From the NCBI RefSeq assembly GCF_023055435.1, contig NW_025963804.1, positions 62,001 to 126,000 on the forward strand: a stretch of 64,000 bases of DNA. The letters are read 5' to 3'. The notes below the pieces were generated by a model. That model made no database searches and had not been told where the DNA came from. It worked only from the letters and a program-made list of their open reading frames with translations. Of the stretch, positions 1 to 64,000 are shown piece after piece. Both the position numbers and the translations under genes were made by a program. The stretch's first letter is position 1, and each line of letters starts with the position of its first letter. This stretch comes from Haliotis rufescens. Lineage: Eukaryota.

Positions 1-429
1 TTGAATTCATTGCCAAATGGTATCTTTAGGCATTCTTCTACGGTTCCCTTATATTTGTCCACAGTATATACACACTCTCATCAGCCGCTGGTTGTTAACT
101 GTATTCCGTTTCCAGGACCTTTACAAAATATATCTTTCCTACCTACGTTGATTATCCAACAAGACCTTGTTTCTGTGTGATATTCTTGAAATCATTCCAT
201 GATTAAATCTTAAAGTACACAGCGGCTTTTTCTTCACTTTAACGAACACTGAAGATCTGGGAAGTTCCACGATCAGGTATGGTCTAAAACCGTTCATTGT
301 CATCTACAAAGATAGCAAGCCATCATCAATCAAATTATTAGTGTGATGGAAGAATACGGTGGACAAGGCATATATATGAATGATGTTTCTGCAGTTGCTG
401 ATACTACCTTACAGTTACGAAATGTCTTT

Positions 430-1090
430 TTGTGAATTAACTGGTAGGAATGTAAATGTGAAAAACACAAAGGTTATGGTGTTTCTTGTAAGCGGTCATA
501 TGCGTCTCTATGAGAATTGGTATCTTCATGGCCAGAAGCTTGAGGTGGTGTCATTTTATAGAAATTAAGGTAAAGTATTTACACCCAGACTAGTCTGGAC
601 TAAAGAGCAGCCCTGCCTTGCATCAGAAGCAATATTTTTGGCATACTATATGGCAATACTATATGGCAATATTTTTGTATTGATCTTTTCATGATCTTTG
701 GTCCAATGGTGACATCATAATATACTATCAGTCAGAAACTTGGGGAATAATATTTTGTAAAACTGCTGAAACTGTTCAGATAAAAATGTGCAAATATTTC
801 CTGAAAGACAGTGAAACTACATGCAATAATGTGGTACTGGGTGTAAGTGGTAGAGCTTCAACTTACATACATATCACGGGCCGTTAAGTATTGGTGTAGC
901 TTTATCGCTCTGGATAGAAATAGGCTGCCTCATCAATGTTATGTAATGTTAAAATCTCTTGATGATGCTGGCAGTCACATGGGCTACACATATCAAACAT
1001 ATCACATTTCAATTTGGGTTTGGTTTTGTATGGATAAGCTGGGATGTTGGGATTATAACCATTTTTATCAGATTTTTTAAGATAAGACTT
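430..1090 (+). mobile_element. Degenerate LINE reverse-transcriptase C-terminal fragment
   Basis: NVKNTKVMVF, LEVVSFY, RAVKYW and RLPHQCY pieces across frames. Confidence 0.5.
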
Positions 1091-1475
1091 GTTGATAATC
1101 CCCAACCAAACTGGTATATATTTACCTTTTTGCAAGTAGATTCAGATGGACTGATGTGAAGCTCAAGCTCCTTTTTAACGGATTGCCGAGTCCATCGACG
1201 TGTCTTAGAAAACACATTTCTGAAATCTGACCGTGGTACCGAATCTAAACGACTTATAGTATACAGCAATTTATTGTTTTTTGTTTGTTTAAGAAGTGTG
1301 GAGTATAAAATTTCAAAATGAACCAGTAACACGAGCAGACAATATGTATAGTACAGTATTGCTCCAGTATCCTAAAGTATCATGTCAGTATGACACCGAG
1401 AACCGGTAGGTACAATGTGTCAATCCTATTGTATATACATTGGTGTCCCCTGTCGTAACACTGCTAAAACATGTC

Positions 1476-1550
1476 TCACTCACTCACTCACTCACTCACT
1501 CACTCACTCACTCACCCACCCACCCACCCACACACTCACTCACTCACTCA
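1476..1550. repeat. (TCAC)n microsatellite
   Basis: Direct inspection. Confidence 0.95.
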
Positions 1551-1921
1551 CACATCAGGTAGCGGGTATCCAGTCTATTCAAGTACCTTTCTCCGAGAAA
1601 AGTGAGGCACACGCTACAGATCATTGCACTTATATAGCGATGTTCTGCATGATGTCTACTCGTTCGGATGCTCTGCCATTAATGCCGAGCTCCATGCAGG
1701 GTGGGTGCCATCCTTTAACGTCTTTAAACAAAGAGAAACAAACATTTTGCATAGTAATAGCTGTATTTAATCTGCACAGATGAGTGAGGCATGGGTTTTA
1801 TCCCGGTAGTTCAGCTTGATGATATGTTAGGAATTTCCAGAGATCTGCTTAGTCGCATACACTTTTGATGAGGAGTGTAAATCAACTGTGATCTGAACAT
1901 GAAATGTCACTAGTGTCACAA

Positions 1922-2365
1922 CTTCCCGAGGCAAGGGAGTTAACTGACAATGAAAGTCCAGTTTCCTACCTTGCTGAACTAGGCCATCTTCCCGAGACAA
2001 GAGAGTTAACTGACTATGAAAGTCCAGTTTCCTACCTTGCTGAACTAGGCCATCTTCCCGAGGCAAGAGAGTTAACTGACTATGAAAGTCAAGTTTCCTA
2101 CCTTGCTGAACTAGGCTGGTATTATGGAGTTACATTTTGGCTGGCCTAACGAGTCTATACATAGTCCAATCAAAATCGTGCAACGGAATCGAAATCCGGT
2201 CAGTAAACTGTCGTGCAGATTTCAGTCGATTGCAGGATTTGCAAAGCATGTGTACCGCCAGCTCGTTGTCAACAGATATTTTCCAAATCTTTTTATGTTT
2301 TTAATCAAGGTGCTCACGTCATTTGATGCACTTCACAATATAGATTTTGATTATCGATCAGATCA
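1922..2365 (+). mobile_element. Truncated copy of the same MITE with its 66-bp left end triplicated
   Basis: CTTCCCGAG at 1922, 1988 and 2054; the remainder matches parts of 59325-59850. Confidence 0.8.
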
Positions 2366-3878
2366 TCTTCACATCTTCACAGTGAGTTGGGTTTAACGCC
2401 GCTTTTAACAGTATTCTAGTTACATCGCGGCGTGTCAGCTTGATGTGGAAGAAAAAGCCCGAAGTGATACAGGACTCCGACGTTTACCACTTCGGTCAAA
2501 CCCACGAGCATGGGTATGGTGCTGACAAACCTAATAACATTCGAACCCACAATCTTAGGTTTCTGGCGTGCCTAAAGGACGCACTCTGCACTGCAAATCG
2601 CGGCGCCTTAGACGACTGGGCCACCCGTGCCCCCTGTCACAGATGACCAACTGTTGACATCGATATATCTTATCGCGCATCCACATACCACGTAAGCAGA
2701 GTGTCAGGTGTTATTCTATCCCGGTGTCTGACGTATGTCAACTGTCTGTAGATAGCCCTGTTGTTGTACAACAAACCATCTGTCTCTTATAGCCATGTCC
2801 TGTACTGTTGTATGTGACTCTGCTGAAATTCGAGAAGAATGTCTCGAGATAAGGTGGGCGTGGTAACTCGTTTTTCTACGTTTACCAGTCACCCAATCTG
2901 ATGTGGTCATTGCCAAGATAAGCTGTATGTGTTACATAATATATGGTGTAATCTTCCCATTTAAAACATGCTGTTTGCTGCCTTTCTTAATGACGTCATA
3001 ATCCCATCGCTGTTTTTGACGTCGGCATAGACGAGATATGGGAAAAATGTAAACAGGCATATAAATTTATTCTATATTTATTAGGGATTAATAGGTGTCT
3101 CAATGATTCAGAGTTGCGTCCCTTAGCCATGTCAGGCAACGATGATCGTGGGTTTAGCATAGCCAAATCCGTGCTCAGTGGTAAAAATCTTGACCAGTAT
3201 TATTTCAGTATTTCACTACATGAAGCTTTTTCGTTTTGTTTGTTTGTTTGTTGTTTAACGCCCACTCGGCAATATTTCTAGCTATATGACGGCGGTCTGT
3301 TAATAATCGAGTCTGGACGTGACAATTCAGTGATTGATATCATGAGCATCTTTCCACGCAATTGGGATGCGATGACATACATCATCCAAGTCAGTGAGCC
3401 TGACCACCCGATCACGTTAGTCGTCTCATGATATATGTATACTGTAATGTAACTGTACAAAGTAGTTAAACATCTCGCTCCCCCATTTATGTACCATATA
3501 TACTAATAAGAAATGTAGATTAAATGAATGTATTGCATATATTCGGTTGTCATTACCTGCTTCTACACTGCATCAAGAAACTGAAGATCTACTCGTGCAG
3601 TAGTTACTGATTTACGCGCAAACATTTGTTGTGCATCTGATGCTAGCTTCCGCTCAAATAGCCAAATAAGGATAGGCGTTTACGCCAGGTTTCCAGCGAC
3701 TCAGTTACTTTCGCTTTGTTTTCCGAGAAACTGAGTGACATTCCCAATCACAGCTCCAAACCACGTATTCAGTGATAACAGTTGTCACATACACGTATAT
3801 ATCACTGTGAGGAGCCAACAACGTGTCAGCTCTTTTCTACATATCTGCCATCGTGCTGCTGTTGTCCTGCTGTCCACG

Positions 3879-4679
3879 ATGTCTGACCGACGCTATGGCT
3901 ACTTCCGCTGTTCTAAGTGTAACGCCCACTGGGAGAGTTCCCATGTTTACTGCCACGGTTTCAAGGTAGGTTGTTGGTGGTTATAGCGTCTCTCTTTCAG
4001 ACCCCTCAATATATATTTACTGATAAAAACATTCACCCAACCCGTCCAGACCCTTCTCAGATCCAGCACCCTATAGATCCCTTTTCAGATATGAAATTCA
4101 GAAATATGGTTCCTTTATAGACTTGTTTTTATTTAACCTCATACAGGACAGGGGCTATTTTTTAATCTAGCGGTTGGAGTTGGTCACTTCTGGGGTAGCC
4201 CAGTACTTAATGCGTCCGGTCGTTCGACTCCCTGCACTGCTCATGGGTTTAAAGTCTGGGTAAATTAATATATCGTTTCAACAAAATCAGTTAATAGTAG
4301 TTGCGATTGTATCTTAGAGATTTATCAAAATGAGATCAATGCCATGTGTTGATATTTCTAAATGATACACGGAATTTCGGATATATGAAAATAACTAAGG
4401 GTGTGTGATAAACTGTTTGTGACAGTGAAGGAAAGTGCATGTGTACATGCAGTATATCTTTATGTGTTATCTCTACAGGCTGTGTACAAACAGGACTGCA
4501 AGTCGTGTAAAATAGGCTGCCTCCCATATCGGGTAGAGAAGATGATCTGTTCCGTGTGCGGTAGTAAAGATTGCACATGCACCAGTGAAGACCGGAAAAA
4601 TAGGAATATTGATCTCAACAAACCTCACAGGTCTGACCTGTGTCACAAGTGCAGGTCTGGGCGACCGTGCAGATACTGA
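3879..4679 (+). CDS. ZAR1-like (3CxxC) zinc-finger domain-only protein, type A copy 1 (95 aa)
   Basis: Exons 3879-3965 and 4479-4679, phase-0 GT-AG. YGYFRC..C...WESSHVYC / YKQDC..C...PYRVE...C..C....C.C..RNID..KPHRSDLC.KC matches the ZAR1 C-terminal domain pattern. Confidence 0.88.
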
Positions 4680-6878
4680 GGTTGCAGCATTGCACTGAAA
4701 GTTGACTGCCTACAGCACCAGACATTAAGGATTGCCTATCTCTCCATAGATAGATGGTAATAATGATGATGATGATGACGAAAATTCTTTGGTAATTGAA
4801 ATGTCTGACAAAACCTAAACACTATCCTCCAGCTTGTGAGTTTTTATGGGTTTCTTTAGATGTTTGTAAGTGCACAGTAAATATAACAATTACCTTTGTC
4901 TAATTTGCTTTTAATCCGTACGACACTTGGTTTTTGTAACGAATTTACCCAATGAAATGATTGAATTATATTATAAAACTGCAGGGCAAACACAAAATGA
5001 TATTTACTTTGGCAGGTTACCAGACAATTGAGCTCTGTTCAACAGATTTATTTTTAAAAGTTGCGTCATTTGTTTGAGAACCGCACCGTGACGTTCATGG
5101 AAGTCGTTTTAGTATGTGTGTATTATTGTAAACAAGAGGCCATATACATCCATACTATTCAAAATCACTCCACTGAAAGACATCAAGGGAAATCCTACTT
5201 CTAGTTTCGTTCTCCATCTGTTAGTCACACATAATCTGTATATGGGTGTAAACAAACTCCATATTTGGCATGTAACAGATCAATATCATTCCTTGAATAC
5301 GACACTCAGACATGGGCAGTTTGCCAGGGTGTCTTGTAAAGGGAGATAACCATGGTTGCTGTTGTTCAGGTGGGCGTAAATGGACCTTAGTTCTAAAAAT
5401 ACCACGTACCTGCATACTGATGTCATATCTATCCATGCAGTTTATATAAATAAAACATTTCATTGCCATGATTGCTCTCTGTGTTACGTTCCTTAAATAT
5501 TGTTTGGGTAACCTAGTGGTTATTACGTTCGCTCGTCACACAAAAGGCAGGATTCTATATTAGTTTCCATATTTTAATAAACTATTTCTCTATATGGAGT
5601 ATCAAACGACCATATTTTTTATTCAGTTGTACATCACCTATATTCGTTATAAACTACATGTGTATCTGGCCAGGTGATGTGAGGCGACCCAAAGTCGTTC
5701 CAGGATTCTCTGATTGTTGGTTTGAATATCAGATTCTTCCTGATTATGATCCATGGTTTGTACCTATTGTATATTGTACATGTTACACATACTGATGGAC
5801 AAAATTAACGGAACACAGCACAATATCGAAGAATATCATTTACTTCTGTTTCCAATTAAAAAGACATGCAACAGTTTGTCACTGAGGGTAATTCAGACAC
5901 TGATGCGTTTAACACATTGCCAAATAGTGTCTCGTCATCGTCAGGCACTCTCCGACTTACAATTGTTCCCCTATATTTGTTCACAGTATATACACACTCC
6001 CATTAGCCTCCGGTTGTCAACTATGTATATGCCTGACTTTTCTAAAGATTGTATAATAATTAAGAACCCAATGGGGATGCGAAGGGGGAGGGGTTAACTA
6101 TGAGACAGAGAACCATAAACGGAGATGTCCAACTATCAATATGACTGTTGCTTGATGAACCATTACGAACCGGTTTATACAGATGCTAACAGTATTGACA
6201 ACTGGTTTCAGTGAACTCGGTTCTATAACTCTTGTAGACCGCGTTATATAAATACATGTTGGATATATTTTGCGAATAAACTTTCATTTGTATTATTGGG
6301 TTAACGTTAATATCTACAATACCGAAACATATCAAGCACTTAAAAGAGTTCATTGTTCTATACAGTTATGGGGAATGAGAACTCCATTGTCGTAACTCTC
6401 AGTTCTATGAAATACATTGTAAGGGACAATCTCGCGATCCTGACTTTTGGAAACACGTTAAATATGTAAAAAATGTGAGGATTCGGCCAAATCTTCTTTC
6501 TCGCACATTTTGTATAATTATATTTAGCGTGTTTCTATAGGTCACGAATGTCCCTTACAGTATTCCATACAAATGCTTTCCGACGCATGTCAGCCGTGAT
6601 ACATAATGTGTTACTTAAACATGAACATAGGTAGGTCAAGGCTGTCTGAATATTTATTCCCAAACTAATAATGGATTTACGCAGTAGCTCATTGTATAAC
6701 CTGACAATCACATTCGTAGAAATGGCTATTCCAGTTTCACTTTTTCGATTTGGTTTGTCTTCAAATGTTGCGTGTACAGTAAATGATGTTCCAGATGTCA
6801 GGTAGCCAGACTCAGTTCCTGTTCTCGCCTCCGTCACCGTCTACTGTTGTCTAGTATTGTCTGGATCTGCTGTCCAAA

Positions 6879-6959
6879 ATGTCTAACCGACGCTATGGAT
6901 ACTTCGAGTGTGATGAATGTGGTTCATCCTGGGAGAGTGCCCATGTCTACTGCGATGGT
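6879..6959 (+). pseudogene. ZAR1-like type B, exon 1 only
   Basis: Matches the 27715 exon, then jumps to sequence equivalent to ~30327; donor and exon 2 deleted. Confidence 0.8.
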
Positions 6960-7305
6960 AGAGCATGGGCTTGTGTTAGTGAGTGAGTGGGTTGATGCCG
7001 CTTTGAACAGCAATTTACTTATACCGCGGCTTGATTTTGGAGAAAAGCTCGTTTGGCGTTAAATACTCTGGTGAAAAAATCACGGATACTAAGGGTCACT
7101 ACCGGCCAGTGTACACAGATGCTCAGTGTTGACGACTAATATCGGCCCTTTCATACTTTGTAGCCCTCCTTATGTAAATACATGTAGGATATGTTTGACA
7201 AATATACCTTCATTTGTAGCGTTACTTATATATCTGATATTTACTTTGTACACAGTGGTTTCTGCTGAGTAATATGATCTCCGTTATCTGTCTTCAAGAT
7301 ACACC

Positions 7306-7609
7306 GGGTGGGGCTGGGGTGGGGATGTGGGGACGAGTGGCCCAGTCGTATAAGACGCCGCGATTCGCTGTGCAGAGTTGCGTCCCTTGGGCACGCCAGA
7401 AACCGATGATTGTGGGTTCGAATCCCGGTTCGCCCCGATTTTGTTTCTAGGTTTGTCAGCACCATACCCGTGCTCGTGGGTTTCACCGAAGTGGTAAACG
7501 TCTGAGACCTTCATCACTCCGGCCTTCTTCCCACATTAAGCTGACACGCCGCGATATAACTGGAATAATGTTAAAAGCGGCGTTAAATCCAACTCACTCA
7601 CTCACTCAC
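7306..7609 (+). mobile_element. tRNA-derived SINE family 2
   Basis: A box TGGCCCAGTCG, B box GGTTCGAATCC, (CACT)n tail, TSD TCAAGATACACC; duplicates near 30673, 39599 and 47608, and an inverse relative at 2380-2632. Confidence 0.8.
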
Positions 7610-8229
7610 TCAAGATACACCATCCCCAGCCCTCTCTGCATGAAGAACAGCACTGAGCCTGTTAATGGAATGTCATTTTGTTACTTGAAGCTCCACAATC
7701 TCTGCTATCCGAGCACATTCTGACCACTGGATGGTTTAGTATAGAGGGAGAAATATCGGGCACGGTTCTGTACAAAGTCATGCCTTCGAATGAGTGAGTG
7801 AGTATGGTTTTACGCCGCTTTTAGTGAGTGAGTGAGTTAAATTTTAACGTTACATCGGCAATATTTAAGCCATAACGTGACGAGACAAAATTTGACATTA
7901 ATGATATATGTTTAAACAATATTAAAATTCTCTCGTCGAAGGAGAGTTCAATAACCAGATTATCACAGATTTACGTAAAACTGTTTTGAGAGCATGTAAA
8001 AATGAATTAGGATTCACCAATACGAGATAAAAAACGGGCTAAAAGATAAAAACGAATCACCACACTAGGGACCATGGGGACTTGTACTTTTGCTACCTGC
8101 ATGGACCCAAGAAGAATTTACATCATACCTTGAGTTGTTGGCGATGATTGACAACATAGACAAACAACAATTAATACAACACATACGTATTCTACGATTT
8201 AAAAAAACATGGCAGAAATAAATATACTT

Positions 8230-9597
8230 TATTAATCAGCATCAGCCATTGTGTTACCAACGATTCCAACATGGCTGGGTTACCAACAAAAACGATGTTG
8301 TATTGGCTCGTAGAAAGAACATTTAATAATTCAATAATTACAAGTGGATGTGTTTAATTGCCTGAAGACAAGAAAGAGAATTTGAAAATATGATAAATTG
8401 CTTATATTTAGATTGTTTACTAAAGAACTCTAGCGCTGTTAATATTGCTTTTGATTCGGCCGTAAAATGGAACAGTTATCCGGAAGTCTGGAGATGTAGT
8501 CCTGGATTCAATGATGGTGGCGCTGGCAACTGTGTCACCGTCCTTGGATCCATCTGTAAATATAGATGTGAAAGTATCACATTTGTTTCTTAATTGATTA
8601 TACTCTTGTTGATAAATACGTTGATGTGTATCCATGGTGGAGAAGACAAAATCTGGGTTGTGGCTATATTTTCAAGTGTTATTTTAGCAGCAGAAATATG
8701 ATGCTTTATTCTTATACCAAGGAGCTGAGTAAGAGATGATTTTGTATTATAGAGATCGTTACAGAGAGGATTAAACACAATCGAAAGCTGGATTGGAGTC
8801 ATTAGTGTAATGTAAAGACAATTTAATTCGACGTTGCTTTAGTGACGGTTCATCAGCCTTGGGCATTTGATTTCTGTTCAACTTTTTTCTTTCTGTTTTT
8901 GTTAATTTTCGGTGATGCGAGGTCAGAGGTGATGCTTCTGAATGATTCTCAGAAATAGTCGGTCGAAGGACAGACGAAGTTTGGACAGCTTGATCAGATC
9001 TGACCCTTGTCAAATCAGTCTGACACCGGACAGATGAAGTTTGAACAGGACGGATGAGTGCAACAGAGTAATTCATAACTGAAGGAGTTGTGGCTTGACA
9101 AGTTGTTTAGCATCTGCAAATAAAATGTTTCTTTCCGCACTTTATTTTCATAAATTTGGTTTCGGTTTGCCAAGTAGGGCAGGATTTAGAAGATGCCATG
9201 TGTTAGCCATCACAGTTGGAACATTTGAGGTCTTCATGACAATCCATGCCCTCACGGTTGGCATCACAACGCTGACAAACCACGGGGCGAGTACAGGTTT
9301 TTTAACCATGTCCATACTGTTGGCGTCTATAGCACCGGAGTGGATTGGGGACATACACATCCACCCCGATGTTAACATAACCATGTTTAGTTGATTGTGG
9401 AACTGAAGCACGGGCAAAAGTGAATAGATAAGTTTTGTTAGAACAATGTTTGATTTTTCATCTTTGCGAGTAAAACGTTTGATGTTTACTTATTAAACAA
9501 CTTGATTCTTAAGGTCAGATACAATTTCCTCTTCTGAACATATCCGCCAAGGAACGAGTCCAGTCACTAACAATGCCACGAGAAGAGTGTGTTCTGT
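8230..9597 (-). mobile_element. Internally deleted I-clade (RNase H-containing) LINE remnant
   Basis: ORF1-like YVPNPLRCY..QQYGH; RNase H IFTDGSK and W.PSHVGIVGN..AD; many stops. Confidence 0.8.
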
Positions 9598-9874
9598 GGC
9601 CCAATCTATCGATCTTGTAGAGTGTTTGAATGATTATTGATTGTGATTGTAACAAATAGGGCTTGACTGACACCTCGGCCTGTAATCAGCTATTGTAGGG
9701 AATCAATGATAGGCTTACAGATCAGTCGTCTCACGTCCATGAGAGGGAGATTGAAGCGGACAGAGGGTGGATCACCCTGATTTTGACCCAGTATTGATAC
9801 AGGTCCGGTGGATCAACAGTATGGTAATATATTGGTGAGGCCGGGTTGATGAATGATTATGTGACCCAGTATTA

Positions 9875-10137
9875 GTTTGTTTATTTGTTTAACGCTGCAC
9901 TCAGCAATATTCCAGCTATATGACGGCGGTCTGTAAATAATCGAGTCTGGACCAGACAATCCAGTGATTGACACCATAAGCATCGATCCACGCAATTGGG
10001 ATACGATGACATGCATCAACCATGTCAGCGAGCCTGACCACCCGATCCCGTTAGTTGCCTCTTAAGACAAGCATAGTCGCCTTTTACAGCAAGCATGGAT
10101 TGCTGAAGATCTATTCTGCCCCGGATCTTCACGGGTC
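9875..10137 (-). mobile_element. SINE-like family 3 with (AAAC)n tail
   Basis: Dispersed copies at ~3232, 23478, 42167, 43770, 55880 and 56160. Confidence 0.75.
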
Positions 10138-10304
10138 GACTCAGTACTAAAAAAGATCGGTTAGATCACTTCGTATGAACTTAAACATATTTCACTAACA
10201 TTAACATTGGGCAAAAGTCGCCAACTTACAATGCCCTTTCCATGAACATTTATACAGTGTATGCATAACTGTACAAATGTCACCCAGTATGTGACTCAGT
10301 ATTG

Positions 10305-10462
10305 TTTGGTCCGGTATTGATAAAAGACGAGTTGATCATCCCTAATGTGACCCGGCATTGATAAAATTCGGGTGGATCATCCTTAATGTGACCCGGTGTT
10401 GATAAAAGTAGGGTGGATCATCCTGTATTGGCCCGATGTTGATATAAGTCGGGTGGGTCATC
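10305..10462. repeat. ~41-42-bp minisatellite that received the Maverick insertion
   Basis: Units like GTGACCCGG..TTGATAAAAGTCGGGTGGATCATCC; uninterrupted copy at ~42610-42790. Confidence 0.75.
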
Positions 10463-10972
10463 AGTAGTAACCTGCATCGGTAGTGGACCACCAGGATTTC
10501 TGGGACCGCTCAGATTTCTGGGACCAAGATGGCGGCACATCCGTTTCCGGTCACGTGACCTGCGCAGTGCATGATGGGTACCTGCGCGCGCATGCAAGAT
10601 GGCGTCGCATCCGTTTCCGGTGGCGCGCGCATGCAAGATGGCGTCGCATCCGTGTCCGGTGGCGTACGCATGGAAAGAGGGCGTCGCTTCCGTTTCCGGG
10701 GAGGAGGAGGAGGGATAGGGGGAAAACCCGGAGAAGCGCCCGTACGAGGGGAACAAGATCGACAGGGTTGTTGTTCTTGTGTTGTTCTAAAAATAGAAAT
10801 AGACGTGGGGTGGTGGTGGGGGTGGTGAAGGGAGGGAGGGAGGGAGGGAGGGAGGGAGGGGAGAAGGGGTGGGTTCACGGTGTCGTGTAGGGTGGGGGGG
10901 TGGGAGGGTCGTCAAAGCAAAGGAGGAAAAGCTGTCTTTCGGGAGAGATGGGTGGCCCTGAAAAGGGCCGTT
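10463..10972 (+). repeat. Left terminal inverted repeat of the Maverick
   Basis: Reverse complement of 21987-22497 apart from a few differences, mostly in the G-rich tract. Confidence 0.95.
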
Positions 10973-10974
10973 TT
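10934..10974 (-). terminator. Histone-type 3' end signal (stem-loop 10954-10969 plus HDE-like)
   Basis: Minus strand reads AAAAC GGCCCTTTTCAGGGCC ACCCA TCTCTCCCG AAAGAC. Confidence 0.85.
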
Positions 10975-10979
10975 GATGT

Positions 10980-11336
10980 TTACATGGTTGTGCATCCCAT
11001 GGTACAAAGGCACGGGTGGACTTTCATCTGTCTCCTCACAGGACACCTACTGGTGTGTGTTAACCGCCTCACGTAGGTGTCCTTGAGGATGGTCTTACAG
11101 TACACACATTCGAAAGTCCCATCCCGTACCCTTGTACCAAGGGCATAGACGGGCAGGCCCCCTTGACATCGGCCACATTGCCACGCTGGAGACCATGGGG
11201 GTAGTGGGGCTGGTGGTGATGTTTCTTTCCACCCAGGCAAAGGTTGTGCCACTGTGGTGATCTCTAAATCCCAGTTTTCTTTCAGGGGGTAGTTGTTGCC
11301 GGTGTTGTTGTTGTTGTTGTTGCTGCTACTCATCAT
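10980..11336 (-). CDS. Small zinc-ribbon protein (CxxC...CxxC), Maverick accessory gene
   Basis: 118-aa ORF with WQCGRC and FECVYC; TATA/Inr cassette directly upstream and histone-type stem-loop 10 nt after the stop. Confidence 0.65.
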   Translation of the reverse strand: MMSSSNNNNNNTGNNYPLKENWDLEITTVAQPLPGWKETSPPAPLPPWSPAWQCGRCQGGLPVYALGTRVRDGTFECVYCKTILKDTYVRRLTHTSRCPVRRQMKVHPCLCTMGCTTM

Positions 11337-11364
11337 GATGCTTTCTTTTCAATCAATTTTTACA

Positions 11365-11660
11365 AGTGACACTGACCCACTCGAATCCACGCTTGTTTTA
11401 TAGGAGAGACACTGACACCCTGCCTCCCGGTTGGTTCGCCAGGCCGCAGCTCCGATTGGCTCGTTCCGGGGCCCGGCCCGCACCTCGGTTTTCCAAAACG
11501 GACCGACCCCTGTGTTTCTTTTCCATAGGAAATGGATTTTACCATGGGAGAGAAAGCACAACCCCGGTTCGACCAATCAGAGCCCCGCCTGGTCCGAGCG
11601 CCGCTTCTGATTGGTCGACCACCCAGGCTTCGGATTGGTCCGATTTCGATCCGTTTTTTT
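11365..11660 (-). promoter_or_regulatory. Repeated CCAAT/TATA/Inr promoter cassette, copy 1
   Basis: Several CCAATC boxes; TATAAAA (11402-11396) 29 nt before the A of TCAGT (11373); points at the zinc-ribbon ORF. Confidence 0.8.
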
Positions 11661-12314
11661 TTCTTCTTTGGTAGCCTTGGTATTTTTTGAGGTAGACGGT
11701 CGTCTGAATGGTAAAGGAAGGTGGACCTTCATAGGTAGACATGAACGTGGGAATGCCTACGCGATGTACGTGGTGACACCCCCATGCCAATCGGAATGTC
11801 ATGTGTGCGTGTGTGTGTGTGTATGTCTTCAAACAGACGTTGACGTTGATGCATAGAATAACGTGTGGTCAGTCAAAACGTGGTGTCCTGTGTGTGTGTA
11901 TCGAGTCGTGTCGTAGTGAGATGAATAGAGAAAGATCGATACACCTACGTGACGTTTGCACACGTCATGGACTTCGTGTCGCGATGTGAACGTCATGGTT
12001 GTACTTTGTGTGTTGTCATGCAAACGTCGTACCCTGTGCGTGTTTTCAAATTATTATTATTATTATTTAAGGATACCGAGGTGTTGACACTCGTGTAGGT
12101 CGACAGGCGTACTGTGACGCGTGTGTTCATGCACACGTGATGTTTGACGTGGTGTACTACGTGTCTCTATGGATCTATGGATCTAACTCTATTTATATTT
12201 ATTTATATCTATGTATTGTATTTTTAGACGTGTGCCTCCAAGAGGTCTAGGGGGAGGATGTGGGTTCTTTGTTTTGGAGGGGCAGAGGGTTTAGCAAAGC
12301 AAAGGAAGAAAGTT

Positions 12315-12355
12315 GTCTTTTGGGTGAGATGGGTGGCCCTGAAAAGGGCCGTTTT
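12315..12355 (-). terminator. Histone-type 3' end signal (stem-loop 12335-12350 plus HDE-like)
   Basis: Minus strand reads AAAAC GGCCCTTTTCAGGGCC ACCCA TCTCACCCA AAAGAC, ~125 nt after the BIR gene stop. Confidence 0.85.
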
Positions 12356-12475
12356 GGGGGAAGAAAAACTTTTCTGCTGCTGTCCACTTGGGGTTCCAAC
12401 CAAGAAAAGAAAAACATTTGAACGGGAACTTGAACGGGAACTTGAACGGGAACGCAGGACACGGGAAACGTCCTC

Positions 12476-12940
12476 CTAGGCAGCCGGCCGTGCTACGTCA
12501 TTCGTGTACCTCTGTTTCTCTTCGCAGAGATAGTGCAGTTGTAGCTTCTTCTGGTGTTTCACCAGCCCGGTTAGCTTGAGGTAATCGCAGTCTGGGGACC
12601 ACTTGTGATGTGCCGCCCAAGGATCGTCGTGGGGTGCCCATTGTCTCAGCCGCACCCCACATTGGAAACAGCACACCCCATCGGCACCCTGAGTGTAGAC
12701 AAAGCCCGCATGGGCCATCTCTTCAGCAGTCTGATACATTTGCGTGGGCCACGTCTCAAACGAAGCGAGCCTTCTTTCAAAGCGTAGATAATAGTGCGAT
12801 GGTGTTTGACTGAGCAGTGACACCGCCTCCTCGGCATGACTCTTACTCCAGCATTCACGAGGTTCTGCACTATCCATCACCGCATCTTCGCCACGTGTCG
12901 TCGTCGTCGTCGTCGTACCACTCTTCTTTGTTTCAGCCAT
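12476..12940 (-). CDS. Single-BIR inhibitor-of-apoptosis (IAP)-like protein
   Basis: RLASFETWP...MAHAGFVY...VCCFQCG..L.QW..HDDPWAAHHKWSPDC is a canonical BIR fold with Cx2Cx16Hx6C; no RING. Confidence 0.92.
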   Translation of the reverse strand: MAETKKSGTTTTTTTRGEDAVMDSAEPRECWSKSHAEEAVSLLSQTPSHYYLRFERRLASFETWPTQMYQTAEEMAHAGFVYTQGADGVCCFQCGVRLRQWAPHDDPWAAHHKWSPDCDYLKLTGLVKHQKKLQLHYLCEEKQRYTNDVARPAA

Positions 12941-12960
12941 TCTAGATGATTTTATGTAAC

Positions 12961-13255
12961 ATACACTGACCCACTCGAATCCACGCTTGTTTTATAGGGG
13001 AAGAACCGGATCGAAACTCACTGCTTCCTGGTTGGTCCAAAACGCAGCGCACCGATTGGTTCGTTCCGGGGCCTGGTCCGCACCTCGGTTTTCTAAAACG
13101 ACCCGACCCTTGTGTTTCTTTTCCATAGGAAATGGATTTTACCATGGGAGAGAAAGCACAACTCGGTTCGGGTGCTGTCTTCTGATTGGTCGTTGCTGTC
13201 TTCTGATTGGTCGGCCATCCAGGCTTCGGATTGGTCCGATTTCGATCCTGTTTTG
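12961..13255 (-). promoter_or_regulatory. Promoter cassette, copy 2 (between the divergent BIR gene and polB)
   Basis: Same core; TATAAAA (12996-12990) 29 nt before the A of TCAGT (12967). Confidence 0.8.
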
Positions 13256-13329
13256 GGGAAGGGTTGTCCATCCCTCAGACGTTCAGCACCTCTTAGAGTA
13301 CAGACGTTCATCAGATACACATCGCTATA

Positions 13330-16300
13330 ATGACGAGCAACCAAAGTACGCCCTATCGTTTGGAGAGGAAAGATATCACCCGCTCCAGACGGTTAAGAAC
13401 TGCTAATCATACCTATCGTTTGACTTTCAACCCAGACTACTTGGACACCGTACCACCGGAACGCGTCCCCATGGAACTGCCAGCTTTATTTGACAGGGTG
13501 ATCGATGACTTTTATGAACAGATATCAGGTCAGAAGGGAGATCGTATTGGTCTAGGTATCGATCATCCCGCTTTGAACACACCCATACGGATACCCTTTC
13601 GACGTTTTGAAGATCTCCATGGGCTAACTATTTTGCAAGCCGTGGAAAAAGTCCAACAGTCCAACAAAGACCTGAACATCGATGCCACCATGGATGTGAC
13701 CTTAGTACACGTCGCAGATCCCAACAGGGTAGGATCGGGCAGTGGTGCTCCCCGGCTGAAAAACGTGATTGGACTCGAAGCTTTTTTAACACGCAAAAAG
13801 TGCATCGTACGGATCAAGAACGAAGATCAATCCTGTTTGGCACGGGCCCTGGTGGTGGCACAGCATTATGCCCACAAGCCTCACCCTCTGACCCCAGCAT
13901 GGACCGCCCAGCGAAAGAGACTGACGAGAACGGATCGCGTCGACGTTCAAGGCATACGGGCACGGGCCTTGTTTCGAAGCCTTGGCCTGCCCGAAGGACC
14001 CTGTCGGGGTCTGGACGACCTCGCACGCGTGGGACGAACCTTGACCCGTCTGCATTATCAACTGAAAGTCTACAGTCAAGAGGTGGGTCAGAGACTGTTG
14101 TACAAGTGTGATGAGACTCCACCCCACGCCACCGTGCTGCATCTATACCATCATGATCAGCACTACGATGTCATCACTTCCATGCCCGCTTTTTATGGCT
14201 CTAACCATTACTGCGAATGCTGTGACAAACGTTACGACCATCCCGAAAACCATCCCTGCACCAAGGAATACCGCTGTTACCGCTGCTTCTACTCTAGTTA
14301 TTGTGGACCCCAGGAAGAGCACGGGATCCCTTGCTTGACATGTCAAGGTTGGTTCCCCAATCCAACGTGTTACACCCGACATCTCCAGTCACCGTCAGAG
14401 GGAAAACCCAGCGCCTGTCAATCGATTCACAGGTGCCCGAACTGTTTTCAGTTGGTCCGCGTCTTGGAGACCCCCATGGCTCACCACGCGTGCTTCGATG
14501 AAGAACATCCCTGCTTGGTGTGCCGAGAACCCATGACCCCAGATCATCGCTGTTACATGACGCCTCTCGGTGAAGAAAACGAGGAGGAGGAGGGGGAGGA
14601 AGCGGAGAAGGAGGAGGAGGGTGAAGAGGAACAACATCCCCTACGAGACCATGTTCAATACGCCTTCTACGATTTTGAATGCATGCAAGACACGGGGGAA
14701 CACATTCCAAATTTGTGCGTGGTGCAACTAGGATGTGGACGATGCATCAGTGAAGTGAGCAAGAACTTGTGCGAACACTGTCCATGGAGAGAAGAAGGGT
14801 ATGGTCCCAGCCTTGAGATCGTGTTTCGAGGCCCCACCACGCGACATGATGTGTGTGTTTGGTTGACCACGTTGTCTGAAATACCCAAGAAGAAGCCCCA
14901 CCCAGAGGAAGAGGAGGACAGCACACGCAAGGGGACGACAGCTCACCTGGGGAAAAAAAGAAAACGGGATGACACCCCCTCAAGAAAGCACGCTTCCAAA
15001 TGACAGGCATCACCCCAGCAGGAGGGGGAGGAGTTGGGGGAAGAGGGGAAGGAGATGGAAGAGGGGGAAGAGGGGGAAGAGGCCATGGAAGTGGAGAAAA
15101 CAAAGAAGCCAAAGAACAAGAACACCTCCTGTCATACAGTCCCGAAGGAGGATCGCATTTATGTGATGGCCCATAATGCACGATCCTATGATTTACACTT
15201 AGTCCTGAAGGGTCTGTCCCCCCTCCTGGTGACACTCCCCACCAAGATTCGGCATGGCCAACAAATTTTGCAAATGACCCTGGGACGGTTATGTTTCGAA
15301 GACAGCTTAAATTTCATCCCTTACCCCCTGAAAGCCTTTCCCAAGAGCTTTGGGCTGAAAGAAATGAAGAAAGGGTACTTTCCACACTTTTTCAATACGA
15401 GAGTCAACCAGACCTACAGAGGTCCCTATCCACCAGCCGTCACGTACGATCCCGATGGCATGTCTCCCGCGGAACGCACAGCCTTCCTCCAGTGGCATAC
15501 CCAAAAAGTGCAAGAAGGAGCCTTGTTCGACTTACAAGGAGAACTTTTAACCTACTGCCAAAGCGATGTGGACATTTTGAGACGGGGATGCGCCGACTTC
15601 CGACAGAACGCCATCCACTCGGTGGGCATGGATCCCTTTGTGGAAGTGATGACAGCTGCAGCGTTCACCATCAAATCCTTCCGAAAACACGACCTGAAAC
15701 CCAATACCATCGCCATTCTCCCACCTCAAGGCTACCAACCCAAGAGAAACAATTCCCAGGCCTGTATGCACTGGCTCCACTATCTGATGGAAACGGACCC
15801 CCATCTGCACCTCCAGCACGCCAGGAATGGCGGTGAAAAAGAGTTCACGTGTGGAGGGGGTCAACATCGGTACACCGTGGATGGCTACGATCCAGCGACA
15901 GGCACCGTCTACGAATTCCTGGGCTGTTTCTGGCATGGGTGCCAGGCCTGTCACAAGACCCGACGTGGAGAACCGCATCCCGTCCTGGGCTCGTCGTTGG
16001 GAGCCCGTTACACCGACACCCACTACCGCTTGAGTCTCTTGAGTCAACACCCTGAGGTGAAACGGATCGTCACCCTGTGGGAGCACGAGTTTACGAAAAT
16101 GCAACGGGAGGACTCCGCACTGCGTGCTTTCTTGCAGGGACCCCCCTGTATCCACGTCCCCGGGCTGCTCAACCCTCGCGATGCCTTCTATGGAGGATGC
16201 ACCAATGCGACGCGATTATGCTACGAAGCCCAAGAAGGTGAAACCATCAAGTACATCGATATTTGTTCCCTTTATCCCTACATTTGTAAGACCGGAGTGT

Positions 16301-17580
16301 TTCCCACGGGACACCCGACCCTTCTCCATCAACCCCCTGTGGACACGTTGTTTGAACTGAAAGGCCTGATCCAATGCCGTGTCTTACCCCCGAAACGACT
16401 TTACCATCCGCTACTGCCTTACAGATCGGGTGGCAAACTGCTCTGTCCTTTGTGCCGCACGTGTGCCGATACCCGGTCAGACTCCCCCTGCGAGCACACG
16501 GACGAAGAGAGGTCATGGGTGGGGACGTAGGCCACCGTAGAACTCCAGGAAGCCGTGAAGAAGTATGACTACCGGGTGCTTCAGATCTACGACGTTTGGC
16601 ATTTTGACACCTTTGCACAGCATGACCCCGACACCCAGCAAGTGGGACTCTTTGACACTTACATCGATCGACATTTCAAGGAGAAGCTCGAAGCCAGCGG
16701 ATACCCCGAAGGATGTACGGATCACGACGCGTACATCCAGGAGATCTACGACAAAGAAGGCATTGGGTTGGACAAGGACCGCATCGAAAAAAATCCAGGA
16801 CGTCGCACGATTGCCAAGATGCAACTGAATTCGCTCTGGGGCAAGTTTGGGCAACGGGTAGACTACAGTCAGAACGTGTATATGAACGATCCTGTACAGT
16901 ACTTTGCCTTGTGGAGGGATGAACGCAATACCATCGAGGATGTGGTCGTTGTCAACGAACACATGGTGGAAGTGACCTATACCCAGCAGAAAGAATTCCA
17001 AACCCCTCATTCTCATTTCAACGTCGCCATCGCTGCTTGGGTCACTGCCCAAGCACGTCTCAAGCTGTACGAGACCCTTGCCCTGGTGGACCGCAGGGTG
17101 TTGTACTTTGACACGGACAGTGTCATTTACATTCATCGACCCCACGACGCGAATCCAGAGCTGGGTCATTCGTTGGGTGAGTTTACGGATGAACTGGACG
17201 GAAACACCATCGAGACGTTTGTGTCGGGAGGCCCCAAAAACTATGGCTACGAGTTAATGAACCCCAGACCCGATGGAACGCGCACGACCTGCAAAGTGCG
17301 AGGGTTCACTTTGAATTACCGAAACCAACGCCATCTCAACTTTGACACCATGAAAGGACTGATACTGGGACAACGGCCTGGGAAAGAGGAGGAGAAAATC
17401 AGTTTGGATTACCCTCATCAGATCATTCGAAAAGGCCCTCGGCACGAAAACGCACTCGTGACCCGACCCACCCGAAAAGACTATCGTACCGTGTACGACA
17501 AGCGACGTCTCGTCTACGACGACATCACAGGGCTACCTGTAGACACGCTCCCCTTTGGGTACAGAGACGACTTTCACTAA
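13330..17580 (+). pseudogene. polB: Protein-primed family B DNA polymerase (Maverick pPolB) with two in-frame nonsense codons
   Basis: ORFs 13330-15003, 15034-16530 and 16555-17580 are all in one frame, separated by TGA (15001) and TAG (16528). Motifs: OTU-like (IKNEDQSCLARA...HYDVI), Cys-rich region, ExoI YDFE, ExoII HNARSYD, ExoIII YCQSDV, VSR-like insert (VDGYD..VYEFLGCFWHGC), PolA DICSLYP, PolB KMQLNSLWGKFGQ, PolC YFDTDS, GPKNY, KVRGF. Confidence 0.95.
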
Positions 17581-17629
17581 AATTTTTCATGACAGCGGAT
17601 CGAAACTGAATCGACATGGACCCCTACAG

Positions 17630-17890
17630 AAAAAAACGGATCGAAATCGGACCAATCCGAAGCCTGGATGATCGACCAATCAGAGGCCGCGCTCGGGCCA
17701 GGGTGGCCTCTGATTGGTCGAACCGAGGTTGTGCTTTCTCTCTCACGCTACAAGCCTAACCCTATGGAAAAGAAACACAAGGGTCAGTCCAGTTTGGAAA
17801 ACCAAGGTGAAAGTCAGGCCCCGGAACGGGCCAATCAGAAAGCAGGACCTCCGTGGCTTTTAATACGACCGACGCTCTCCGGTCATCACT
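17630..17890 (+). promoter_or_regulatory. Promoter cassette, copy 3 (diverged)
   Basis: GGATCGAAATCGGACCAATCCGAAGCC...CCTATGGAAAAGAAACACA; TATA degenerate; upstream of the 18083 gene. Confidence 0.7.
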
Positions 17891-18082
17891 TTTCACTGAA
17901 CGGACCAAGCAACAACATCGTCCCCTCTGATTGATGTTCCTCACGTTGTGTTGGTTGTTGGCGTTTTATCTGGAAGAAACGCGTGTTTGGAGAGAGTACC
18001 ATCAAGTGTTGACGTACCTCCGTGAAGACTTGGAAAGAAACAACAACAACAACAACAACGAACAGAACATCCGGACAACATC

Positions 18083-19310
18083 ATGTCGAACAACATGTCG
18101 AAACGGTTGAATGACAAGACACGAAGCGACATGAGTGGCCAAGGAAGCAGTGGAGATGGGAACGGTAACATGACTGCTGAACTGTGGGGTGAAGTGTACG
18201 ACTTGCTGTGTTTAAAGATGAAGACCGACGACGCGTACGCCAAGTTACGTGCGAAGGGCGACAACCTGATGTGCGACCAGATACGTTCAAAGATGAGGAA
18301 GCTGACTGAACCCGAGAAAGGCACATCCAAGAAGACGATCAAGAAGATCCAGAAGAAAAAGACACGCAAACCCACAGCCGTGGTGACCCCCACAGCAACG
18401 GCAACACCCCCCACCCCACCCCCACCCCCACAGCGCCAGTCCCCACCACCACCACCACCACCACCACCACAGCAGCCACAGCAACCACGACTGTGGCGAC
18501 AACAGACATCGACACGAGGGGGACATCCTTTTTGAAACCTGCCACACCTGCAACGCCTGCAAAAAGACGATCACGGAAGAAATTATCTCTGAAGATCTCT
18601 CCTCAAGAACAACTGTAAGTACCCTGCTCTTCTTTGTCTCAGTCATTCTTGATGTGATTCATATGCATGACCTATGCCTATCCTAAATGGACTCTGTCCT
18701 TATGATTGACAGGACCCCTGATGTCAGTTCAGCCCAGTCCGTGCTAGAACAGTGGTGGGAATAAACCCCTCGGGAGCCCACCTATTCACCGAATGCCCCT
18801 GTGACGATGGCGACGGGTGACCTCGATGATCATGAAGCGCTCAAGATGGCCACTCTCCCTTCCATGGATCTGGACACGCTTCCCCTGCTCGAGGCTTCTT
18901 GGTCACCAGCATCCCCGGAAGAGGTTCATGTCTACTCCTCAGGTACGCCCATGGTTTGCGACGATGATGATGATGACAACGTTGACCTGGATCCTTATGG
19001 AGAAGCTCAACTCACTCCCCTACAACGCGAATGTCGTGTTTGCCGACACAACAACATGTTAAGATACATCAGTTGCAACAGCGGGCAAGTGATGTGTCAT
19101 GCCTGTGAGCTGGAGCTCATAGACTGTACTTGTAGTATGTTGACCTATGACAGCATAGTGACACATGATGACATGCCTATCGCATCTGAGGATCACATCT
19201 TATGGTGATCCTCCTCTTCACTCGAAGAACTTTGTCAACACGCCAGCTGCAACCGTGATCAAGTGATGTGTCATGTCTGTTTCAGGGAGGCCATAGACTG
19301 TACGTGTTGA
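18083..19310 (+). pseudogene. Decayed spliced Maverick gene: basic/low-complexity N-terminus, acidic tract, duplicated Cys module
   Basis: Candidate GT-AG intron 18615-18712 joins a KRRSRKK frame to the 18801 frame. This needs one frameshift in the C/CCA tract (~18410-18470). In-frame stops at TAA 18762 and TGA 19206; the SCNxxQVMCHxC..xIDCTC module occurs twice; AATAAA at 19701. Confidence 0.5.
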
Positions 19311-19628
19311 ACGGTTGGGCCTCTCACAGGTTTGAGGGAGGACCACCTCTTAGGGACTTGAAGATGGAAGAGCTTGAAGATGGAAGAGGAAAACGTTGTC
19401 GCGTTATTGTTGTTGTTGTTGTTGTTGTTGTTGTAGGGACATGCAAAGCACTCCCTCCTCCATTGACTTTTCGTATTTCCATTGTATCGGGTTGTGATTG
19501 GTTTTTTCATGATTAAACAGTGATTGATTGAACTGACTCTTTGTGTCTTGATTGATCTCAACTCCAAAAGAGTGCCGAACCGAGGGTAGAGGTTGAGTTG
19601 AGATGTCGTTGACGTCGTCTGTCTGTCC

Positions 19629-19666
<38 letters not shown>

Positions 19667-19890
19667 GCCTCTGTCATGTCAGTGCACACCAAAGTGAAGA
19701 AATAAAATTAAAAATAGATAAAAGAGAAAGGCCATGCTTGAAAGATCAGCTGCCTGGTGTCAGTCATTCCAGGACGCATCGATCCCCCCTACACCCCTCC
19801 CCGTGTGCCATGTCATGTCATGTCATGGATCATGTCATGGATCATGCCGTGTGTCCGTCAACCCAAACACAGGATGACGTCACGTGATGA

Positions 19891-20128
19891 GGTGTAGGAG
19901 ATGGAGAGTTTCATAAAAGCTAAAGTCATGACCTTCCGTTGAAGGGTGTAGGGTGGAGAGTTTCATAAAAGCTAAAGTCATGACCTTCCGTTGAAGGGTG
20001 TAGGGTGGAGAGTTTCATAAAAGCTAAAGTCATGACCTTCCGTTGAAGGGTGTAGGGTGGAGAGTTTCATAAAAGCTAAAGTCATGACCTTCCGTTGAAG
20101 GGTGTAGGGTGGAGAGTTTCATAAAAGC
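19891..20128 (+). repeat. 52-bp tandem repeat (~4.5 units) upstream of the second BIR gene
   Basis: CATAAAAG recurs at 19912, 19964, 20016, 20068 and 20120. Confidence 0.95.
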
Positions 20129-20170
20129 AGGCGAACCCTCAGACCTTCTTTCAGTGAAGTCACCGTCATC

Positions 20171-20695
20171 ATGGAGCAAAGACGTTCTATGAATGCCATG
20201 TCATCCTCCCGAGATGTCGTCACCGATTCCGAGTGGGTGTCTGAAAAGGCGAGAGAACAAGAAGCGAGAAAACGTTCACTCTTGATGGACGACACACTCT
20301 TGATTGACGACAGGTGTCGACACGGTGACGTTCTGGAGAGACCTTTTCCTTCCTTGTGTCAACCTTCTCATCCCCACTATGATTCATTTCAAGAACGTCT
20401 GAGGTCTTTTAAAACGTGGCCTCAACAGATGACCAAGACCCCTTATGACATGGCCATGGCTGGCTATTTCTATCCAGGACGAGGGGACTGTGTGACCTGT
20501 TATTGCTGCGGTGTGGCACTCCGCCAATGGGAAGCCACAGACCAACCCTGGAAAGAACATCTGAAGCATGCCAAAGTCCCCTGCGAATACTTGTGTGTGT
20601 TTTGTCCTGATGGAGAAGTGAACGAAAAATACAGACGTTTGGTGTCCCAAGAAGCACGGAAACGAAGAGTCGAGTGTCTTGTTCACCCCAAGTGA
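20171..20695 (+). CDS. Second single-BIR IAP-like protein
   Basis: ERLRSFKTWP...MAMAGYFY...VTCYCCG..L.QWEATDQPWKEHLKHAKVPC; no RING; ATTAAA at 20838. Confidence 0.92.
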   Translation: MEQRRSMNAMSSSRDVVTDSEWVSEKAREQEARKRSLLMDDTLLIDDRCRHGDVLERPFPSLCQPSHPHYDSFQERLRSFKTWPQQMTKTPYDMAMAGYFYPGRGDCVTCYCCGVALRQWEATDQPWKEHLKHAKVPCEYLCVFCPDGEVNEKYRRLVSQEARKRRVECLVHPK

Positions 20696-20929
20696 CAACG
20701 TTTCTTTTTTTTTTTCAAAGTGGTCAGACGTTCCTACCCTCGCGGTCACCCCTCCCTCGTGTTCACAAAAATCACAGGGATGTCCCCCCTCATCCTGTGA
20801 CTTTTGTTTTGTGGTGTTGGTTCATGTGATCAGGGGGATTAAATTTTTTGTTAAAAACTCATAGTCGTGTTATGTTGTCTGTAGGATGAAGAAAAAACAA
20901 AACAGGATCGAAATGCACATCCCGATAAA

Positions 20930-21195
20930 AAACCGGATCGAAATCGGACCAATCCGAAGCCTGGGTGGTCGACCAATCAGAAGCGGCGCTCGGACCAGGC
21001 GGGGCTCTGATTGGCCGAACCGGGGTTGTGCTTTCTCTCCCATGGTAAAATCCATTTCCTATGGAAAAGAAACACAGGGGTCGGTCCGTTTTGGAAAACC
21101 GAGGTGCAGGCCAGGCCCCGGAACGAACCAATCGGGGGCGCTGCCTGGGGAACCAATCAGGAAGCAGGGTGTCAGTGTCTCTCCTATAAAAACAA
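20930..21195 (+). promoter_or_regulatory. Promoter cassette, copy 4
   Basis: Near-identical inverse of copy 1, ending CCTATAAAA ~45 nt before the CCHC ATG. Confidence 0.8.
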
Positions 21196-21230
21196 AACAA
21201 GAGCGAAGCCACTCACACACACTGCATTCT

Positions 21231-21869
21231 ATGAAACCCATCATGTCAGCTCGATACAGTTGTAGGATGTGCCAGACCGACAGTCACAGTTACCTGTACT
21301 GCCCTGAAGTGACATGTACCGAGTGCCACACTCAAGGTCACCGTCACTATGTCTGTCCGAAGCTGAACAGTCAAGAGAAGCAGGAGAAGCAGGAGAAGCA
21401 GTACCAGGGCCCCTGTTACAACTGTGAAGCCCTGGGTCATTTCGCTGCAGATTGCCCAGAACCCCGTCGAAAGAAGACTCCCCATCGCCTGGACCGCTGT
21501 TACAACTGTGGAGCCCTGGGTCATTTCGCTGCAGATTGCCCAGAACCCAGTCGAAAGAAAACGTTAGCAACACCGTCCACGTCGACACCCGTGGCATCCG
21601 TGGCAACCGTGACCCCCGTGGCCCCCGTGACACCCGTGACACCCGTGGCACAAGTGCTTCATCTCATCGAAGACATGCATTCCGATGTCCTCGACCTAAA
21701 AGAATGTCTCACACAACTCCGGGTAGGCATCACACCTCGTCTAGAGAAAAGAAAACGGAACAGGTCCCCCTCACGAAAACACGTTTCAAAGCGCCGACGA
21801 CACCTTCCGTCCGAGGATGAGATGGAAGTAGAGGATGGAGAAGTGAGATCCTCTGAACAAAGTGACTAA
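21231..21869 (+). CDS. 4x CCHC zinc-knuckle protein with NLS and C-terminal EDGEV motif
   Basis: Four Cx2Cx4Hx4C knuckles, KRKRNRSPSRKHVSKRRR, then EMEVEDGEVRSS. Start placed at the first ATG after the TATA (~21185), not at the track start 20886. Confidence 0.85.
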   Translation: MKPIMSARYSCRMCQTDSHSYLYCPEVTCTECHTQGHRHYVCPKLNSQEKQEKQEKQYQGPCYNCEALGHFAADCPEPRRKKTPHRLDRCYNCGALGHFAADCPEPSRKKTLATPSTSTPVASVATVTPVAPVTPVTPVAQVLHLIEDMHSDVLDLKECLTQLRVGITPRLEKRKRNRSPSRKHVSKRRRHLPSEDEMEVEDGEVRSSEQSD

Positions 21870-21947
21870 CGCATGGGTCATGCTGCCCCACTGTTTTTAC
21901 CCGTTTCCCATCGTTTGCAGTTTTTCCAGTGTTCCAGTGTTCCTGCC

Positions 21948-21978
<31 letters not shown>

Positions 21979-21984
21979 TGTTTT

Positions 21985-22025
21985 CCAACGGCCCTTTTCA
22001 GGGCCACCCATCTCTCCCGAAAGAC
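21985..22025 (+). terminator. Histone-type 3' end signal (stem-loop 21990-22005 plus HDE-like)
   Basis: CCAAC GGCCCTTTTCAGGGCC ACCCA TCTCTCCCG AAAGAC, ~120 nt after the CCHC gene stop. Confidence 0.85.
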
Positions 22026-22497
22026 AGCTTTTCCTCCTTTGCTTTGACGACCCTCCCACCCCCCACCCCCCACCACACCGTGAACCCACCCCTTCTCCCC
22101 TCTCCCTCCCTCCCTCCCTCCCTCCCTCCCTTCACCACCCCCACCACCACCCCACGTCTATTTCTATTTTTAGAACAACACAAGAACAACAACCCTGTCG
22201 ATCTTGTTCCCCTCGTACGGGCGCTTCTCCGGGTTTTCCCCCTATCCCTCCTCCTCCTCCCCGGAAACGGAAGCGACGCCCTCTTTCCATGCGTACGCCA
22301 CCGGACACGGATGCGACGCCATCTTGCACGCGCGCGCCACCGGAAACGGATGCGACGCCATCTTGCATGCGCGCGCAGGTACCCATCATGCACTGCGCAG
22401 GTCACGTGACCGGAAACGGATGTGCCGCCATCTTGGTCCCAGAAATCTGAGCGGTCCCAGAAATCCTGGTGGTCCACTACCGATGCAGGTTACTACT
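21987..22497 (-). repeat. Right terminal inverted repeat of the Maverick
   Basis: Reverse complement of 10463-10972. Confidence 0.95.
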
Positions 22498-23891
22498 GTC
22501 ATCCTTTATTTGACTCATTGTTGATAAATGTTAGCAAAGGATTACACAAACAGAATACACCAAACATGCTTTATATTCATTCATTCAAGTGTACATGCAT
22601 ATTTACAGGTCAACAGATAAACCAGTTTCACACCGGTGACCATCAGCTGACTGTCTTGTCACCTTTCACAATTAAACTGTAATGACCGCCCTGGCTCCGC
22701 TCGTCCATCTCACATCGCTAATGTGGTTCCCTCGAGTGTCGTATCTACACAAAGACATGGAGACTTCCTTTAAGTTCCCAGTGAATAGTCGCGCGTGTGA
22801 TATACAGCGCCACACCAGCTAGGGAGGGTTATATCTCTTCCCTGGTCACCTAGCACCCCCGGGACACGGTTCGCGGCGCCTCAGACGACTGGGCCACCCG
22901 TGCCCCCTGTCACAGATGACCAACTGTTGACATCGGTATATGTTATCGCGCATCCACATACCACGTAAGCAGAGTGTCAGGTGTTATTCTATCCCGGTGT
23001 CTGACGTATGCCAACTGTCTGTCTTGATGTTGTGCAACAAAACACCCGTCTCTTATAGCCATGCCCTGTACTGTTGTATATGACTCTGCTGAAATTCGAG
23101 AAGAATGTCTCGTGATAAGGTGGGCGTGGTAACTCGTTTTTCTACGTTTACCAGTCACATAATCTGATTTCGTCATTGCCAAGATAAGCTGTATGTGTTA
23201 CATAATATATGGTGTAGTCTTCCCATTTAAAACATACTGTTTGCTGCATTTCTTAATGACGTCATAATCCCATCGCTGTTTTCTGAAAAATGTAAACAGG
23301 CATATAAATTTATTCTATATTTATTAGGGATTAATAGGTGTCTCAATGATTCAGAGTTGCGTCCCTTAGGCATGAGAGGCAACGATGATCGTGGGTTTAT
23401 CACAGCCAAATCCGTGCTCCGTGGTAAAAATCTTGACCAGTATTATTTCAGTATTTCACTACATGAAGCCTTTTCGTTTTGTTTGTTTGTTTGTTGTTTA
23501 ACGCCCCACTCGGCAATATTCCAGCTATATGACGGCGGTCTGTAAATAATCGAGTCTGGACGTGACAATCCAGTGATCGATTTCATGAGCATCTTTCCAC
23601 GCAATTGGGATGCGATGACATACATCAACCAAGTCAGTGAGCCTGACCACCCGATCACGTTAGTCGTCTCATGATATATGTATACTGTAATGTATACAGT
23701 TCAAAGTCTACAGTCTACTGTATACAGTTAAACATCTCACTCCCCCATTTATGTATCATATAAACTAATAAGAAATGTAAATGTTTTCCGAGAAACTGTC
23801 ACATACACGTATATATTACTGTGAGGAGCCAACAACGTGTCAGCTCTTTTCTACATATCCGCCATCGTGCTGCTGTTGTCTGCTGTCCATG

Positions 23892-24687
23892 ATGTCTGAC
23901 CGACGCTATGGCTACTTCCGCTGCCCTAAGTGTAACGCCCACTGGGAGAGTTCCCATGTTTACTGCCACGGTTTCAAGGTAGGTTGTTGGTGGTTATAGC
24001 GTCTCTCTTTCAGACCCCTGAATATATATTTACTGATAAAATATTCACCCAACCCGTCCAGACCCTTCTCAGATCCAGCACCCTATAGATCCCTTTTCAG
24101 ATATGAAATTCAGAAATATGGTTCCTTTATAGACTTGTTTTTATTTAACCCCATACAGGACAGGGGCTTTTTTTTAATCTAGCGGTTGGAGTTAGTCACT
24201 GCTGGGGTAGCCCAGTACTTAATGTGTCCGGTCGTTCGACTCCCTGCACTGCTCATGGGTTTAAAGTCTGGGTAAATTAACATATCGTTTCAACAAAATC
24301 AGTTAATAGTAGTTGCGATTGTATCTTAGACATTTATCAAAATAAGATGCCATGTGTTGATATTTCTAAATGATACACGGAATTTCGGATATATGAAAAT
24401 AACTAAGGGTGTGTGATAAACTGTTTGTGACAGTGAAGGAAAGTGCATGTGTACATGGAGTATATCTTTATGTGTTATCTCTACAGGCTGTGTACGAACA
24501 GGACTGCAAGTCGTGTAAAATAGGCTGCCTCCCATATCGGGCAGAGAAGATGATCTGTTCCGTGTGCGGTAGTAAAGATTGCACATGCACCAGTGAAGAC
24601 CGGAAAAATAGGAATATTGATCTCAACAAACCTCACAGGTCTGACCTGTGTCACAAGTGCAGGTCTGGGAGACCGTGCATATACTGA
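23892..24687 (+). CDS. ZAR1-like zinc-finger protein, type A copy 2
   Basis: Exons 23892-23978 and 24487-24687; intact. Confidence 0.88.
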
Positions 24688-26080
24688 GGGTGCAGCATTG
24701 CACTGAAAGTTGACTGCCTACAGCACCAGACATTAAGGATTGCCTATCTCTCCATAGATAGATGGTAATAATGATGATGATGACGAAAATTCTTTGATAA
24801 TTGAAATGTCTGACAAAACCTAAACACTATCCTCCAGCTTGTGAGTTTTTATGGGTTTCTTTAGATGTTTGTAAGTGCACTGTAAATATAACAATTACCT
24901 TTGTCTAATTTGCTTTTAATCCGTACGACACTTGGTTTTTGTAACGAATTTACCCAATGAAATGATTGAATTATATAATAAAACTGCAGGGCAAACACAA
25001 AAGGATATTTACTTTGGCAGGTTACCAGACAATTGAGCTCTGTTCAACAGATTTATTTTTAAAAGTTGCGTCATTTGTTTGAGAACCGCACCGTGACGTT
25101 CATGGAAGTCGTTTTAGTATGTGTGTATTATTGTAAACAAGAGGCCATATACATCCATACTATTCAAAATCACTCCACTGAAAGGCATCAAGGGAAATCC
25201 TACTTCTAGTTTCGTTCTCCATCTGTTAGTCACACATAATCTGTATATGGGTGTAAACAAACTCCATATTTGGCATATAACAGATCAATATCATTCCTTG
25301 AATACGACACTCAGACATGGGCAGTTTGCCAGGTTGTCTTGTAAAGGGAGATAACCATGGTTCCTGTTGTTCAGGTGGGCGTAAATGGACCTAAGTTCTA
25401 AATATACCACTTACCTGCATACTGATGTCATATCTATCCATGCGGTTTATATAAATAAAACATTTCATTGCCATGATTGCTCTCTGTGTTACGTTCCTTA
25501 AATATTGTTTGGGTAACCTAGTAGTTATTGCGTTCGCTCGTCACACAAAAGGCAGGATTCTATATTAGTTTCCATATTTTCATAAACTATTTCTCTATAT
25601 GGAGTATCAAACGACGATATCTTTTCTTCAGTTGTACATCGCCTATATTCGTTATAAACTACATGTGTATCTGGCCAGGTGATGTGAGGCGACCCAAAGT
25701 CGTTCCAGGATTCTCTGATTGTTGGTTTGAATATCAGATTCTTCCTGATTATGATCCATGGTTTGTACCTATTGTATATTGTACATGTTACACATACTGA
25801 TGGACAAAATTAACGGAACACAGCACAATATCGAAGAATATCATTTACTTCTGTTTCCAATTAAAAAGACATGCAACAGTTTGTCACTGAGGGTAATTCA
25901 GACACTGATGCGTTTAACACATTGCCAAATAGTGTCTCCTCATCGTCAGGCACTCTCCGACTTACAACTGTTCCCCTATATTTGTCCACAGTATATACAC
26001 CCTCTCATTAGCCTCTGGCTGTCAACTATGTAAATGCCTGACTTTTCTAAAGATTGTATAATAATAAGGACCCAATGATT

Positions 26081-26602
26081 AGATAGACACAATTTTATGG
26101 ATAACAACTTCTTTAATACTGTAAAAGGCGACGTTTCGGTATAGATCCTTATACCGTTGTCAAGCAAGACTGAATGAGGGACATAGTGCAGAATATATAT
26201 AGCAAGTGGAGGATTAACAGTAGAGGATTAACAGTAACAAAAAGGGCATACATGAGTGGGATAACATAGGTAGGTGTGACAACAAGGATGATGCTATCAC
26301 AACACGATGGACAGAAAACACATAGCTGGAAGCCAATGGGGCATGAAGCCAATAAACAGGTGATTATTGTTTGATGAGTTCATAGTAGGCGGATGGGATG
26401 AAATAGCCTTGATCTCTGTTGATTGTTGGGTTGTGGCGGCGAATGTGGACTGCTTCTGTTAGTTTTCTTTTGGTGAAATCATGGAGGTTGTTGGCGAGGA
26501 TTTGGACGTTGTCCCAGTTGATGATGTGATTGGGACAGTTGATGATATGGTCCGAGATGGCTGATTTGCTGTCGGATTAAGTAATGCCTATCAAACAAGT
26601 TA
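26081..26602 (-). mobile_element. Penelope-like element 3' fragment (GIY-YIG C-terminus plus pLTR)
   Basis: Minus strand translates SAISDHIINCPNHIINWDNVQIL...RKLTEAVHIRRHNPTINRDQG; flanked by ACCCAATGATT direct repeats. Confidence 0.8.
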
Positions 26603-27714
26603 ACCCAATGATTGTATATATGATGATATTCCTGTACCACATATGCTTGTTGTGTTATATTTATGTAACCATTCCATGATTAAATCATCATGTGATAAAA
26701 AGACACAGTGACTTTGTCCTTGCTTTTACAAGATCCATTGTCACGTGGATCATGTTTGATTGGAATCTTATGTGAGTGAGTGGGTTGGGTTTATACGCCG
26801 TTTTGAACAGTATTTTACTAATACCGTTGCTGACATCATTATGAAGCAGTGACTTGAAGCCCCGATCATCAGAGTAAACTTTGGTCCCTTGTCCTGTGAT
26901 TACTAGAAATGGTGATGCGAAGGGGAAGGGGTTAACTATGAGACAGAGAACCATAAACGGAGATGTCCAACTATCAATATGACTGTTGCTTGATGAACCA
27001 TTACCGACTGGTTTATACAGACGCTCACAGTATTGACAACTGGTTTCAGTGAACTCGGTTCTATAACTCTTGTAGACCGCGTTATATAAATACATGTTGG
27101 ATATATTTTGCGAATAAACTTTCATTTGTATTATTGGGTTAACGTTAATATCTACAATACCGAAACATATCAAGCATTTAAAAGAGGTCATTGTTCTATA
27201 CAGTTATGGGAAATGAGAACTGCATTGTCGTAACTCTCAGTTCTATGAAATACATTGTAAGGGACAATCTCGCTATCCTGACTTTTGGAAACACGTTAAA
27301 TATTTAAAAAATGTGAGGATTCGGCCAAATCTTCTTTCTCGCACATTTTGTATAATTATATTGAGTGTTTCTATAGGTCATGAATGTCCCTTACAGTATT
27401 CCATACAAGTGCTTTCCGACGCATGTCAGCCGTGATACATAATGTGTTACTTAAACATGAACATAGGTAGGTCAAGGCTGTCTGAATATTTATTCCCAAA
27501 CTAATAATGGATTTACGCAGTAGCTCATTGTATAACCTGACAATCACATTCGTAGAAATGGCTATTCCAGTTTCACTTTTGCGATTTGGTTTGTCTTCAA
27601 ATGTTGCGTGTACAGTAAATGATGTTCCAGACGTCAGGTAGCCAGACTCAGTTCCTGTTCTCGCCTCCGTCACCGTCTACTGTTGTCTAGTATTGTCTGT
27701 ATCTGCTGTCCACA

Positions 27715-29813
27715 ATGTCTAACCGACGCTATGGATACTTCGAGTGTGATGAATGTGGTTCATCCTGGGAGAGTGCCCATGTCTACTGCGATGGTTTCGA
27801 GGTAAGTTGATTGCGGTTGTTTGGACGTTATGATTTAATTACAATGTTCACCCCGCGCCGATTGGTACGATTCTCTTTAAGGTACACGCGACAGGACTTA
27901 ACATGCTTGATCTGGTGTAAATATCACCTTGATAAGCGGTGTTTATCATATCCTTGTTCGCTTTACTTGTATGTGTTTGATTGTTATCGACATGTATGAG
28001 TAATGCAACGAGTGAGTGAGTGAGTATGGTTTTACGCCGCTTTTAGCAATATTCCAGTAATATCACGGCGGAGGACACCAGAAATGGGCTTCACACATTG
28101 TACCCATGTCGGGAATCGAACCCGGGTCTTCGGCGTGACGAGCGAACGCTTAACCACTAGGCTACCCGACCGCCCAGTAATGCAATGAACCCTTTCGGGA
28201 CGATGTCGTTCCAATCGTCGGATTAATCATGTCCTTTATATATAGAAGTTAGTAACATTATTTTTTCCATTTTTCCCTTCATATTGTCCATTGTACTATT
28301 GCAATACTTCACAGAACTCTGGGGGCGGTCGGGTAGCCGAGTGGTAAAAGCGTTCGCTCGCGTCACGCCGAAGACCCGGGTCCGTTTCCCGACATAGGTA
28401 CAATGTGTGAAGCCCATGTCTGGAAAATTGCTAAAAGAAGCGTAAAACCAAACTCACTCTCTCACTTATAGAACTGTGCGTCGCTCTTTAAAGCGACGAT
28501 TAACGATACTGATTCTCTTTTAGCAACTAGACTTTTTATAGCCACCTCAATACAGTGAATCTACCAGCTGCAAACGTTATTCTGTATTTTGCTTATTCAG
28601 CACATGCCACAGGATTTTTGTGACGAACTTACTAAAAGAAATTATTTGAACTTGCTCCATATAGAAAAGCTTAGGCGCCCTCAACAAAATCTGGTGTGCG
28701 ATTAAACGTGCATGTTGTCTTGTATAAACAATTATATTTACCCTAATTTGTGACAAAATCTGACAAAAAGAGCGTATGCTCGCGTATATGATAAGTTTCT
28801 GAATTATGTATGTCGATTTTGAAAGTTCTTTTTTTTCTATTTCTATATTTATCAAGTAACAAATTAACTCACAAAATCAAATTCAACATGATTTGACTCA
28901 CAAACTTGGAATGATTTCAGCATATACCAATATAAAACTGCACAGCAATTACAGGTGTTTCCTTTGGCAACGAGCCAGGGGCGTTTCCGTTTAAATGGTT
29001 GCTCAAATGCATGAGTCATGTGTTCGATAATAGTACACTGAGGTTCTTGGAAGTCGTTTTGTATGTGCATGTTATTGTGAACAAGAGGGGGCGGTCGGGT
29101 AGCCTAGTGGTTAAAGCGTTCGCTCGTCACGCCGAAGACCCGGGTTCGATTCCCGACATGGGTACAATGTGTGAAGCCCATTTCTGCTGACCCCCGCCGT
29201 GATATTGCTGGAATACTGCTAAAAGCGGCGTAAAACCATACTCACTCACTCACTGTGAACAAGAGGCAATGCATTTCAACACAATTCACTGTTACGCCTT
29301 TGAAAGACAGCAAGGGAACATCCTACTTCTACTTTCGTTTTTCCATTTACCATCACATAATCTGTGTATGGGTGTAAACAAATTCTATATAGGGCATGTA
29401 ATATATCTACACATCTAACTCGCTATAAAATAAACTACGGTTATAACGAACTCAAAGGGGCTACTTATTTTAGTTCGTTATAACCGTAGTTCGTAATAAG
29501 CATATATACAACAAATGGCCGTGACCAAAAAAATAAGTTCATTATATCCGTCAGTTCGTTATAAGCGTGTTCGTTATAAACGTCGTTTACTGTATATCTT
29601 ATTTGTCCACTGCAGCCGGTGTACGAGCAGGACTGCAGGACATGTGACACCCCCTGTCTGCCCATCCGTGTAGAGAAGCTCATCTGCTCCGTATGCAACG
29701 AAAGGGATTGCATATGTACTGAATGTGGCGAAAGAGAGAGGAACATCGACCCCAGCAAAGCACACCGATCTGACCTCTGTCACAAGTGCCAGTTAGGCTA
29801 CCCCTGTCAGTAG
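27715..29813 (+). CDS. ZAR1-like zinc-finger protein, type B (94 aa)
   Basis: Exons 27715-27801 (MSNRRYGYFECDECGSSWESAHVYCDGFE) and 29616-29813 (PVYEQDCRTC...HRSDLCHKCQLGYPCQ); same intron position as type A. Confidence 0.87.
28010..28175 (-). mobile_element. SINE family 1
   Basis: Inverse copy; TSD AGTAATGCAA. Confidence 0.85.
28321..28465 (+). mobile_element. SINE family 1 (diverged)
   Basis: Same head and tail. Confidence 0.75.
29089..29253 (+). mobile_element. tRNA-derived SINE family 1, (CACT)n tail, 13-bp TSD
   Basis: A box TAGCCTAGTGG, B box GGTTCGATTCC; TSD TGTGAACAAGAGG; empty site at 38281. Confidence 0.88.
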
Positions 29814-31599
29814 ACAGACCTCCACATATGTAATCTATGAAGTGAACTTCTGTAGTATGCTTGATAGTAAGGCACAGTACTTGGTGTTATTTACATGTTA
29901 CAGGTACTGATTTACAAAAAATGAGGGGACAAAACTCAATATCGGAGAATATCATTTACTGCTGTTTCAAATAAAAGAACGACATGCTATAAGTTATGAT
30001 ACTGAAATTCACGCTTCTAGTGTATTGAATACATTCCACATAATGTCTGTCATCGACAGACATTCTTCCACTTCCAACCGTTCCCTTATTCTATCTTTCA
30101 GTATATACACACTCTCATCTGCCGCTGGTTGTTTACTATCTATATTCCGTTTCCAGGACCTCTACAAAATATACCTTTTCTACCTACGCTTCATTACCCA
30201 ACAAGACCTTGTTTCTGTGTAATATCATTCCATGATTAAATCTTAAAATACACAATGGCTATTTCTTTGCTTTTAACGAACACGACATCGTCATCACCAT
30301 TGTTCCAGTATTGTGTGGATCTTGTTTGAGCAAGGGCTTGTGTTAGTGAGTGAGTGGGTTGATGCCGCTTTGAACAGCATTTTACTTATATCGCGGCTTG
30401 ATTTTGGAGAAAAGCTCGTTTAGCGTTAAATACTCTGGTGAAAAAATCACGGATACTAAGGGTCACTACCGGCCAGTGTACACAGATGCTCAGTGTTGAC
30501 GACTAATATCGGCCCTTTCATACTTTGTAGCCCTCCTTATGTAAATACATGTAGGATATGTTTGACAAATATACCTTCATTTGTAGCGTTACTTATATAT
30601 CTGATATTTACTTTGTACACAGTGGTTTCTGCTTAGTAATATGATCTCCGTTATCTGTCTTCAAGATACACCGGGTGGGGCTGGGGTGGGGATGTGGGGA
30701 CGAGTGGCCCAGTCGTCTAAGACGCCGCGATTCGCTGTGCAGAGTTCCGTCCCTTGGGCACGCCAGAAACCGATGATTGTGGGTTCGAATCCCGGTTCGC
30801 CCCGATTTTGTTTCTAGGTTTGTCAGCACCATACCCGTGCTCGTGGGTTTCACCGAAGTGGTAAACGTCTGAGACCTTCATCACTCCGGCCTTCTTCCCA
30901 CATTAAGCTGACACGCCGCGATATAACTGGAATAATGTTAAAAGCGGCGTTAAATCCAACTCACTCACTCACTCACTCAAGATACACCATCCCCAGTCCT
31001 CTCTGCATGAAGACCAGCACTGAGCCTGTTAATGGAATGTCATTTTGTTACTTGAAGCTCCACAATCTCTGCTATCCGAGCATATTCTGACCACTGGAGG
31101 GTTTAGTATATAGGGAGAAATATCGGACACGGTTCTGTACAAAGTCATGCCTTCGAATGAGTGAGTGAGTATGGTTTTACGCCGCTTTTAGTGAGTGAGT
31201 GAGTTAAATTTTAACGTTACATCGGCAATATTTAAGCCATAACGTGACGAGACAAAATTTGACATTAATGATATATGTTTAAACAATATTAAAATTCTCT
31301 CGTCGAAGGACAGTTTAATAACTGAGTATCACAGATTTACGTAAAACTGTTTTGAGAGCATGTAAAAATGAATTAGGATTCACCAATAGGGGATAAAAAC
31401 GGGCTAAAAGATAAAAACGAATCACCACACTAGGGACCATGGGGACTTGTACTTTTGCTACCTGCATGGACCCAAGAAGAATTTACATCATACCTTGAGT
31501 TGTTGGCGATGATTGACAACATAGACAAACAACAATTAATACAACACATACGTATTCTACGATTTAAAAAAACATGGCAGAAATAAATATACTTTATTA

Positions 31600-33830
31600 A
31601 TCAGCAACAGCCATTGTGTTACCAACGATTCCAACATGGCTGGGTTACCAACAAAAACGATGTTGTATTGGCTCGTAGAAAGAACATTTAATAATTCAAT
31701 AATTACAAGTGGATGTGTTTAATTGCCTGAAGACAAGAAAGAGAATGTGAAAATACGATTAATTGCTTATATTTAGATTGTTTACTAATGAACTCTAGCG
31801 CTGTTGATATTGCTTTTGATTCGGCCGTAAAATGGAACAGTTATCCGGAAGTCATGAAGATGTAGTCCTGGATTCAATGATGGTGGCGCTGGCAACTGTG
31901 TCACCGTCCTTGGATCCATCTGTAAATATAGATGTGAAAGTATCACATTTGTTTCTTAATTGATTATACTCTTGTTGATAAATACGTTGATTTGTTTAAG
32001 ATTTCTTCAATTTAGTTAATATTGGATCCACCTCTGGCTTTACTAACGGCCATGGTGGAGAAGACAAAATCTGGGTTGTGGCTATATTTTCAAGTGTTAT
32101 TTTAGCAGCAGATATATGATGTTTTATACTTATACCAAGGGGCGGAGTAAGAGACGATTTTGTATTATAGAGATCGTTATAGAGAGGATTAAACACAATC
32201 GAAAGCTGGATTGGAGTCATTAGTGTTATGTAAAGACAATTTAATGCGACGTTGCTTTAGTGACGGTACATCAGCCTCTACGTACAGACTTTGAATCGGA
32301 TTGGGCATTTGATTTCTGTTCAACTTTTTCCTTTCTGTTTTTGTTAATTTTCGGTGATGCGAGGTCAGAGGTGATGCTTCTGAATGATTCTCAGAAAAAG
32401 TCGGTCGAAGGACAGACGAAGTTTGGACACTCAGGTTGATCAGATCTGACCCATGTCAAATCGGTCTGACACCGAACAGATGAAGTTTGAACAGGACGGA
32501 TGAGTGCAACAGAGTAATTCATAACCGAAGGAGTTGTGGCTTGACAAGTTGTTTAGCATCTGCGAATGAAATGGGTTTTTTCCGCACTTTAGTTTAATAA
32601 ATTTGGTTTCTGTTTGCCAAGTAGGGCAGGATTTAGAAGATGCCATGTGTTAGCCATCACAGTTGGAACATTTGACGTCTTCATGACAATCCATGCCCTC
32701 ATGGTTGGCACCACAACGCTGACAAACCACGGGGCGAGTACAGGTTTTTTAACCATGTCCATACTGTTGGCGTCTATAGCACCGGAGTGGATTGGGGACA
32801 TACACATCCACCCCGATGTTAACATAACCATCTTTAGTTTTTTGTGGAACTGAAGCACGGGCAAAAGTGAATAGATAAGTTAACTTTTGTTAGAACAATG
32901 TTTGATTTTTCATCTTTGCGAGTAAAACGTTTGATTTTTACTGATTGAACAACTTGATTCTTAAGGTCAGATACAATTTCCTCTTCTGAACATATCCGCC
33001 AAGGAACGAGTCCAGTTACTAACAATGCCACGAGAAGAGTGTGTTCTGTGTTCAGAAACAACAAGGTCCATATTGGCAAATAGATTGATTAGTAAGAGAT
33101 TGAGCGTTTGTTGTTTCCGAGCACATACAACCAGAAGAGATCCAGTACGGGGTCCGGTGACATTTTAACTTCTCCAAGTGCCCTTGTATTGCTTTGGAGA
33201 TAGCAAAGGGATTTAACTTAATGGGTAGGTGATCTGAAGCTTCGATTACAAGGAATCGAGCCCAGGAATCAAGCCTCATTAGATGAACTTGTGTTTAAAT
33301 GTATTCTTTTCGAACCAGTGTGAGTGTGAGCCATGATGAAAGAAATGTGTTCTGCACCCCTTATCCCCATCCAACATGGAGTGCCAAACAAAACTCCGAT
33401 GCAGAAGTGCACCAGAATATCCAACATCCAAACACCAGGGGTACAGGGGAGGACTACTCCAGTAAATACGACATGAAGAGCTATATTTGTCTACCAAATA
33501 CAATGCAAGACTGGTTCGGCCCATGACAAGAAATTGGAGACATACAGAACTCAGAGGGCGACATCAGCAGATTAGCCCATGAGCCACCGCCTTCTGGCAT
33601 GGGATTCCAGGCAAATTTATACAATATAATTACCATTTAGAATATGCATACCCAATATTCAATAATTTCAGCATGAATGTTTTCTATACGTAGAATCGGG
33701 CCAATTCTACCACCCGTCTAGGTGAAGTAAGGGTCGAAGTGGTGTGTTGGGCAAAAGGAACACCGGTTCATGGCTCCAGTGCCCTCAACCACCAGACTCC
33801 CGACCTCTACCGACACCCACGGGGAACGCC
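31600..33830 (-). mobile_element. I-clade LINE remnant with ORF1 N-terminus and 5' region
   Basis: RFLVIEAS..PIKLNPFAISKAIQG plus the same ORF1 and RNase H pieces. Confidence 0.8.
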
Positions 33831-34233
33831 AGCAATATCACTGCTGGGGACACCAGAAATGGGCTTCACACATTGTAGCCATGTCGGGAATCGAATCCGG
33901 GTCTTCGAAGTGACGAGCAAACGCTTTAACTACTAGGCTAACCGACAGCCCCAGCAAATGGAGTGAGACTCACTTCATCGTCGTAACTCTCAGTTCTGTG
34001 GAATGCTGCAAGGATCATTGTCACGTTCTCGCGACCTTGACATTTGGAACAACACTTAATATGCCAAAAAGGCTAACTCACGTACGTTTTGCATAATTAT
34101 AGTTTGCGTTTTCCCAAAGGGACGAGAACGTGAGAATGTCCCTCACAACTTTCCATAAAGTCCTCAATGAAACCTTTTATGCATTACTAGCCGCCATGTA
34201 CAACATACTAGGTGTCTTCTAATCTATACAAAG

Positions 34234-34398
34234 CGAGTGAGTGAGTATGGTTTTACGCCGCTTTTAGCAATGTTCCAGCAATATCACGGCGGGGGACACC
34301 AGAAATTGGCTTCACACATTGTACTCACGTCGGGATTCGAACCCGGGTCTTCGGCGTGACGAGCGAACGCTTTAACCACTAGGCTACCCGACCGCCCC
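34234..34398 (-). mobile_element. SINE family 1
   Basis: TSD CTATACAAAG; duplicate at ~52370-52530. Confidence 0.85.
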
Positions 34399-34915
34399 CT
34401 ATACAAAGACATGGTTACGAAGAAGATAAGGAGAATAGAGTTTCCTTTGTAAGACTTAATGGTTACCTGTAGGTAAGATATGTTGAATAATAAATCTGTC
34501 ACCTCAGAACAACATTGCCTGCATTGGAAAGTCGGTGCTAAGAATAGGTTTACCCGGTGTAGATATATTAACGTTTATTAAAAGGTTCTTGGAACTAGCG
34601 ATTGTGGTATTATGCACAGTCATGTTATATGACCCGGAAGATTATATGTCGACTGCGCTACGCATATATGCTCATTATCTAATGTAGAATGTATCATGAC
34701 TATAGTTAGCCCTTTATCTACGTAGTCATGTCAGCTTTACAAGGTGGTATAATGTCAGTTGCGAGACACGCATGGGCAAATCATTTCAACTGTCAAGAGT
34801 AGGCAGTTGTGGTTTAGTCTCCTCGAACACCGTCACTCAACGTTACCAGGAGTTGACTGTGGTACTAAACAGGCTGTTCGAAGTACGTCTCTCAAGACAC
34901 TGGAAGGTCAGCACC

Positions 34916-36709
34916 ATGCCAAACAGGAAGGGACGTCGAACCAAACCACAGAGACTCGAAAGAGTGTACGGGCTGTTCGAGTGTCAGAGATGTAAACACC
35001 GCTGGGGCGATGATGAAGTACGTCGTTACGAAAGGACGCACGAGGTAAGGACAGTATCACTTTCAAATAGTAATATGATTTGTGTACGCCATGGATAATA
35101 TATATCCATGTACATCATTGTAATAGCCTGCAAGTGTAAATATATTTCAATTGAAGTGTAATATTTCGTTGCGTGTTTATTCATTATATTTGGAAGATAA
35201 CGATTTATCATTCACAAGATTGTATGAAATTCCAATAATCTATTATCAATGTATATGCATTTCTTATTCTTTGACCTTTTCTAAGTCTGTACGTGTTCTA
35301 ATGATTTTAACTAAAGTTATCGCCGTCGTCATTGCATTATTTGATTTAAAAAAGCGGTTGACAGATGCAGATGGTGTGTGTTTCGCTGATGTGAACTGTC
35401 CGCGAAAAAGCTCGCATGTTTAGCATGGCCAAATTTCAGCACGAAATTGTGTACGTCCACTGTTTTATATGTAAGGAAAATCAATAATTGAAGTTGACAT
35501 TACGCCTTTTAACTACTCTTTCCTGACTTAAAACATAACCTTGCTGGATACTCTGTAGTATTCAGTTACACTGCCATCTGACTACACATCGTACAATTAG
35601 CATTAGCATCTATAGTTGCAAGCAATATCAGAAACGAATTATGGGTAAATTGTCTCTGGCAATATATGCAAACGGTCACCACCTACAAAGATAAGTTGTG
35701 TCAACTGGTAGGCTATTTAGTTGCAGTTAACATAATTTTGTTTACATATTTCTTGGTTATATTTGACCACAAAACGGAAAGTAAAATCAACGTGTTTTTG
35801 CGAATTTTCCATGATCTCTCTTTTCAACAAATAAATCCCAATGCATGCAGAAATGACCAATACAATTTTGTTATTAATTTTTTATGGATGCTGGTAACAC
35901 TCCGATATGAAAGATTTTCTAGTTTTGCGTTTCTTTTTTAGCAGAGTATATAACCTTGTCTGGTCTTGTCCAATATTCTAAAGCTACATTGTAGTACATG
36001 TACAGTAGGACAGAGCAACCATGTATGTCGCTTCCAGTCCATTTGTCGTGCAAGCTATACTGTTCTTCATATACAGGTATTATCTCCTACAAAGTGTAAG
36101 ATTTGCGGAGAGATGAACTTTCCTCACACAACTGAGCGTCTGGTGCAGGAGCGTCAGATATGGAGCGAAGGTTTCTGGTACAATCCCTCTTGCAGACCAG
36201 ACCATCATTCCTACAGGTCTTGGCGCGACAATGAACACCACTTCGACGACATCTATGAAGATCGTCAACAACCGAAACACAACAAGAAGCTCGATACACG
36301 CAACGATGGCGACGAATGTCATCAGAGATGGAGGGGAGGTTTCTGGTACAATCCCTCTTGCAGACCAGACCATGATTCCTACAGCTCTGGAAGCGACAAT
36401 GAACACCACTACGACGACATCTATGAAGATCGTCAACAACCGAAACACAACAAGAAGCTCGATACACGCAACGATGGCGACGAATGTCATCAGAGATGGA
36501 GGGGAGGTTTCTGGTACAATCCCTCTTGCAGACCAGACCATCATTCCTACAGCTTTGGAAGCGACAATGAACACCACTACGACGACATCTATGAAGATCG
36601 TCAACAACCGAAACACAACAAGAAGCTCGAAAGACGCAACGATGGCGACGAATGTCATCAACCACGGAAACGAGGGGCCAAGAGAAACAAAGCTTACAAT
36701 TACGATTAA
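34916..36709 (+). CDS. Derived 3CxxC-family gene (type C) with 3x 56-aa repeat tail (253 aa)
   Basis: Exons 34916-35044 (RVYGLFECQRCKHRW) and 36077-36709 (KCKICGEMNFP, then a 168-bp repeat x3); phase-0 intron. Confidence 0.72.
36170..36662 (+). repeat. 168-bp coding tandem repeat x3
   Basis: GGTTTCTGGTACAATCCC at 36170, 36338 and 36506. Confidence 0.95.
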
Positions 36710-37293
36710 CACCGGATGTGGTGATGTGTACGGACCTTACTCTTTAAGGTTTAAAAATAGATTTATCGTAAATTTAAAACAAAACTGTTTCAAGTTTTCC
36801 CCCCAACTCTCAATATGACTGTTGATGAACCGTTACCGACCGGTTTATACAGACGCTCACAGTATTGACAACTGGTTTCAGTGAACTCGGTTCTATAACA
36901 TTTGTAGACCACGTTATATAATACATGTTGGATATATTTTGCGAATAAACTTTCATTTGTATTATTGGGTTAACGTTAATATCTACAATACCGAAACATA
37001 TCAAGCACTTAAAAAGAGTTCATTGTTCTATACAGTTATGGGGAATGAGAACTCCATTGTCGTAACTCTCAGTTCTATGAAATACATTGTAAGGGACAAT
37101 CTCGCGATCCTGACTTTTGGAAACACGTTAAATATGTAAAAATTGTGAGGATTTGGCCAAATCTTCTTTCTCGCATATTTTGTATAATTATATTTAGCGT
37201 GTTTCTGTGGGTCATGAATGTCCCTTACAATATTCCATACAAATGCTTTCCGACGCCTGTCAGCCGTGTGTTACATAATGTGTTACTTAAACA

Positions 37294-37462
37294 TGAGTGA
37301 GTGAGTGAGTATGATTTTACGCCGCTTTTAGCAATATTCCAGCAATATCACGGCGTGGGACACCAGAAATGGGCTTCACACATTGTACCCATGTCTGGCA
37401 TCGAACCCGGATCTTCGACGTGACGAGCAAACGCTTAAACCACTAGGTTACCAGACCGCCCC
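37294..37462 (-). mobile_element. SINE family 1
   Basis: TSD ACTTAAACATGA; empty sites at ~6612, 27448 and 46909. Confidence 0.85.
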
Positions 37463-38642
37463 ACTTAAACATGAACATAAACATAAACTATATATAAGTA
37501 CATAGTTACGAGGAAGGTAAAGGCTGTCTTGATATTGAGTGGTTAAAGCGTTCGCTCGCGTCACGCCGAAGACCCGGGTCCGTTTCCCGACATAGGTACA
37601 ATGTGTGAAGCCCATGTCTGGAATATTGCTAAAAGCAGCGTAAAACCAAACTCACTCTCTCATTTATAGAACTGTGCGCCGCTCTTTAAAGCGACGATTA
37701 ACGATACTGATTCTCTTTTAGCAACCTAGACTTTTTATAGCCACCTCAATACAGTGAATCTACCAGCTGCAAACGTTATTCTGTATTTTGCTTATTCAGC
37801 ACATGCCACAGGATTTTTGTGACGAACTTACTAAAAGAAATTATTTGAACTTGCTCCATATAGAAAAGCTTAGGCGCCCTCAACAAAAAAGTTATCTGGT
37901 GTGCGATTAAACGTGCATGTTGTCTTGTATAAACAATTATATTTACCCTAATTTGTGACAAAATCTGACAAAAAGAGCGTATGCTCGCGTATATGATAAG
38001 TTTCTGAATTATGTATGTCGATTTTGAAAGTTCTTTTTTTTCAATTTCTATATTTATCAAGTAACAAATTAACTCACAAAATCAAATTCAACATGATTTG
38101 ACCCACAAACTTGGAATGATTCCAGCATATACCAATATAAAACTGCACAGCAATTACAGGTGTTTCCTTTGGCAACGAGCCAGGGGCGTTTCCGTTTAAA
38201 TTGTTGCTCAAATGCATGAGTCATGTGTTCGATAATAGTACACTGAGGTTCTAGGAAGTCGTTTTGTATGTGCGTTTTATTGTGAACAAGAGGCGATGCA
38301 TTTCAACACAATTCACTGTTACGCCTTTGAAAGACAGCAAGGGAACATCCTACTTCTACTTTCGTTTTTCCATTTACCATCACATAATCTGTGTACTGGT
38401 GTAAACAAATTCTATATATGGCATGTAATATATCTACACATCTAACTCGCTATAAAATAAACTACGGTTATAACGAACTCAAAGGGGCTACTTTTTTTAG
38501 TTCGTTATAACCGTAGTTCGTAATAAGCATATATACAACAAATGGCCGTGACCAAAAAAATAAGTTCATTATATCCGTCAGTTCGTTATAAGCGTGTTCG
38601 TTATAAACGTCGTTTACTGTATATCTTATTTGTCCACTGCAG

Positions 38643-38839
38643 CCGGTGTACGAGCAGGACTGCAGGACATGTGACACCCCTGTCTGCCCATCCGTGTAGA
38701 GAAGCTCATCTGCTCCGTATGCAACGAAAGGGATTGCATATGTACTGAATTTGGCGAAAGAGAGAGGAACATCGACCCCAGCAAAGCACACCGATCTGAC
38801 CTCTGTCACAAGTGCCAGTTAGGCTACCCCTGTCGGTAG
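38643..38839 (+). pseudogene. ZAR1-like type B, exon 2 only, frameshifted
   Basis: 1-nt deletion in the C-run versus the 29616 exon; exon 1 lost at a junction near 37535. Confidence 0.8.
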
Positions 38840-40524
38840 ACAGACCTCCATATATGTGATCTATGAAGTGAACTTCTGTAGTATGCTTGATAGTACGGCA
38901 CAGTACTTGGTGTTATTTACATGTTACAGGTACTGATTTACAAAAAATGAGGGGACAAAGCACAATATCGGAGAATATCATTTACTGCTGTTTCAAATAA
39001 AAGAACGACATGCTATAAGTTATGATACTGAAATTCACGCTTCTAGTGTATTGAATACATTCCAAATAATGTCTGTTTCCAGGACCTCTACAAAATATAC
39101 CTTTTCTACCTACGCTTCATTACCCAACAAGACCTTGTTTCTGTGTAATATCATTCCATGATTAAATCTTAAAATACACAATGGCTATTTCTTTGCTTTT
39201 AACGAACACGACATCGTCATCACCATTATTCCAGTATTGTGTGGATCTTGTTTGAGCAAGGGCTTGTGTTAGTGAGTGAGTGGGTTGATGCCGCTTTGAA
39301 CAGCATTTTACTTATACCGCGGCTTGATTTTGGAGAAAAGCTCGTTTGGCGTTAAATACTCTGGTGAAAAAATCACGGATACTAAGGGTCACTACCGGCC
39401 AGTGTACACAGATGCTCAGTGTTGACGACTAATATCGGCCCTTTCATACTTTGTAGCCCTCCTTATGTAAATACATGTAGGATATGTTTGACAAATATAC
39501 CTTCATTTGTAGCGTTACTTATATATCTGATATTTACTTTGTACACAGTGGTTTCTGCTGAGTAGTATGATCTCCGTTATCTGTCTTCAAGATACACCGG
39601 GTGGGGCTGGGGTGGGGATGTGGGGACGGGTGGCCCAGTCGTCTAAGACGCCGCGATTCGCTGTGCAGAGTTGCGTCCCTTGGGCACGCCAGAAACCGAT
39701 GATTGAGGGTTCGAATCCCGGTTCGCCCCGATTTTGTTTCTAGGTTTGTCAGCACCATACCCGTGCTCGTGGGTTTCACCGAAGTGGTAAACGTCTGAGA
39801 CCTTCATCACTCCGGCCTTCTTCCCACATTAAGCTGACACGCCGCGATATAACTGGAATAATGTTAAAAGCGGCGTTAAATCCAACTCACTCACTGTCTC
39901 ACTCAAGATACACCATCCCCAGTCTCTCTGCATGAAGACCAGCACTGAGCCTGTTAATGGAATGTCATTTTGTTACTTGAAGCTCCACAATCTCTGCTAT
40001 CCGAGCACATTCTGACCACTGGAGGGTTTAGTATAGAGAGAGAAATATCGGACACGGTTCTGTACAAAGTCATGCCTTCCAATGAGTGAGTGAGTATGGT
40101 TTTACGCCGCTTTTAGTGAGTGAGTGAGTTAAATTTTAACGTTACATCGGCAATATTTAAGCCATAACGTGACGAGACAAAATTTGACATTAATGATATA
40201 TGTTTAAACAATATTAAAATTCTCTCGTCGAAGGACAGTTTAATAACTAGATTATCACAGATTTACGTAAAACTGTTTTGAGAGCATGTAAAAATGAATT
40301 AGGATTCACCAATACGAGATAAAAAACGGGCTAAAAGATAAAAACGAATCACCACACTAGGGACCATGGGGACTTGTACTTTGCTACCTGCATGGACCCA
40401 AGAAGGATTTACATCATACCTTGAGTTGTTGGCGATGATTGACAACATAGACAAACAACAATTAATACAACACATACGTATTCTACGATTTAAAAAAACA
40501 TGGCAGAAATAAATATACTTTATT

Positions 40525-41888
40525 AATCAGCATCAGCCATTGTGTTACCAACGATTCCAACATGGCTGGATTACCAACAAAAACGATGTTGTATTGGCTC
40601 GTAGAAAGAACATTTAATAATTCAATAATTACAAGTGGATGTGTTTAATTGCCTGAAGACAAGAAAGAGAATTTGAAAATATGATAAATTGTTTATATTT
40701 AGATTGTTTACTAATGAACTCTAGCGCTGTTAATATTGCTTTTGATTCGGCCGTAAAATGGAACAGTTATCCGGAAGTCTGGAGATGTAGTCCTGGATTC
40801 GATGATGGTGGCGCTGGCAACTGTGTCACAGTCCTTGGATCCATCTGTAAATATAGATGTGAAAGTATCACATTTGTTTCTTAATTGATTATACTCTTGT
40901 TGATAAATACGTTGATTTGTATCCATGGTGGAGAAGACAAAATTTGGGTTGTGGCTATATTTTCAAGTGTTATTTTAGCAGCAGAAATATGATAATTTTA
41001 TTCTTATACCAAGGAGCTGAGTAAGAGATGATTTTGTATGATAGAGATCGTTACAGAGAGGATTAAACACAATCGAAAGCTGGATTGGAGTCATTAGTGT
41101 AATGTAAAGACAATTTAATTCGACGTTGCTTTAGTGACGGTTCATCAGCCTTGGGCATTTGATTTCTGTTCCACTTTTTTCTTTCTGTTTTTGTTAATTT
41201 TCGGTGATGCGAGGTCAGAGGTGATGCTTCTGAATGATTCTCAGAAATAGTCGGTCGAAGGACAGACGAAGTTTGGACAGGTTGATCAGATCTGACCCTT
41301 GTCAAATCAGTCTGACACCGGACAGATGAAGTTTGAACAGGACGGATGAGTGCAACAGAGTAATTCATAACTGAAGGAGTTGTGGCTTGACAAGCTGTTT
41401 AGCATCTGCAAATAAAATGTTTCTTTCCGCACTTTATTTTCATAATTTTGGTTTCTGTTTGCCAAGTAGGGCATGATTTAGAAGATGCCATGTGTTAGCC
41501 ACCACAGTTGGAACATTTGACGTCTTCATGACAATCCATGCCCTCATGGTTGGCACCACAACGCTGACAAACCACGGGGCGAGTACAGGTTTTTGAACCA
41601 TGTCCATACTTTTGGCGTCTATAGCACCGGAGTGGATTGGGGATATACACATCCACCCCGATGTTAACATAACCAGCTTTAGTTGATTGTGGAACTGAAG
41701 CACGGGCAAAAGTGAATAGATAAGTTTTGTTAGAACAATGTTTGATTTTTCATCTTTGCGAGTAAAACGTTTGATGTTTACTTATTGAACAACTTGATTC
41801 TTAAGGTCAGATACAATTTCCTCTTCTGAACATATCCGCCTAGGAACGAGTCCAGTCACTAACAATGCCACGAGAAGAGTGTGTTCTG
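40525..41888 (-). mobile_element. I-clade LINE remnant (duplicate)
   Basis: Near-identical to 8230-9597. Confidence 0.8.
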
Positions 41889-44183
41889 TGGCCCAATCTA
41901 TTGATCTTGTAGAGTGTTTGAATGATTATTGATTGTGATTGTAACAAATAGGGCTTGACTGACACCTCGGCCTGTAATCAGCTATTGTAGGGAATCAATG
42001 ATAGGCTTACAGATCAGTCGTCTCACGTCCTTGAGAGGGAGATTGAAGCGGACAGAGGGTGGATCACCCTGATTTTGACCCAGTATTGATACAGGTCCGG
42101 TGGATCAACAGTATGGTAATATATTGGTGAGGCCGGGTTGATGAATGATTATGTGACCCAGTATTAGTTTGTTTATTTGTTTAACGCTGCACTCAGCAAT
42201 ATTCCAGCTATATGACGGCGGTCTGTAAATAATCGAGTCTGGACCAGACAATCCAGTGATTGACACCATAAGCATCGATCCACGCAATTGGGATACGATG
42301 ACATGCATCAACCAAGTCAGCGAGCCTGACCACCCGATCCCGTTAGTCGCTTCTTAAGACAAGCATAGTCGCCTTTTACAGCAAGCATGGATTGCTGAAG
42401 ATCTATTCTGCCCCGGATCTTCACGGGTCGACTCAGTACTAAAAAAGATCGGTTAGATCACTTAGTATGATCTTAAACATATTTCACTAACATTAAAAGG
42501 TCAAGAGGATTGGGCAAAAGTCGCCAACTTACAATGCCCTTTCCATGAACATTTATACAGTGTATGCATAACTGTAAAAATGTCACCCAGTATGTGACTC
42601 AGTATTGTTTGGCCCGGTGTTGATAAAAGTCGGGTGGGTCATCCCTAATGTGACCCGGCATTGATAAAAGTCGGGTGGATCATCCTTAATGTGACCCGGT
42701 GTTGATAAAAGTAGGGTGGATCATCCTGTATTGGCCCGATGTTGATATAAGTCGGGTGGGTCATCCTTTATTTGACTCATTGTTGATAAATGTTAGCAAA
42801 GGATTACACAAACAGAATACACCAAACCTGCTTAATATTCATTCATTCAATTGTACATGCATATGCGACGGTGAAATAACTTCACAGGTCAACAGATAAA
42901 ACAGTTTCACACCGGTGACCATCAGCTGACTGTCTTGTCACCTTTCACAATTAAACTGTAATGACCGCCCTGGCTCCACTCGTCCATCTTACATCGCTAA
43001 TGTGGTTCACTCGAGTGTCGTATCTCCACAAAGACACGGAGACTTCCTTTAAGTTCCCAGTGAATAGTCGCGCGTGTGATATACAGCGCCACACCAGCTA
43101 GGGAGGGTTATATCTCTTCCCTGGTCACCTAGCACCCCCGGGACACGGTTCGCGGCGCCTCAGACGACTGGGCCACCCGTGCCCCCTGTCACAGATGACC
43201 AACTGTTGACATCGATATATGTTATCGCGCATCCACATACCACGTAAGCAGAGTGTCAGGTGTTATTCTATCCCGGTGTCTGGCGTATGCCAACTGTCTG
43301 TCTTGATGTTGTGCAACAAAACACCCGTCTCTTATAGCCATGCCCTGTACTGTTGTATATGACTCTGCTGAAATTCGAGAAGAATGTCTCGTGATAAGGT
43401 GGGCGTGGTAACTCGTCTTTCTACAGTATACCGTTACGTTTACCAGTCACATAATCTGATTTGGTCATTGCCAAGATAAGCTGTATGTGTTACATAATAT
43501 ATGGTGTAATCTTCCCATTTAAAACATACTGTTTGCTGCCTTTCTTAATGACGTCATAATCCCATCGCTGTTTTCTGAAAAATGTAAACAGGCATATAAA
43601 TTTATTCTATATTTATTAGGGATTAATAGGTGTCTCAATGATTCAGAGTTGCGTCCCTTAGGCATGAGAGGCAACGATGATCGTGGGTTTATCAGAGCCA
43701 AATCCGTGCTCCGTGGTAAAAATCTTGACCAGTATTATTTCAGTATTTCACCACATGAAGCCTTTTCGTTTTGTTTGTTTGTTTGTTGTTTAACGCCCCA
43801 CTCGGCAATATTCCAGCTATATGACGGCGGTCTGTAAATAATCGAGTCTGGACGTGACAATCCAGTGATTGATTTCATGAGCATCTTTCCACGCAATTGG
43901 GATGCGATGACATACATCAACCAAGTCAGTGAGCCTGACCACCCGATCACGTTAGTCGTCTCATGATATATGTATACTGTAATGTATACAGTTCAAAGTC
44001 TACAGTCTACTGTATACAGTTAAACATCTCACTCCCCCATTTATGTATCATATAAACTAATAAGAAATGTAAATGTTTTCCGAGAAACTGTCACATACAC
44101 GTATATATTACTGTGAGGAGCCAACAACGTGTCAGCTCTTTTCTACATATCCGCCATCGTGCTGCTGTTGTCTGCTGTCCATG

Positions 44184-44978
44184 ATGTCTGACCGACGCTA
44201 TGGCTACTTCCGCTGCCCTAAGTGTAACGCCCACTGGGAGAGTTCCCATGTTTACTGCCACGGTTTCAAGGTAGGTGGTTGGTGGTTATAGAGTCTCTCT
44301 TTCAGACCCCTGAATATATATTTACTGATAAAATATTCACCCAACCCGTCCAGACCCTTCTCAGATCCAGCACCCTATAGATCCCTTTTCAGATATGAAA
44401 TTCAGAAATATGGTTCCTATATAGACTTGTTTTTATTTAACCCCATACAGGACAGGGGCTTTTTTTAATCTAGCGGTTGGAGTTAGTCACTGCTGGGGTA
44501 GCCCAGTACTTAATGTGTCCGGTCGTTCGACTCCCTGCACTGCTCATGGGTTTAAAGTCTGGGTAAATTAACATATCGTTTCAACAAAATCAGTTAATAG
44601 TAGTTGCGATTGTATCTTAGACATTTATCAAAATGAGATGCCATGTGTTGATATTTCTAAATGATACACGGAATTTCGGATATATGAAAATAACTAAGGG
44701 TGTGTGATAAACTGTTTGTGACAGTGAAGGAAAGTGCATGTGAACATGCAGTATATCTGTATGTGTTATCTCTACAGGCTGTGTACGAACAGGACTGCAA
44801 GTCGTGTAAAATAGGCTGCCTCCCATATGGGGTAAAGAAGATGAACTGTTCCGTGTGCAGTAGTGCAGCGTGCACATGCACCACTGAAGACCGCAAGAAA
44901 AGGAATATTGATGTAATCAAACCTCACAGGTCTGACCTGTGTCACAAGTGCAGGTCTGGGAGACCGTGCATATACTGA
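44184..44978 (+). CDS. ZAR1-like zinc-finger protein, type A copy 3 (diverged exon 2)
   Basis: Exons 44184-44270 and 44778-44978; intact, all Cys retained. Confidence 0.88.
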
Positions 44979-47180
44979 GGGTGCAGCATTGCACTGAAAG
45001 TTGACTGCCTACAGCACCAGACATTAAGGATTGCCTATCTCTCCATAGATAGATGGTAATAATGATGATGATGACGAAAATTCTTTGATAATTGAAATGT
45101 CTGACAAAACCTAAACACTATCCTCCAGCTTGTGAGTTTTTATGGGTTTCTTTAGATGTTTGTAAATGCACTGTAAATATAACAATTACCTTTGTCTAAT
45201 TTGCTTTTAATCCGTACGACACTTGGTTTTTGTAACGAATTTACCCAATGAAATGATTGAATTATATAATAAAACTGCAGGGCAAACACAAAATGATATT
45301 TACTTTGGCAGGTTACCAGACAATTGAGCTCTGTTCAACAGATTTATTTTTAAAAGTTGCGTCATTTGTTTGAGAACCGCACCGTGACGTTCATGGAAGT
45401 CGTTTTAGTATGTGTGTATTATTGTAAACAAGAGGCCATATACATCCATACTATTCAAAATCACTCCACTGAAAGGCATCAAGGGAAATCCTACTTCTAG
45501 TTTCGTTCTCCATCTGTTAGTCACACATAATCTGTATATGGGTGTAAACAAACTCCATATTTGGCATGTAACAGATCAATATCATTCCTTGAATACGACA
45601 CTCAGACATGGGCAGTTTGCCAGGGTGTCTTGTAAAGGGAGATAACCATGGTTGCTGTTGTTCAGGTGGGCGTAAATGGACCTTAGTTCTAAAAATACCA
45701 CGTACCTGCATACTGATGTCATATCTATCCATGCAGTTTATATAAATAAAACATTTCATTGCCATGATTGCTCTCTGTGTTACGTTCCTTAAATATTGTT
45801 TGGGTAACCTAGTGGTTATTGCGTTCGCTCGTCACACAAAAGGTAGGATCCTATATTAGTTTCCATATTTTCATAAACTATTTCTCTATATGAAGTATCA
45901 AACGACGATATTTTTTATTCAGTTGTACATCACCTATATTCGTTATAAACTACATGTGTATCTGGCCAGGTGATGTGAGGCGACCCAAAGTCGTTCCAGG
46001 ATTCTCTGATTGTTGGTTTGAATATCAGATTCTTCCTGATTATGATCCATGGTTTGTACCTATTGTATATTGTACATGTTACACATACTGATGGACAAAA
46101 TTAACGGAACACAGCACAATATCGAAGAATATCATTTACTTCTGTTTCCAATTAAAAAGACATGCAGCAGTTTGTCACTGAGGGTAATTCAGACACTGAT
46201 GCGTTTAACACATTGCCAAATAGTGTCTCCTCATCGTCAGGCACTCTCCGACTTTCAATTGTTCCCCTATATTTGTTCACAGTATATACACACTCCCATT
46301 AGCCTCCGGTTGTCAACTATGTATATGCCTGACTTTTCTAAAGATTGTATAAAATTTAAGAACCCAATGGGGATGCGAAGGGGGAGGGGTTAACTATGAG
46401 ACAGAGAACCATAAACGGAGATGTCCAACTATCAATATGACTGTTGCTTGATGAACCATTACCAACCGGTTTATACAGATGCTAACAGTATTGACAACTG
46501 GTTTCAGTGAACTCGGTTCTATAACTCTTGTAGACCGCGTTATATAAATACATGTTGGATATATTTTGCGAATAAACTTTCATTTGTATTATTGGGTTAA
46601 CGTTAATATCTACAATACCGAAACATATCAAGCACTTAAAAGAGTTCATTGTTCTATACAGTTATGGGGAATGAGAACTCCATTGTCGTAACTCTCAGTT
46701 CTATGAAATACATTGTAAGGGACAATCTCGCGATCCTGACTTTTGGAAACACGTTAAATATGTAAAAAATGTGAGGATTCGGCCAAATCTTCTTTCTCGC
46801 ACATTTTGTATAATTATATTTAGCGTGTTTCTATAGGTCACGAATGTCCCTTACAGTATTCCATACAAATGCTTTCCGACGCATGTCAGCCGTGATACAT
46901 AATGTGTTACTTAAACATGAACATAGGTAGGTCAAGGCTGTCTGAATATTTATTCCCAAACTAATAATGGATTTACGCAGTAGCTCATTGTATAACCTGA
47001 CAATCACATTCGTAGAAATGGCTATTCCAGTTTCACTTTTTCGATTTGGTTTGTCTTCAAATGTTGCGTGTACAGTAAATGATGTTCCAGATGTCAGGTC
47101 AGGTCAGCCAGACTCAGTTCCTGTTCTCGCCTCCGTCACCGTCTACTGTTGTCTAGTATTGTCTGGATCTGCTGTCCAAA

Positions 47181-47261
47181 ATGTCTAACCGACGCTATGG
47201 ATACTTCGAGTGTGATAATTGTGGTTCATCCTGGGAGAGTGCCCATGTCTACTGCGATGGT
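47181..47261 (+). pseudogene. ZAR1-like type B, exon 1 only
   Basis: Same deletion junction as 6879. Confidence 0.8.
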
Positions 47262-48539
47262 AGAGCATGGGCTTGTGTTAGTGAGTGAGTGGGTTGATGC
47301 CGCTTTGAACAGCAATTTACTTATACCGCGGCTTGATTTTGGAGAAAAGCTCGTTTGGCGTTAAATACTCTGGTGAAAAAATCACGGATACTAAGGGTCA
47401 CTACCGGCCAGTGTACACAGATGCTCAGTGTTGACGACTATTATCGGCCCTTTCATACTTTGTAGCCCTCCTTATGTAAATACATGTAGGATATGTTTGA
47501 CAAATATACCTTCATTTGTAGCGTTACTTATATATCTGATATTTACTTTGTACACAGTGGTTTCTGCTTAGTAATATGATCTCCGTTATCTGTCTTCAAG
47601 ATACACCGGGTGGGGCTGGGGTGGGGATGTGGGGACGAGTGGCCCAGTCGTATAAGACGCCGCGATTCGCTGTGCAGAGTTGCGTCCCTTGGGCACGCCA
47701 GAAACCGATGATTGTGGGTTCGAATCCCGGTTCGCCCCGATTTTGTTTCTAGGTTTGTCAGCACCATACCCGTGCTCGTGGGTTTCACCGAAGTGGTAAA
47801 CGTCTGAGACCTTCATCACTCCGGCCTTCTTCCCACATTAAGCTGACACGCCGCGATATAACTGGAATAATGTTAAAAGCGGCGTTAAATCCAACTCACT
47901 CACTCACTCACTCACTCAAGATACACCATCCCCAGCCCTCTCTGCATGAAGAACAGCACTGAGCCTGTTAATGGAATGTCATTTTGTTACTTGAAGCTCC
48001 ACAATCTCTGCTATCCGAGCACATTCTGACCACTGGATGGTTTAGTATAGAGGGAGAAATATCGGGCACGGTTCTGTACAAAGTCATGCCTTCGAATGAG
48101 TGAGTGAGTATGGTTTTACGCCGCTTTTAGTGAGTGAGTGAGTTAAATTTTAACGTTACATCGGCAATATTTAAGCCATAACGTGACGAGACAAAATTTG
48201 ACATTAATGATATATGTTTAAACAATATTAAAATTCTCTCGTCGAAGGAGAGTTCAATTACCAGATTATCACAGATTTACGTAAAACTGTTTTGAGAGCA
48301 TGTAAAAATGAATTAGGATTCACCAATACGAGATAAAAAACGGGCTAAAAGATAAAAACGAATCACCACACTAGGGACCATGGGGACTTGTACTTTGCTA
48401 CCTGCATGGACCCAAGAAGGATTTACATCATACCTTGAGTTGTTGGCGATGATTGACAACATAGACAAACAACAATTAATACAACACATACGTATTCTAC
48501 GATTTAAAAAAACATGGCAGAAATAAATATACTTTATTA

Positions 48540-49322
48540 ATCAGCATCAGCCATTGTGTTACCAACGATTCCAACATGGCTGGGTTACCAACAAAAACGA
48601 TGTTGTATTGGCTCGTAGAAAGAACATTTAATAATTCAATAATTACAAGTGGATGTGTTTAATTGCCTGAAGACAAGAAAGAGAATTTGAAAATATGATA
48701 AATTGCTTATATTTAGATTGTTTACTAAAGAACTCTAGCGCTGTTAATATTGCTTTTGATTCGGCCGTAAAATGGAACAGTTATCCGGAAGTCTGGAGAT
48801 GTAGTCCTGGATTCGATGATGGTGGCGCTGGCAACTGTGTCACCGTCCTTGGATCCATCTGTAAATATAGATGTGAAAGTATCACATTTGTTTCTTAATT
48901 GATTATACTCTTGTTGATAAATACGTTGATTTGTATCCATGGTGGAGAAGACAAAATCTGGGTTGTGGCTATATTTTCAAGTGTTATTTTAGCAGCAGAA
49001 ATATGATGCTTTATTCTTATACCAAGGAGCTGAGTAAGAGATGATTTTGTATTATAGAGATCGTTACAGAGAGGATTAAACACAATCGAAAGCTGGATTG
49101 GAATCATTAGTGTAATGTAAAGACAATTTAATTCGACGTTGCTTTAGTGACGGTTCATCAGCCTTGGGCATTTGATTTCTGTTCCACTTTTTTCTTTCTG
49201 TTTTTGTTAATTTTCGGTGATGCGAGGTCAGAGGTGATGCTTCTGAATGATTCTCAGAAATAGTCGGTCGAAGGACAGACGAAGTTTGGACAGCTTGATC
49301 AGATCTGACCCTTGTCAAATCA
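48540..49322 (-). mobile_element. I-clade LINE remnant (partial duplicate)
   Basis: RNase H portion, same as 8230-9020. Confidence 0.75.
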
Positions 49323-50384
49323 GGGAAGGGGTTAACTATGAGACAGATTACCATAAACGGAGATATCCAACTATCAATATGACTGTTGCTTGATGAACCA
49401 TTACCGACTAGTTTATACAGATGCTCACAGTATTGACAACTGGTTTCAGTGAACTCGGTTCTATAACATTTGTAGACCGCGTTATATAAATACATGTTGG
49501 ATATATTTTGCGAATAAACTTTCATTTGTATTATTGGGTTAACGTTAATATCTACAATACCGAAACATATCAAGCACTTAAAAGAGTTCATTGTTCTCAT
49601 ACAGTTATGGGGAATGAGAACTGCATTGTCGTAACTCTCAGTTCTACGAAGTACATTGTACGGGACAATCTCGCGATCCTGACTTTTGGAAACACGTTAA
49701 ATATGTAAAAAATGTGAGGATTCGGCAAAATCTTCTTTCTCGCACTCACTCACTCACTCAAGATACACCATCCCCAGCCCTCTCTGCATGAAGAACAGCA
49801 CTGAGCCAGTTAATTTAATGTCATTTGGTTTCTTGAAGCTCCACAATCTCTGCTATCCGAGCACATTCTGACCACTGGAGGGTGTAGTATATAGGGAGAA
49901 ATATCGGACACGGTTCTGTACAAAGTCATGCCTTCGAATGAGTGAGTGAGTATGGTTTTACGCCGCTTTTAGTGAGTGAGTGAGTTAAATTTTAACGTTA
50001 CATCGGCAATATTTAAGCCATGACGTGACGAGACAAAATTTGACATTAATGATATATGTTTAAACAATATTAAAATTCTCTCGTCGAAGGACAGTTTAAT
50101 AACGAGATTATCACAGATTTACGTAAAACTGTTTTGAGACCATGTAAAAATGAATTAGGATTCACCAATACGAGATAAAAAACGGGCTAAAAGATAAAAA
50201 CGAATCACCACACTAGGGACCATGGGGACTTGTACTTTTGCTACCTGCATGGACCCAAGAAGGATTAACATCATACCTTGAGTTGTTGGCGATGATTGAC
50301 AACATAGACAAACAACAATTAATACAACACATACGTATTCTACGATTTAAAAAAACATGGCAGAAATAAATATACTTTATTAAT

Positions 50385-51955
50385 CAGCATCAGCCATTGT
50401 GTTACCAACGATTCCAACGATTGATTTCTGTTCAACTTTTTCCTTTCTGTTTTTGTTAATTTTCGGTGATGCGAGGTCAGAGGTGATGCTTCTGAATGAT
50501 TCTCAGAAATAGTCGGTCGAAGGACAGACGAAGTTTGGACAGGTTGATAAGATCTGACCCATGTCAAATCGGTCTGACACCGAACAGATGAAGTTTGAAC
50601 AGGACGGATGACTGCAACAGAGTAATTCATAACTGAAGGAGTTGTGGCTTGACAAGTTGTTTAGCATCTGCAAATGAAATGGTTTTTTTCCGCAATTAAG
50701 TTTATTAATTTTGGTTTCTGTTGCCAAGTAGGGCAGGATTTAGAAGATGCCATGTGTTAGCCATCACAGTTGGAACATTTGAGGTCTTCATGACAATCCA
50801 TGCCCTCATGGTTGACACCACAACGCTGACAAACCACGGGGCGAATACAGGTTTTTGAACCATGTCCATACGTTTGGCGTCTATAGCACCGGAGTGGATT
50901 GGGGACAAACACATCCACCCCGATGTTAACATAACCAGCTTTAGTTGATTGTGGAACTGAAGCACGGGCAAAAGTGAATAGATAAGTTTTGTTAGAACAA
51001 TGTTTGATTTTTCATCTTTGCGAGTAAAATGTTTGATTTTTACTGATTGAACAACTTGATTCTTAAGGTCAGATAGAATTTCCTCTTCTGAACATATCCG
51101 CCTAGGAATGAGTCCAGTCACTAACAATGCCACGAGAAGAGTGTGTTCTGTGTATAGAAACAACAAGGTCAATATTGGCAAATATATTGATTGGTAAGAG
51201 ATTGAGCGTTTGTTGTTTCCGAGCACATACAACCAGAAGAGATCCAGTACGGGGTCCGGTGACATTTTTAACTTCTCCAAGTGCCCTTGTATTGCTTTGG
51301 ATATAGCAAAGGGATTTAACTTAATGGGTAGGTGAACTGAAGCTTCGATTACAAGGAATCGAGCCCAGGAATCAAGCCTCATTAGATGAACTTGTGTTTA
51401 AATGTATTCTTTTCGAACCAGTGTGAGCCATTATGAAAGAAATTTGTTCTGCACCCCTGATCCCCATCCAACATGGAGTGCCAAACAAAACTCCGATGCA
51501 GTAGTGCACCAGAATATCCAACATGCAAACACCAGGGATACAGGGGAGGACTACTCCAGTAAATACGACATGAAGAGCTATATTTGTCTACCAAATACAA
51601 TGCAAGACTGGTTCGGCCCATGACAAGAAATTGGAGACATACAGAACTCAGAGGGCGACATCAGCAGATTGGCCCATGAGCCACCGCCTTCTGGCATGGG
51701 ATTACAGTCAAATTTATACAATATAATTACCATTTAGAATATGCATATCCAATATTCAAAATAATTTCAGCATGAATGTTTTCCATACACAGGGCATGGC
51801 GTAACCAACCGATTGATAGAATCGGGCCAATTCTACCACCCGTCTAGGTGAAGTAAGGGTCGAAGTGGTGTGTTGGGCAAAAGGAACACCGGTTCATGGC
51901 TCCAGTGCCCCCAACCACCAGACTCCCGACCTCTACCGACACCCACGGGGAACGC
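50385..51955 (-). mobile_element. I-clade LINE remnant (duplicate with 5' region)
   Basis: Matches 32310-33830. Confidence 0.75.
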
Positions 51956-53045
51956 CAGCAATATCACTGCTGGGGACACCAGAAATGGGCTTCACACATT
52001 GTAGCCATGTCGGGAATCGAATCCGGGTCTTCGAAGTGACGAGCAAACGCTTTAACTACTAGGCTACCCGACCGCCCCAGCAAATGGAGTGAGACGCACT
52101 TCATCGTCGTAACTCTCAGTTCTGTGGAATGCTGCAAGGATCATTGTCACGTTCTCGCGACCTTGACATTTGGAACAACGCTTAATATGCAAAAAAGGCT
52201 AACTCACGTACGTTTTGCATAATTATAGTTTGCGTTTTCCCAAAGGGACGGGAACGTGAGAATGTCCCTCACAACTTTCCATAAAGTCCTCAATGAAGAT
52301 TCGTTAAACCTTTTATGCATTACTAGCCGCCATGTACAACATACTAGGTGTCTTCTAATCTATACAAAGCGAGTGAGTGAGTATGGTTTTACGCCGCTTT
52401 TAGCAATGTTCCAGCAATATCACGGCGGGGGACACCAGAAATTGGCTTCACACATTGTACCCACGTCGGGATTCGAACCCGGGTCTTCGGCGTGACGAGC
52501 GAACGCTTTAACCACTAGGCTACCCGCCCCGACAAAGACATGGTTACGAAGAAGATAAGGAGAATAGAGTTTCCTTTGTAAGACTTAATGGTTACCTGTA
52601 GGTAAGATATGTTGAATAATAAATATCTGTCACCTCAGAACAACATTGCCTGCATTGGAAAGTCGGTGCTAAGAATACGTTTACCCGGTGTAGATATATT
52701 CACGTTTATTAAAAGATTCTTGGAACTAGCGATTGTGGTATTATGAATAGTCATGTTATATGACGCGGAAGATTATATGTCGACTGCGCTACGCATATAT
52801 GCTCATTATCTAATGTAGAATGTATCATGACTATAGTTGGCCCTTTATCTACGTAGTCATGTCAGCTTTACAAGGTGGTACAAAGTCAGTTGCGTGAAAC
52901 ACATAGGCCAATCATTTCAACTGTCAGAGTAGGCAGTGGTGGTTTAGTCTCCTCGAACACCGTCACTCAACGTTACCAGGAGTTGACTGTGGTACTAAAC
53001 AGGCTGTTCGAAGTACGTCTCTCAAGACACTGGAAGGTCAGCACC

Positions 53046-54526
53046 ATGCCAAACAGGAAGGGACCTCGAACCAAACCACAGAGACTCGAAAGAGTGTACG
53101 GGCTGTTTGAGTGTCAGAGATGTAAATTCCGCTGGGGCGATGATGAAGTACGTCGTTACGAAGGGACGCACGAGGTAAGTACAGTATCACTTTCAGATAG
53201 TAAGATGATTTGTGTACGCCATGGATAATATATATCACTGTATATCATTGTAATAGCCTGCAAGTGTAAATATATTTCAATTGAAGTGTAATATTTCGTT
53301 GCTTGTTTATTCATTATATTTGGAAGATAACGATTTATCATTCACAAGATTGTATGACATTCCAATAATCTATTTTCAATGTATATGCATTTCTCAATCT
53401 TTGACCTTTTCTAAGTCTGTACATGTTCTAATGATTTTAACTAAAGTTATCGCCGTCGTCATTGCATTATTTAATTTAAAAAAGCGGTTGACAGATGCAG
53501 ATGGTGTGTGTTTCGCTGATGTGAACTGTCCGCGAAAAAGCTCGCATGTTTAGCACGGCCAAATTTCAGCACGAAATTGTGTACGTGCACTGTTTAATAT
53601 GTAAGGAAAATCAATTATTGAATTTAACATTACGCCTTTTAACTACTCTTTCCTGACTTAAAACATAACCTTGCTGGATACTCTGTAGTATTCAGTTACA
53701 CTGCCATCTGACTACACATCGTACAATTAGCATTAGCATCTATGTTTCTATAATTGCAAGCAATATCAGAGAGGAATTATGGGTAAATTGTCTCTGGCAA
53801 TATATGCAAACGGTCACCACCTACAAAGATAAGTTGTGTCAACTGGTAGGCTATTAAGTTGCAGTTAACATATTTTTGTTTACGTATTTCTTGGTTATAT
53901 TTGACCACAAAACGGAAAGTAAAATCAACGTGTTTTTGCGAATGTTCCATGATCTCTCTTTTCAACAAATAAATCCCAATGCATGCAGAAATGACCAATT
54001 CATTTTTGTTATTAGTTTTGTATGGATGCCGGCAACACTCCGATATGAATGATTTACTAGTTTTGCGTTTCTTTTTTAGCAGAGTATATAACCTTGTCTG
54101 GTCTTGTCCAATATTCTAAAGCTACATTGTAGTACATGTACAGTAGGACAGAGCAACCATGCATGTCGTTTCCAGTCCATTTGTCGTGCAAGCTATACTG
54201 TTCTTCATATACAGGTATTATCTCCTGCAAAGTGTAAGCTATGCGGAGAGATGAATTTTCTTCACACAACTGAGCGTCTGGTGCAGGATATCCGTGATCA
54301 GGTGAGCAGGAGCAGGAGCGTGGGTCTCTGCTACAATCCCTCTTACAGACCAGACCATCATTCCTACAGCTCTGGAAGCGACAATGAACACCACTACGAC
54401 GACATCTATGAAGATCGTCAACAACCGAAACACAACAAGAAGCTCGAAAGACGCAACGATGGCGACGAATGTCATCAACCACGGAGACGAGGGGCCAAGA
54501 GAAACAAAGATAACAATTACGATTAA
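53046..54526 (+). CDS. Type C gene, copy 2, single repeat unit (146 aa)
   Basis: Exons 53046-53174 and 54215-54526. Confidence 0.72.
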
Positions 54527-56310
54527 CACCGGATGTGGTGATGTGTACGGACCTTACTCTTTAAGTTTTAAAAATAGATTTATCGTAAATTTAAAACAAA
54601 ACTGTTTCAAGTTTTTCCCCGTAGTATGTGCCCAGTTCAGACCAATTCCAGGCTGTAATAAATAAAAATATTAAAAAATAAAAAATGAATAAACCATAGC
54701 TTGCCACAAAAATTACATTGATTTGAAAAAGTTCAGGCGAAAAATATCTGGTTTTGTAGCTGTAGCTGAAAAATATCTATTCTCGATACAAAATCCCGGC
54801 CGCCGCACCCCAAAATGTGAAATGGTCGGACCCTTAAGGCCCTTTTCTCCATATATCTCCCTTCACCTGTCGCTCTATCACACTGGGATAAAATGCATGC
54901 GGCAGCGGTGGAGAGAAGGGGTGTTATATTTTAGTTTCGGCGTCAAGACCACGTGACATTCCTCACTTCCGCCTTGGTTAGTGTCACGTTCTTCATTTCT
55001 TGACAACAAGGAGATAATTATGTGTCAGTGTTAGGTATATATTGACTTTGTAACGTGTTTCATGACTGGTATTTATAGCAGCAGAAGAAGTGAGGTTTGT
55101 TTAGTTTGCCAGTGTAAAACAAAATTTATTTATGATATTTGCCTGTCAATTACGTTTTGTAGTATTGTGTAAATAAACTTAAAATTCCACTGAAAATCAT
55201 TTATATGCTATTTTTTACCTGTATTGTTTATGTCATTTGTTGTTTACTTTTTATATTGTACCTGTCAACACGGATCGCAAAATGACCAGGAAAGGAGCCT
55301 TTATTGAAGTGTAGTAAAACGTACTACAAGATTAGTAAATATACTAATACAGTTAGTAAAGTATGAGAAGGAGATCTATTAAATTAGTATAATTCACTAC
55401 CTAAATCAGTATTTCTTTGAAAGTTGGACAGTAATCTCAAGTTACTGATCAGTAAATTGTTCTATTCTACGATAGGCCATATAATCCGCATAACCCCAGG
55501 AATATACTTACTCCAAGAAAAAAAAGAGTCCAACAGAATGTTCACCACATATACACGTGTCATCTGTACATCAACTATCATTCATCATTCATCCATATAT
55601 AGCTCCTCGTTTATACAGCTCCGGTCACTTAATGATTTTCTCATCATATAACAAGCCACATGGTAAATGATTCTAATGTTAAGTAATGAACCATCATTTT
55701 ACACCTCCACAGAAATAATGATTTCACAAAGCAGTTGAACAGGAAACTATAACACTATGTAGCTATGCTATTGACTGCTATCATTCCAGCCACAAGAAAG
55801 GACACATTAAAACATGATGATAGGTCTTGATTTAACGACTTGAAAATCACAAGCCCAGTCTCATTTACGGCGTAGCATGTATGTTTGTTGTTTAACGCCG
55901 CACTCAGCAAGATTGAAGCTATATTACGGTGGCCTGTGAATAATCGCATGTGTCAAGCAAGTCAGAGAGCCTGACCACCCGATCCCGTATGTCGCCTCTG
56001 ACGACAAGCTTGGTCGCCTCTTACGGCAAGCATGGGTTGCAGAAGACCAATTCTAACCCGGATCTTCACGGGTCTCGGCGTATCATGATACGTATGAAGT
56101 TACACAACTCATACACAACTCTTGTACATATTGTACGACTATTTGAACATTAAATTTTAGTTTTTGTTTTGCTTGTTTATCGCCGCACTCACCAATATTC
56201 CAGATGAGACGGCGGCCAGTACATAATCGAGCCTAGACCAGACAACCCAGTGATTGATATTGTGAGCAACGATCTACGCCGCCGCGGCACGATGTATGTG
56301 CCACGATATA

Positions 56311-57775
56311 TACTAGCCACATAAAGAAACTGTGCACGGAGAAAATATAGATATAAGGGCACACCGTCCACATATGAAATATAGGTTCGAACACAGCAAT
56401 TATTGGAGACATTCAAACGCTCATGCACTTGCCATGTGATATGACGTCATTGATGGGGGCCTATGGACGTGCAATGTGTTACTGCACGTGCATCCTGTGC
56501 AGCTGTACAACTCAAAAATTCGATGTCACTTTGGAAAGCATGATCTGTGGTCATTCAGAAATTCAAAACTGCTCAGGCGCAGACACAAGCATATCACAAG
56601 CAAATCATGCCAAGATTGACAGCTGCACAGCGTCATAAAGCCATTGGAATGATCCGAGCGGGAATGAGGCAACAACAGGAGGCAACACATTTCCAATGCC
56701 ATCGTAACACGATATCGGCATTGGTGAGGCGTTATCAGAACACAAATGACGTTGCCGACCACCCACGTTCAGGATGTCCCCGAGTAACGACGTCAAGACA
56801 GGACAGATGGATTCGAGTTACACATCTCCGACACAGGTTCCAAACGGCAGTAACGACGTCCCAGACAATTCCTGGACTGCGCCGTATCCATCCCAACACT
56901 GTCAGGAATCGTTTACGTCAGTACGGGATTCGACCACGACGCCCTGCCATACGTCCCATCCTGACACACAGTCATCGCGTCAACCGTCTAAGATGGTGTC
57001 GAAATCATGTTCGCCAACCTCGAATATGGTGGAGAAATGTTGTCTTTACAGATGAATCGAGGTTCAACATTTCCCACAGTGACGGGCGCCAACGTGTCCA
57101 CCGGCGTTTGGGAGAACGTTATGCACGCAACTGTATTGTGGAGAGGAATCGTTTTGGAGGTGGCTCTGTGATAATTTGGGGTGGGATAACAGCACGGCAC
57201 TGAACGCCTTTGGTGGTTGTTCAGGGCAATCTCACCGGTGTTGGCTACAGAGATCAGATTCTGAGGCCTGTGGTCATTCCTTTCCTGCAACGTCATGGCG
57301 AGGGATTGACATTTCAACAGGACAAAGCTCGTCCTCACACGGCTAGGGTCGCAATGGATTTCCTTCACCATAACAATGTCATGTTACTGCCATTCTCCAG
57401 ATCACTCCCCAATAGAGCATGTGTTGGATGAAATGGAGCGCCGTCTGCGTCGTCTTCCACATCCTCCAGATAACGTCCGTGACTTGGCACAGGATTTGAG
57501 GAGGATATGGCAGGCCAGTCCCCAGGCCTTCCATGCCCATTTGGTGGACTCCATGCGTCGCCGATGCACTGCTGTGATTCACGCACAGGGTGGTCATACC
57601 CGTTATTGACTTTGTGACTTTGTCGTTTGACCCCCTACTCCATTGTGATCTTCTGACATTTTCTTATGGTCCGATCATTGAGCTGCTACAGCGTCTGCAT
57701 CATTTTGTTCTTGCTGTGTTGTATTTCAATCCAGAATATATTTTCTCCGTGCACAGTTTCTTTATGTGGCTAGTA
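56311..57775 (+). mobile_element. Tc1/mariner DNA transposon
   Basis: Perfect 39-bp TIRs (56311-56349, 57737-57775) flanked by TA; encloses a transposase. Confidence 0.93.
56607..57609 (+). pseudogene. Tc1-family transposase, disrupted
   Basis: HTH/RSGCPRVTT, VFTDESRF, WGGI, FQQDKARPH, SPIEHVLD, GGHTRY*; stop at 57201 and frameshift near 57390. Confidence 0.92.
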
Positions 57776-58137
57776 TATATGTGTATATGTGTATGACAGA
57801 GATGAACTGGAAACTGCGCTCGTTACATAGACAACAATGCAAGATAACATCAACACAGCATTCCCTCCCAAGATTGTGTCATGCAACACCTTGTTATGGG
57901 ACCTGGCTTCACCAAACGTTGGACCCCGCTAGTCCAGTAAACCGACAACAACCGGATCTCCACCTCACACGGCGGTGTGCTCGGTACGCTTGTGAAGATA
58001 ACATGCCATGCTTTTCAGGATCACGCGAGAATTCTTACACCGACAGCTGTGTATATGTGTGTACATTATGGTGTTTTAAAGAACCCAATGCCATTGTGGT
58101 TCTCTTATTTTGAGTTGGTTGTACTTTACACATACGT

Positions 58138-58640
58138 ACACTCACACTCACACTTGTACTTACACTTACACTCACATTTACACTTAAACTCACACTTACA
58201 CTAACACTCACATTTACACTTAAACTCACTCACACTTACACTCATATCACACTCACACTTACACTCATATCACACTCACACTCATATCACACTCACACTT
58301 ACACTTAAACTCACACTTACACACATATCACACTCACACTTACACTCATATCGCACTCACACTTATACTTACACTTAAACTCACACTTACACGCATATCA
58401 CACTCACACTTATATCACACTCACACTTACACTCATATCACGCTCACACTTACACTCACACCCATATCACACTTACACCAACACTCACATTTACACTTAA
58501 ACTCACACTCACACTTACACTCATATCATACTCCCACTTACACTCATATCACACTCACACTTACACCCACACTTACACTCATATCACACTCACACTTACA
58601 CTCACACTTACACTTAAACTTAAACTCACACTCACACACA
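58138..58640. repeat. CACACT/TACACT simple satellite
   Basis: Direct inspection. Confidence 0.95.
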
Positions 58641-59259
58641 TCTGGTCTTCTGAAAATTTACTAAAGCCCGTCCTGGAACTTGAGTGTGTGTGTGAGTTAA
58701 AAATTCACATCGGCAACATTTCAGCCATATCATGACAATCAAAGGTTAAACATAATAAATACCGTAAAACAACCTACCAACGAAGGGCAGTAAAATATCA
58801 CAGAAATGGATCATAAAAAAATATAGTACTATACATAACATTAATATGATGAAAACGGGCTATAGATCGCCACCCACTGAAGGTAGATCACCAAACTGGG
58901 TACCATGGGGACTTACAGTACCTTTGCTACCTGCATCCTGGAACTTCGAAATGAGTGGGACTAAAGTTTGATCATTAACCAAGACGGATTCAAGTTTTTC
59001 TGCTGCTATACATGACAAAAGTTCGAACTATTGTTTGATTTGAATGGTATGTGGTATGAAAACTGTGTGACTGCGACAGGCACAATGCCCTCCAACCACA
59101 GATCATGTATATAAATAATAATATTATCTCAGTTACCATTCAAGACAGACACAGTACATCAGATTGACTTTTGTTTACCGTAGTTAAGCTACAGCAAACA
59201 TATACATTGACCTCTTCAGCACACAGGCACTACCCTCAAATATGTATTCACCAAGCTTG

Positions 59260-60051
59260 CATCTTCCCGAGGCAAGAGAGTTAACTTACTATAAAAGTCC
59301 AGTTTCCACCCTTGTCGACATAGGCTGGTATTATGGAGTTACATTTTGGCCGGACTAACGAGTCTATGCACAGTCCAATCAAAATCGCACACCGAAATCG
59401 AAATCCGGTTCGTAAACTGTCGTGCAGATTTCGATCGATTGCAAGATTTGCAAAGCATGTGCACCGCCAACTCGTTGTCAGCAGATATTTTCCAAATCTG
59501 TTCATGTTTTTTGTTGAATTTTGCCATACTTCTAACCTTTTGTTTGATAGAGGCTTCAACTACTCTCGTTGGATGACAGATTTATTCACAGAGCCGTACA
59601 CATGTCCGACTTCGACGATGCATGAATGTCAACAGACACATATATTCAAACATCAGGGGCAGTTAAATCTGATCATCATTTCCGGTTAACATAAATGTAT
59701 AAAGCATATAATAATGAAACGTCCATAAAACATCAATACACGGTTACTTAAGTTTACATTCTAACATTTTTAATCAAGGTGCTCACGTGATTTGATGCAT
59801 TTCGCGATGAAAGACCCGTTTTATCAAAATATAGATCTTGATTATCGATCAGATCGTCCTGACTGGGCGCCACCATTTTGTGGTGAAGCAAACGCAATTG
59901 ATACGAGAGGTGGAACCTGATTGGTAGGCTTAGAAGGGACATAACTGGTAATAGCCACCGGTGGCGCTACGATCTAGCCCAGTAGTTCCAGCTTAGTTCG
60001 GCAAGGGTGGAAACTGGACAAGTCAGTTAACTCTCTTGCCTCGGGAAGGTG
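59260..60051. mobile_element. Non-autonomous DNA transposon (MITE) with 9-bp TSD
   Basis: TIR CAYCTTCCCGAGGCAAGAGAGTTAACT; TSD CCAAGCTTG at 59251-59259 and 60052-60060; no credible ORF. Confidence 0.85.
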
Positions 60052-63000
60052 CCAAGCTTGGATCCGGTCTATTTATTAACCGTTACGTGGCTCGGAGGAA
60101 GTACTATAAAGGTGTAGCGTATTCTGTGTCCGGTGTCCGTGAGTGTTCTGCATCTCGAAGGAGACGAGACAACCGAGGTTGGAAAAGGTTCTTGGGAAGT
60201 TCAGGTGCCATATTTGTGCCAACTGCTGGGAAGATTCTGTGTTCCGCGTGGAGGGGATACGAGTACAATGTAGATACAGATTTAAGACGGCCACATATGC
60301 AATGACTATGAAATTTGATTGAGTGAGTGAGTGTCAAGTATAGTTTAAAAGCAACATACTGTCAACGATGGCCTTTATATCGGTTTACCATTCCAACAAA
60401 TTTGGCTTTCTAGGTACGACTGGGAAAAAAATGTACAGTGTGTGACGAGATGACTCTACCCTACTTCACTAAGAGGTCGGAGGCCGACTTTGATAAACTC
60501 CGCTTCCATGGCGGTCAGAAACCTTACCAAGGCGGAGGTCACGTCAAAGGCGGCTACAGGGTCGACCACCACGTTGGACTTAGGGTTTCCTGTAATAAGA
60601 GTGTCCGACACTTTTCACACCGGAATTGGGATCCGGTGTCACTTACATTTTCTCTCCAGAAGGATGGAGAAAGAATAATTGACGGATAAACTTCCCTCAG
60701 TACCTTTACTAGAATACATGTATACCACCAGGTCTATTAACAAACAAATGTAATGTGTAACCACACTCGGTTATGGTGACTAGGACAATTGACGACAACA
60801 GTCCGTAGCACAGGTGGTACAAATAAGGTTGCAGGTTCGAATCTTCACGAGGTTTAAACATATTTGTGTGCATAAATGTGTTATTGTTGTATGGCTAGTA
60901 GTATTTCTCTCACACAGGAAGGTGACAATGAAAGTATATCTGTTTACTAGGAGGCAGGGCGGGACAACTTAGGAATGGCCATGAGTCCGAACTTGACCAC
61001 ACAGAAGGAAGCGAGCTACAAAAACATGTTTTATATCACTGGAAAGCTCTCAAGACGAATCCAAACAATGTGTGTCCCAGTGTGTTCACATGTTCATAAG
61101 CTCAAAAATTGGCTCAGAAAATGCATTACTGCAGAAATTTCTGGCAGAATTTTTTTTTTCTGCAGAAATTTCTGGCAGTATTTTTTTTTTCTACAGAAAT
61201 TTCTGGCAGAATTTTTTTCTGCAGTAATATTTAGCCAAATTATTTTATTTCAGGAGAAATAAGGTTCAATCAGTGGATAGTTTAACCTGGAGTTGCTTCA
61301 AATGACCTTTTTCCTCAAAACAAACATTTTTAGTTCACATGATTACAGGCAAAAAAATAAAACTAATTTTGTGAGATCTTTCAAAAAATTATTTATTCAC
61401 ATGCAATTCAATTCCTTGGGAGACTTTGCACTTTTCATTCTCATGAATGAGTCACATTTTCTTGGGTGAGGTGATTTTTTCGGGATGGGTCCTGTCACAA
61501 AAGAAAATAGATGTATAGATGAGTGGATCCATATTGTCTAATATAATGGATAATGGCAGCCTATACGCAGCTTGAGTTTAACTTTACAATAGAGCCTACG
61601 GAATAAAATGTATTATGAATGTAAATAGTGTGCTTTATTTACGTTTTCTTCTCAACATACTTGAAAATTCTTTAATTTGTCTGGTCATTGAACGCTATGT
61701 GCACATATTCTGAAAAGATATGAAAAAACCCATTAAAATGCTTTTCATTTCAGTAATTAACACATTCCACAAGCTTTAGACACATGAACAAAGTAAGATA
61801 AGTGAGGTGAGTTGAAATTGGGTTGAATGTCACATCCAAGATAATTGCACTTATATAGCGATGTGCGTGTGTGCGCGTGTGTGCATGCGTGCTTGTACCA
61901 GTCCGGACTGATGCCGATTTATAGTGCTAGCTCACTGAGATACCATGCCACAGTTTAGCACAGTTTAGACACAGTACACTGACTCCAAGCCGACCAGTCC
62001 TTGTTTTAGCCCCTTAATGCCAGCACCAGACAGGGTAACAACAAATACTCTTTTAACGTCTATTGGTATGATGAGGCCAGGGATCGACAATGTAAGACTT
62101 ACTAAATTTGAATCATAGCATATTGAAAGTTCAAGGTCACATAGCATACGTTAAGTTCAAGGGTTATGAGCTATATAAATACTCTTAGAATTACCTCCAT
62201 CAATGCGCTCCACATGACCAGGGTACCTATCTGCTCTGTGCACCAGCCATGGGGCCTCTACTTCGTCACCTTTCTTTAACTATATCAGATATACAACATG
62301 TATATTAAGTCTTGTAACCTGTATATTAATTCTTTAACACGTATATCAATTCTTGAATGCTTAAAAAGTCACAGTGAAAAGTTTTAGACAATATAAATAT
62401 GTAAATTGTGATCAGTTCTGAAGATAAATGAGATTTCTGATAAAATGCTATGAGAAATGGTTTTTATTGACAGTAAGTAAGAAAATCATTAACCATGTTG
62501 TATTCTGTGTGAAAACTATTATAACTGATTGTGTTGATGCTGTATCTTTGTATTCTGCTTACCTCTAACCTAATCTTGCTTGCTGATTGCCACTCGTCGT
62601 AGTTGTAGCCAGTCCAATGTATTTTCATTTTCTCCTTTTGGACCGATAATACTTTAGCTTTATACCTGTATTATATTAAAGATAAAAAATAAATCATGAT
62701 TTCAGCAGAAAATGAAAGATATATATCTATTTTCACTGTTTTGTCTCTTTTGCTCCACTGACATTTTCCCAAAACTATTATTAGCAGACGGAAAACACAA
62801 CACTACTAGCATACAAAGTGTATACAAGTTCTTTAAAAAGAAAAGTCAATCAAATCAACCATTATGCACTTCCTGTCCGAAAACATTTAACTTCTATCAC
62901 ATGTCTCCCAAATTTCAAAAATACAATAACAAGTACTTGACACTTCTTGTCAATAACCGTAACCATGAACTGGGCTTCAAAGAGAACATCAAAATATAAG

Positions 63001-64000
63001 TATTGTACTACTCAGATGCTACCAACATGTGTTAATCTGCATGTCGTCGTAATAAAATGTCGGCTTAAAACCCCGAGATTTCAAAAGAGATGAAAACTGG
63101 AGTTACTTGGCATAGGTTGTAGCTGGGTAACAGATGGGAATGAGCAGACAGAAAAGATATTATGTTATTCAGCATAAACTGCAGAAATGGTTCAGTAATG
63201 AACATAAATGTCATTTTCACAACTGTCGCAATGCAATTCTGTGAGCAATTTCAAGAGATACAAAAAGTGTGATCCTTCAAGCAAAATTTCTGTTTCAAAA
63301 TGAGCTATAAGTTTCAGATGAAATGCCTAGTATGAAACGGGCGGGGGATGGAGAAAATTGATTTTCAATCAGGAGAGTTAAAACAATTAATTGATATGAA
63401 ATAATAAATATTGTTACATAAGGAAGATCATGATCCATCAGTATCTTATATATAATCATAAAAATATGCTTGTGTGAAACGTGATGAAAACAATTCAATA
63501 TATGAAATTTCCTTCAACAGTGCAAACAGTAATTACATACCAAAAGCCATCCTCCTCCAATGCCTCCACAATCATGCCAACATTGAATTTGCAGGGGGAC
63601 ATCTGTGGACAAAATCAGTGTTATGTGTGTTTATATTAAAGCATGGTACTAAGTGGACAAAGAGGATGTTTTCAACTCACAGTCATTTCTGTATATTCTA
63701 TTTTTAAGTTTTCAAAATATATTTTCCAGTTTTTCACAATACTGATCTTGCTATAGGAAATGTGGTGATTATCATATTGATAAGACAGTGAATCAGCTTC
63801 ATTAGCTTTCATCTGAATCGAACCCATGTGGACAGTAATGTTGCCAAGGTTCATAATCAGGGCGAGTCATCAATATCAGTTATAGACATGCACAGCAACA
63901 GTGTCCATGGCCCAAGGAAATCCACATACATGTTTACACTAGCATATAAGCTTGTCAGTTACTGCCCATTATTTCTACAATCTGCTCACCTTTTTATTGT

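Follow-up and report, generated by a model that had tools for sequence, protein, structure and literature searches.

Mavericks, or Polintons, are usually regarded as single self-sufficient elements. Their family B DNA polymerase (PolB) is of a class that primes on a fused terminal protein, F54H12.2-like is the name given to the Polinton capsid, and gene-poor non-autonomous Polintons are listed in Repbase. The elements end in an AGTAGT//ACTACT (or AG/CT) motif, according to passages of PMC8097293, and passages of PMC8502044 count IAP homologues among their accessory genes. Surveys, as the relevant passages of PMC11414722 and 10.1101/2023.08.22.554363 describe them, require PolB plus integrase, or else five genes, inside a span of 20 kb, so that they would overlook a split family or class it as debris. 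Such a family would alter the possible meaning of 'defective' copies, and why viral genomes split is a long-standing question. Our literature search, outside which lay most subscription papers, Repbase and supplements, found no bipartite or segmented Maverick.

The window (the whole stretch of 64,000 nucleotides of Haliotis rufescens DNA that was analysed) contains a Maverick element of 12,035 bp at 10463-22497. The original prediction had placed it at 10457..22503; both ends are complete as it stated, and its span takes in the two copies of the target-site duplication (TSD) as well. Its description of a cleanly integrated 12-kb element with a 6-bp TSD holds: GTCATC is found at 10457-10462, within a 41-bp host minisatellite, and again at 22498-22503, and the insertion into this minisatellite is clean. 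The terminal inverted repeats (TIRs) are about 510 bp long (left, 10463-10972, plus strand, AGTAGT terminus; right, 21987-22497, minus strand, ACTACT terminus) and differ by 4 substitutions over 509 aligned columns. The element thus has the terminal motif and the 6-bp TSD of Mavericks. The left TIR is common to a partner class, B, and a gene-free class, C, described below, and within the TIR positions 10-12 and 19-22 form two hypervariable blocks.

Nine ORFs of the element were scanned with Pfam, which recognized DNA_pol_B_2, two BIR domains and zf-CCHC and gave no match for four of the nine. PolB, of the protein-primed type, occupies one frame of 1,416 codons (13330-17580, plus strand; PF03175) with exonuclease and polymerase motifs. 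Two in-frame stops, at 15001-15003 and 16528-16530, leave the window copy unable to make full PolB; at several sister loci the PolB frame is open over about 1,280-1,460 codons. The original prediction had missed both stops. A Cys-rich ORF of 118 aa (10980-11336, minus strand) is conserved under purifying selection (dN/dS 0.20-0.35, 8 copies), with a weak zf-BED-like lead from an Atlas look-up. Facing it is a repeated, putative promoter module of CCAAT boxes followed by TATAAAA (11369-11663, minus strand). Related promoter-like modules separate the first BIR ORF from PolB (12945-13260, minus strand), lie 3' of PolB (17603-17870, plus strand) and stand at 20924-21191 (plus strand), the last having an inverted homologue at class B's left end. 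The first BIR (IAP-like) ORF encodes 154 aa (12476-12940, minus strand; PF00653, E 7e-23). The second (174 aa; 20171-20695, plus strand; E 2e-20) occupies the position of class B's integrase-capsid-protease block; both may serve in host control. Two small ORFs of 150 aa and 133 aa (18083-19208, plus strand), possibly one spliced gene, occur in the oldest relic copies too, and a zinc-knuckle (CCHC) ORF of 212 aa, counted from an ATG after a TATA box (21231-21869, plus strand), is under weak constraint (dN/dS 0.56-0.94, 8 more divergent copies).

An integrase, a packaging ATPase, a protease and a capsid had all been reported missing. When the element was searched with nine partner-element proteins (tblastn, E<=1), only an ATPase remnant and noise emerged, and so these genes are truly absent; the earlier claim stands except for a scar of the ATPase gene. 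The remnant comprises the first ~20 codons (summed E 0.006). At 19710-19778 (plus strand) lies the leader that in class B directly precedes the packaging ATPase gene (61/68 bases identical; alignment score 96 versus a shuffle maximum of 28), and at 20112-20184 (plus strand) the trailer that class B has after its ATPase stop (60/73 identical). A 52-bp tandem repeat (19850-20161, plus strand) marks the site of the ATPase gene in older copies, and a segment of 200 bp found 3' of the protease gene in class B is present at 20705-20910 (plus strand; 79-80% identical).

Seven loci are collinear with the window element over most of their length, and with further copies found, the 12-kb layout recurs at numerous loci, every copy having a separate TSD. 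In the assembly that served as our sample, from a single animal, the family has at least 104 PolB loci and at least 53 capsid loci, lying apart from each other. These searches scored the best 150 of 298 candidates for PolB, 95 of 317 for capsid, 99 of 2,175 for integrase and 150 of 523 for ATPase, and each of the four lists reached down into unrelated families. A genome search with PF21738 gave no match, its controls being likewise silent, and a protein query was used instead. The PF04665 search brought up mostly a high-copy family of whole Mavericks, which is unrelated and, at the 10 loci read, not the partner.

Class B is about 10.3 kb long and encodes ATPase, integrase, a minor capsid protein and a major one of the double-jelly-roll type, and protease, and no PolB. 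Pfam recognized Pox_A32 and rve plus chromodomain, catalytic motifs are present, and the protease has a weak Pfam match (E 0.05) plus motifs. The modelled fold of the capsid (pLDDT 90) matches the double jelly rolls of Sputnik, iridovirus and PBCV-1 (E 7e-17); what we take to be the minor capsid protein, from its position and likeness, has no Pfam match. No relative of the capsid was found in IMG/VR, in a PDB sequence search the capsid profile had no match and the protease only one that was not significant, and an Atlas look-up of class B's 321-aa ORF gave nothing. Class C (L017/L018) is gene-free and fits a non-autonomous satellite Maverick. The original prediction had offered a non-autonomous lineage or one segment of a bipartite element, and had looked to a TIR search for repeated 12-kb layouts or for a second, PolB-less class that shares the TIR and carries the integrase and capsid genes; both results were obtained, which supports its options.

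Young copies of the two gene sets were never seen joined. Among loci of at least 90% identity, family PolB lies within 20 kb of 0/30 capsid, 0/28 integrase and 0/34 ATPase loci; as a control, 7/18 distant capsid loci have PolB adjoining. Besides the window copy, 32 young PolB loci were read, 23 of them on both flanks, and none has any of the nine B genes; nor does any of the 15 class B loci read directly have PolB. At C446 and C290, young PolB lies 18-19 kb from older B genes, each in a separate TIR-bounded insertion. The coding sets of A, the class of the window element, and B are complementary and non-redundant: summed, they contain all core Maverick genes, none duplicated in young copies. 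An autonomous Maverick would have these genes on a single element; the window element contributes PolB (PF03175 and motifs), though with two stops in this copy, and integrase, ATPase, capsids and protease are on class B. A young whole helper of the same family was not found in the assembly, and Haliotis cracherodii has one possible joined pair.

The two classes share termini that evolve together. A and B alike make 6-bp TSDs, the two copies being identical in 25/28 elements with both ends read. In a TIR tree, built without one internally deleted B end, A and B variants interleave, and B as a single clade is rejected (p-AU 5e-41). The newest B end clusters with young A (100/99) and differs from an A end at 1/34 bases across the hypervariable blocks; the newest TIR subtype is present in only 1/9 B copies. 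The median divergence between 5' and 3' TIRs is 2.4% in B (n=9) versus 0.7% in A1 (n=12), so that B insertions look older on average than A1, and the ages of A and B overlap. Changes shared between copies are mostly synonymous and private ones mostly not, in PolB (shared versus private, 34:58 versus 143:63, p 2e-7), capsid (12:36 versus 99:49, p 6e-7) and integrase (7:10 versus 76:30, p 0.02); for protease and minor capsid the same test gave p 0.17 and p 0.36, and wrong-frame controls had dN/dS of 0.7-2.3. Judged from these substitutions, purifying selection acts on A's PolB and on B's capsid and integrase. A does not look like a plain satellite: it lacks an integrase, yet its PolB is under purifying selection.

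Older broken copies still link PolB to ATPase or virion genes. In the PolB tree, all 30 PolB-only rows are united in a single clade (100/100) nested above nine relic rows linked to such genes. At six old loci PolB and virion genes are joined, with a DNA identity of 84-90% in the B part and mostly 73-83% in PolB, and an ATPase at most 94-95% identical is still common to B copies and to a PolB-bearing type, A', that retains it. Deletions or rearrangements mark every one of the relic 'whole' copies, which are mixed with A' in the tree and may therefore derive from recombination between A' and B instead of being ancestral; integrase and capsid genes are already absent from the deepest relics. Among the capsid accessions listed for Haliotis asinina, 11/18 lie at most 4 numbers from a PolB-cluster accession, versus 1/12 in H. 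cracherodii (p 0.007), and this accession order suggests that the H. asinina relative is undivided. H. asinina is the sister of B in the capsid tree and not of A in the PolB tree. The consecutive accessions of H. cracherodii (capsid 96% identical to B, PolB 88% to A) may represent a joined copy. A likely history begins with a whole element alongside a derivative A' that had a BIR gene in place of the integrase-capsid-protease block and kept its ATPase; a PolB-less derivative B would then have arisen, joined forms would have ceased inserting and A' would have lost its ATPase.

The genomic record thus comprises complementary genes, jointly changing termini, TSDs, overlapping ages, selection and older linking copies, and we consider it probable that the window element is the polymerase half (A) of a bipartite Maverick whose halves complement each other in trans. 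Counting against it are the greater apparent age of B insertions, the rarity in B of the newest TIR subtype, the possible joined pair in H. cracherodii, the possible recombinant origin of the relic 'whole' copies and the position of H. asinina in the PolB tree. A would supply the protein-primed polymerase, and B the integrase, packaging ATPase, capsids and protease. A's PolB would copy every molecule with AGTAGT ends, B's integrase would insert A, B and gene-free C molecules, creating the TSD, either molecule could be packaged by B virion proteins, and the BIR proteins might keep the producing cell alive. As both A and B reside in the germline, each cell has both, and the co-infection cost of a split genome would vanish.

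The main rival holds that A and B are satellites of an intact whole helper absent from the assembly (a polymorphic insertion, a collapsed repeat or a circulating virus), their genes being kept under selection since an extra dose benefits each satellite. The use of a single assembly, searches that scored part of the candidates, the six old loci, the one H. cracherodii pair and the shared ATPase of at most 94-95% identity leave it some room. However, at >=90% identity none of the loci (30 for capsid, 28 for integrase, 34 for ATPase) is a young joined copy, even though dozens of A and B insertions date from that period and a helper sharing their ends should have integrated as well; every joined locus is old, and 11/12 capsid accessions of H. 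cracherodii are far from PolB accessions. We regard such a helper as unlikely.

Less probable still is that A and B are mutually independent and borrow their missing functions from unrelated whole Mavericks (at 45-55% protein identity, or of the high-copy family). Whole Mavericks are present, and some have long open frames as well as AGTAGT ends, but a comparison of their TIRs with the A/B TIR yields no match, the two differing beyond the terminal hexamer, and the A and B variants track each other, down to the near identity of the newest B end with an A end. We give practically no credence to the view that a full-length Maverick underwent a unique internal deletion here after insertion, the outcome that the original prediction had named as fatal to it: the broken PolB of the window copy would suit it, but recurrence of the 12-kb layout, with a separate TSD each time, excludes a unique event. 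A bolder form of the bipartite reading is nearly as plausible as its opposite, and we advance it tentatively: a linear dsDNA virus with a double-jelly-roll capsid would be truly multipartite in an animal germline, with polymerase and integrase-virion segments packaged and inserted separately, gene-free cheats, a stepwise fossil record of the split in the host genome and an undivided form in a related abalone.

Compared with Mavericks/Polintons (polintoviruses, animal 'adintoviruses') as passages of PMC8097293 and PMC8502044 present them, A and B have the same end motif, TIRs of some hundred bases and a 6-bp TSD, and jointly hold PolB, ATPase, integrase, minor and major capsid and protease; the core genes, however, are divided between two molecules, 9-12 kb and 10.3 kb in size, that insert separately, rather than united on one of about 17 kb. 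The break also falls differently, between PolB and the rest, whereas the vertebrate modules in those passages are PolB-ATPase-PZ and integrase-capsid-protease. Pieris mannii has polintons amplified without polB, whose mobilisation the authors left open (10.1101/2025.02.07.637071); highly similar complete polintons with polB persist there, and the passages at hand describe no complementary PolB-only partner.

Bipartite endogenous florendoviruses (PMC4241990) and mutually complementing, non-autonomous pararetroviruses (PMC5491270) are, in the passages concerned, likewise pairs of complementary defective genomes known from host fossils, tied by shared, homogenised non-coding sequence, and a helper is not fully excluded there either. 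By those accounts they are plant, reverse-transcribing and without an integrase of their own, whereas A and B are animal, protein-primed linear dsDNA, with TSDs and dated intermediates. Bidnaviruses and Drosophila Vesanto virus have ssDNA and parvovirus-like capsids and are not known to integrate. Passages of PMC8502044 and PMC8363768 describe them as segmented, one segment bearing a polinton-type PolB and the termini matching between segments. A and B have a double-jelly-roll capsid, an A32 ATPase, a protease and a retroviral-type integrase.

In a model of cheat-driven multipartitism, complementary 'partial cheats' displace whole genomes with gene-free 'full cheats' alongside, and passages of the same paper call for phylogenies with known transitions (PMC10159356). 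A, B and C fit the roles of this theory, with which the relic series is consistent, a replication advantage of the shorter forms not being shown. One genome here contains whole relatives, intermediates, both halves, gene-free parasites and datable ends, and a congener is seemingly undivided, so that sequence alone can test in which order the losses came and how the termini co-evolved.

The element is 12,035 bp long (10463 to 22497), begins with AGTAGT and ends with ACTACT, carries GTCATC on either flank and cleanly splits a 41-bp minisatellite; its terminal inverted repeats (TIRs) show 4 differences across 509 aligned columns. The original prediction of a 12-kb element with complete ends and a 6-bp target-site duplication (TSD) is borne out, as is the predicted absence of integrase and virion genes, and the element is therefore not an autonomous Maverick. 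Pfam searches on nine of its ORFs returned two PolB pieces, two BIR domains and one zinc knuckle. PolB occupies a single frame of 1,416 codons that includes exonuclease and polymerase motifs; in this copy it is interrupted by two in-frame stops, a point absent from the original prediction. A CCAAT/TATA module occurs four times, ahead of small genes, and the closest named proteins are from abalone (Haliotis). Two ORFs of 150 and 133 aa (18083-19208) have GT...AG signals near 18596-18712, which suggests, at the sequence level, that they are parts of one spliced Cys-rich gene. Outside the element, a short host ORF fragment (23781-23999) carries a YGYFRC...CNAHW motif, which we take to be 3CxxC zinc-finger-like.

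We searched the genome with the TIR (40 of 341 candidates scored) and found paired ends mostly 10-12.6 kb apart. Seven of ten fetched pairs were collinear with the window element at ~87-98% identity, one of these carrying a 4-kb deletion and another a 3-kb insertion, so that the proposed check for many copies of the same 12-kb layout came out positive; this recurrence effectively rules out a unique internal deletion of a full-length Maverick. The PolB C-terminus (150 of 298 candidates scored) matched at least 126 loci, at least 104 of them at 70% or more. A second PolB-only layout, A2, was found in 7 of 20 further young loci; it is about 9 kb long, with TIRs of ~1.9 kb and one Ala-rich ORF of 395 aa with no Pfam family (L089-L103, L124-L130; for example, G000:C157:7788924-7799165). 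The PolB of A2 interleaves in the tree with that of the window's layout, A1, which suggests recombination between the two. Same-family elements are also inserted inside or beside older copies (L012, 6375 onward; L025, 8389 onward).

The remaining three fetched pairs had only their ends in common with the window. Two belong to a class B, in which PolB is absent and the order is TIR, ATPase, two unknown ORFs, integrase with chromodomain, small membrane-type ORF, putative minor capsid, basic ORF, major capsid, protease and TIR; an uninterrupted copy measures 10.35 kb. This is the second class anticipated by the original prediction, with the same TIR and integrase and capsid genes. Pfam supported the ATPase and integrase and, weakly, the protease; catalytic motifs are present, and the predicted fold of the major capsid (pLDDT 90) matches the double jelly rolls of virophages, iridoviruses and chloroviruses. 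The capsid search (95 of 317 candidates scored) found at least 71 loci, at least 53 of them at 70% or more. The third pair bounds class C, of which one copy was read (L017/L018, G000:C179:251860-263940): palindromic, gene-free, 12 kb long and with its own TSD. The element has the newest TIR subtype and is itself akin to A2's long ends; it is likely to be a full parasite of the system.

Among the 28 elements read at both ends, 25 are flanked by identical 6-bp TSDs. Two B copies agree at 5 of 6 positions, and in one A copy neither the TSDs nor the ends match, as would be the case for a recombinant between two insertions. A and B copies are intermingled in the TIR tree: the newest B clusters with nine A1 copies and the C copy (100/99), and B monophyly is rejected (p-AU 5e-41, omitting one deleted end). 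Within-element TIR divergence is 0-3.6% for A1 (median 0.7, n=12), 0.2-1.7% for A2 (n=5) and 0.8-5.9% for B (median 2.4, n=9); the ranges overlap, but the average B insertion is older, which speaks somewhat against the two being equal partners today. Pairwise comparisons give dN/dS of 0.14-0.40 for PolB (21 copies), 0.20-0.43 for capsid (14 copies) and 0.23-0.58 for integrase (11 copies), against 0.7-2.3 in a wrong-frame control. Most substitutions common to several copies are synonymous, and most of those confined to one copy are non-synonymous (PolB, p 2e-7; capsid, p 6e-7; integrase, p 0.02); the contrast is not significant for protease (p 0.17) or minor capsid (p 0.36). Selection on PolB, capsid and integrase thus indicates that the templates of both halves were functional even though each half lacked the other's genes. 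TIR positions 10-12 and 19-22 (10472-10484 in the window) are hypervariable between copies, with pairwise diversity of 0.45-0.68 versus 0-0.17 for their neighbours in 12 young elements. These positions are identical at both ends of any one insertion, the first 26-mers comprise 26 distinct sequences among 28 elements, and an arms race over origin or integrase recognition may lie behind the blocks.

Summed, A and B restore the full Maverick gene set. Their anatomy, complementarity, shared ends, TSDs, selection and relics (old, broken copies) make it probable that they form a bipartite Maverick and complement each other in trans. The trans functions we infer from Maverick biology, in part as described in PMC8097293: the PolB of A would copy molecules starting at AGTAGT ends, the integrase of B would insert molecules with these ends, the virion proteins of B would encapsidate them, and the BIR proteins would prevent apoptosis. 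As both halves are in the germline, every cell holds both.

Both halves might instead depend on a hidden whole helper of the same family, which we regard as unlikely. At 90% identity or more, no family PolB lay within 20 kb of any of 30 capsid, 28 integrase or 34 ATPase loci; in the control, PolB adjoined 7 of 18 distant capsid loci, which are the genome's ordinary whole Mavericks. Direct reading found none of nine B genes in 32 young PolB loci (23 read on both sides) and no PolB in 15 B loci, these loci being the top of the match lists rather than a random sample. Older B genes 18-19 kb from two young PolB loci (C446 and C290) proved to be co-located only, each a separate TIR-bounded insertion. 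Help for A and for B from unrelated Mavericks of the genome is less likely again. One unrelated, high-copy whole family (L038/L039; G000:C279, about 4652767-4666348, with at least 140 other ATPase matches) encodes a 216-aa ATPase, a 424-aa ORF, a 1,225-aa PolB and a 316-aa integrase between 224-bp TIRs. Elsewhere, a 393-aa integrase and a ~520-aa ATPase-bearing frame form inverted pairs ~5 kb apart (G000:C1:34856285-34862385, C13:17947369-17953762 and C113:5641497-5648535), possibly palindromic integrase-ATPase elements.

A likely history of the proposed split was read from older loci picked for low identity or co-location. Six have the order PolB, small ORFs, ATPase, BIR2 (layout A'), where BIR2 is the window's second IAP-like ORF (20171-20695, forward strand). 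Six, one of them counted in both sets, link PolB to integrase or virion genes, and every one is deleted or rearranged. A PolB tree of 50 rows, with two distant whole elements as its root, places the 30 PolB-only rows in a single clade (100/100) above a ladder of nine relic and nine unplaced old rows; the ATPases of B group above relic ATPases (91/98). The window retains an ATPase scar (leader, 61 of 68 bases; trailer, 60 of 73 bases; a 52-bp repeat between) and, 3' of BIR2, 200 bases that in class B come after the protease, so that BIR2 occupies the former integrase-capsid-protease site. Since A' is already the layout of the deepest relics, and the joined relics interleave with A', the joined forms may have arisen by recombination at the ATPase they share instead of being ancestral. 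ATPase-BIR2 junctions with no PolB in the flank read (L148/L149, L147, L151 and L153), one beginning at a TIR remnant, hint that PolB-less derivatives of A' may have spread too.

The capsid from H. asinina shares 72-74% identity with that of B and is placed as its sister (99/98). Using accession order, a proxy only for gene order, 11 of 18 listed H. asinina capsids fall within four numbers of a PolB-cluster accession, and 1 of 12 in H. cracherodii (of the two main clusters, the listing covers 15 of 18 members in one and 15 of 16 in the other), which suggests an undivided element in the former and a split one in the latter. The H. cracherodii exception pair (capsid 96%, PolB 88%) may be a joined copy. 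As H. asinina does not come out as sister to A in the PolB tree, an earlier polymerase swap is possible. Two 151-aa caspase-2-like H. asinina proteins (XP_067649080 and XP_067660619) cluster and are numbered with the relative's PolB, a hint that it carries a caspase-like cargo gene.

The family provides a datable case for a cheat-driven origin of split genomes, as modelled in PMC10159356. Published Maverick surveys (PMC11414722, 10.1101/2023.08.22.554363) demand PolB and integrase near each other, and would thus miss a split family. We found no bipartite Maverick in the literature searched. The nearest cases are polintons of the butterfly Pieris mannii, with polB-less forms beside complete ones (10.1101/2025.02.07.637071), bidna-like viruses with segmented genomes (PMC8502044, PMC8363768) and plant endogenous pararetroviruses with complementary genomes (PMC4241990, PMC5491270).

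Follow-up and report, generated by a model that had tools for sequence, protein, structure and literature searches.

To our knowledge, stem-loop-ended, non-polyadenylated mRNA is regarded in animals as peculiar to the replication-dependent histones. The hairpin 3' processing mechanism is itself described as histone-specific in the excerpted text of PMC6314538, and the signals that define histone mRNAs there and in excerpts of PMC5011920 are a hairpin and a purine-rich HDE. Among mobile elements, human LTR12 (HERV1) has CCAAT boxes and HDE-like motifs through which U7 represses transcription; the excerpted account (PMC11417402) describes no stem-loop/HDE 3' processing unit on the element's genes. 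Mavericks/Polintons have long terminal inverted repeats (TIRs, 100-1500 bp), a 6-bp target-site duplication (TSD), and a protein-primed polB (excerpts of 10.1101/2023.08.22.554363). Partial accounts add IAP-like accessory genes in adintovirus-like elements (PMC8502044) and variable cargo near Maverick termini (10.1101/2022.07.12.499685), which in nematodes consists, as far as excerpts describe it, of intron-containing host genes. The word "promoter" is absent from the main texts of these Maverick papers (PMC8502044, 10.1101/2022.07.12.499685, and 10.1101/2023.08.22.554363). Within the CC-licensed PMC/bioRxiv literature, no paper has "Polinton" together with "histone stem-loop," and we found in it, as far as excerpted, no description of mobile-element or viral genes that carry histone 3' signals.

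How does an abalone (Haliotis) Maverick/Polinton derivative compare with these systems? In the element at 10463-22497 (12,035 bp) of our window—the whole 64-kb stretch of DNA that was analysed—a CCAAT-rich cassette of ~270-290 bp recurs as four diverged copies (c1 to c4, 76-95% identical). Cargo here lies between a repeated putative promoter and a histone 3' signal. LTR12 combines several NF-Y sites with complementarity to U7 snRNA (PMC11417402, in excerpt), and so, putatively, does this mobile element; unlike LTR12, it has a hairpin and downstream element in processing register after the stop codon. These features suggest that the element borrows the host histone gene machinery for its own, non-histone proteins.

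The element and its stem-loop genes

The element resembles Mavericks/Polintons (adintovirus-like elements) in its long TIRs, its 6-bp TSD, its polB, its IAP-like accessory genes, and its cargo near the termini. The TIR length of 510 bp lies inside the 100-1500 bp Maverick/Polinton range, and the TSD inside the 5-8 bp range; the empty site, with the hexamer in single copy, lies at 42706-42819, both of its 60-nt flanks being 100% identical. Unlike complete members, however, the element has no integrase, ATPase, protease, or capsid ORF among all stop-free stretches of at least 120 aa, and at 12,035 bp it falls below the 13-25 kb given for the group, the core genes lacking space too. It is therefore a non-autonomous derivative and not a complete member. 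Its polB, 94-95% identical to three Haliotis cracherodii gene models, is broken. Because the present genomic copy is non-autonomous and decaying, the unit design described below characterises the Maverick family and not necessarily current expression here. The parts are as follows:

10457..10462, no strand: left TSD, 6 bp, with an identical hexamer at 22498-22503
10463..10972, plus strand: left TIR, beginning AGTAGT, 98.6% identical over 512 nt to 21987-22497; contains three AAGATGGCG and three CCGGAAAC motifs
10980..11336, minus strand: ORF A, 118 aa, Cys/His-rich, behind c1; coding status uncertain
12476..12940, minus strand: BIR1, single-BIR inhibitor-of-apoptosis-like, 154 aa (Pfam BIR, E 7e-23; IAP structures in PDB)
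13330..17580, plus strand: polB, Pfam DNA_pol_B_2 (PF03175), with two internal stops
17934..19310, plus strand: gene behind c3, in pieces in different frames (17934-18110, 18083-18535, and 18807-19208) plus a partial repeat
19891..20128, plus strand: tandem repeat, 4.5 x 52 bp, upstream of BIR2
20171..20695, plus strand: BIR2, 174 aa, 49% identical to BIR1 over 77 aa
21231..21869, plus strand: zinc-knuckle (CCHC) ORF, 212 aa, behind c4 (Pfam zf-CCHC, E 1e-13)
21987..22497, minus strand: right TIR, pairing with the left
10929..10974, minus strand: unit 1 Histone3 stem-loop and downstream AAAGA element (Rfam, 35.3 bits; gathering score 34)
12310..12355, minus strand: unit 2 Histone3 stem-loop and AAAGA element (36.8 bits)
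21985..22030, plus strand: unit 4 Histone3 stem-loop and AAAGA element (36.1 bits), at the right TIR inner end

ORF A has no Pfam/NCBIfam/PHROG match and no homologue, only a weak zf-BED lead (score 0.87), and its codon score ties with that of another frame. The zinc-knuckle ORF has five relatives, all from Haliotis (54-92% identity); an LxCxE-like string in it, at 21294, takes in a zinc-ligand cysteine and has probably arisen by chance. Protein family searches gave no convincing family or homologue for the gene behind c3. As the excerpted text of PMC8502044 defines it, an adintovirus "Oncoid" has LXCXE beside paired CXXC; the gene behind c3 was rejected as one, having the paired CXXC and no LxCx[ED] in its frames.

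Exactly three Rfam Histone3 matches exceed the gathering score in the 64 kb, and each lies behind the ORF of a TATA-bearing cassette copy. The 6-bp hairpin stem is the MFE fold, and hairpin, pentamer, and AAAGA keep the same register in all three units, AAAGA falling 9 nt past ACCCA; in most fetched loci the distance from an ACCCA-type pentamer is 10-11 nt. Our comparison histone genes are invertebrate, not abalone, and come from mis-binned contigs (L002, L003, L004, and L006). Their H2A, H2B, and H4 genes have exactly the 16-nt hairpin of the units, and H3 differs from it by one base. From stop to hairpin the units measure 10 nt (unit 1), 125 nt (unit 2), and 120 nt (unit 4), and the fetched histone genes about 27-33 nt. 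A poly(A) hexamer (A[AT]TAAA) is absent from the three stem-loop units. The element's other three genes have no stem-loop, and two of them carry A[AT]TAAA; BIR2, which lacks both cassette and stem-loop, has ATTAAA at 20838. The split in stem-loops between the TATA-bearing units and the other three genes (3/0/0/3) has a one-sided p of 0.05, for units that are not independent. Donor-like pentamers occur in the three stem-loop units, so splicing is possible.

The hairpin is kept behind the zinc-knuckle gene of a divergent H. rufescens copy. In the H. rufescens model P0124, the 15 C-terminal residues are an off-frame translation of window positions 21976-22020, through the unit 4 stem-loop.

The three units share one order: CCAAT boxes, TATA, short leader, uninterrupted ORF, hairpin, ACCCA, and AAAGA. 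They resemble metazoan replication-dependent histone genes, as excerpted in PMC6314538 and PMC5011920, in having an ORF free of interruptions behind a short leader, TATA and CCAAT boxes, a 16-nt hairpin with a purine-rich downstream element, and no poly(A) hexamer. They differ in that the ORFs encode a BIR protein, a zinc-knuckle protein, and one of unknown kind, in their place in a mobile element with no histone cluster, in their stop-to-hairpin distances, and in having one promoter design for several genes. To judge by these signals, the units would work like histone genes but encode no histone.

The cassette as a candidate histone-type promoter

Are the four cassettes copies of one sequence, and do they look like promoters? 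They are located as follows:

11369..11663, minus strand: c1, with a distal GGATCGAA motif, four CCAAT boxes, the 19-nt core, TATAAAA (11402), and TCAGT (11375)
12963..13254, minus strand: c2, with four CCAAT boxes, TATAAAA (12996), and TCAGT (12969)
17630..17839, plus strand: c3, with four CCAAT boxes, without the proximal box and without a canonical TATA
20924..21191, plus strand: c4, with five CCAAT boxes and TATAAAA (21185)

Pairwise blastn (E-values 1e-31 to 1e-118) recovered all four at the places and on the strands of the original prediction: c1-c4 align at 94.8% over 268 nt, c1-c3 at 85.7% over 210, c2-c4 at 83.7% over 239, c1-c2 at 80.8% over 297, and c2-c3 at 75.6% over 205. Only the extent of c3 needs revision, since it is present at 17630 but its homology stops near 17839, not 17890. 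The predicted 19-nt core is exact in all four copies and has no match in GTDB contigs. We rejected an assembly artefact on the 5-24% divergence and the indels between copies, and a coding exon or uORF on negative codon scores in the open frames and on the absence of any match to the translation among 1.84 billion representatives. Individual copies have their own additions: c2 has two outward-facing TTCGATCC motifs, at 13015 (minus) and 13241 (plus), and owes one CCAAT box to a 21-nt tandem duplication, while extra GGATCGAAA motifs occur at 17597 (c3) and 20905 (c4). In place of TATA, c3 has only TTAATA. The 52-bp tandem repeat upstream of BIR2 gives no alignment with the cassette above shuffles and is unrelated.

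The multiple CCAAT boxes of the prediction are borne out by 17 CCAAT within 1,140 bp of cassette; the element's remaining 10,899 bp have 11, and 51,966 bp of flank have 103. Of 16 RRCCAATSR matches in the window, 13 fall inside cassettes (binomial 1e-20, too extreme a value given that the copies are not independent). Within the element there are three TATAAAA, in c1, c2, and c4; for c1 and c2, the distance from the first T of TATA to the A of TCAGT is 29 nt, as first reported. From TATA to ATG the distance is 46-66 nt in these three copies, despite differing leaders. All four cassettes stand directly 5' of an ORF in sense orientation; c2, as foreseen, is also divergent before polB, its far edge ~75 nt from the polB ATG, with no TATA between the two. 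All three TATA-bearing copies precede all three stem-loop ORFs; that they drive these genes we infer. With CCAAT boxes and, at its gene-proximal end, TATA and an initiator-like site, the cassette has the promoter-like anatomy anticipated for it and is very probably a promoter.

What kind of promoter would it be? G2/M-type NF-Y cell-cycle promoters have CCAAT boxes ~32 nt apart and a CHR/E2F site. The cassette shares with NF-Y/CHR promoters several CCAAT boxes in both orientations; unlike them it has a TATA, its box spacings are irregular (24/37/118/25 nt), and a search of it gave no CHR, E2F, or DRE match. The proposed likeness to histone and cell-cycle NF-Y promoters is thus not supported for the G2/M type. 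For the histone type it has support, from the same hairpin and from a cassette edge that matches a shared histone-promoter 8-mer.

Sea-urchin histone genes may have a GATCC-type motif before the TATA. In a de novo search, GGATTGAA was the sole 8-mer common to the four promoters (H2A, H2B, H3, and H4) of L002/L003, and the cassettes carry a motif within one mismatch of it, a likeness to non-abalone histone genes that was first spotted by eye with both sequences in view. A matrix built only from the four GGATTGAA histone sites places the c1 edge at rank 1 of the window, that of c3 at rank 2, that of c4 at rank 5, and that of c2 at rank 21; the top score is reached by 0 of 174 other 350-bp bins, and c2's by 15 of 174. 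The layout at c2 is that of a divergent histone pair: its motif lies 19 nt before TATA (18 in H2A and H2B) and 89 nt before the polB ATG (87 in H2A/H2B). The cassette and the H3 promoter agree in placing 24 nt between their first two CCAAT boxes. A GGATTGAA-type motif is absent from the L004 H2A/H2B spacer. c2 is probably bidirectional, serving BIR1 one way and polB the other like an H2A-H2B spacer.

In our view the cassette, on balance, probably represents a host RNA polymerase II promoter of the replication-dependent-histone type, acquired or mimicked by the Haliotis Maverick lineage together with the histone 3' signal. NF-Y and a histone-promoter factor would start transcription at the cassettes, and SLBP/U7 snRNP would cut the RNA just past the hairpin. 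The outcome would be non-polyadenylated mRNAs for the IAP, the zinc-knuckle protein, and ORF A, with a peak in S phase, the time at which an element that replicates its own DNA would need replication resources and protection from apoptosis. Histone-type 3' processing of the cargo RNAs is likely; S-phase timing of cargo expression we hold to be an even question.

Competing explanations and the origin of the units

Could an ordinary strong CCAAT/TATA promoter, duplicated in the element, explain as much? The hairpin would then have been captured once, as a mere terminator or stabiliser or a defunct relic, with no link to histone control or S phase. CCAAT and TATA are generic, 3' UTRs reach 120-125 nt, two hairpins lie within the TIR and were copied along with it, and whole-promoter similarity to histone promoters is weak. 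Local alignment of the cassette with histone and non-histone upstream regions is mostly at shuffle level (H3 best, at 5-6 of 200 shuffles; nothing for H2A/B or H4), and a reverse k-mer test is marginal (two of 55 cassette 8-mers match, one of them low-complexity; 36 of 500 shuffles reach that, and there are 0 matches at k = 9 or 10). We nevertheless think this reading unlikely, given that a histone-derived matrix ranks cassette edges first, that the c2 spacings are H2A/H2B-like, and that the 3' register is kept in all three units and the hairpin in a divergent relative.

A neutral relic—a histone-gene fragment or repeat, captured and then copied through recombination, useless to an element that is non-autonomous and decaying—is quite improbable. 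The four copies all lie 5' of an ORF in sense, TATA-to-ATG spacing is kept though the leaders differ, the zinc-knuckle ORF is still open in relatives at 54-66% identity, and Pfam shows no histone coding remnant in the element's ORFs; these outweigh the broken polB, the missing core viral genes, an ORF A without homologues, and motif columns without excess conservation across copies (34/53 vs. 121/207, p = 0.28). The co-regulation of the units that the original prediction proposed likewise gains no support from these columns and stays putative.

Baculovirus homologous regions are a model for replication, packaging, or enhancer repeats. That the cassette might, by analogy, be mainly such a repeat, its position before ORFs being secondary, is highly improbable. 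It contains an internal CCAAT/ATTGG palindrome with a strong fold in c3 (z -6.5) and c1 (z -4.7), and c1 and c4 make up an inner inverted repeat, the element's second, near its termini; but the palindrome is lost in c2, orientation to the ORFs is strictly sense, and TATA and initiator-like site are gene-proximal. Least probable of all is that a host MITE, or some other short mobile element, inserted four times, despite the palindrome's folding and an inverted 9-mer near both ends of c2, for blastn finds no copy in the other 52 kb of the window, a repeat-rich flank (the predicted restriction to the Maverick thus holds within the window), the cassette edges share no terminal inverted repeat or target duplication, and it is unlikely that a single 12-kb element would be hit four times, always 5' of an ORF.

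How might the histone-type units have arisen? The "plug-in" of the original prediction, taken as precise exchange, is not supported: junctions differ between units, and two of the three terminators are TIR inner ends (that of unit 1 being the inner end of the left TIR), the unit 2 terminator including 63 nt that match the TIR inner end at 92%. The cassettes look like mosaics of duplication and recombination, since c1 equals c4 at 60/60 and 39/40 columns but at only 14/36 past TATA, where it equals c2 at 34/36. Units would have formed as duplicates within the element that then underwent recombination or gene conversion, with no dedicated swapping system. On this reading c3 would have lost its TATA, to serve a gene with ordinary poly(A) signals; that gene has AATAAA at 18760 and 19701, a GT[AG]AG donor-like site at 18615, and no stem-loop.

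Histone-type expression beyond histones

Is the arrangement confined to this element? A search by the hairpin pattern brought up seven unrelated contigs, three of which (L001, L005, and L007), from animals, combine a TATA-like box with a non-histone ORF free of interruptions and a hairpin roughly 20-25 nt past its stop. No histone 8-mer, even with one mismatch allowed, lies upstream of these ORFs, so they share only the 3' signal with the element; tblastx finds no similarity between them and it. Because the same layout recurs, the non-histone hairpin strategy may be widespread. More tentatively, invertebrate DNA viruses and virus-like elements may repeatedly have entered the histone gene pathway, making non-histone proteins (IAP, zinc knuckle, RING, and MADF) from SLBP/U7-processed, non-polyadenylated S-phase mRNAs; this Maverick would have shaped it into a reusable promoter-cargo-hairpin unit, with the terminator in the TIR and the polymerase expressed from an H2A/H2B-like bidirectional copy.

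If true, these would be natural non-histone genes with the full histone signal, an exception to the histone-only rule, and would show a self-replicating DNA element without its own transcription machinery timing its genes to host S phase. Stem-loop-ended Maverick transcripts are predicted to be invisible in poly(A)-selected RNA-seq, which may partly explain why Mavericks often look silent.

The repeated cassette and the element that carries it

Is the cassette a genuine repeat, and what kind of element carries it? The four copies named in the original prediction are real: alignment gives pairwise identities of 75.6-94.8% across 205-297 nt. The multiple CCAAT boxes and conserved core claimed for them were likewise borne out, with 17 CCAAT in 1,140 bp of cassette vs 11 in the element's other 10.9 kb, and a 19-nt core identical in all four. 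The element has three TATAAAA boxes, one each in copies 1, 2, and 4 (66, 56, and 46 nt upstream of an ATG, respectively); copy 3 is without the proximal box and, for a TATA, has only TTAATA.

10463-22497, Maverick/Polinton derivative, 12,035 bp, with terminal inverted repeats (TIRs), target duplication, and polB
11369-11663 (-), cassette copy 1
12963-13254 (-), cassette copy 2, with polB divergent
17630-17839 (+), cassette copy 3
20924-21191 (+), cassette copy 4

The central pair of CCAAT boxes makes up an inverted repeat (17672-17721 in copy 3, 11569-11618 in copy 1). It is almost perfect in copy 3, which as RNA folds at -41 kcal/mol (z -6.5); in copy 2 a 21-nt tandem duplication stands there instead.

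The element is a non-autonomous, decaying Maverick/Polinton derivative, an assignment that uses features given in 10.1101/2023.08.22.554363 and PMC6431247. It is higher in GC than its flanks, has 510-bp TIRs that are 98.6% identical and start AGTAGT, and is bracketed by a 6-bp target duplication; both 60-nt flanks match an empty target copy at 42706-42819 at 100%, overlapping by the 6 bp. Its polB is protein-primed (PF03175) and in a single frame that is interrupted by stops at 15001 and 16528, and for integrase, ATPase, protease, and capsid no stop-free stretch of at least 120 aa remains in the element. Of 1,299 matches to the middle piece of polB, the best three, at 94-95%, come from gene models of Haliotis cracherodii; below them stand proteins of other Haliotis and of bivalves, at no more than 57%. 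The host is an abalone. Parts of the C-terminal half are skipped in each of three close H. cracherodii polB models (P0001-P0003), which suggests that the copies behind them are broken too.

The flanks (1-10400 and 22500-54000) consist of large near-identical repeated blocks at spacings of about 8-23 kb, and the insertion point is a 41-bp tandem array within one such block. Three tRNA-derived repeats (29093-29164, 34322-34393, and 52465-52523) are probably SINE heads. The TIRs (10463-10710 and 22260-22497) contain 39-bp repeats bearing AAGATGGCG and CCGGAAAC, which we take to be YY1- and ETS-like, and also hold GTCACGTGAC and GCGCATGC motifs. Between copy 1 and the terminator of unit 2, about 600 bp (11700-12290) have no convincing ORF, many ACGT/CACGTG motifs, and AT-rich runs at the end.

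Hairpins and cargo genes

Rfam detects three Histone3 stem-loops (RF00032) in the 64 kb, each scoring above the gathering threshold and lying 3' of the ORF behind a TATAAAA copy (1, 2, and 4), so the predicted pairing of intact TATA boxes with stem-loop genes holds in all three cases. A[AT]TAAA is absent from the three hairpin units and present in the gene behind copy 3 and in BIR2, a second BIR gene without a cassette; the 3/0/0/3 split over six genes (one-sided p=0.05) is a weak statistic, coming from units of shared ancestry.

The ORF behind copy 2 is single-BIR and IAP-like, and IAP-like accessory genes are known from adintoviruses (section 3.2 of PMC8502044). Behind copy 1 lies a 118-aa, Cys/His-rich putative coding sequence for which no homologue was found, and behind copy 4 a zinc-knuckle ORF with five relatives, all from Haliotis (54-92%). 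In one homologous protein, P0124 (66% to the zinc-knuckle ORF), the final 15 residues equal an off-frame translation of 21976-22020, meaning that its gene model reads through the same hairpin; among P0001-P0125 it alone matches the translated cassette or hairpin over 8 residues. The terminator is thus a trait of the element family rather than a peculiarity of this copy.

The gene behind copy 3 (17934-19310) lies in pieces in three frames. It has paired CXXC and an acidic stretch, and part of it is duplicated internally (19070-19133 / 19244-19307); it is Oncoid-like but without LXCXE. Directly upstream of BIR2, a 4.5 x 52-bp tandem repeat (19891-20128; CATAAAAG plus TGACCT per unit) is a second candidate promoter or enhancer, unrelated to the cassette.

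Likeness to histone genes

How closely do these units resemble real histone genes? A hairpin scan of GTDB contigs returned seven loci, evidently mis-binned animal DNA. Four contain histone genes, not from abalone:

L002, H2A, H2B, and H3
L003, H4
L004, H2A/H2B
L006, chimeric contig ending in the 3' part of H2A

Their hairpin is the same as the window's, which the query partly guaranteed. Cleavage signals for SLBP and U7 comprise the hairpin and a purine-rich element (PMC6314538 and PMC5011920). An ACCCA-type pentamer precedes AAAGA by 10-11 nt in most fetched histone loci vs 9 nt in the window, and the stop-to-hairpin distance is 10, 125, and 120 nt in the three units vs about 27-33 nt in the fetched genes. 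Fast decay when S phase ends requires a short stop-to-hairpin distance; processing of the cargo RNAs could thus be histone-like while their decay is not.

In the promoters the evidence for the predicted histone likeness is divided. De novo, GGATTGAA is the sole 8-mer common to the four L002/L003 promoters, although it was first spotted with both sequences in view. By a matrix built from those four sites alone, the two best-scoring places in the window are the far edges of copy 1 (first) and copy 3 (second), with that of copy 4 in fifth place and that of copy 2 in 21st; none of 174 other 350-bp bins reached the top score and 15/174 reached that of copy 2. All seven occurrences of TTC[AG]ATCC in the element lie within or next to a cassette, and the window has a single further one elsewhere. 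The H3 and H4 promoters have the motif at the far end with CCAAT boxes after it, the order seen in every cassette; between the first two CCAAT boxes the spacing is 24 nt in the H3 promoter and cassette alike. The H2A and H2B promoters have outward-facing motifs, with TATA 18 nt and ATG 87 nt on; copy 2 has two outward-facing motifs, TATA lying 19 nt from one and the polB ATG 89 nt from the other. These spacings are the best argument for copy 2 as a candidate bidirectional promoter; its polB side has no TATA.

Against this, whole-promoter alignment barely rises above chance when H3 is paired with copy 1 or 3 (reached by 5-6 of 200 shuffles) and finds nothing above shuffles for H2A/B or H4. Only 2/55 cassette 8-mers occur in all four histone promoters, a count matched by 36/500 shuffles, and none do at k=9 or 10. 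The promoter 8-mer is absent from the L004 spacer, and columns within motifs vary no less than those elsewhere in the cassette. The likeness to NF-Y cell-cycle promoters was not supported, as the cassette does not fit the G2/M NF-Y/CHR model.

Three of the seven loci have no histone gene ahead of the hairpin:

L001, 132-860 (-), 220-aa MADF ORF
L005, 90-451 (-), 99-aa ORF of no family
L007, 141-788 (-), 195-aa RING ORF

All three ORFs are uninterrupted, with a TATA-like box about 45-50 nt ahead of the ATG and, about 20-25 nt past the stop, a Histone3 match of 41-43 bits plus downstream element. Lacking both the promoter 8-mer and protein similarity to the element, they would count as independent cases. 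As short animal-like contigs filed under bacterial MAGs that could be chimeric like L006, they are leads. The L007 contig is gene-dense, apparently intronless, and virus-like, with a kinase, a membrane protein, and a 580-aa ORF. By eye, a ~35-nt direct repeat (~1010 and ~65, -) flanks the promoter-ORF-hairpin unit of L005, and 3' of the L005 hairpin the sequence is similar to the one following H3 in L002; the impression is of a foreign ORF placed in histone-cluster-like surroundings.

Origin and reading of the units

In the cassette body, copy 1 agrees with copy 4 at 60/60 and 39/40 columns; past the TATA that agreement drops to 14/36, and there copy 1 agrees with copy 2 instead (34/36). Over 63 nt, the unit-2 hairpin block shares 92% identity with the inner ends of the TIRs, and these supply the terminators of units 1 and 4, both terminal genes running outward into a TIR. 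This mosaic suggests that promoter and terminator were duplicated inside the element, with later recombination or conversion between inverted copies. "Plug-in" describes the resulting layout rather than a demonstrated mechanism: junctions differ between units, and nothing points to a site-specific swapping system. Nothing points to a dispersed host MITE either, as the cassette edges have neither an inverted repeat nor a target duplication in common and the other 52 kb of the window holds no further copy, even at E=10 and word size 7.

Open-access full texts yielded no pairing of "Polinton" with "histone stem-loop", and in titles and abstract openings no mobile-element or viral gene is described as carrying a histone 3' signal. 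The main text of a Maverick cargo paper (10.1101/2022.07.12.499685) has neither "promoter" nor "histone", and 10.64898/2026.08.17.745202 treats the stem-loop as the histone target of SLBP. The nearest case found, human LTR12, differs in that its CCAAT boxes and U7-complementary motifs serve repression (PMC11417402). The parts are known; their combination was not found described in the open-access literature searched. Our best reading of the sequence, which we hold to be more probable than not, is that in a Maverick family a histone-type promoter is paired with a histone 3' signal around cargo genes that encode no histones.

Follow-up and report, generated by a model that had tools for sequence, protein, structure and literature searches.

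Does a five-residue acidic motif near the end of a mobile-element protein serve as a ligand of the host factor ARS2, or is it a late coincidence? The motif, EDGEV, is encoded in a gene for a CCHC zinc knuckle protein in a 64,000-nucleotide stretch of Haliotis rufescens DNA, the whole of which was analysed and is called the window below. The first-pass annotation had proposed that the protein is an ARS2 adaptor or mimic, either a FLASH-like partner for histone-type 3' ends or a decoy against nuclear RNA surveillance, and this ARS2-motif reading is partly supported. The gene is under selection and serves a Polinton-type element as an accessory gene, and EDGEV is, with a probability of about 0.6, an incidental late match that likely has no selected role.

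The element and its genes

The gene belongs to an element of about 12 kb (10462-22498) that is of Polinton type, with terminal inverted repeats (TIRs) of about 510 nt, a 6-bp target duplication and a protein-primed DNA polymerase B (pPolB). Polintons have been defined by TIRs of 100-1500 bp and a target duplication of 5-8 bp (bioRxiv 2023.08.22.554363). The main features of the element are as follows.

10462-10972, plus strand: left TIR, starting with AGTAGT; the 6-bp target duplication lies outside both ends
10980-11336, minus strand: small Cys-rich ORF of no Pfam family, followed by a histone stem-loop (10929-10974)
12476-12940, minus strand: BIR-domain gene (Pfam), followed by a histone stem-loop (12310-12355)
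13330-17580, plus strand: protein-primed DNA polymerase B (Pfam DNA_pol_B_2, pieces scanned separately)
20171-20695, plus strand: second BIR-domain gene (Pfam)
20924-21191, plus strand: upstream cassette with CCAAT boxes and a TATA, seen from inverted repeats within the element
21243-21869, plus strand: CCHC accessory ORF, 208 aa (212 aa counted from the ATG at 21231)
21987-22498, minus strand: right TIR

Two in-frame stops, which end at 15003 and 16530, break the pPolB gene of the window. TIRs, target duplication and pPolB are shared with the Polintons/Mavericks of the mollusc pPolB group, which have integrase and virion genes as part of one element of 13-25 kb, whereas the 12-kb window element lacks them and its accessory genes end in histone stem-loops. 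Specifically, integrase, ATPase, protease and capsid genes are absent from the window element and are found in a separate element with related TIRs.

The same CCAAT/TATA cassette precedes several genes of the element (11396-11663, 12963-13254, 17630-17839 and 20924-21191). A BLAST comparison with two host histone loci matched the stem-loops only and yielded no histone origin for the cassette. The host DNA of the window also contains a repeat of several kb in four to five copies at 96-100% identity (6000-9700, 30300-33200, 39200-42000 and 47200-51300) and tRNA-like SINE heads at 29093, 34322 and 52465.

The CCHC protein and its acidic tail

The ORF encodes zinc knuckles, a Pro/Thr linker, a predicted helix, a basic stretch and an acidic tail, in this order.

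21261-21539, plus strand: four zinc knuckles of the form C-X2-C-X4-H-X4-C, starting at 21261, 21315, 21414 and 21498
21762-21803, plus strand: basic bipartite NLS-like stretch (KRKR...KRRR) with a Ser-Pro site, from the sequence and an outgroup alignment
21807-21869, plus strand: acidic tail, constrained with or without the motif
21831-21845, plus strand: EDGEV, fitting the ARS2-recruitment consensus, in 16 of 86 copies

The four knuckles reported initially are present with the stated ligand spacing, and Pfam zf-CCHC matches two stretches of the protein (E=1e-13). Likewise, the basic stretch in front of the tail is real and a comparable stretch is found in the aligned outgroup homologue; by its pattern, 21762-21803 is a putative NLS. 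Positions 21813-21869 of the plus strand translate as EDEMEVEDGEVRSSEQSD, followed by a stop, which confirms EDGEV at 21831-21845. An AlphaFold model of the protein is poor (mean pLDDT 44) and renders the tail as coil (pLDDT about 39); the putative helix of residues 134-162 comes from this low-confidence model only. The best score of an ESM Atlas search was 0.77, which we treat as a lead only.

Among 11 matches in protein databases, full-length relatives are limited to five Haliotis entries; a wider search added knuckle-level matches only and revealed no full-length relative outside Haliotis. The homologue in H. cracherodii stops short of the motif site. The knuckles resemble those of the retroviral nucleocapsid, Air2 and Lin28 (best E=4e-6 in PDB) but there is no full-length kinship between these proteins and the abalone protein. 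Judging from the fold class, the protein may bind RNA, and it is likely a nuclear nucleic-acid-binding protein.

EDGEV conforms, as had been claimed, to the published consensus for ARS2 binding, which is given as [ED][ED]GE[ILV] (PMC9402713), (E/D)(D/E)GE(L/I/V) (bioRxiv 2023.07.25.550453) or [DE][DE]G[DE][ILV] (PMC10720265) and corresponds to the ELM class LIG_ARS2_EDGEI_1 (PMC10767929); a valine at the fifth position is described as merely "likely compatible" (PMC9402713). It is the sole match to [ED][ED]GE[ILVM] in the six frames of the 64-kb window. The pattern [ED][ED]G[ED][ILV] appears in 0.24% of shuffled versions of the whole protein and, when the last 20 residues alone are shuffled, in 0.87%, once per 203,596 six-frame codons of host DNA, and in none of the 152 other proteins retrieved by the knuckle searches. 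The match is uncommon by chance, yet it is not kept across the family.

Age and distribution of the motif

In its own genome, the CCHC gene has at least 180 matches (150 of 413 candidates were scored), and many of these copies contain stops. Ninety copies were examined, namely the 30 best, including that of the window, and 60 chosen from the list; four miss the site, which leaves 86. Their tails read EDGEV in 16 cases, probably an overestimate because the search favours window-like copies, EDEED in 32, EDEEE in five, EDGED in two and ENGEV in one, the remainder being other acidic or gapped tails. With increasing distance from the window copy, the proportion of EDGEV falls from 12/12 (below 2%) to 4/16 (2-6%), 0/28 (6-13%) and 0/30 (above 13%); all 58 copies diverged by more than 6% are devoid of it, and the older tails are EDEED or poly-E.

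Distance from a motif-bearing copy is a partly circular measure, and therefore a midpoint-rooted tree was built in which the two diagnostic codons were masked; it includes 66 of the first 70 copies. This tree is a ladder that leads from poly-E copies on long terminal branches through EDEED copies to an EDGEV tip with terminal branches of 0-0.007, a direction that rests on branch lengths and the outgroup, the root being a midpoint only. The two EDGED copies sit in the transition zone of the tree, which has low support and mosaic haplotypes, and some motif-less copies, to judge by their short terminal branches (0.008-0.012), are about as young as the older EDGEV copies. EDGEV arose via two residue changes within an older acidic tail. 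Since it was put together by point mutations within the family, we reject an origin from a captured fragment of FLASH or ZC3H18.

The outgroup, with 29% identity over 143 aa (E=1e-14), is a 301-aa homologue from a complete but distantly related Polinton family in the same genome. It has the same knuckle-linker-basic-acidic layout, with an acidic tail that contains no ARS2 motif; the gene has no histone stem-loop, and AATAAA follows its stop codon. The polymerase segment also has a sister lineage that is as young as the window lineage; its polymerase is closely related and its terminal arms are 99% identical. The CCHC gene is absent from both of its copies examined; complementation of the gene in trans is conceivable there. 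The terminal arms of these two copies are 1.2-1.9 kb long and gave no stem-loop match. Neither eight further regions with pPolB nor two partner elements showed an independent gain of the motif in open frames of at least 90 codons. In the integrase-locus regions there are three matches outside the CCHC gene, all in frames of 20-119 codons.

Absence of the motif from homologues had been named beforehand as the observation that would count against an ARS2 role, and the motif is indeed largely missing there, namely from 70 of the 86 copies and from the outgroup homologue. Given its restriction to the youngest copies, it probably arose recently as a by-product of the older acidic tail. The same distribution bears on the opposite proposal, that the motif evolved recently under selection as a ligand of ARS2, which we consider possible but doubtful. 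According to that proposal, the knuckles would hold capped non-polyadenylated RNAs of the element while the tail fills the effector site of ARS2, and competition with ZC3H18, ZFC3H1 and ZC3H4 would protect the RNA against premature termination and degradation by the exosome. Fixation in the youngest lineage (12/12) speaks for it, but the motif has been missing for most of the history of the family as well as in the outgroup, and a young sister lineage does without the gene. The EDGEV valine is encoded by GTT in two copies and by GTG in the others, which would allow two origins of a selected motif, but a single recurrent silent change explains this equally well.

Traces of expression bear on the proposal only slightly. 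None of the runs recorded as RNA contains this stretch of the window, and parts of related copies are represented in contigs from four runs that are presumably RNA. In two such runs the contigs that cover the site are motif-less, whereas DNA-like runs contain both forms, a weak point against a selected ligand given that contigs drop rare variants. In one run guessed to be RNA, contigs pile up on the stem-loop region (21982-22045), and their loose ends resemble the 3' end of a BIR gene; relatives of the element may be expressed in that run.

Selection on the gene and the odds of a neutral gain

The stops in many copies could suggest that the ORF is non-functional and that the entire tail is drifting low-complexity sequence. 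Selection was assessed over 160 alignable codons (codons 41-54 and 103-134 were excluded because of indels, and doubletons and multi-base changes were left out), with variants in at least three copies counted as shared. The N/S counts are 83/49 for shared and 292/76 for private variants (p=0.0003); the ORF is therefore a real gene under purifying selection. Furthermore, none of the 16 knuckle ligand positions has a substitution common to three or more copies, and a homologue is retained in the distant Polinton family, so that a non-functional ORF is hardly credible.

The acidic tail taken alone, in copies that are mostly motif-less, gives N/S counts of 12/8 for shared and 36/5 for private variants (p=0.02), a comparison made noisier by a register shift in the old tails. 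The tail was under constraint well before EDGEV arose, probably because it flanks the NLS as an acidic or phosphorylated segment. Between the 12 young and the 16 middle copies, residues changed in 3 of 20 tail codons and in 17 of 139 codons elsewhere; there is no excess of tail change on this last stretch, which counts against a selected ligand.

In favor of selection is the low probability of neutral gain of both changes, which we approximate from measured rates as about 0.09% for the last branch and 0.65% for the history sampled; also, both motif-making changes take charge out of an otherwise constrained tail. A neutral motif would remain unchanged since its gain with a probability of 0.55-0.68, and conservation since the gain accordingly has no power to discriminate. 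Chance alone is thus not a comfortable answer as the source of the motif. Nevertheless, in a scan of many motifs against several accessory proteins, events with such low odds will be met. The first-pass annotation cautioned that a five-residue acidic motif can arise by chance; for this tail, the probability of neutral gain is only about 0.1-0.7%.

Could the tail engage host ARS2?

The ARS2 pocket is conserved in the host. In the host ARS2 exon, the three motif-binding lysines are identical to human K719, K722 and K734 (numbering derived from the chain offset), and their equivalents are invariant among 40 ARS2 sequences. ARM-bearing factors compete for a single site on ARS2, and an overexpressed ARM fragment has served as a blocker (PMC10720265). 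Ars2 represses transposons in the Drosophila germline (PMC12123415), and hence a motive for a decoy exists. The exact consensus match, the single contested site, the conserved pocket and the repression of fly transposons all favour a selected ligand. From the consensus, it appears fairly probable that the young tail peptide would bind ARS2 weakly in the tube.

EDGEV shares the consensus, as well as a location in the acidic terminal region of a zinc-finger protein, with the ARM proteins Red1, ZFC3H1, ZC3H18, ZC3H4, NCBP3 and PHAX. However, known ARMs are maintained from species to species and frequently occur in tandem, whereas the abalone candidate is single and limited to the youngest copies; against a selected ligand, zinc-finger decay factors carry two or three ARMs (PMC9402713) where this protein has one. 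A possible self-binding motif, DDGEI, occurs in the acidic insert of the abalone ARS2 entry (about residues 335-341).

The preferred reading is that the motif is incidental, and any ARS2 binding by the young peptide would then be incidental as well. That the element is evolving an ARS2-docking motif from scratch, such that its youngest lineage uses a decoy or adaptor to protect histone-style RNAs, is a possible but rather unlikely scenario.

FLASH likeness and histone-type 3' ends

The histone-like 3' end postulated downstream of the CCHC gene is borne out.

21985-22030, plus strand: histone 3' stem-loop with purine-rich downstream element (Rfam RF00032, 36.1 bits; fold; host alignment)

This stem-loop directly follows the CCHC gene and doubles as the inner end of the right TIR. 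The spacing of stem-loop and purine stretch is like that of the host H3, H4 and H2A ends, and there is one compensatory pair change. In total, the element contains three Rfam histone stem-loops (10929-10974 and 12310-12355 on the minus strand, 21985-22030 on the plus strand), all of which end accessory genes and have a downstream element like that of the host. No histone stem-loop was found in the distant complete Polintons examined. Six histone stem-loop matches are tabulated, with no discussion in the available text, in a scan of PLVs and virophages (PMC12220804), the supplementary tables of which may bear on novelty.

The three stem-loops, one of them immediately behind the CCHC gene, together with a tail that resembles the FLASH peptide, raise the possibility that the protein mimics FLASH in trans and links ARS2/CBC to U7-dependent cleavage. 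The tail is identical to the FLASH peptide at 6 of 13 positions in register (PMC5923425), but the abalone protein has no other feature of FLASH/CASP8AP2 beyond this likeness to the FARB peptide. Five of the six identical positions are already present in EDEED copies. When the peptide is scrambled and its acidity is thus left unchanged, ARS2 binding is lost (PMC5923425), and therefore the older tails probably did not use the ARS2 site.

Further points weigh against a FLASH mimic. The stem-loop is present in 79 of the 90 copies, including 26 of the 32 oldest, and thus predates the motif; partner segments contain the stem-loop but no CCHC gene. Pfam finds only zf-CCHC families in the protein and no match to Myb_DNA-binding_7, presumably the family of the C-terminal Myb-like domain of FLASH. 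An LDLY/LDIY-type FLASH motif (named in PMC3884669) is also absent from the 208-aa sequence. In Drosophila, the one protostome that we found tested for ARS2 in histone 3' processing, no stable binding of Ars2 to FLASH is seen, and histone 3' cleavage does not require Ars2 (PMC3884669). The late motif, the older stem-loop and the gene-less young sister lineage make a FLASH-like helper role unlikely, and with it the idea of a trans-acting partner for the histone-type ends; we regard a FLASH mimic as very improbable. Instead, the host SLBP/U7/FLASH machinery would cut element mRNAs after the stem-loop from RNA signals, and an element-encoded adaptor would be unnecessary for 3' cleavage.

A search for the host FLASH gene gave a single PF21227 match, which was rejected as it appeared to be another gene. 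We take this match to be GON4L-like. One DEGEI lies near it in a 54-codon frame that is probably non-coding. A search for the host U7 snRNA gave no match, and neither did its control.

An apparent two-segment Polinton

The family looks split into two complementary segments that share TIRs, one with pPolB and the accessory genes and the other with ATPase, integrase and likely capsid and protease genes. Ten TIR-bounded regions comprise eight of the window type, one with ATPase, integrase and likely capsid and protease genes and without polymerase, and one near-palindrome with a small gene. The capsid and protease of the partner segment are putative assignments, made from gene order and not from Pfam. 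Seven integrase loci with related TIRs have neither pPolB nor the CCHC gene in the stretches covered. Integrase lies within 25 kb of pPolB in 2 of 103 places of this family compared to 5 of 7 in distant families; these counts are lower bounds, with one row per place and an integrase group of about 38% identity excluded.

At one decayed old locus (G000:C112:36720000-36739999), pieces of pPolB occur alongside integrase, virion and BIR genes and a stem-loop, and this single case may reflect the unsplit state. A third element type (G000:C179:251700-264100) is 12.1 kb long, nearly palindromic, with the same TIR family and a 6-bp duplication; each arm contains a small Cys-containing ORF and a stem-loop, and tandem repeats are present as well. 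In the partner segment, an RNase H-bearing LINE-like fragment (5257-6297 in the numbering of that region) lies within a stretch that interrupts the ATPase gene.

No bipartite Polinton was found in the literature searched, including the available parts of PMC12220804 and PMC8502044. The two-segment arrangement is likely more novel than the motif.

Implications

In the dated copies, the change of a plain acidic tail into EDGEV can be followed stepwise, and this natural series of tails provides built-in positive and negative controls for ARS2 binding. The literature search found no viral or transposon ARS2 ligand in the texts available; if the ligand were real, it would be the first encoded by a transposon or virus in the literature searched, and would mean that the ARS2 sorting hub can be exploited by mobile DNA. 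If incidental, as we favour, EDGEV is a clean case of a convincing linear motif with FLASH-like flanks that arose late from an acidic tail. In either case, the surrounding element, an apparent two-segment Polinton with histone-type 3' ends, merits more attention than the motif.

Follow-up and report, generated by a model that had tools for sequence, protein, structure and literature searches.

Introduction

Polintons or Mavericks (adintoviruses) are characterised by a protein-primed family B DNA polymerase (PolB), long terminal inverted repeats (TIRs) with AGTAGT ends and a 6-bp target-site duplication (TSD). The Haliotis rufescens element described here has all of these, but its family differs in being without integrase, capsids, ATPase and protease. 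In the text covered of PMC8502044, a term search returned no mention of stem-loops, hairpins or apoptosis genes.

According to PMC4604434, no cellular mRNAs other than those of replication-dependent histones are known to be without poly(A). In the account given by one preprint, SLBP binds the hairpin, U7 pairs with the downstream box and CPSF73 cuts five bases past the stem (bioRxiv 10.64898/2026.10.14.759114). The Polinton signal resembles the metazoan replication-dependent histone 3' end (RF00032 plus HDE) in its 16-nt hairpin, AC-rich flanks, ACCCA and purine box at host spacing, and the element genes, like metazoan histone genes, look intronless and have CCAAT/TATA-like modules upstream. 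It differs in that it follows non-histone genes of a mobile element and in that cleavage is here predicted from sequence.

In human LTR12 retroelements, U7 snRNA is reported to act on HDE-like motifs and to repress transcription through NF-Y (PMC11417402). This is also a mobile element with a motif read by the U7 system, but the Polinton has a full stem-loop and box behind stop codons, likely forming an mRNA end. HCMV depends on host SLBP (PMC9169081) and is likewise a DNA virus exploiting the histone mRNA machinery; in that case, however, a host protein is required, and the text covered does not mention viral genes with histone-signal ends. Full-text literature searches and term searches of PMC8502044, PMC9145170 and bioRxiv 10.64898/2026.10.14.759114 returned no account of Polintons, or of non-histone genes in viruses, with a histone 3' signal, although subscription papers, Repbase entries or preprint supplements could hold one.

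Results

A capsid-less Polinton in the abalone genome

The window is the whole 64,000-nt stretch of H. rufescens DNA that was analysed. It contains a Polinton/Maverick-type element bounded by the 6-bp TSD GTCATC (10457-10462 and 22498-22503), with the following features in window coordinates.

10463..22497: Polinton/Maverick-type element, capsid-less and integrase-less, 12.0 kb, AGTAGT ends
10463..10972, minus strand: left TIR, inner edge AAC + hairpin
10929..10974, minus strand: stem-loop (10954-10969) and HDE-like box of the left TIR; RF00032, 35.3 bits
10980..11336, minus strand: left terminal gene, 118 aa, Cys-rich; no Pfam match
12295..12356, minus strand: internal module copy behind BIR gene 1, hairpin 12335-12350; RF00032 at 12310-12355, 36.8 bits
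12476..12940, minus strand: BIR (inhibitor of apoptosis) gene 1, 154 aa; PF00653, E 7e-23
13330..17580, plus strand: protein-primed family B DNA polymerase, three ORF pieces in the window copy; PF03175
20171..20695, plus strand: BIR gene 2, without hairpin; ATTAAA at 20838
20886..21869, plus strand: right terminal zinc-knuckle (CCHC) gene; PF00098; a later Met near 21240 is the probable true start
20924..21191, plus strand: repeated promoter-like module with CCAAT-type boxes and a TATA-like motif, found by self-BLAST; putative promoter
11396-11663 (minus), 13021-13254 (minus) and 17630-17839 (plus): other copies of the promoter-like module, by self-BLAST
21987..22497, plus strand: right TIR, inner edge AAC + hairpin
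21990..22005, plus strand: stem-loop of the right TIR, with ACCCA at 22006-22010; RF00032 at 21985-22030, 36.1 bits
22019..22031, plus strand: HDE-like purine box of the right TIR, AAAGA core, by comparison with host H2A/H2B/H3/H4 3' ends

The TIRs (~510 bp each) are 98.6% identical between left and right, and both terminal genes point outward. The window polymerase is 94-95% identical to its closest named proteins, which are labelled Haliotis, and the remaining ORFs of the element are orphans. With seven proteins of co-resident Polintons as tblastn queries, no integrase, capsid, protease or ATPase was matched in the element. Judged by this gene content, it is a non-autonomous, capsid-less derivative, and the absent integrase, capsids, ATPase and protease are presumably borrowed from elsewhere. 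None of the ORFs upstream of the hairpins has a histone Pfam match; their products are a BIR protein, a zinc-knuckle protein and an orphan protein.

The promoter-like CCAAT/TATA-like module (200-270 nt) precedes four genes, and because of this recurrence the element looks assembled from promoter-ORF-3' end cassettes. That the repeat is a captured histone promoter was considered and rejected by sequence, as the 3' module was the sole BLAST match between the element and one host histone repeat. Reads on the element in a small-RNA run (2282 reads; window 12052-21723) are almost all antisense to genes, with inserts of ~29-33 nt, and a second run yielded 12 reads. These antisense small RNAs likely reflect piRNA silencing. 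Reads over the hairpins are too few, and on the left side they come from the opposite strand.

Three genes of the element are followed by histone-type 3' ends

Three matches to the Rfam Histone3 family (RF00032) exceed the gathering score of 34, with E about 1e-7, and are the sole Rfam matches at E<=10 within 13 kb. Two are located at the TIR edges (36.1 and 35.3 bits), confirming a preliminary description of this DNA in which both outward-facing terminal genes run into a TIR-encoded 3' end. The diverged copy of the TIR end that it placed behind the internal BIR gene was also recovered, at 12295-12356 and with 92% identity to the TIR module over 63 nt, and alignment of the two arms bore out that TIR identity ends exactly 3 nt (AAC) beyond the hairpin, on its 5' side.

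The window hairpin, GGCCCT-TTTC-AGGGCC, has a 6-bp stem and a 4-nt loop, with G-C at stem position 2, U at loop position 3 and AC-rich flanks. All four host core-histone genes (4/4) end AAC-GGTCCT-TTTC-AGGACC-ACCAA, followed by an AAAAGAA box; the AAAGA core starts 14 nt past the stem in the element versus 13 in these genes. Searched genome-wide, the hairpin pattern gave 1150 matches, a count that includes sites outside the window's family, versus 0 for the reversed control, and the window hairpins are therefore not chance matches. The host core-histone repeat (L098, L099) is 4.1 kb long with H2A, H2B, H3 and H4, and a fifth hairpin (H1) was not seen in the unit. A tandem array elsewhere (L081; G000:C46:12.17-12.21 Mb) consists of ~2.85-kb units; in each, a TATA-like motif and a disrupted ORF, seemingly not that of a histone, precede a terminal histone hairpin and box.

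Since AAC precedes the hairpin in the four host genes too, AAC and hairpin could be common to both arms by function alone. By alignment, what is demonstrably TIR-shared between the arms is the spacer and downstream box, which are the same in both TIR arms and different in the internal copy. The box of the window subfamily, GAAAGACAGC, deviates from the host box, AAAAGAATGC, and a host-like box, GAAAGAACGC, is present in 20 TIR-type contexts.

For the host machinery, an SLBP domain (PF15247) was found above cut-off in two exon-like pieces. An Rfam search for host U7 snRNA gave no match anywhere and also missed its positive controls, and a pattern combining an HDE complement with an Sm site gave 11 matches versus 13 in the control, none convincing.

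The stop-to-hairpin gap is 10 nt for the left gene, 120 nt for the zinc-knuckle gene and 125 nt for BIR gene 1, thus one below and two above the 25-60 nt of histone mRNAs (bioRxiv 10.64898/2026.10.14.759114). Because these gaps are non-canonical, decay at the end of S phase may work abnormally. None of the records listed as carrying the sequence is RNA. One contig, assembled from what is presumed to be an RNA run, stops at 10947, adjoining the predicted cut. It was rejected as evidence of a processed end, because a graph assembly breaks ~30 nt into any sequence common to three sites, so that a break at this position is expected in any case.

The TIR edge coincides with the hairpin in the window's family

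To follow the TIR edge across copies, 27 of 30 listed arm pairs were examined and 24 were scored. In 22 of the 24 scored copies, the edge lies 0-3 nt 5' of the hairpin and the arms share no homology inward of it; in the other two, which are small derivatives, the inverted repeat extends past the hairpin. Three of the 27 arm pairs have no recognisable hairpin on at least one arm: a point mutant with the usual edge, a rearranged arm and a hairpin-less element. In another fold-back copy the inverted repeat extends at least 413 nt past the hairpin. Fold-back, polymerase-less derivatives, with inverted repeats reaching 200-400+ nt beyond it, are located at L089 and L093/L094. The same two kinds of terminal sequence occur in all 22 edge-at-hairpin copies and, because these are alike, the copies represent one architecture repeated and not independent events. 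The preliminary description had proposed aligning TIR ends to see whether the boundary stays fixed while terminal genes vary; the boundary is fixed in 22/24 copies, but the terminal genes are invariant there.

Ten elements were selected by their polymerase instead. Six have the window architecture and four, which we call subfamily B (L125/L126, L127/L128, L133/L134 and L139/L140), do not, with TIRs of 1.2-1.9 kb and no hairpin at a polymerase C-terminus identity of 93-96%. The outward orphan gene of subfamily B (395-437 aa) has ATTAAA 85-94 nt behind its stop, and the inner edge of its TIR begins in sequence homologous to the tail of the family A internal module. In an unrooted tree of 15 polymerase 5' stretches, subfamily B falls in two places among family A; since this tree is unrooted and mosaic, the order of hairpin gain and loss is not readable from it. 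Based on these comparisons, the edge-at-hairpin rule is specific to the window's family. As the general rule first put forward it fails, both in subfamily B and in two capsid-encoding families.

BIR genes of capsid-encoding families have their own hairpins

In a family of the same genome with 61% polymerase identity, the entire BIR gene lies within a 1.2-kb TIR and, because of this location, is present twice. A variant hairpin (loop TATA) follows 24 nt later, mid-TIR, and scores 30.6 bits, below the RF00032 cut-off of 34. A capsid-encoding Polinton with its BIR gene inside the TIR is seen at L114:2729-3931 and L115:7805-9009; directly behind the 61% family polymerase gene is a weak HDV-like ribozyme match (L114:4448-4535, minus strand; 33.2 bits, cut-off 44, E 0.026). 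The family with 55% polymerase identity has a hairpin 36 nt behind its BIR gene, in single copy and outside the TIR, which scores 26 bits, again below 34, and has lost the U at loop position 3. A family with 44% polymerase identity has no hairpin. With the 61% family BIR as query, the 30 best BIR loci included 25 with a hairpin past the stop, in most cases at a distance of 24 or 36 nt. The BIR proteins of the two capsid-encoding families share 34-41% identity with BIR1, and a hairpin is absent from two further BIR genes. The signal is dispensable, since BIR gene 2, the 44% family and subfamily B do without it. Another family has a homologous terminal zinc-knuckle gene with an AATAAA end in place of the hairpin, which indicates that 3' ends are swappable.

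The preliminary description had the module copied inward from the TIR when the BIR gene was added. This direction was not borne out, as the BIR genes of the two other families have their own hairpins. TIR-to-internal copying is not shown by the box variants, because the window-type box is commonest at the internal site, including in elements whose TIRs retain the host-like box; nor by elements without the BIR cassette, because these could be deletions between promoter repeats.

A poly(A) signal follows some of these hairpins. AATAAA is present at 12203 (minus strand), ~130 nt past the BIR gene 1 module, and overall 50-135 nt past the hairpin behind BIR gene 1 and the BIR genes of both capsid-encoding families. 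Dual 3' signals are known from mollusc histone genes, and this, together with the non-canonical gaps in the window, would fit a hairpin that serves as an SLBP-binding translation or stability element in polyadenylated messages rather than as a cleavage signal. However, within the element no AATAAA or ATTAAA follows either TIR hairpin, and the AAAG core of the downstream box is unchanged in 25/25 right arms and stands at host spacing, neither of which SLBP binding alone needs. We consider such a role in polyadenylated messages unlikely.

The module is conserved, keeps its pairing and is probably exchanged

Among five polymerase-selected right arms, AAC+hairpin+ACCCA has 0.8% substitutions compared to 5.4% for the adjacent coding end and 12-25% for the outer TIR. 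The corresponding values are 0.4%, 5.6% and 7.5-17% for 20 arms, a biased set picked by TIR or hairpin pattern. Across 19 sequences from host and elements, pairing is kept in 108/108 stem cells, and 3/6 pairs show changes on both sides; these rows were hand-picked and are related, and one holds the 3' arm alone.

The zinc-knuckle 3' UTR is joined to internal-type downstream sequence in 4 of 92 distinct hairpin contexts, and the internal-type box was found in two TIR-type modules. These chimeras point to exchange at the module, and the position of the subfamily B TIR edge in the tail of the internal module is consistent with it. The suggestion that the hairpin is a portable terminator module is supported as regards portability, by the three different genes served, the chimeric contexts (4/92) and the two swapped boxes; its terminator role is a prediction from sequence.

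Conversion among the three copies in each element could slow divergence, and a histone 3' end captured once as passenger DNA might persist solely through TIR homogenisation or because it acts at the DNA level, for example as a site of protein binding or replication. Against this, divergence is 10-30 times faster in the remainder of the TIR, which is equally homogenised, the module is always on the sense strand behind a stop codon, stems differ between families with pairing retained, and in the 55% family the module is present once, outside the TIR. Capture as passenger DNA is accordingly regarded as very improbable.

Histone-type ends occur in metagenomic Polinton-like elements

To look beyond abalone, we scanned 89 polymerase-bearing loci from alignment-based scans, namely the best 80 of 487 metagenomic loci and 9 viral loci. 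A strict hairpin scan gave 6 matches in 4 of the 89, compared to 1 match in total for ten shuffles. No hairpin was found in the other 85, and just 31 of the 89 loci are at least 8 kb long. The four positive loci represent three distinct, unrelated metagenomic Polinton-like elements, two loci being near-identical. Four of the six hairpins pass the RF00032 cut-off (9 loci scanned), and the first hairpin of each element is 18-41 nt behind a non-histone ORF. L189 and L249 have weak A32-like ATPase matches and capsid/protease-like ORFs, and L186 has a full polymerase. L249:4831-6405 consists of three tandem hairpin-ended paralogous segments, and this element also encodes a protein kinase and three tRNAs. 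Scans of metagenome and viral contigs with single proteins, unlike the alignment scans, found nothing. Hairpin patterns gave 1 match on an unrelated viral contig in one scan and 0 in another; a histone-hairpin-like match on an unrelated viral contig, L100:1660-1681, is possibly chance.

Accessory genes followed by the signal thus occur in three Polinton lineages of abalone and in three unrelated metagenomic elements. Across these comparisons, the general feature is a histone-type mRNA end on Polinton accessory genes, and the TIR edge is family-specific.

The positions of the hairpins also bear on the proposal, made in the preliminary description, that the TIR-edge module mainly stops transcription ahead of terminal replication origins. 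Outward-gene hairpins are located 0.46-0.64 kb from the terminus in three families, whereas in subfamily B and the 44% family the poly(A) signals of outward genes are ~1.6-1.9 kb away from it, and Pol II is reported to pause at histone gene ends (PMC9133132). On the other hand, internal hairpins (BIR gene 1, three in L249 and one in L186) have no need of shielding, the outward polymerase gene of the 55% family has AATAAA ~0.75 kb from the terminus and no hairpin, and the independent families are few. Shielding of the origins as the main role thus appears quite unlikely.

Discussion

The feature described here is real and conserved, a known signal in a new setting, and the histone-type ends on Polinton accessory genes are a stronger and more interesting finding than the TIR edge. 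We consider it probable that the Polinton has a complete histone-type 3'-end signal behind three non-histone genes, one likely read by host SLBP and U7 snRNP to give non-polyadenylated messages, and that its TIR likely begins at the hairpin as the innermost sequence common to both ends. Some Polinton mRNAs are thus likely routed through the host histone-message pathway. By analogy with the metazoan pathway, SLBP would bind the Polinton hairpin, U7 would pair with the AAAGA box, CPSF73 would cut after ACCCA, at window positions 22010, 10949 and 12330, and Pol II would halt soon after the cut. The result would be compact termination of accessory messages, with anti-apoptotic (BIR) and other accessory proteins expressed in an S-phase- or germline-coupled manner, during element replication.

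For the TIR edge, we suggest that end-to-end copying between the termini of a linear replicating form homogenises the module and everything outward of it. Such copying could start at the module because both terminal genes end in an outward-facing copy; the module would be the innermost common sequence, and gene-specific sequence would stay inward. The position of the edge therefore likely arises as the module seeds end-to-end copying. With just 10 nt between the stop of the left gene and the hairpin, a TIR reaching much further inward would include coding sequence.

More broadly, we lean slightly towards the reading that animal Polintons/adintoviruses repeatedly captured the histone SLBP/U7 3'-end pathway, which would let anti-apoptotic and other accessory genes produce messages that are free of poly(A) and timed to S phase or the germline. 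If this is true, it would be a viral expression strategy unreported in the searched literature and would break the histone-only rule for the SLBP/U7 pathway, and Polintons may be one source of scattered histone-ended non-histone genes in invertebrate genomes.

Poly(A)-selected RNA-seq would miss hairpin-ended Polinton genes. Genes of one kind that end in a hairpin in one family but in a poly(A) signal in a different one allow natural comparisons, and the modules provide a direct test of whether processing needs the histone locus body and a histone promoter. If the signal is read as such, the Polinton would be a natural non-histone substrate of SLBP and U7. Together, these results suggest how Polintons may coordinate the expression of their genes with host DNA synthesis or with the germline.
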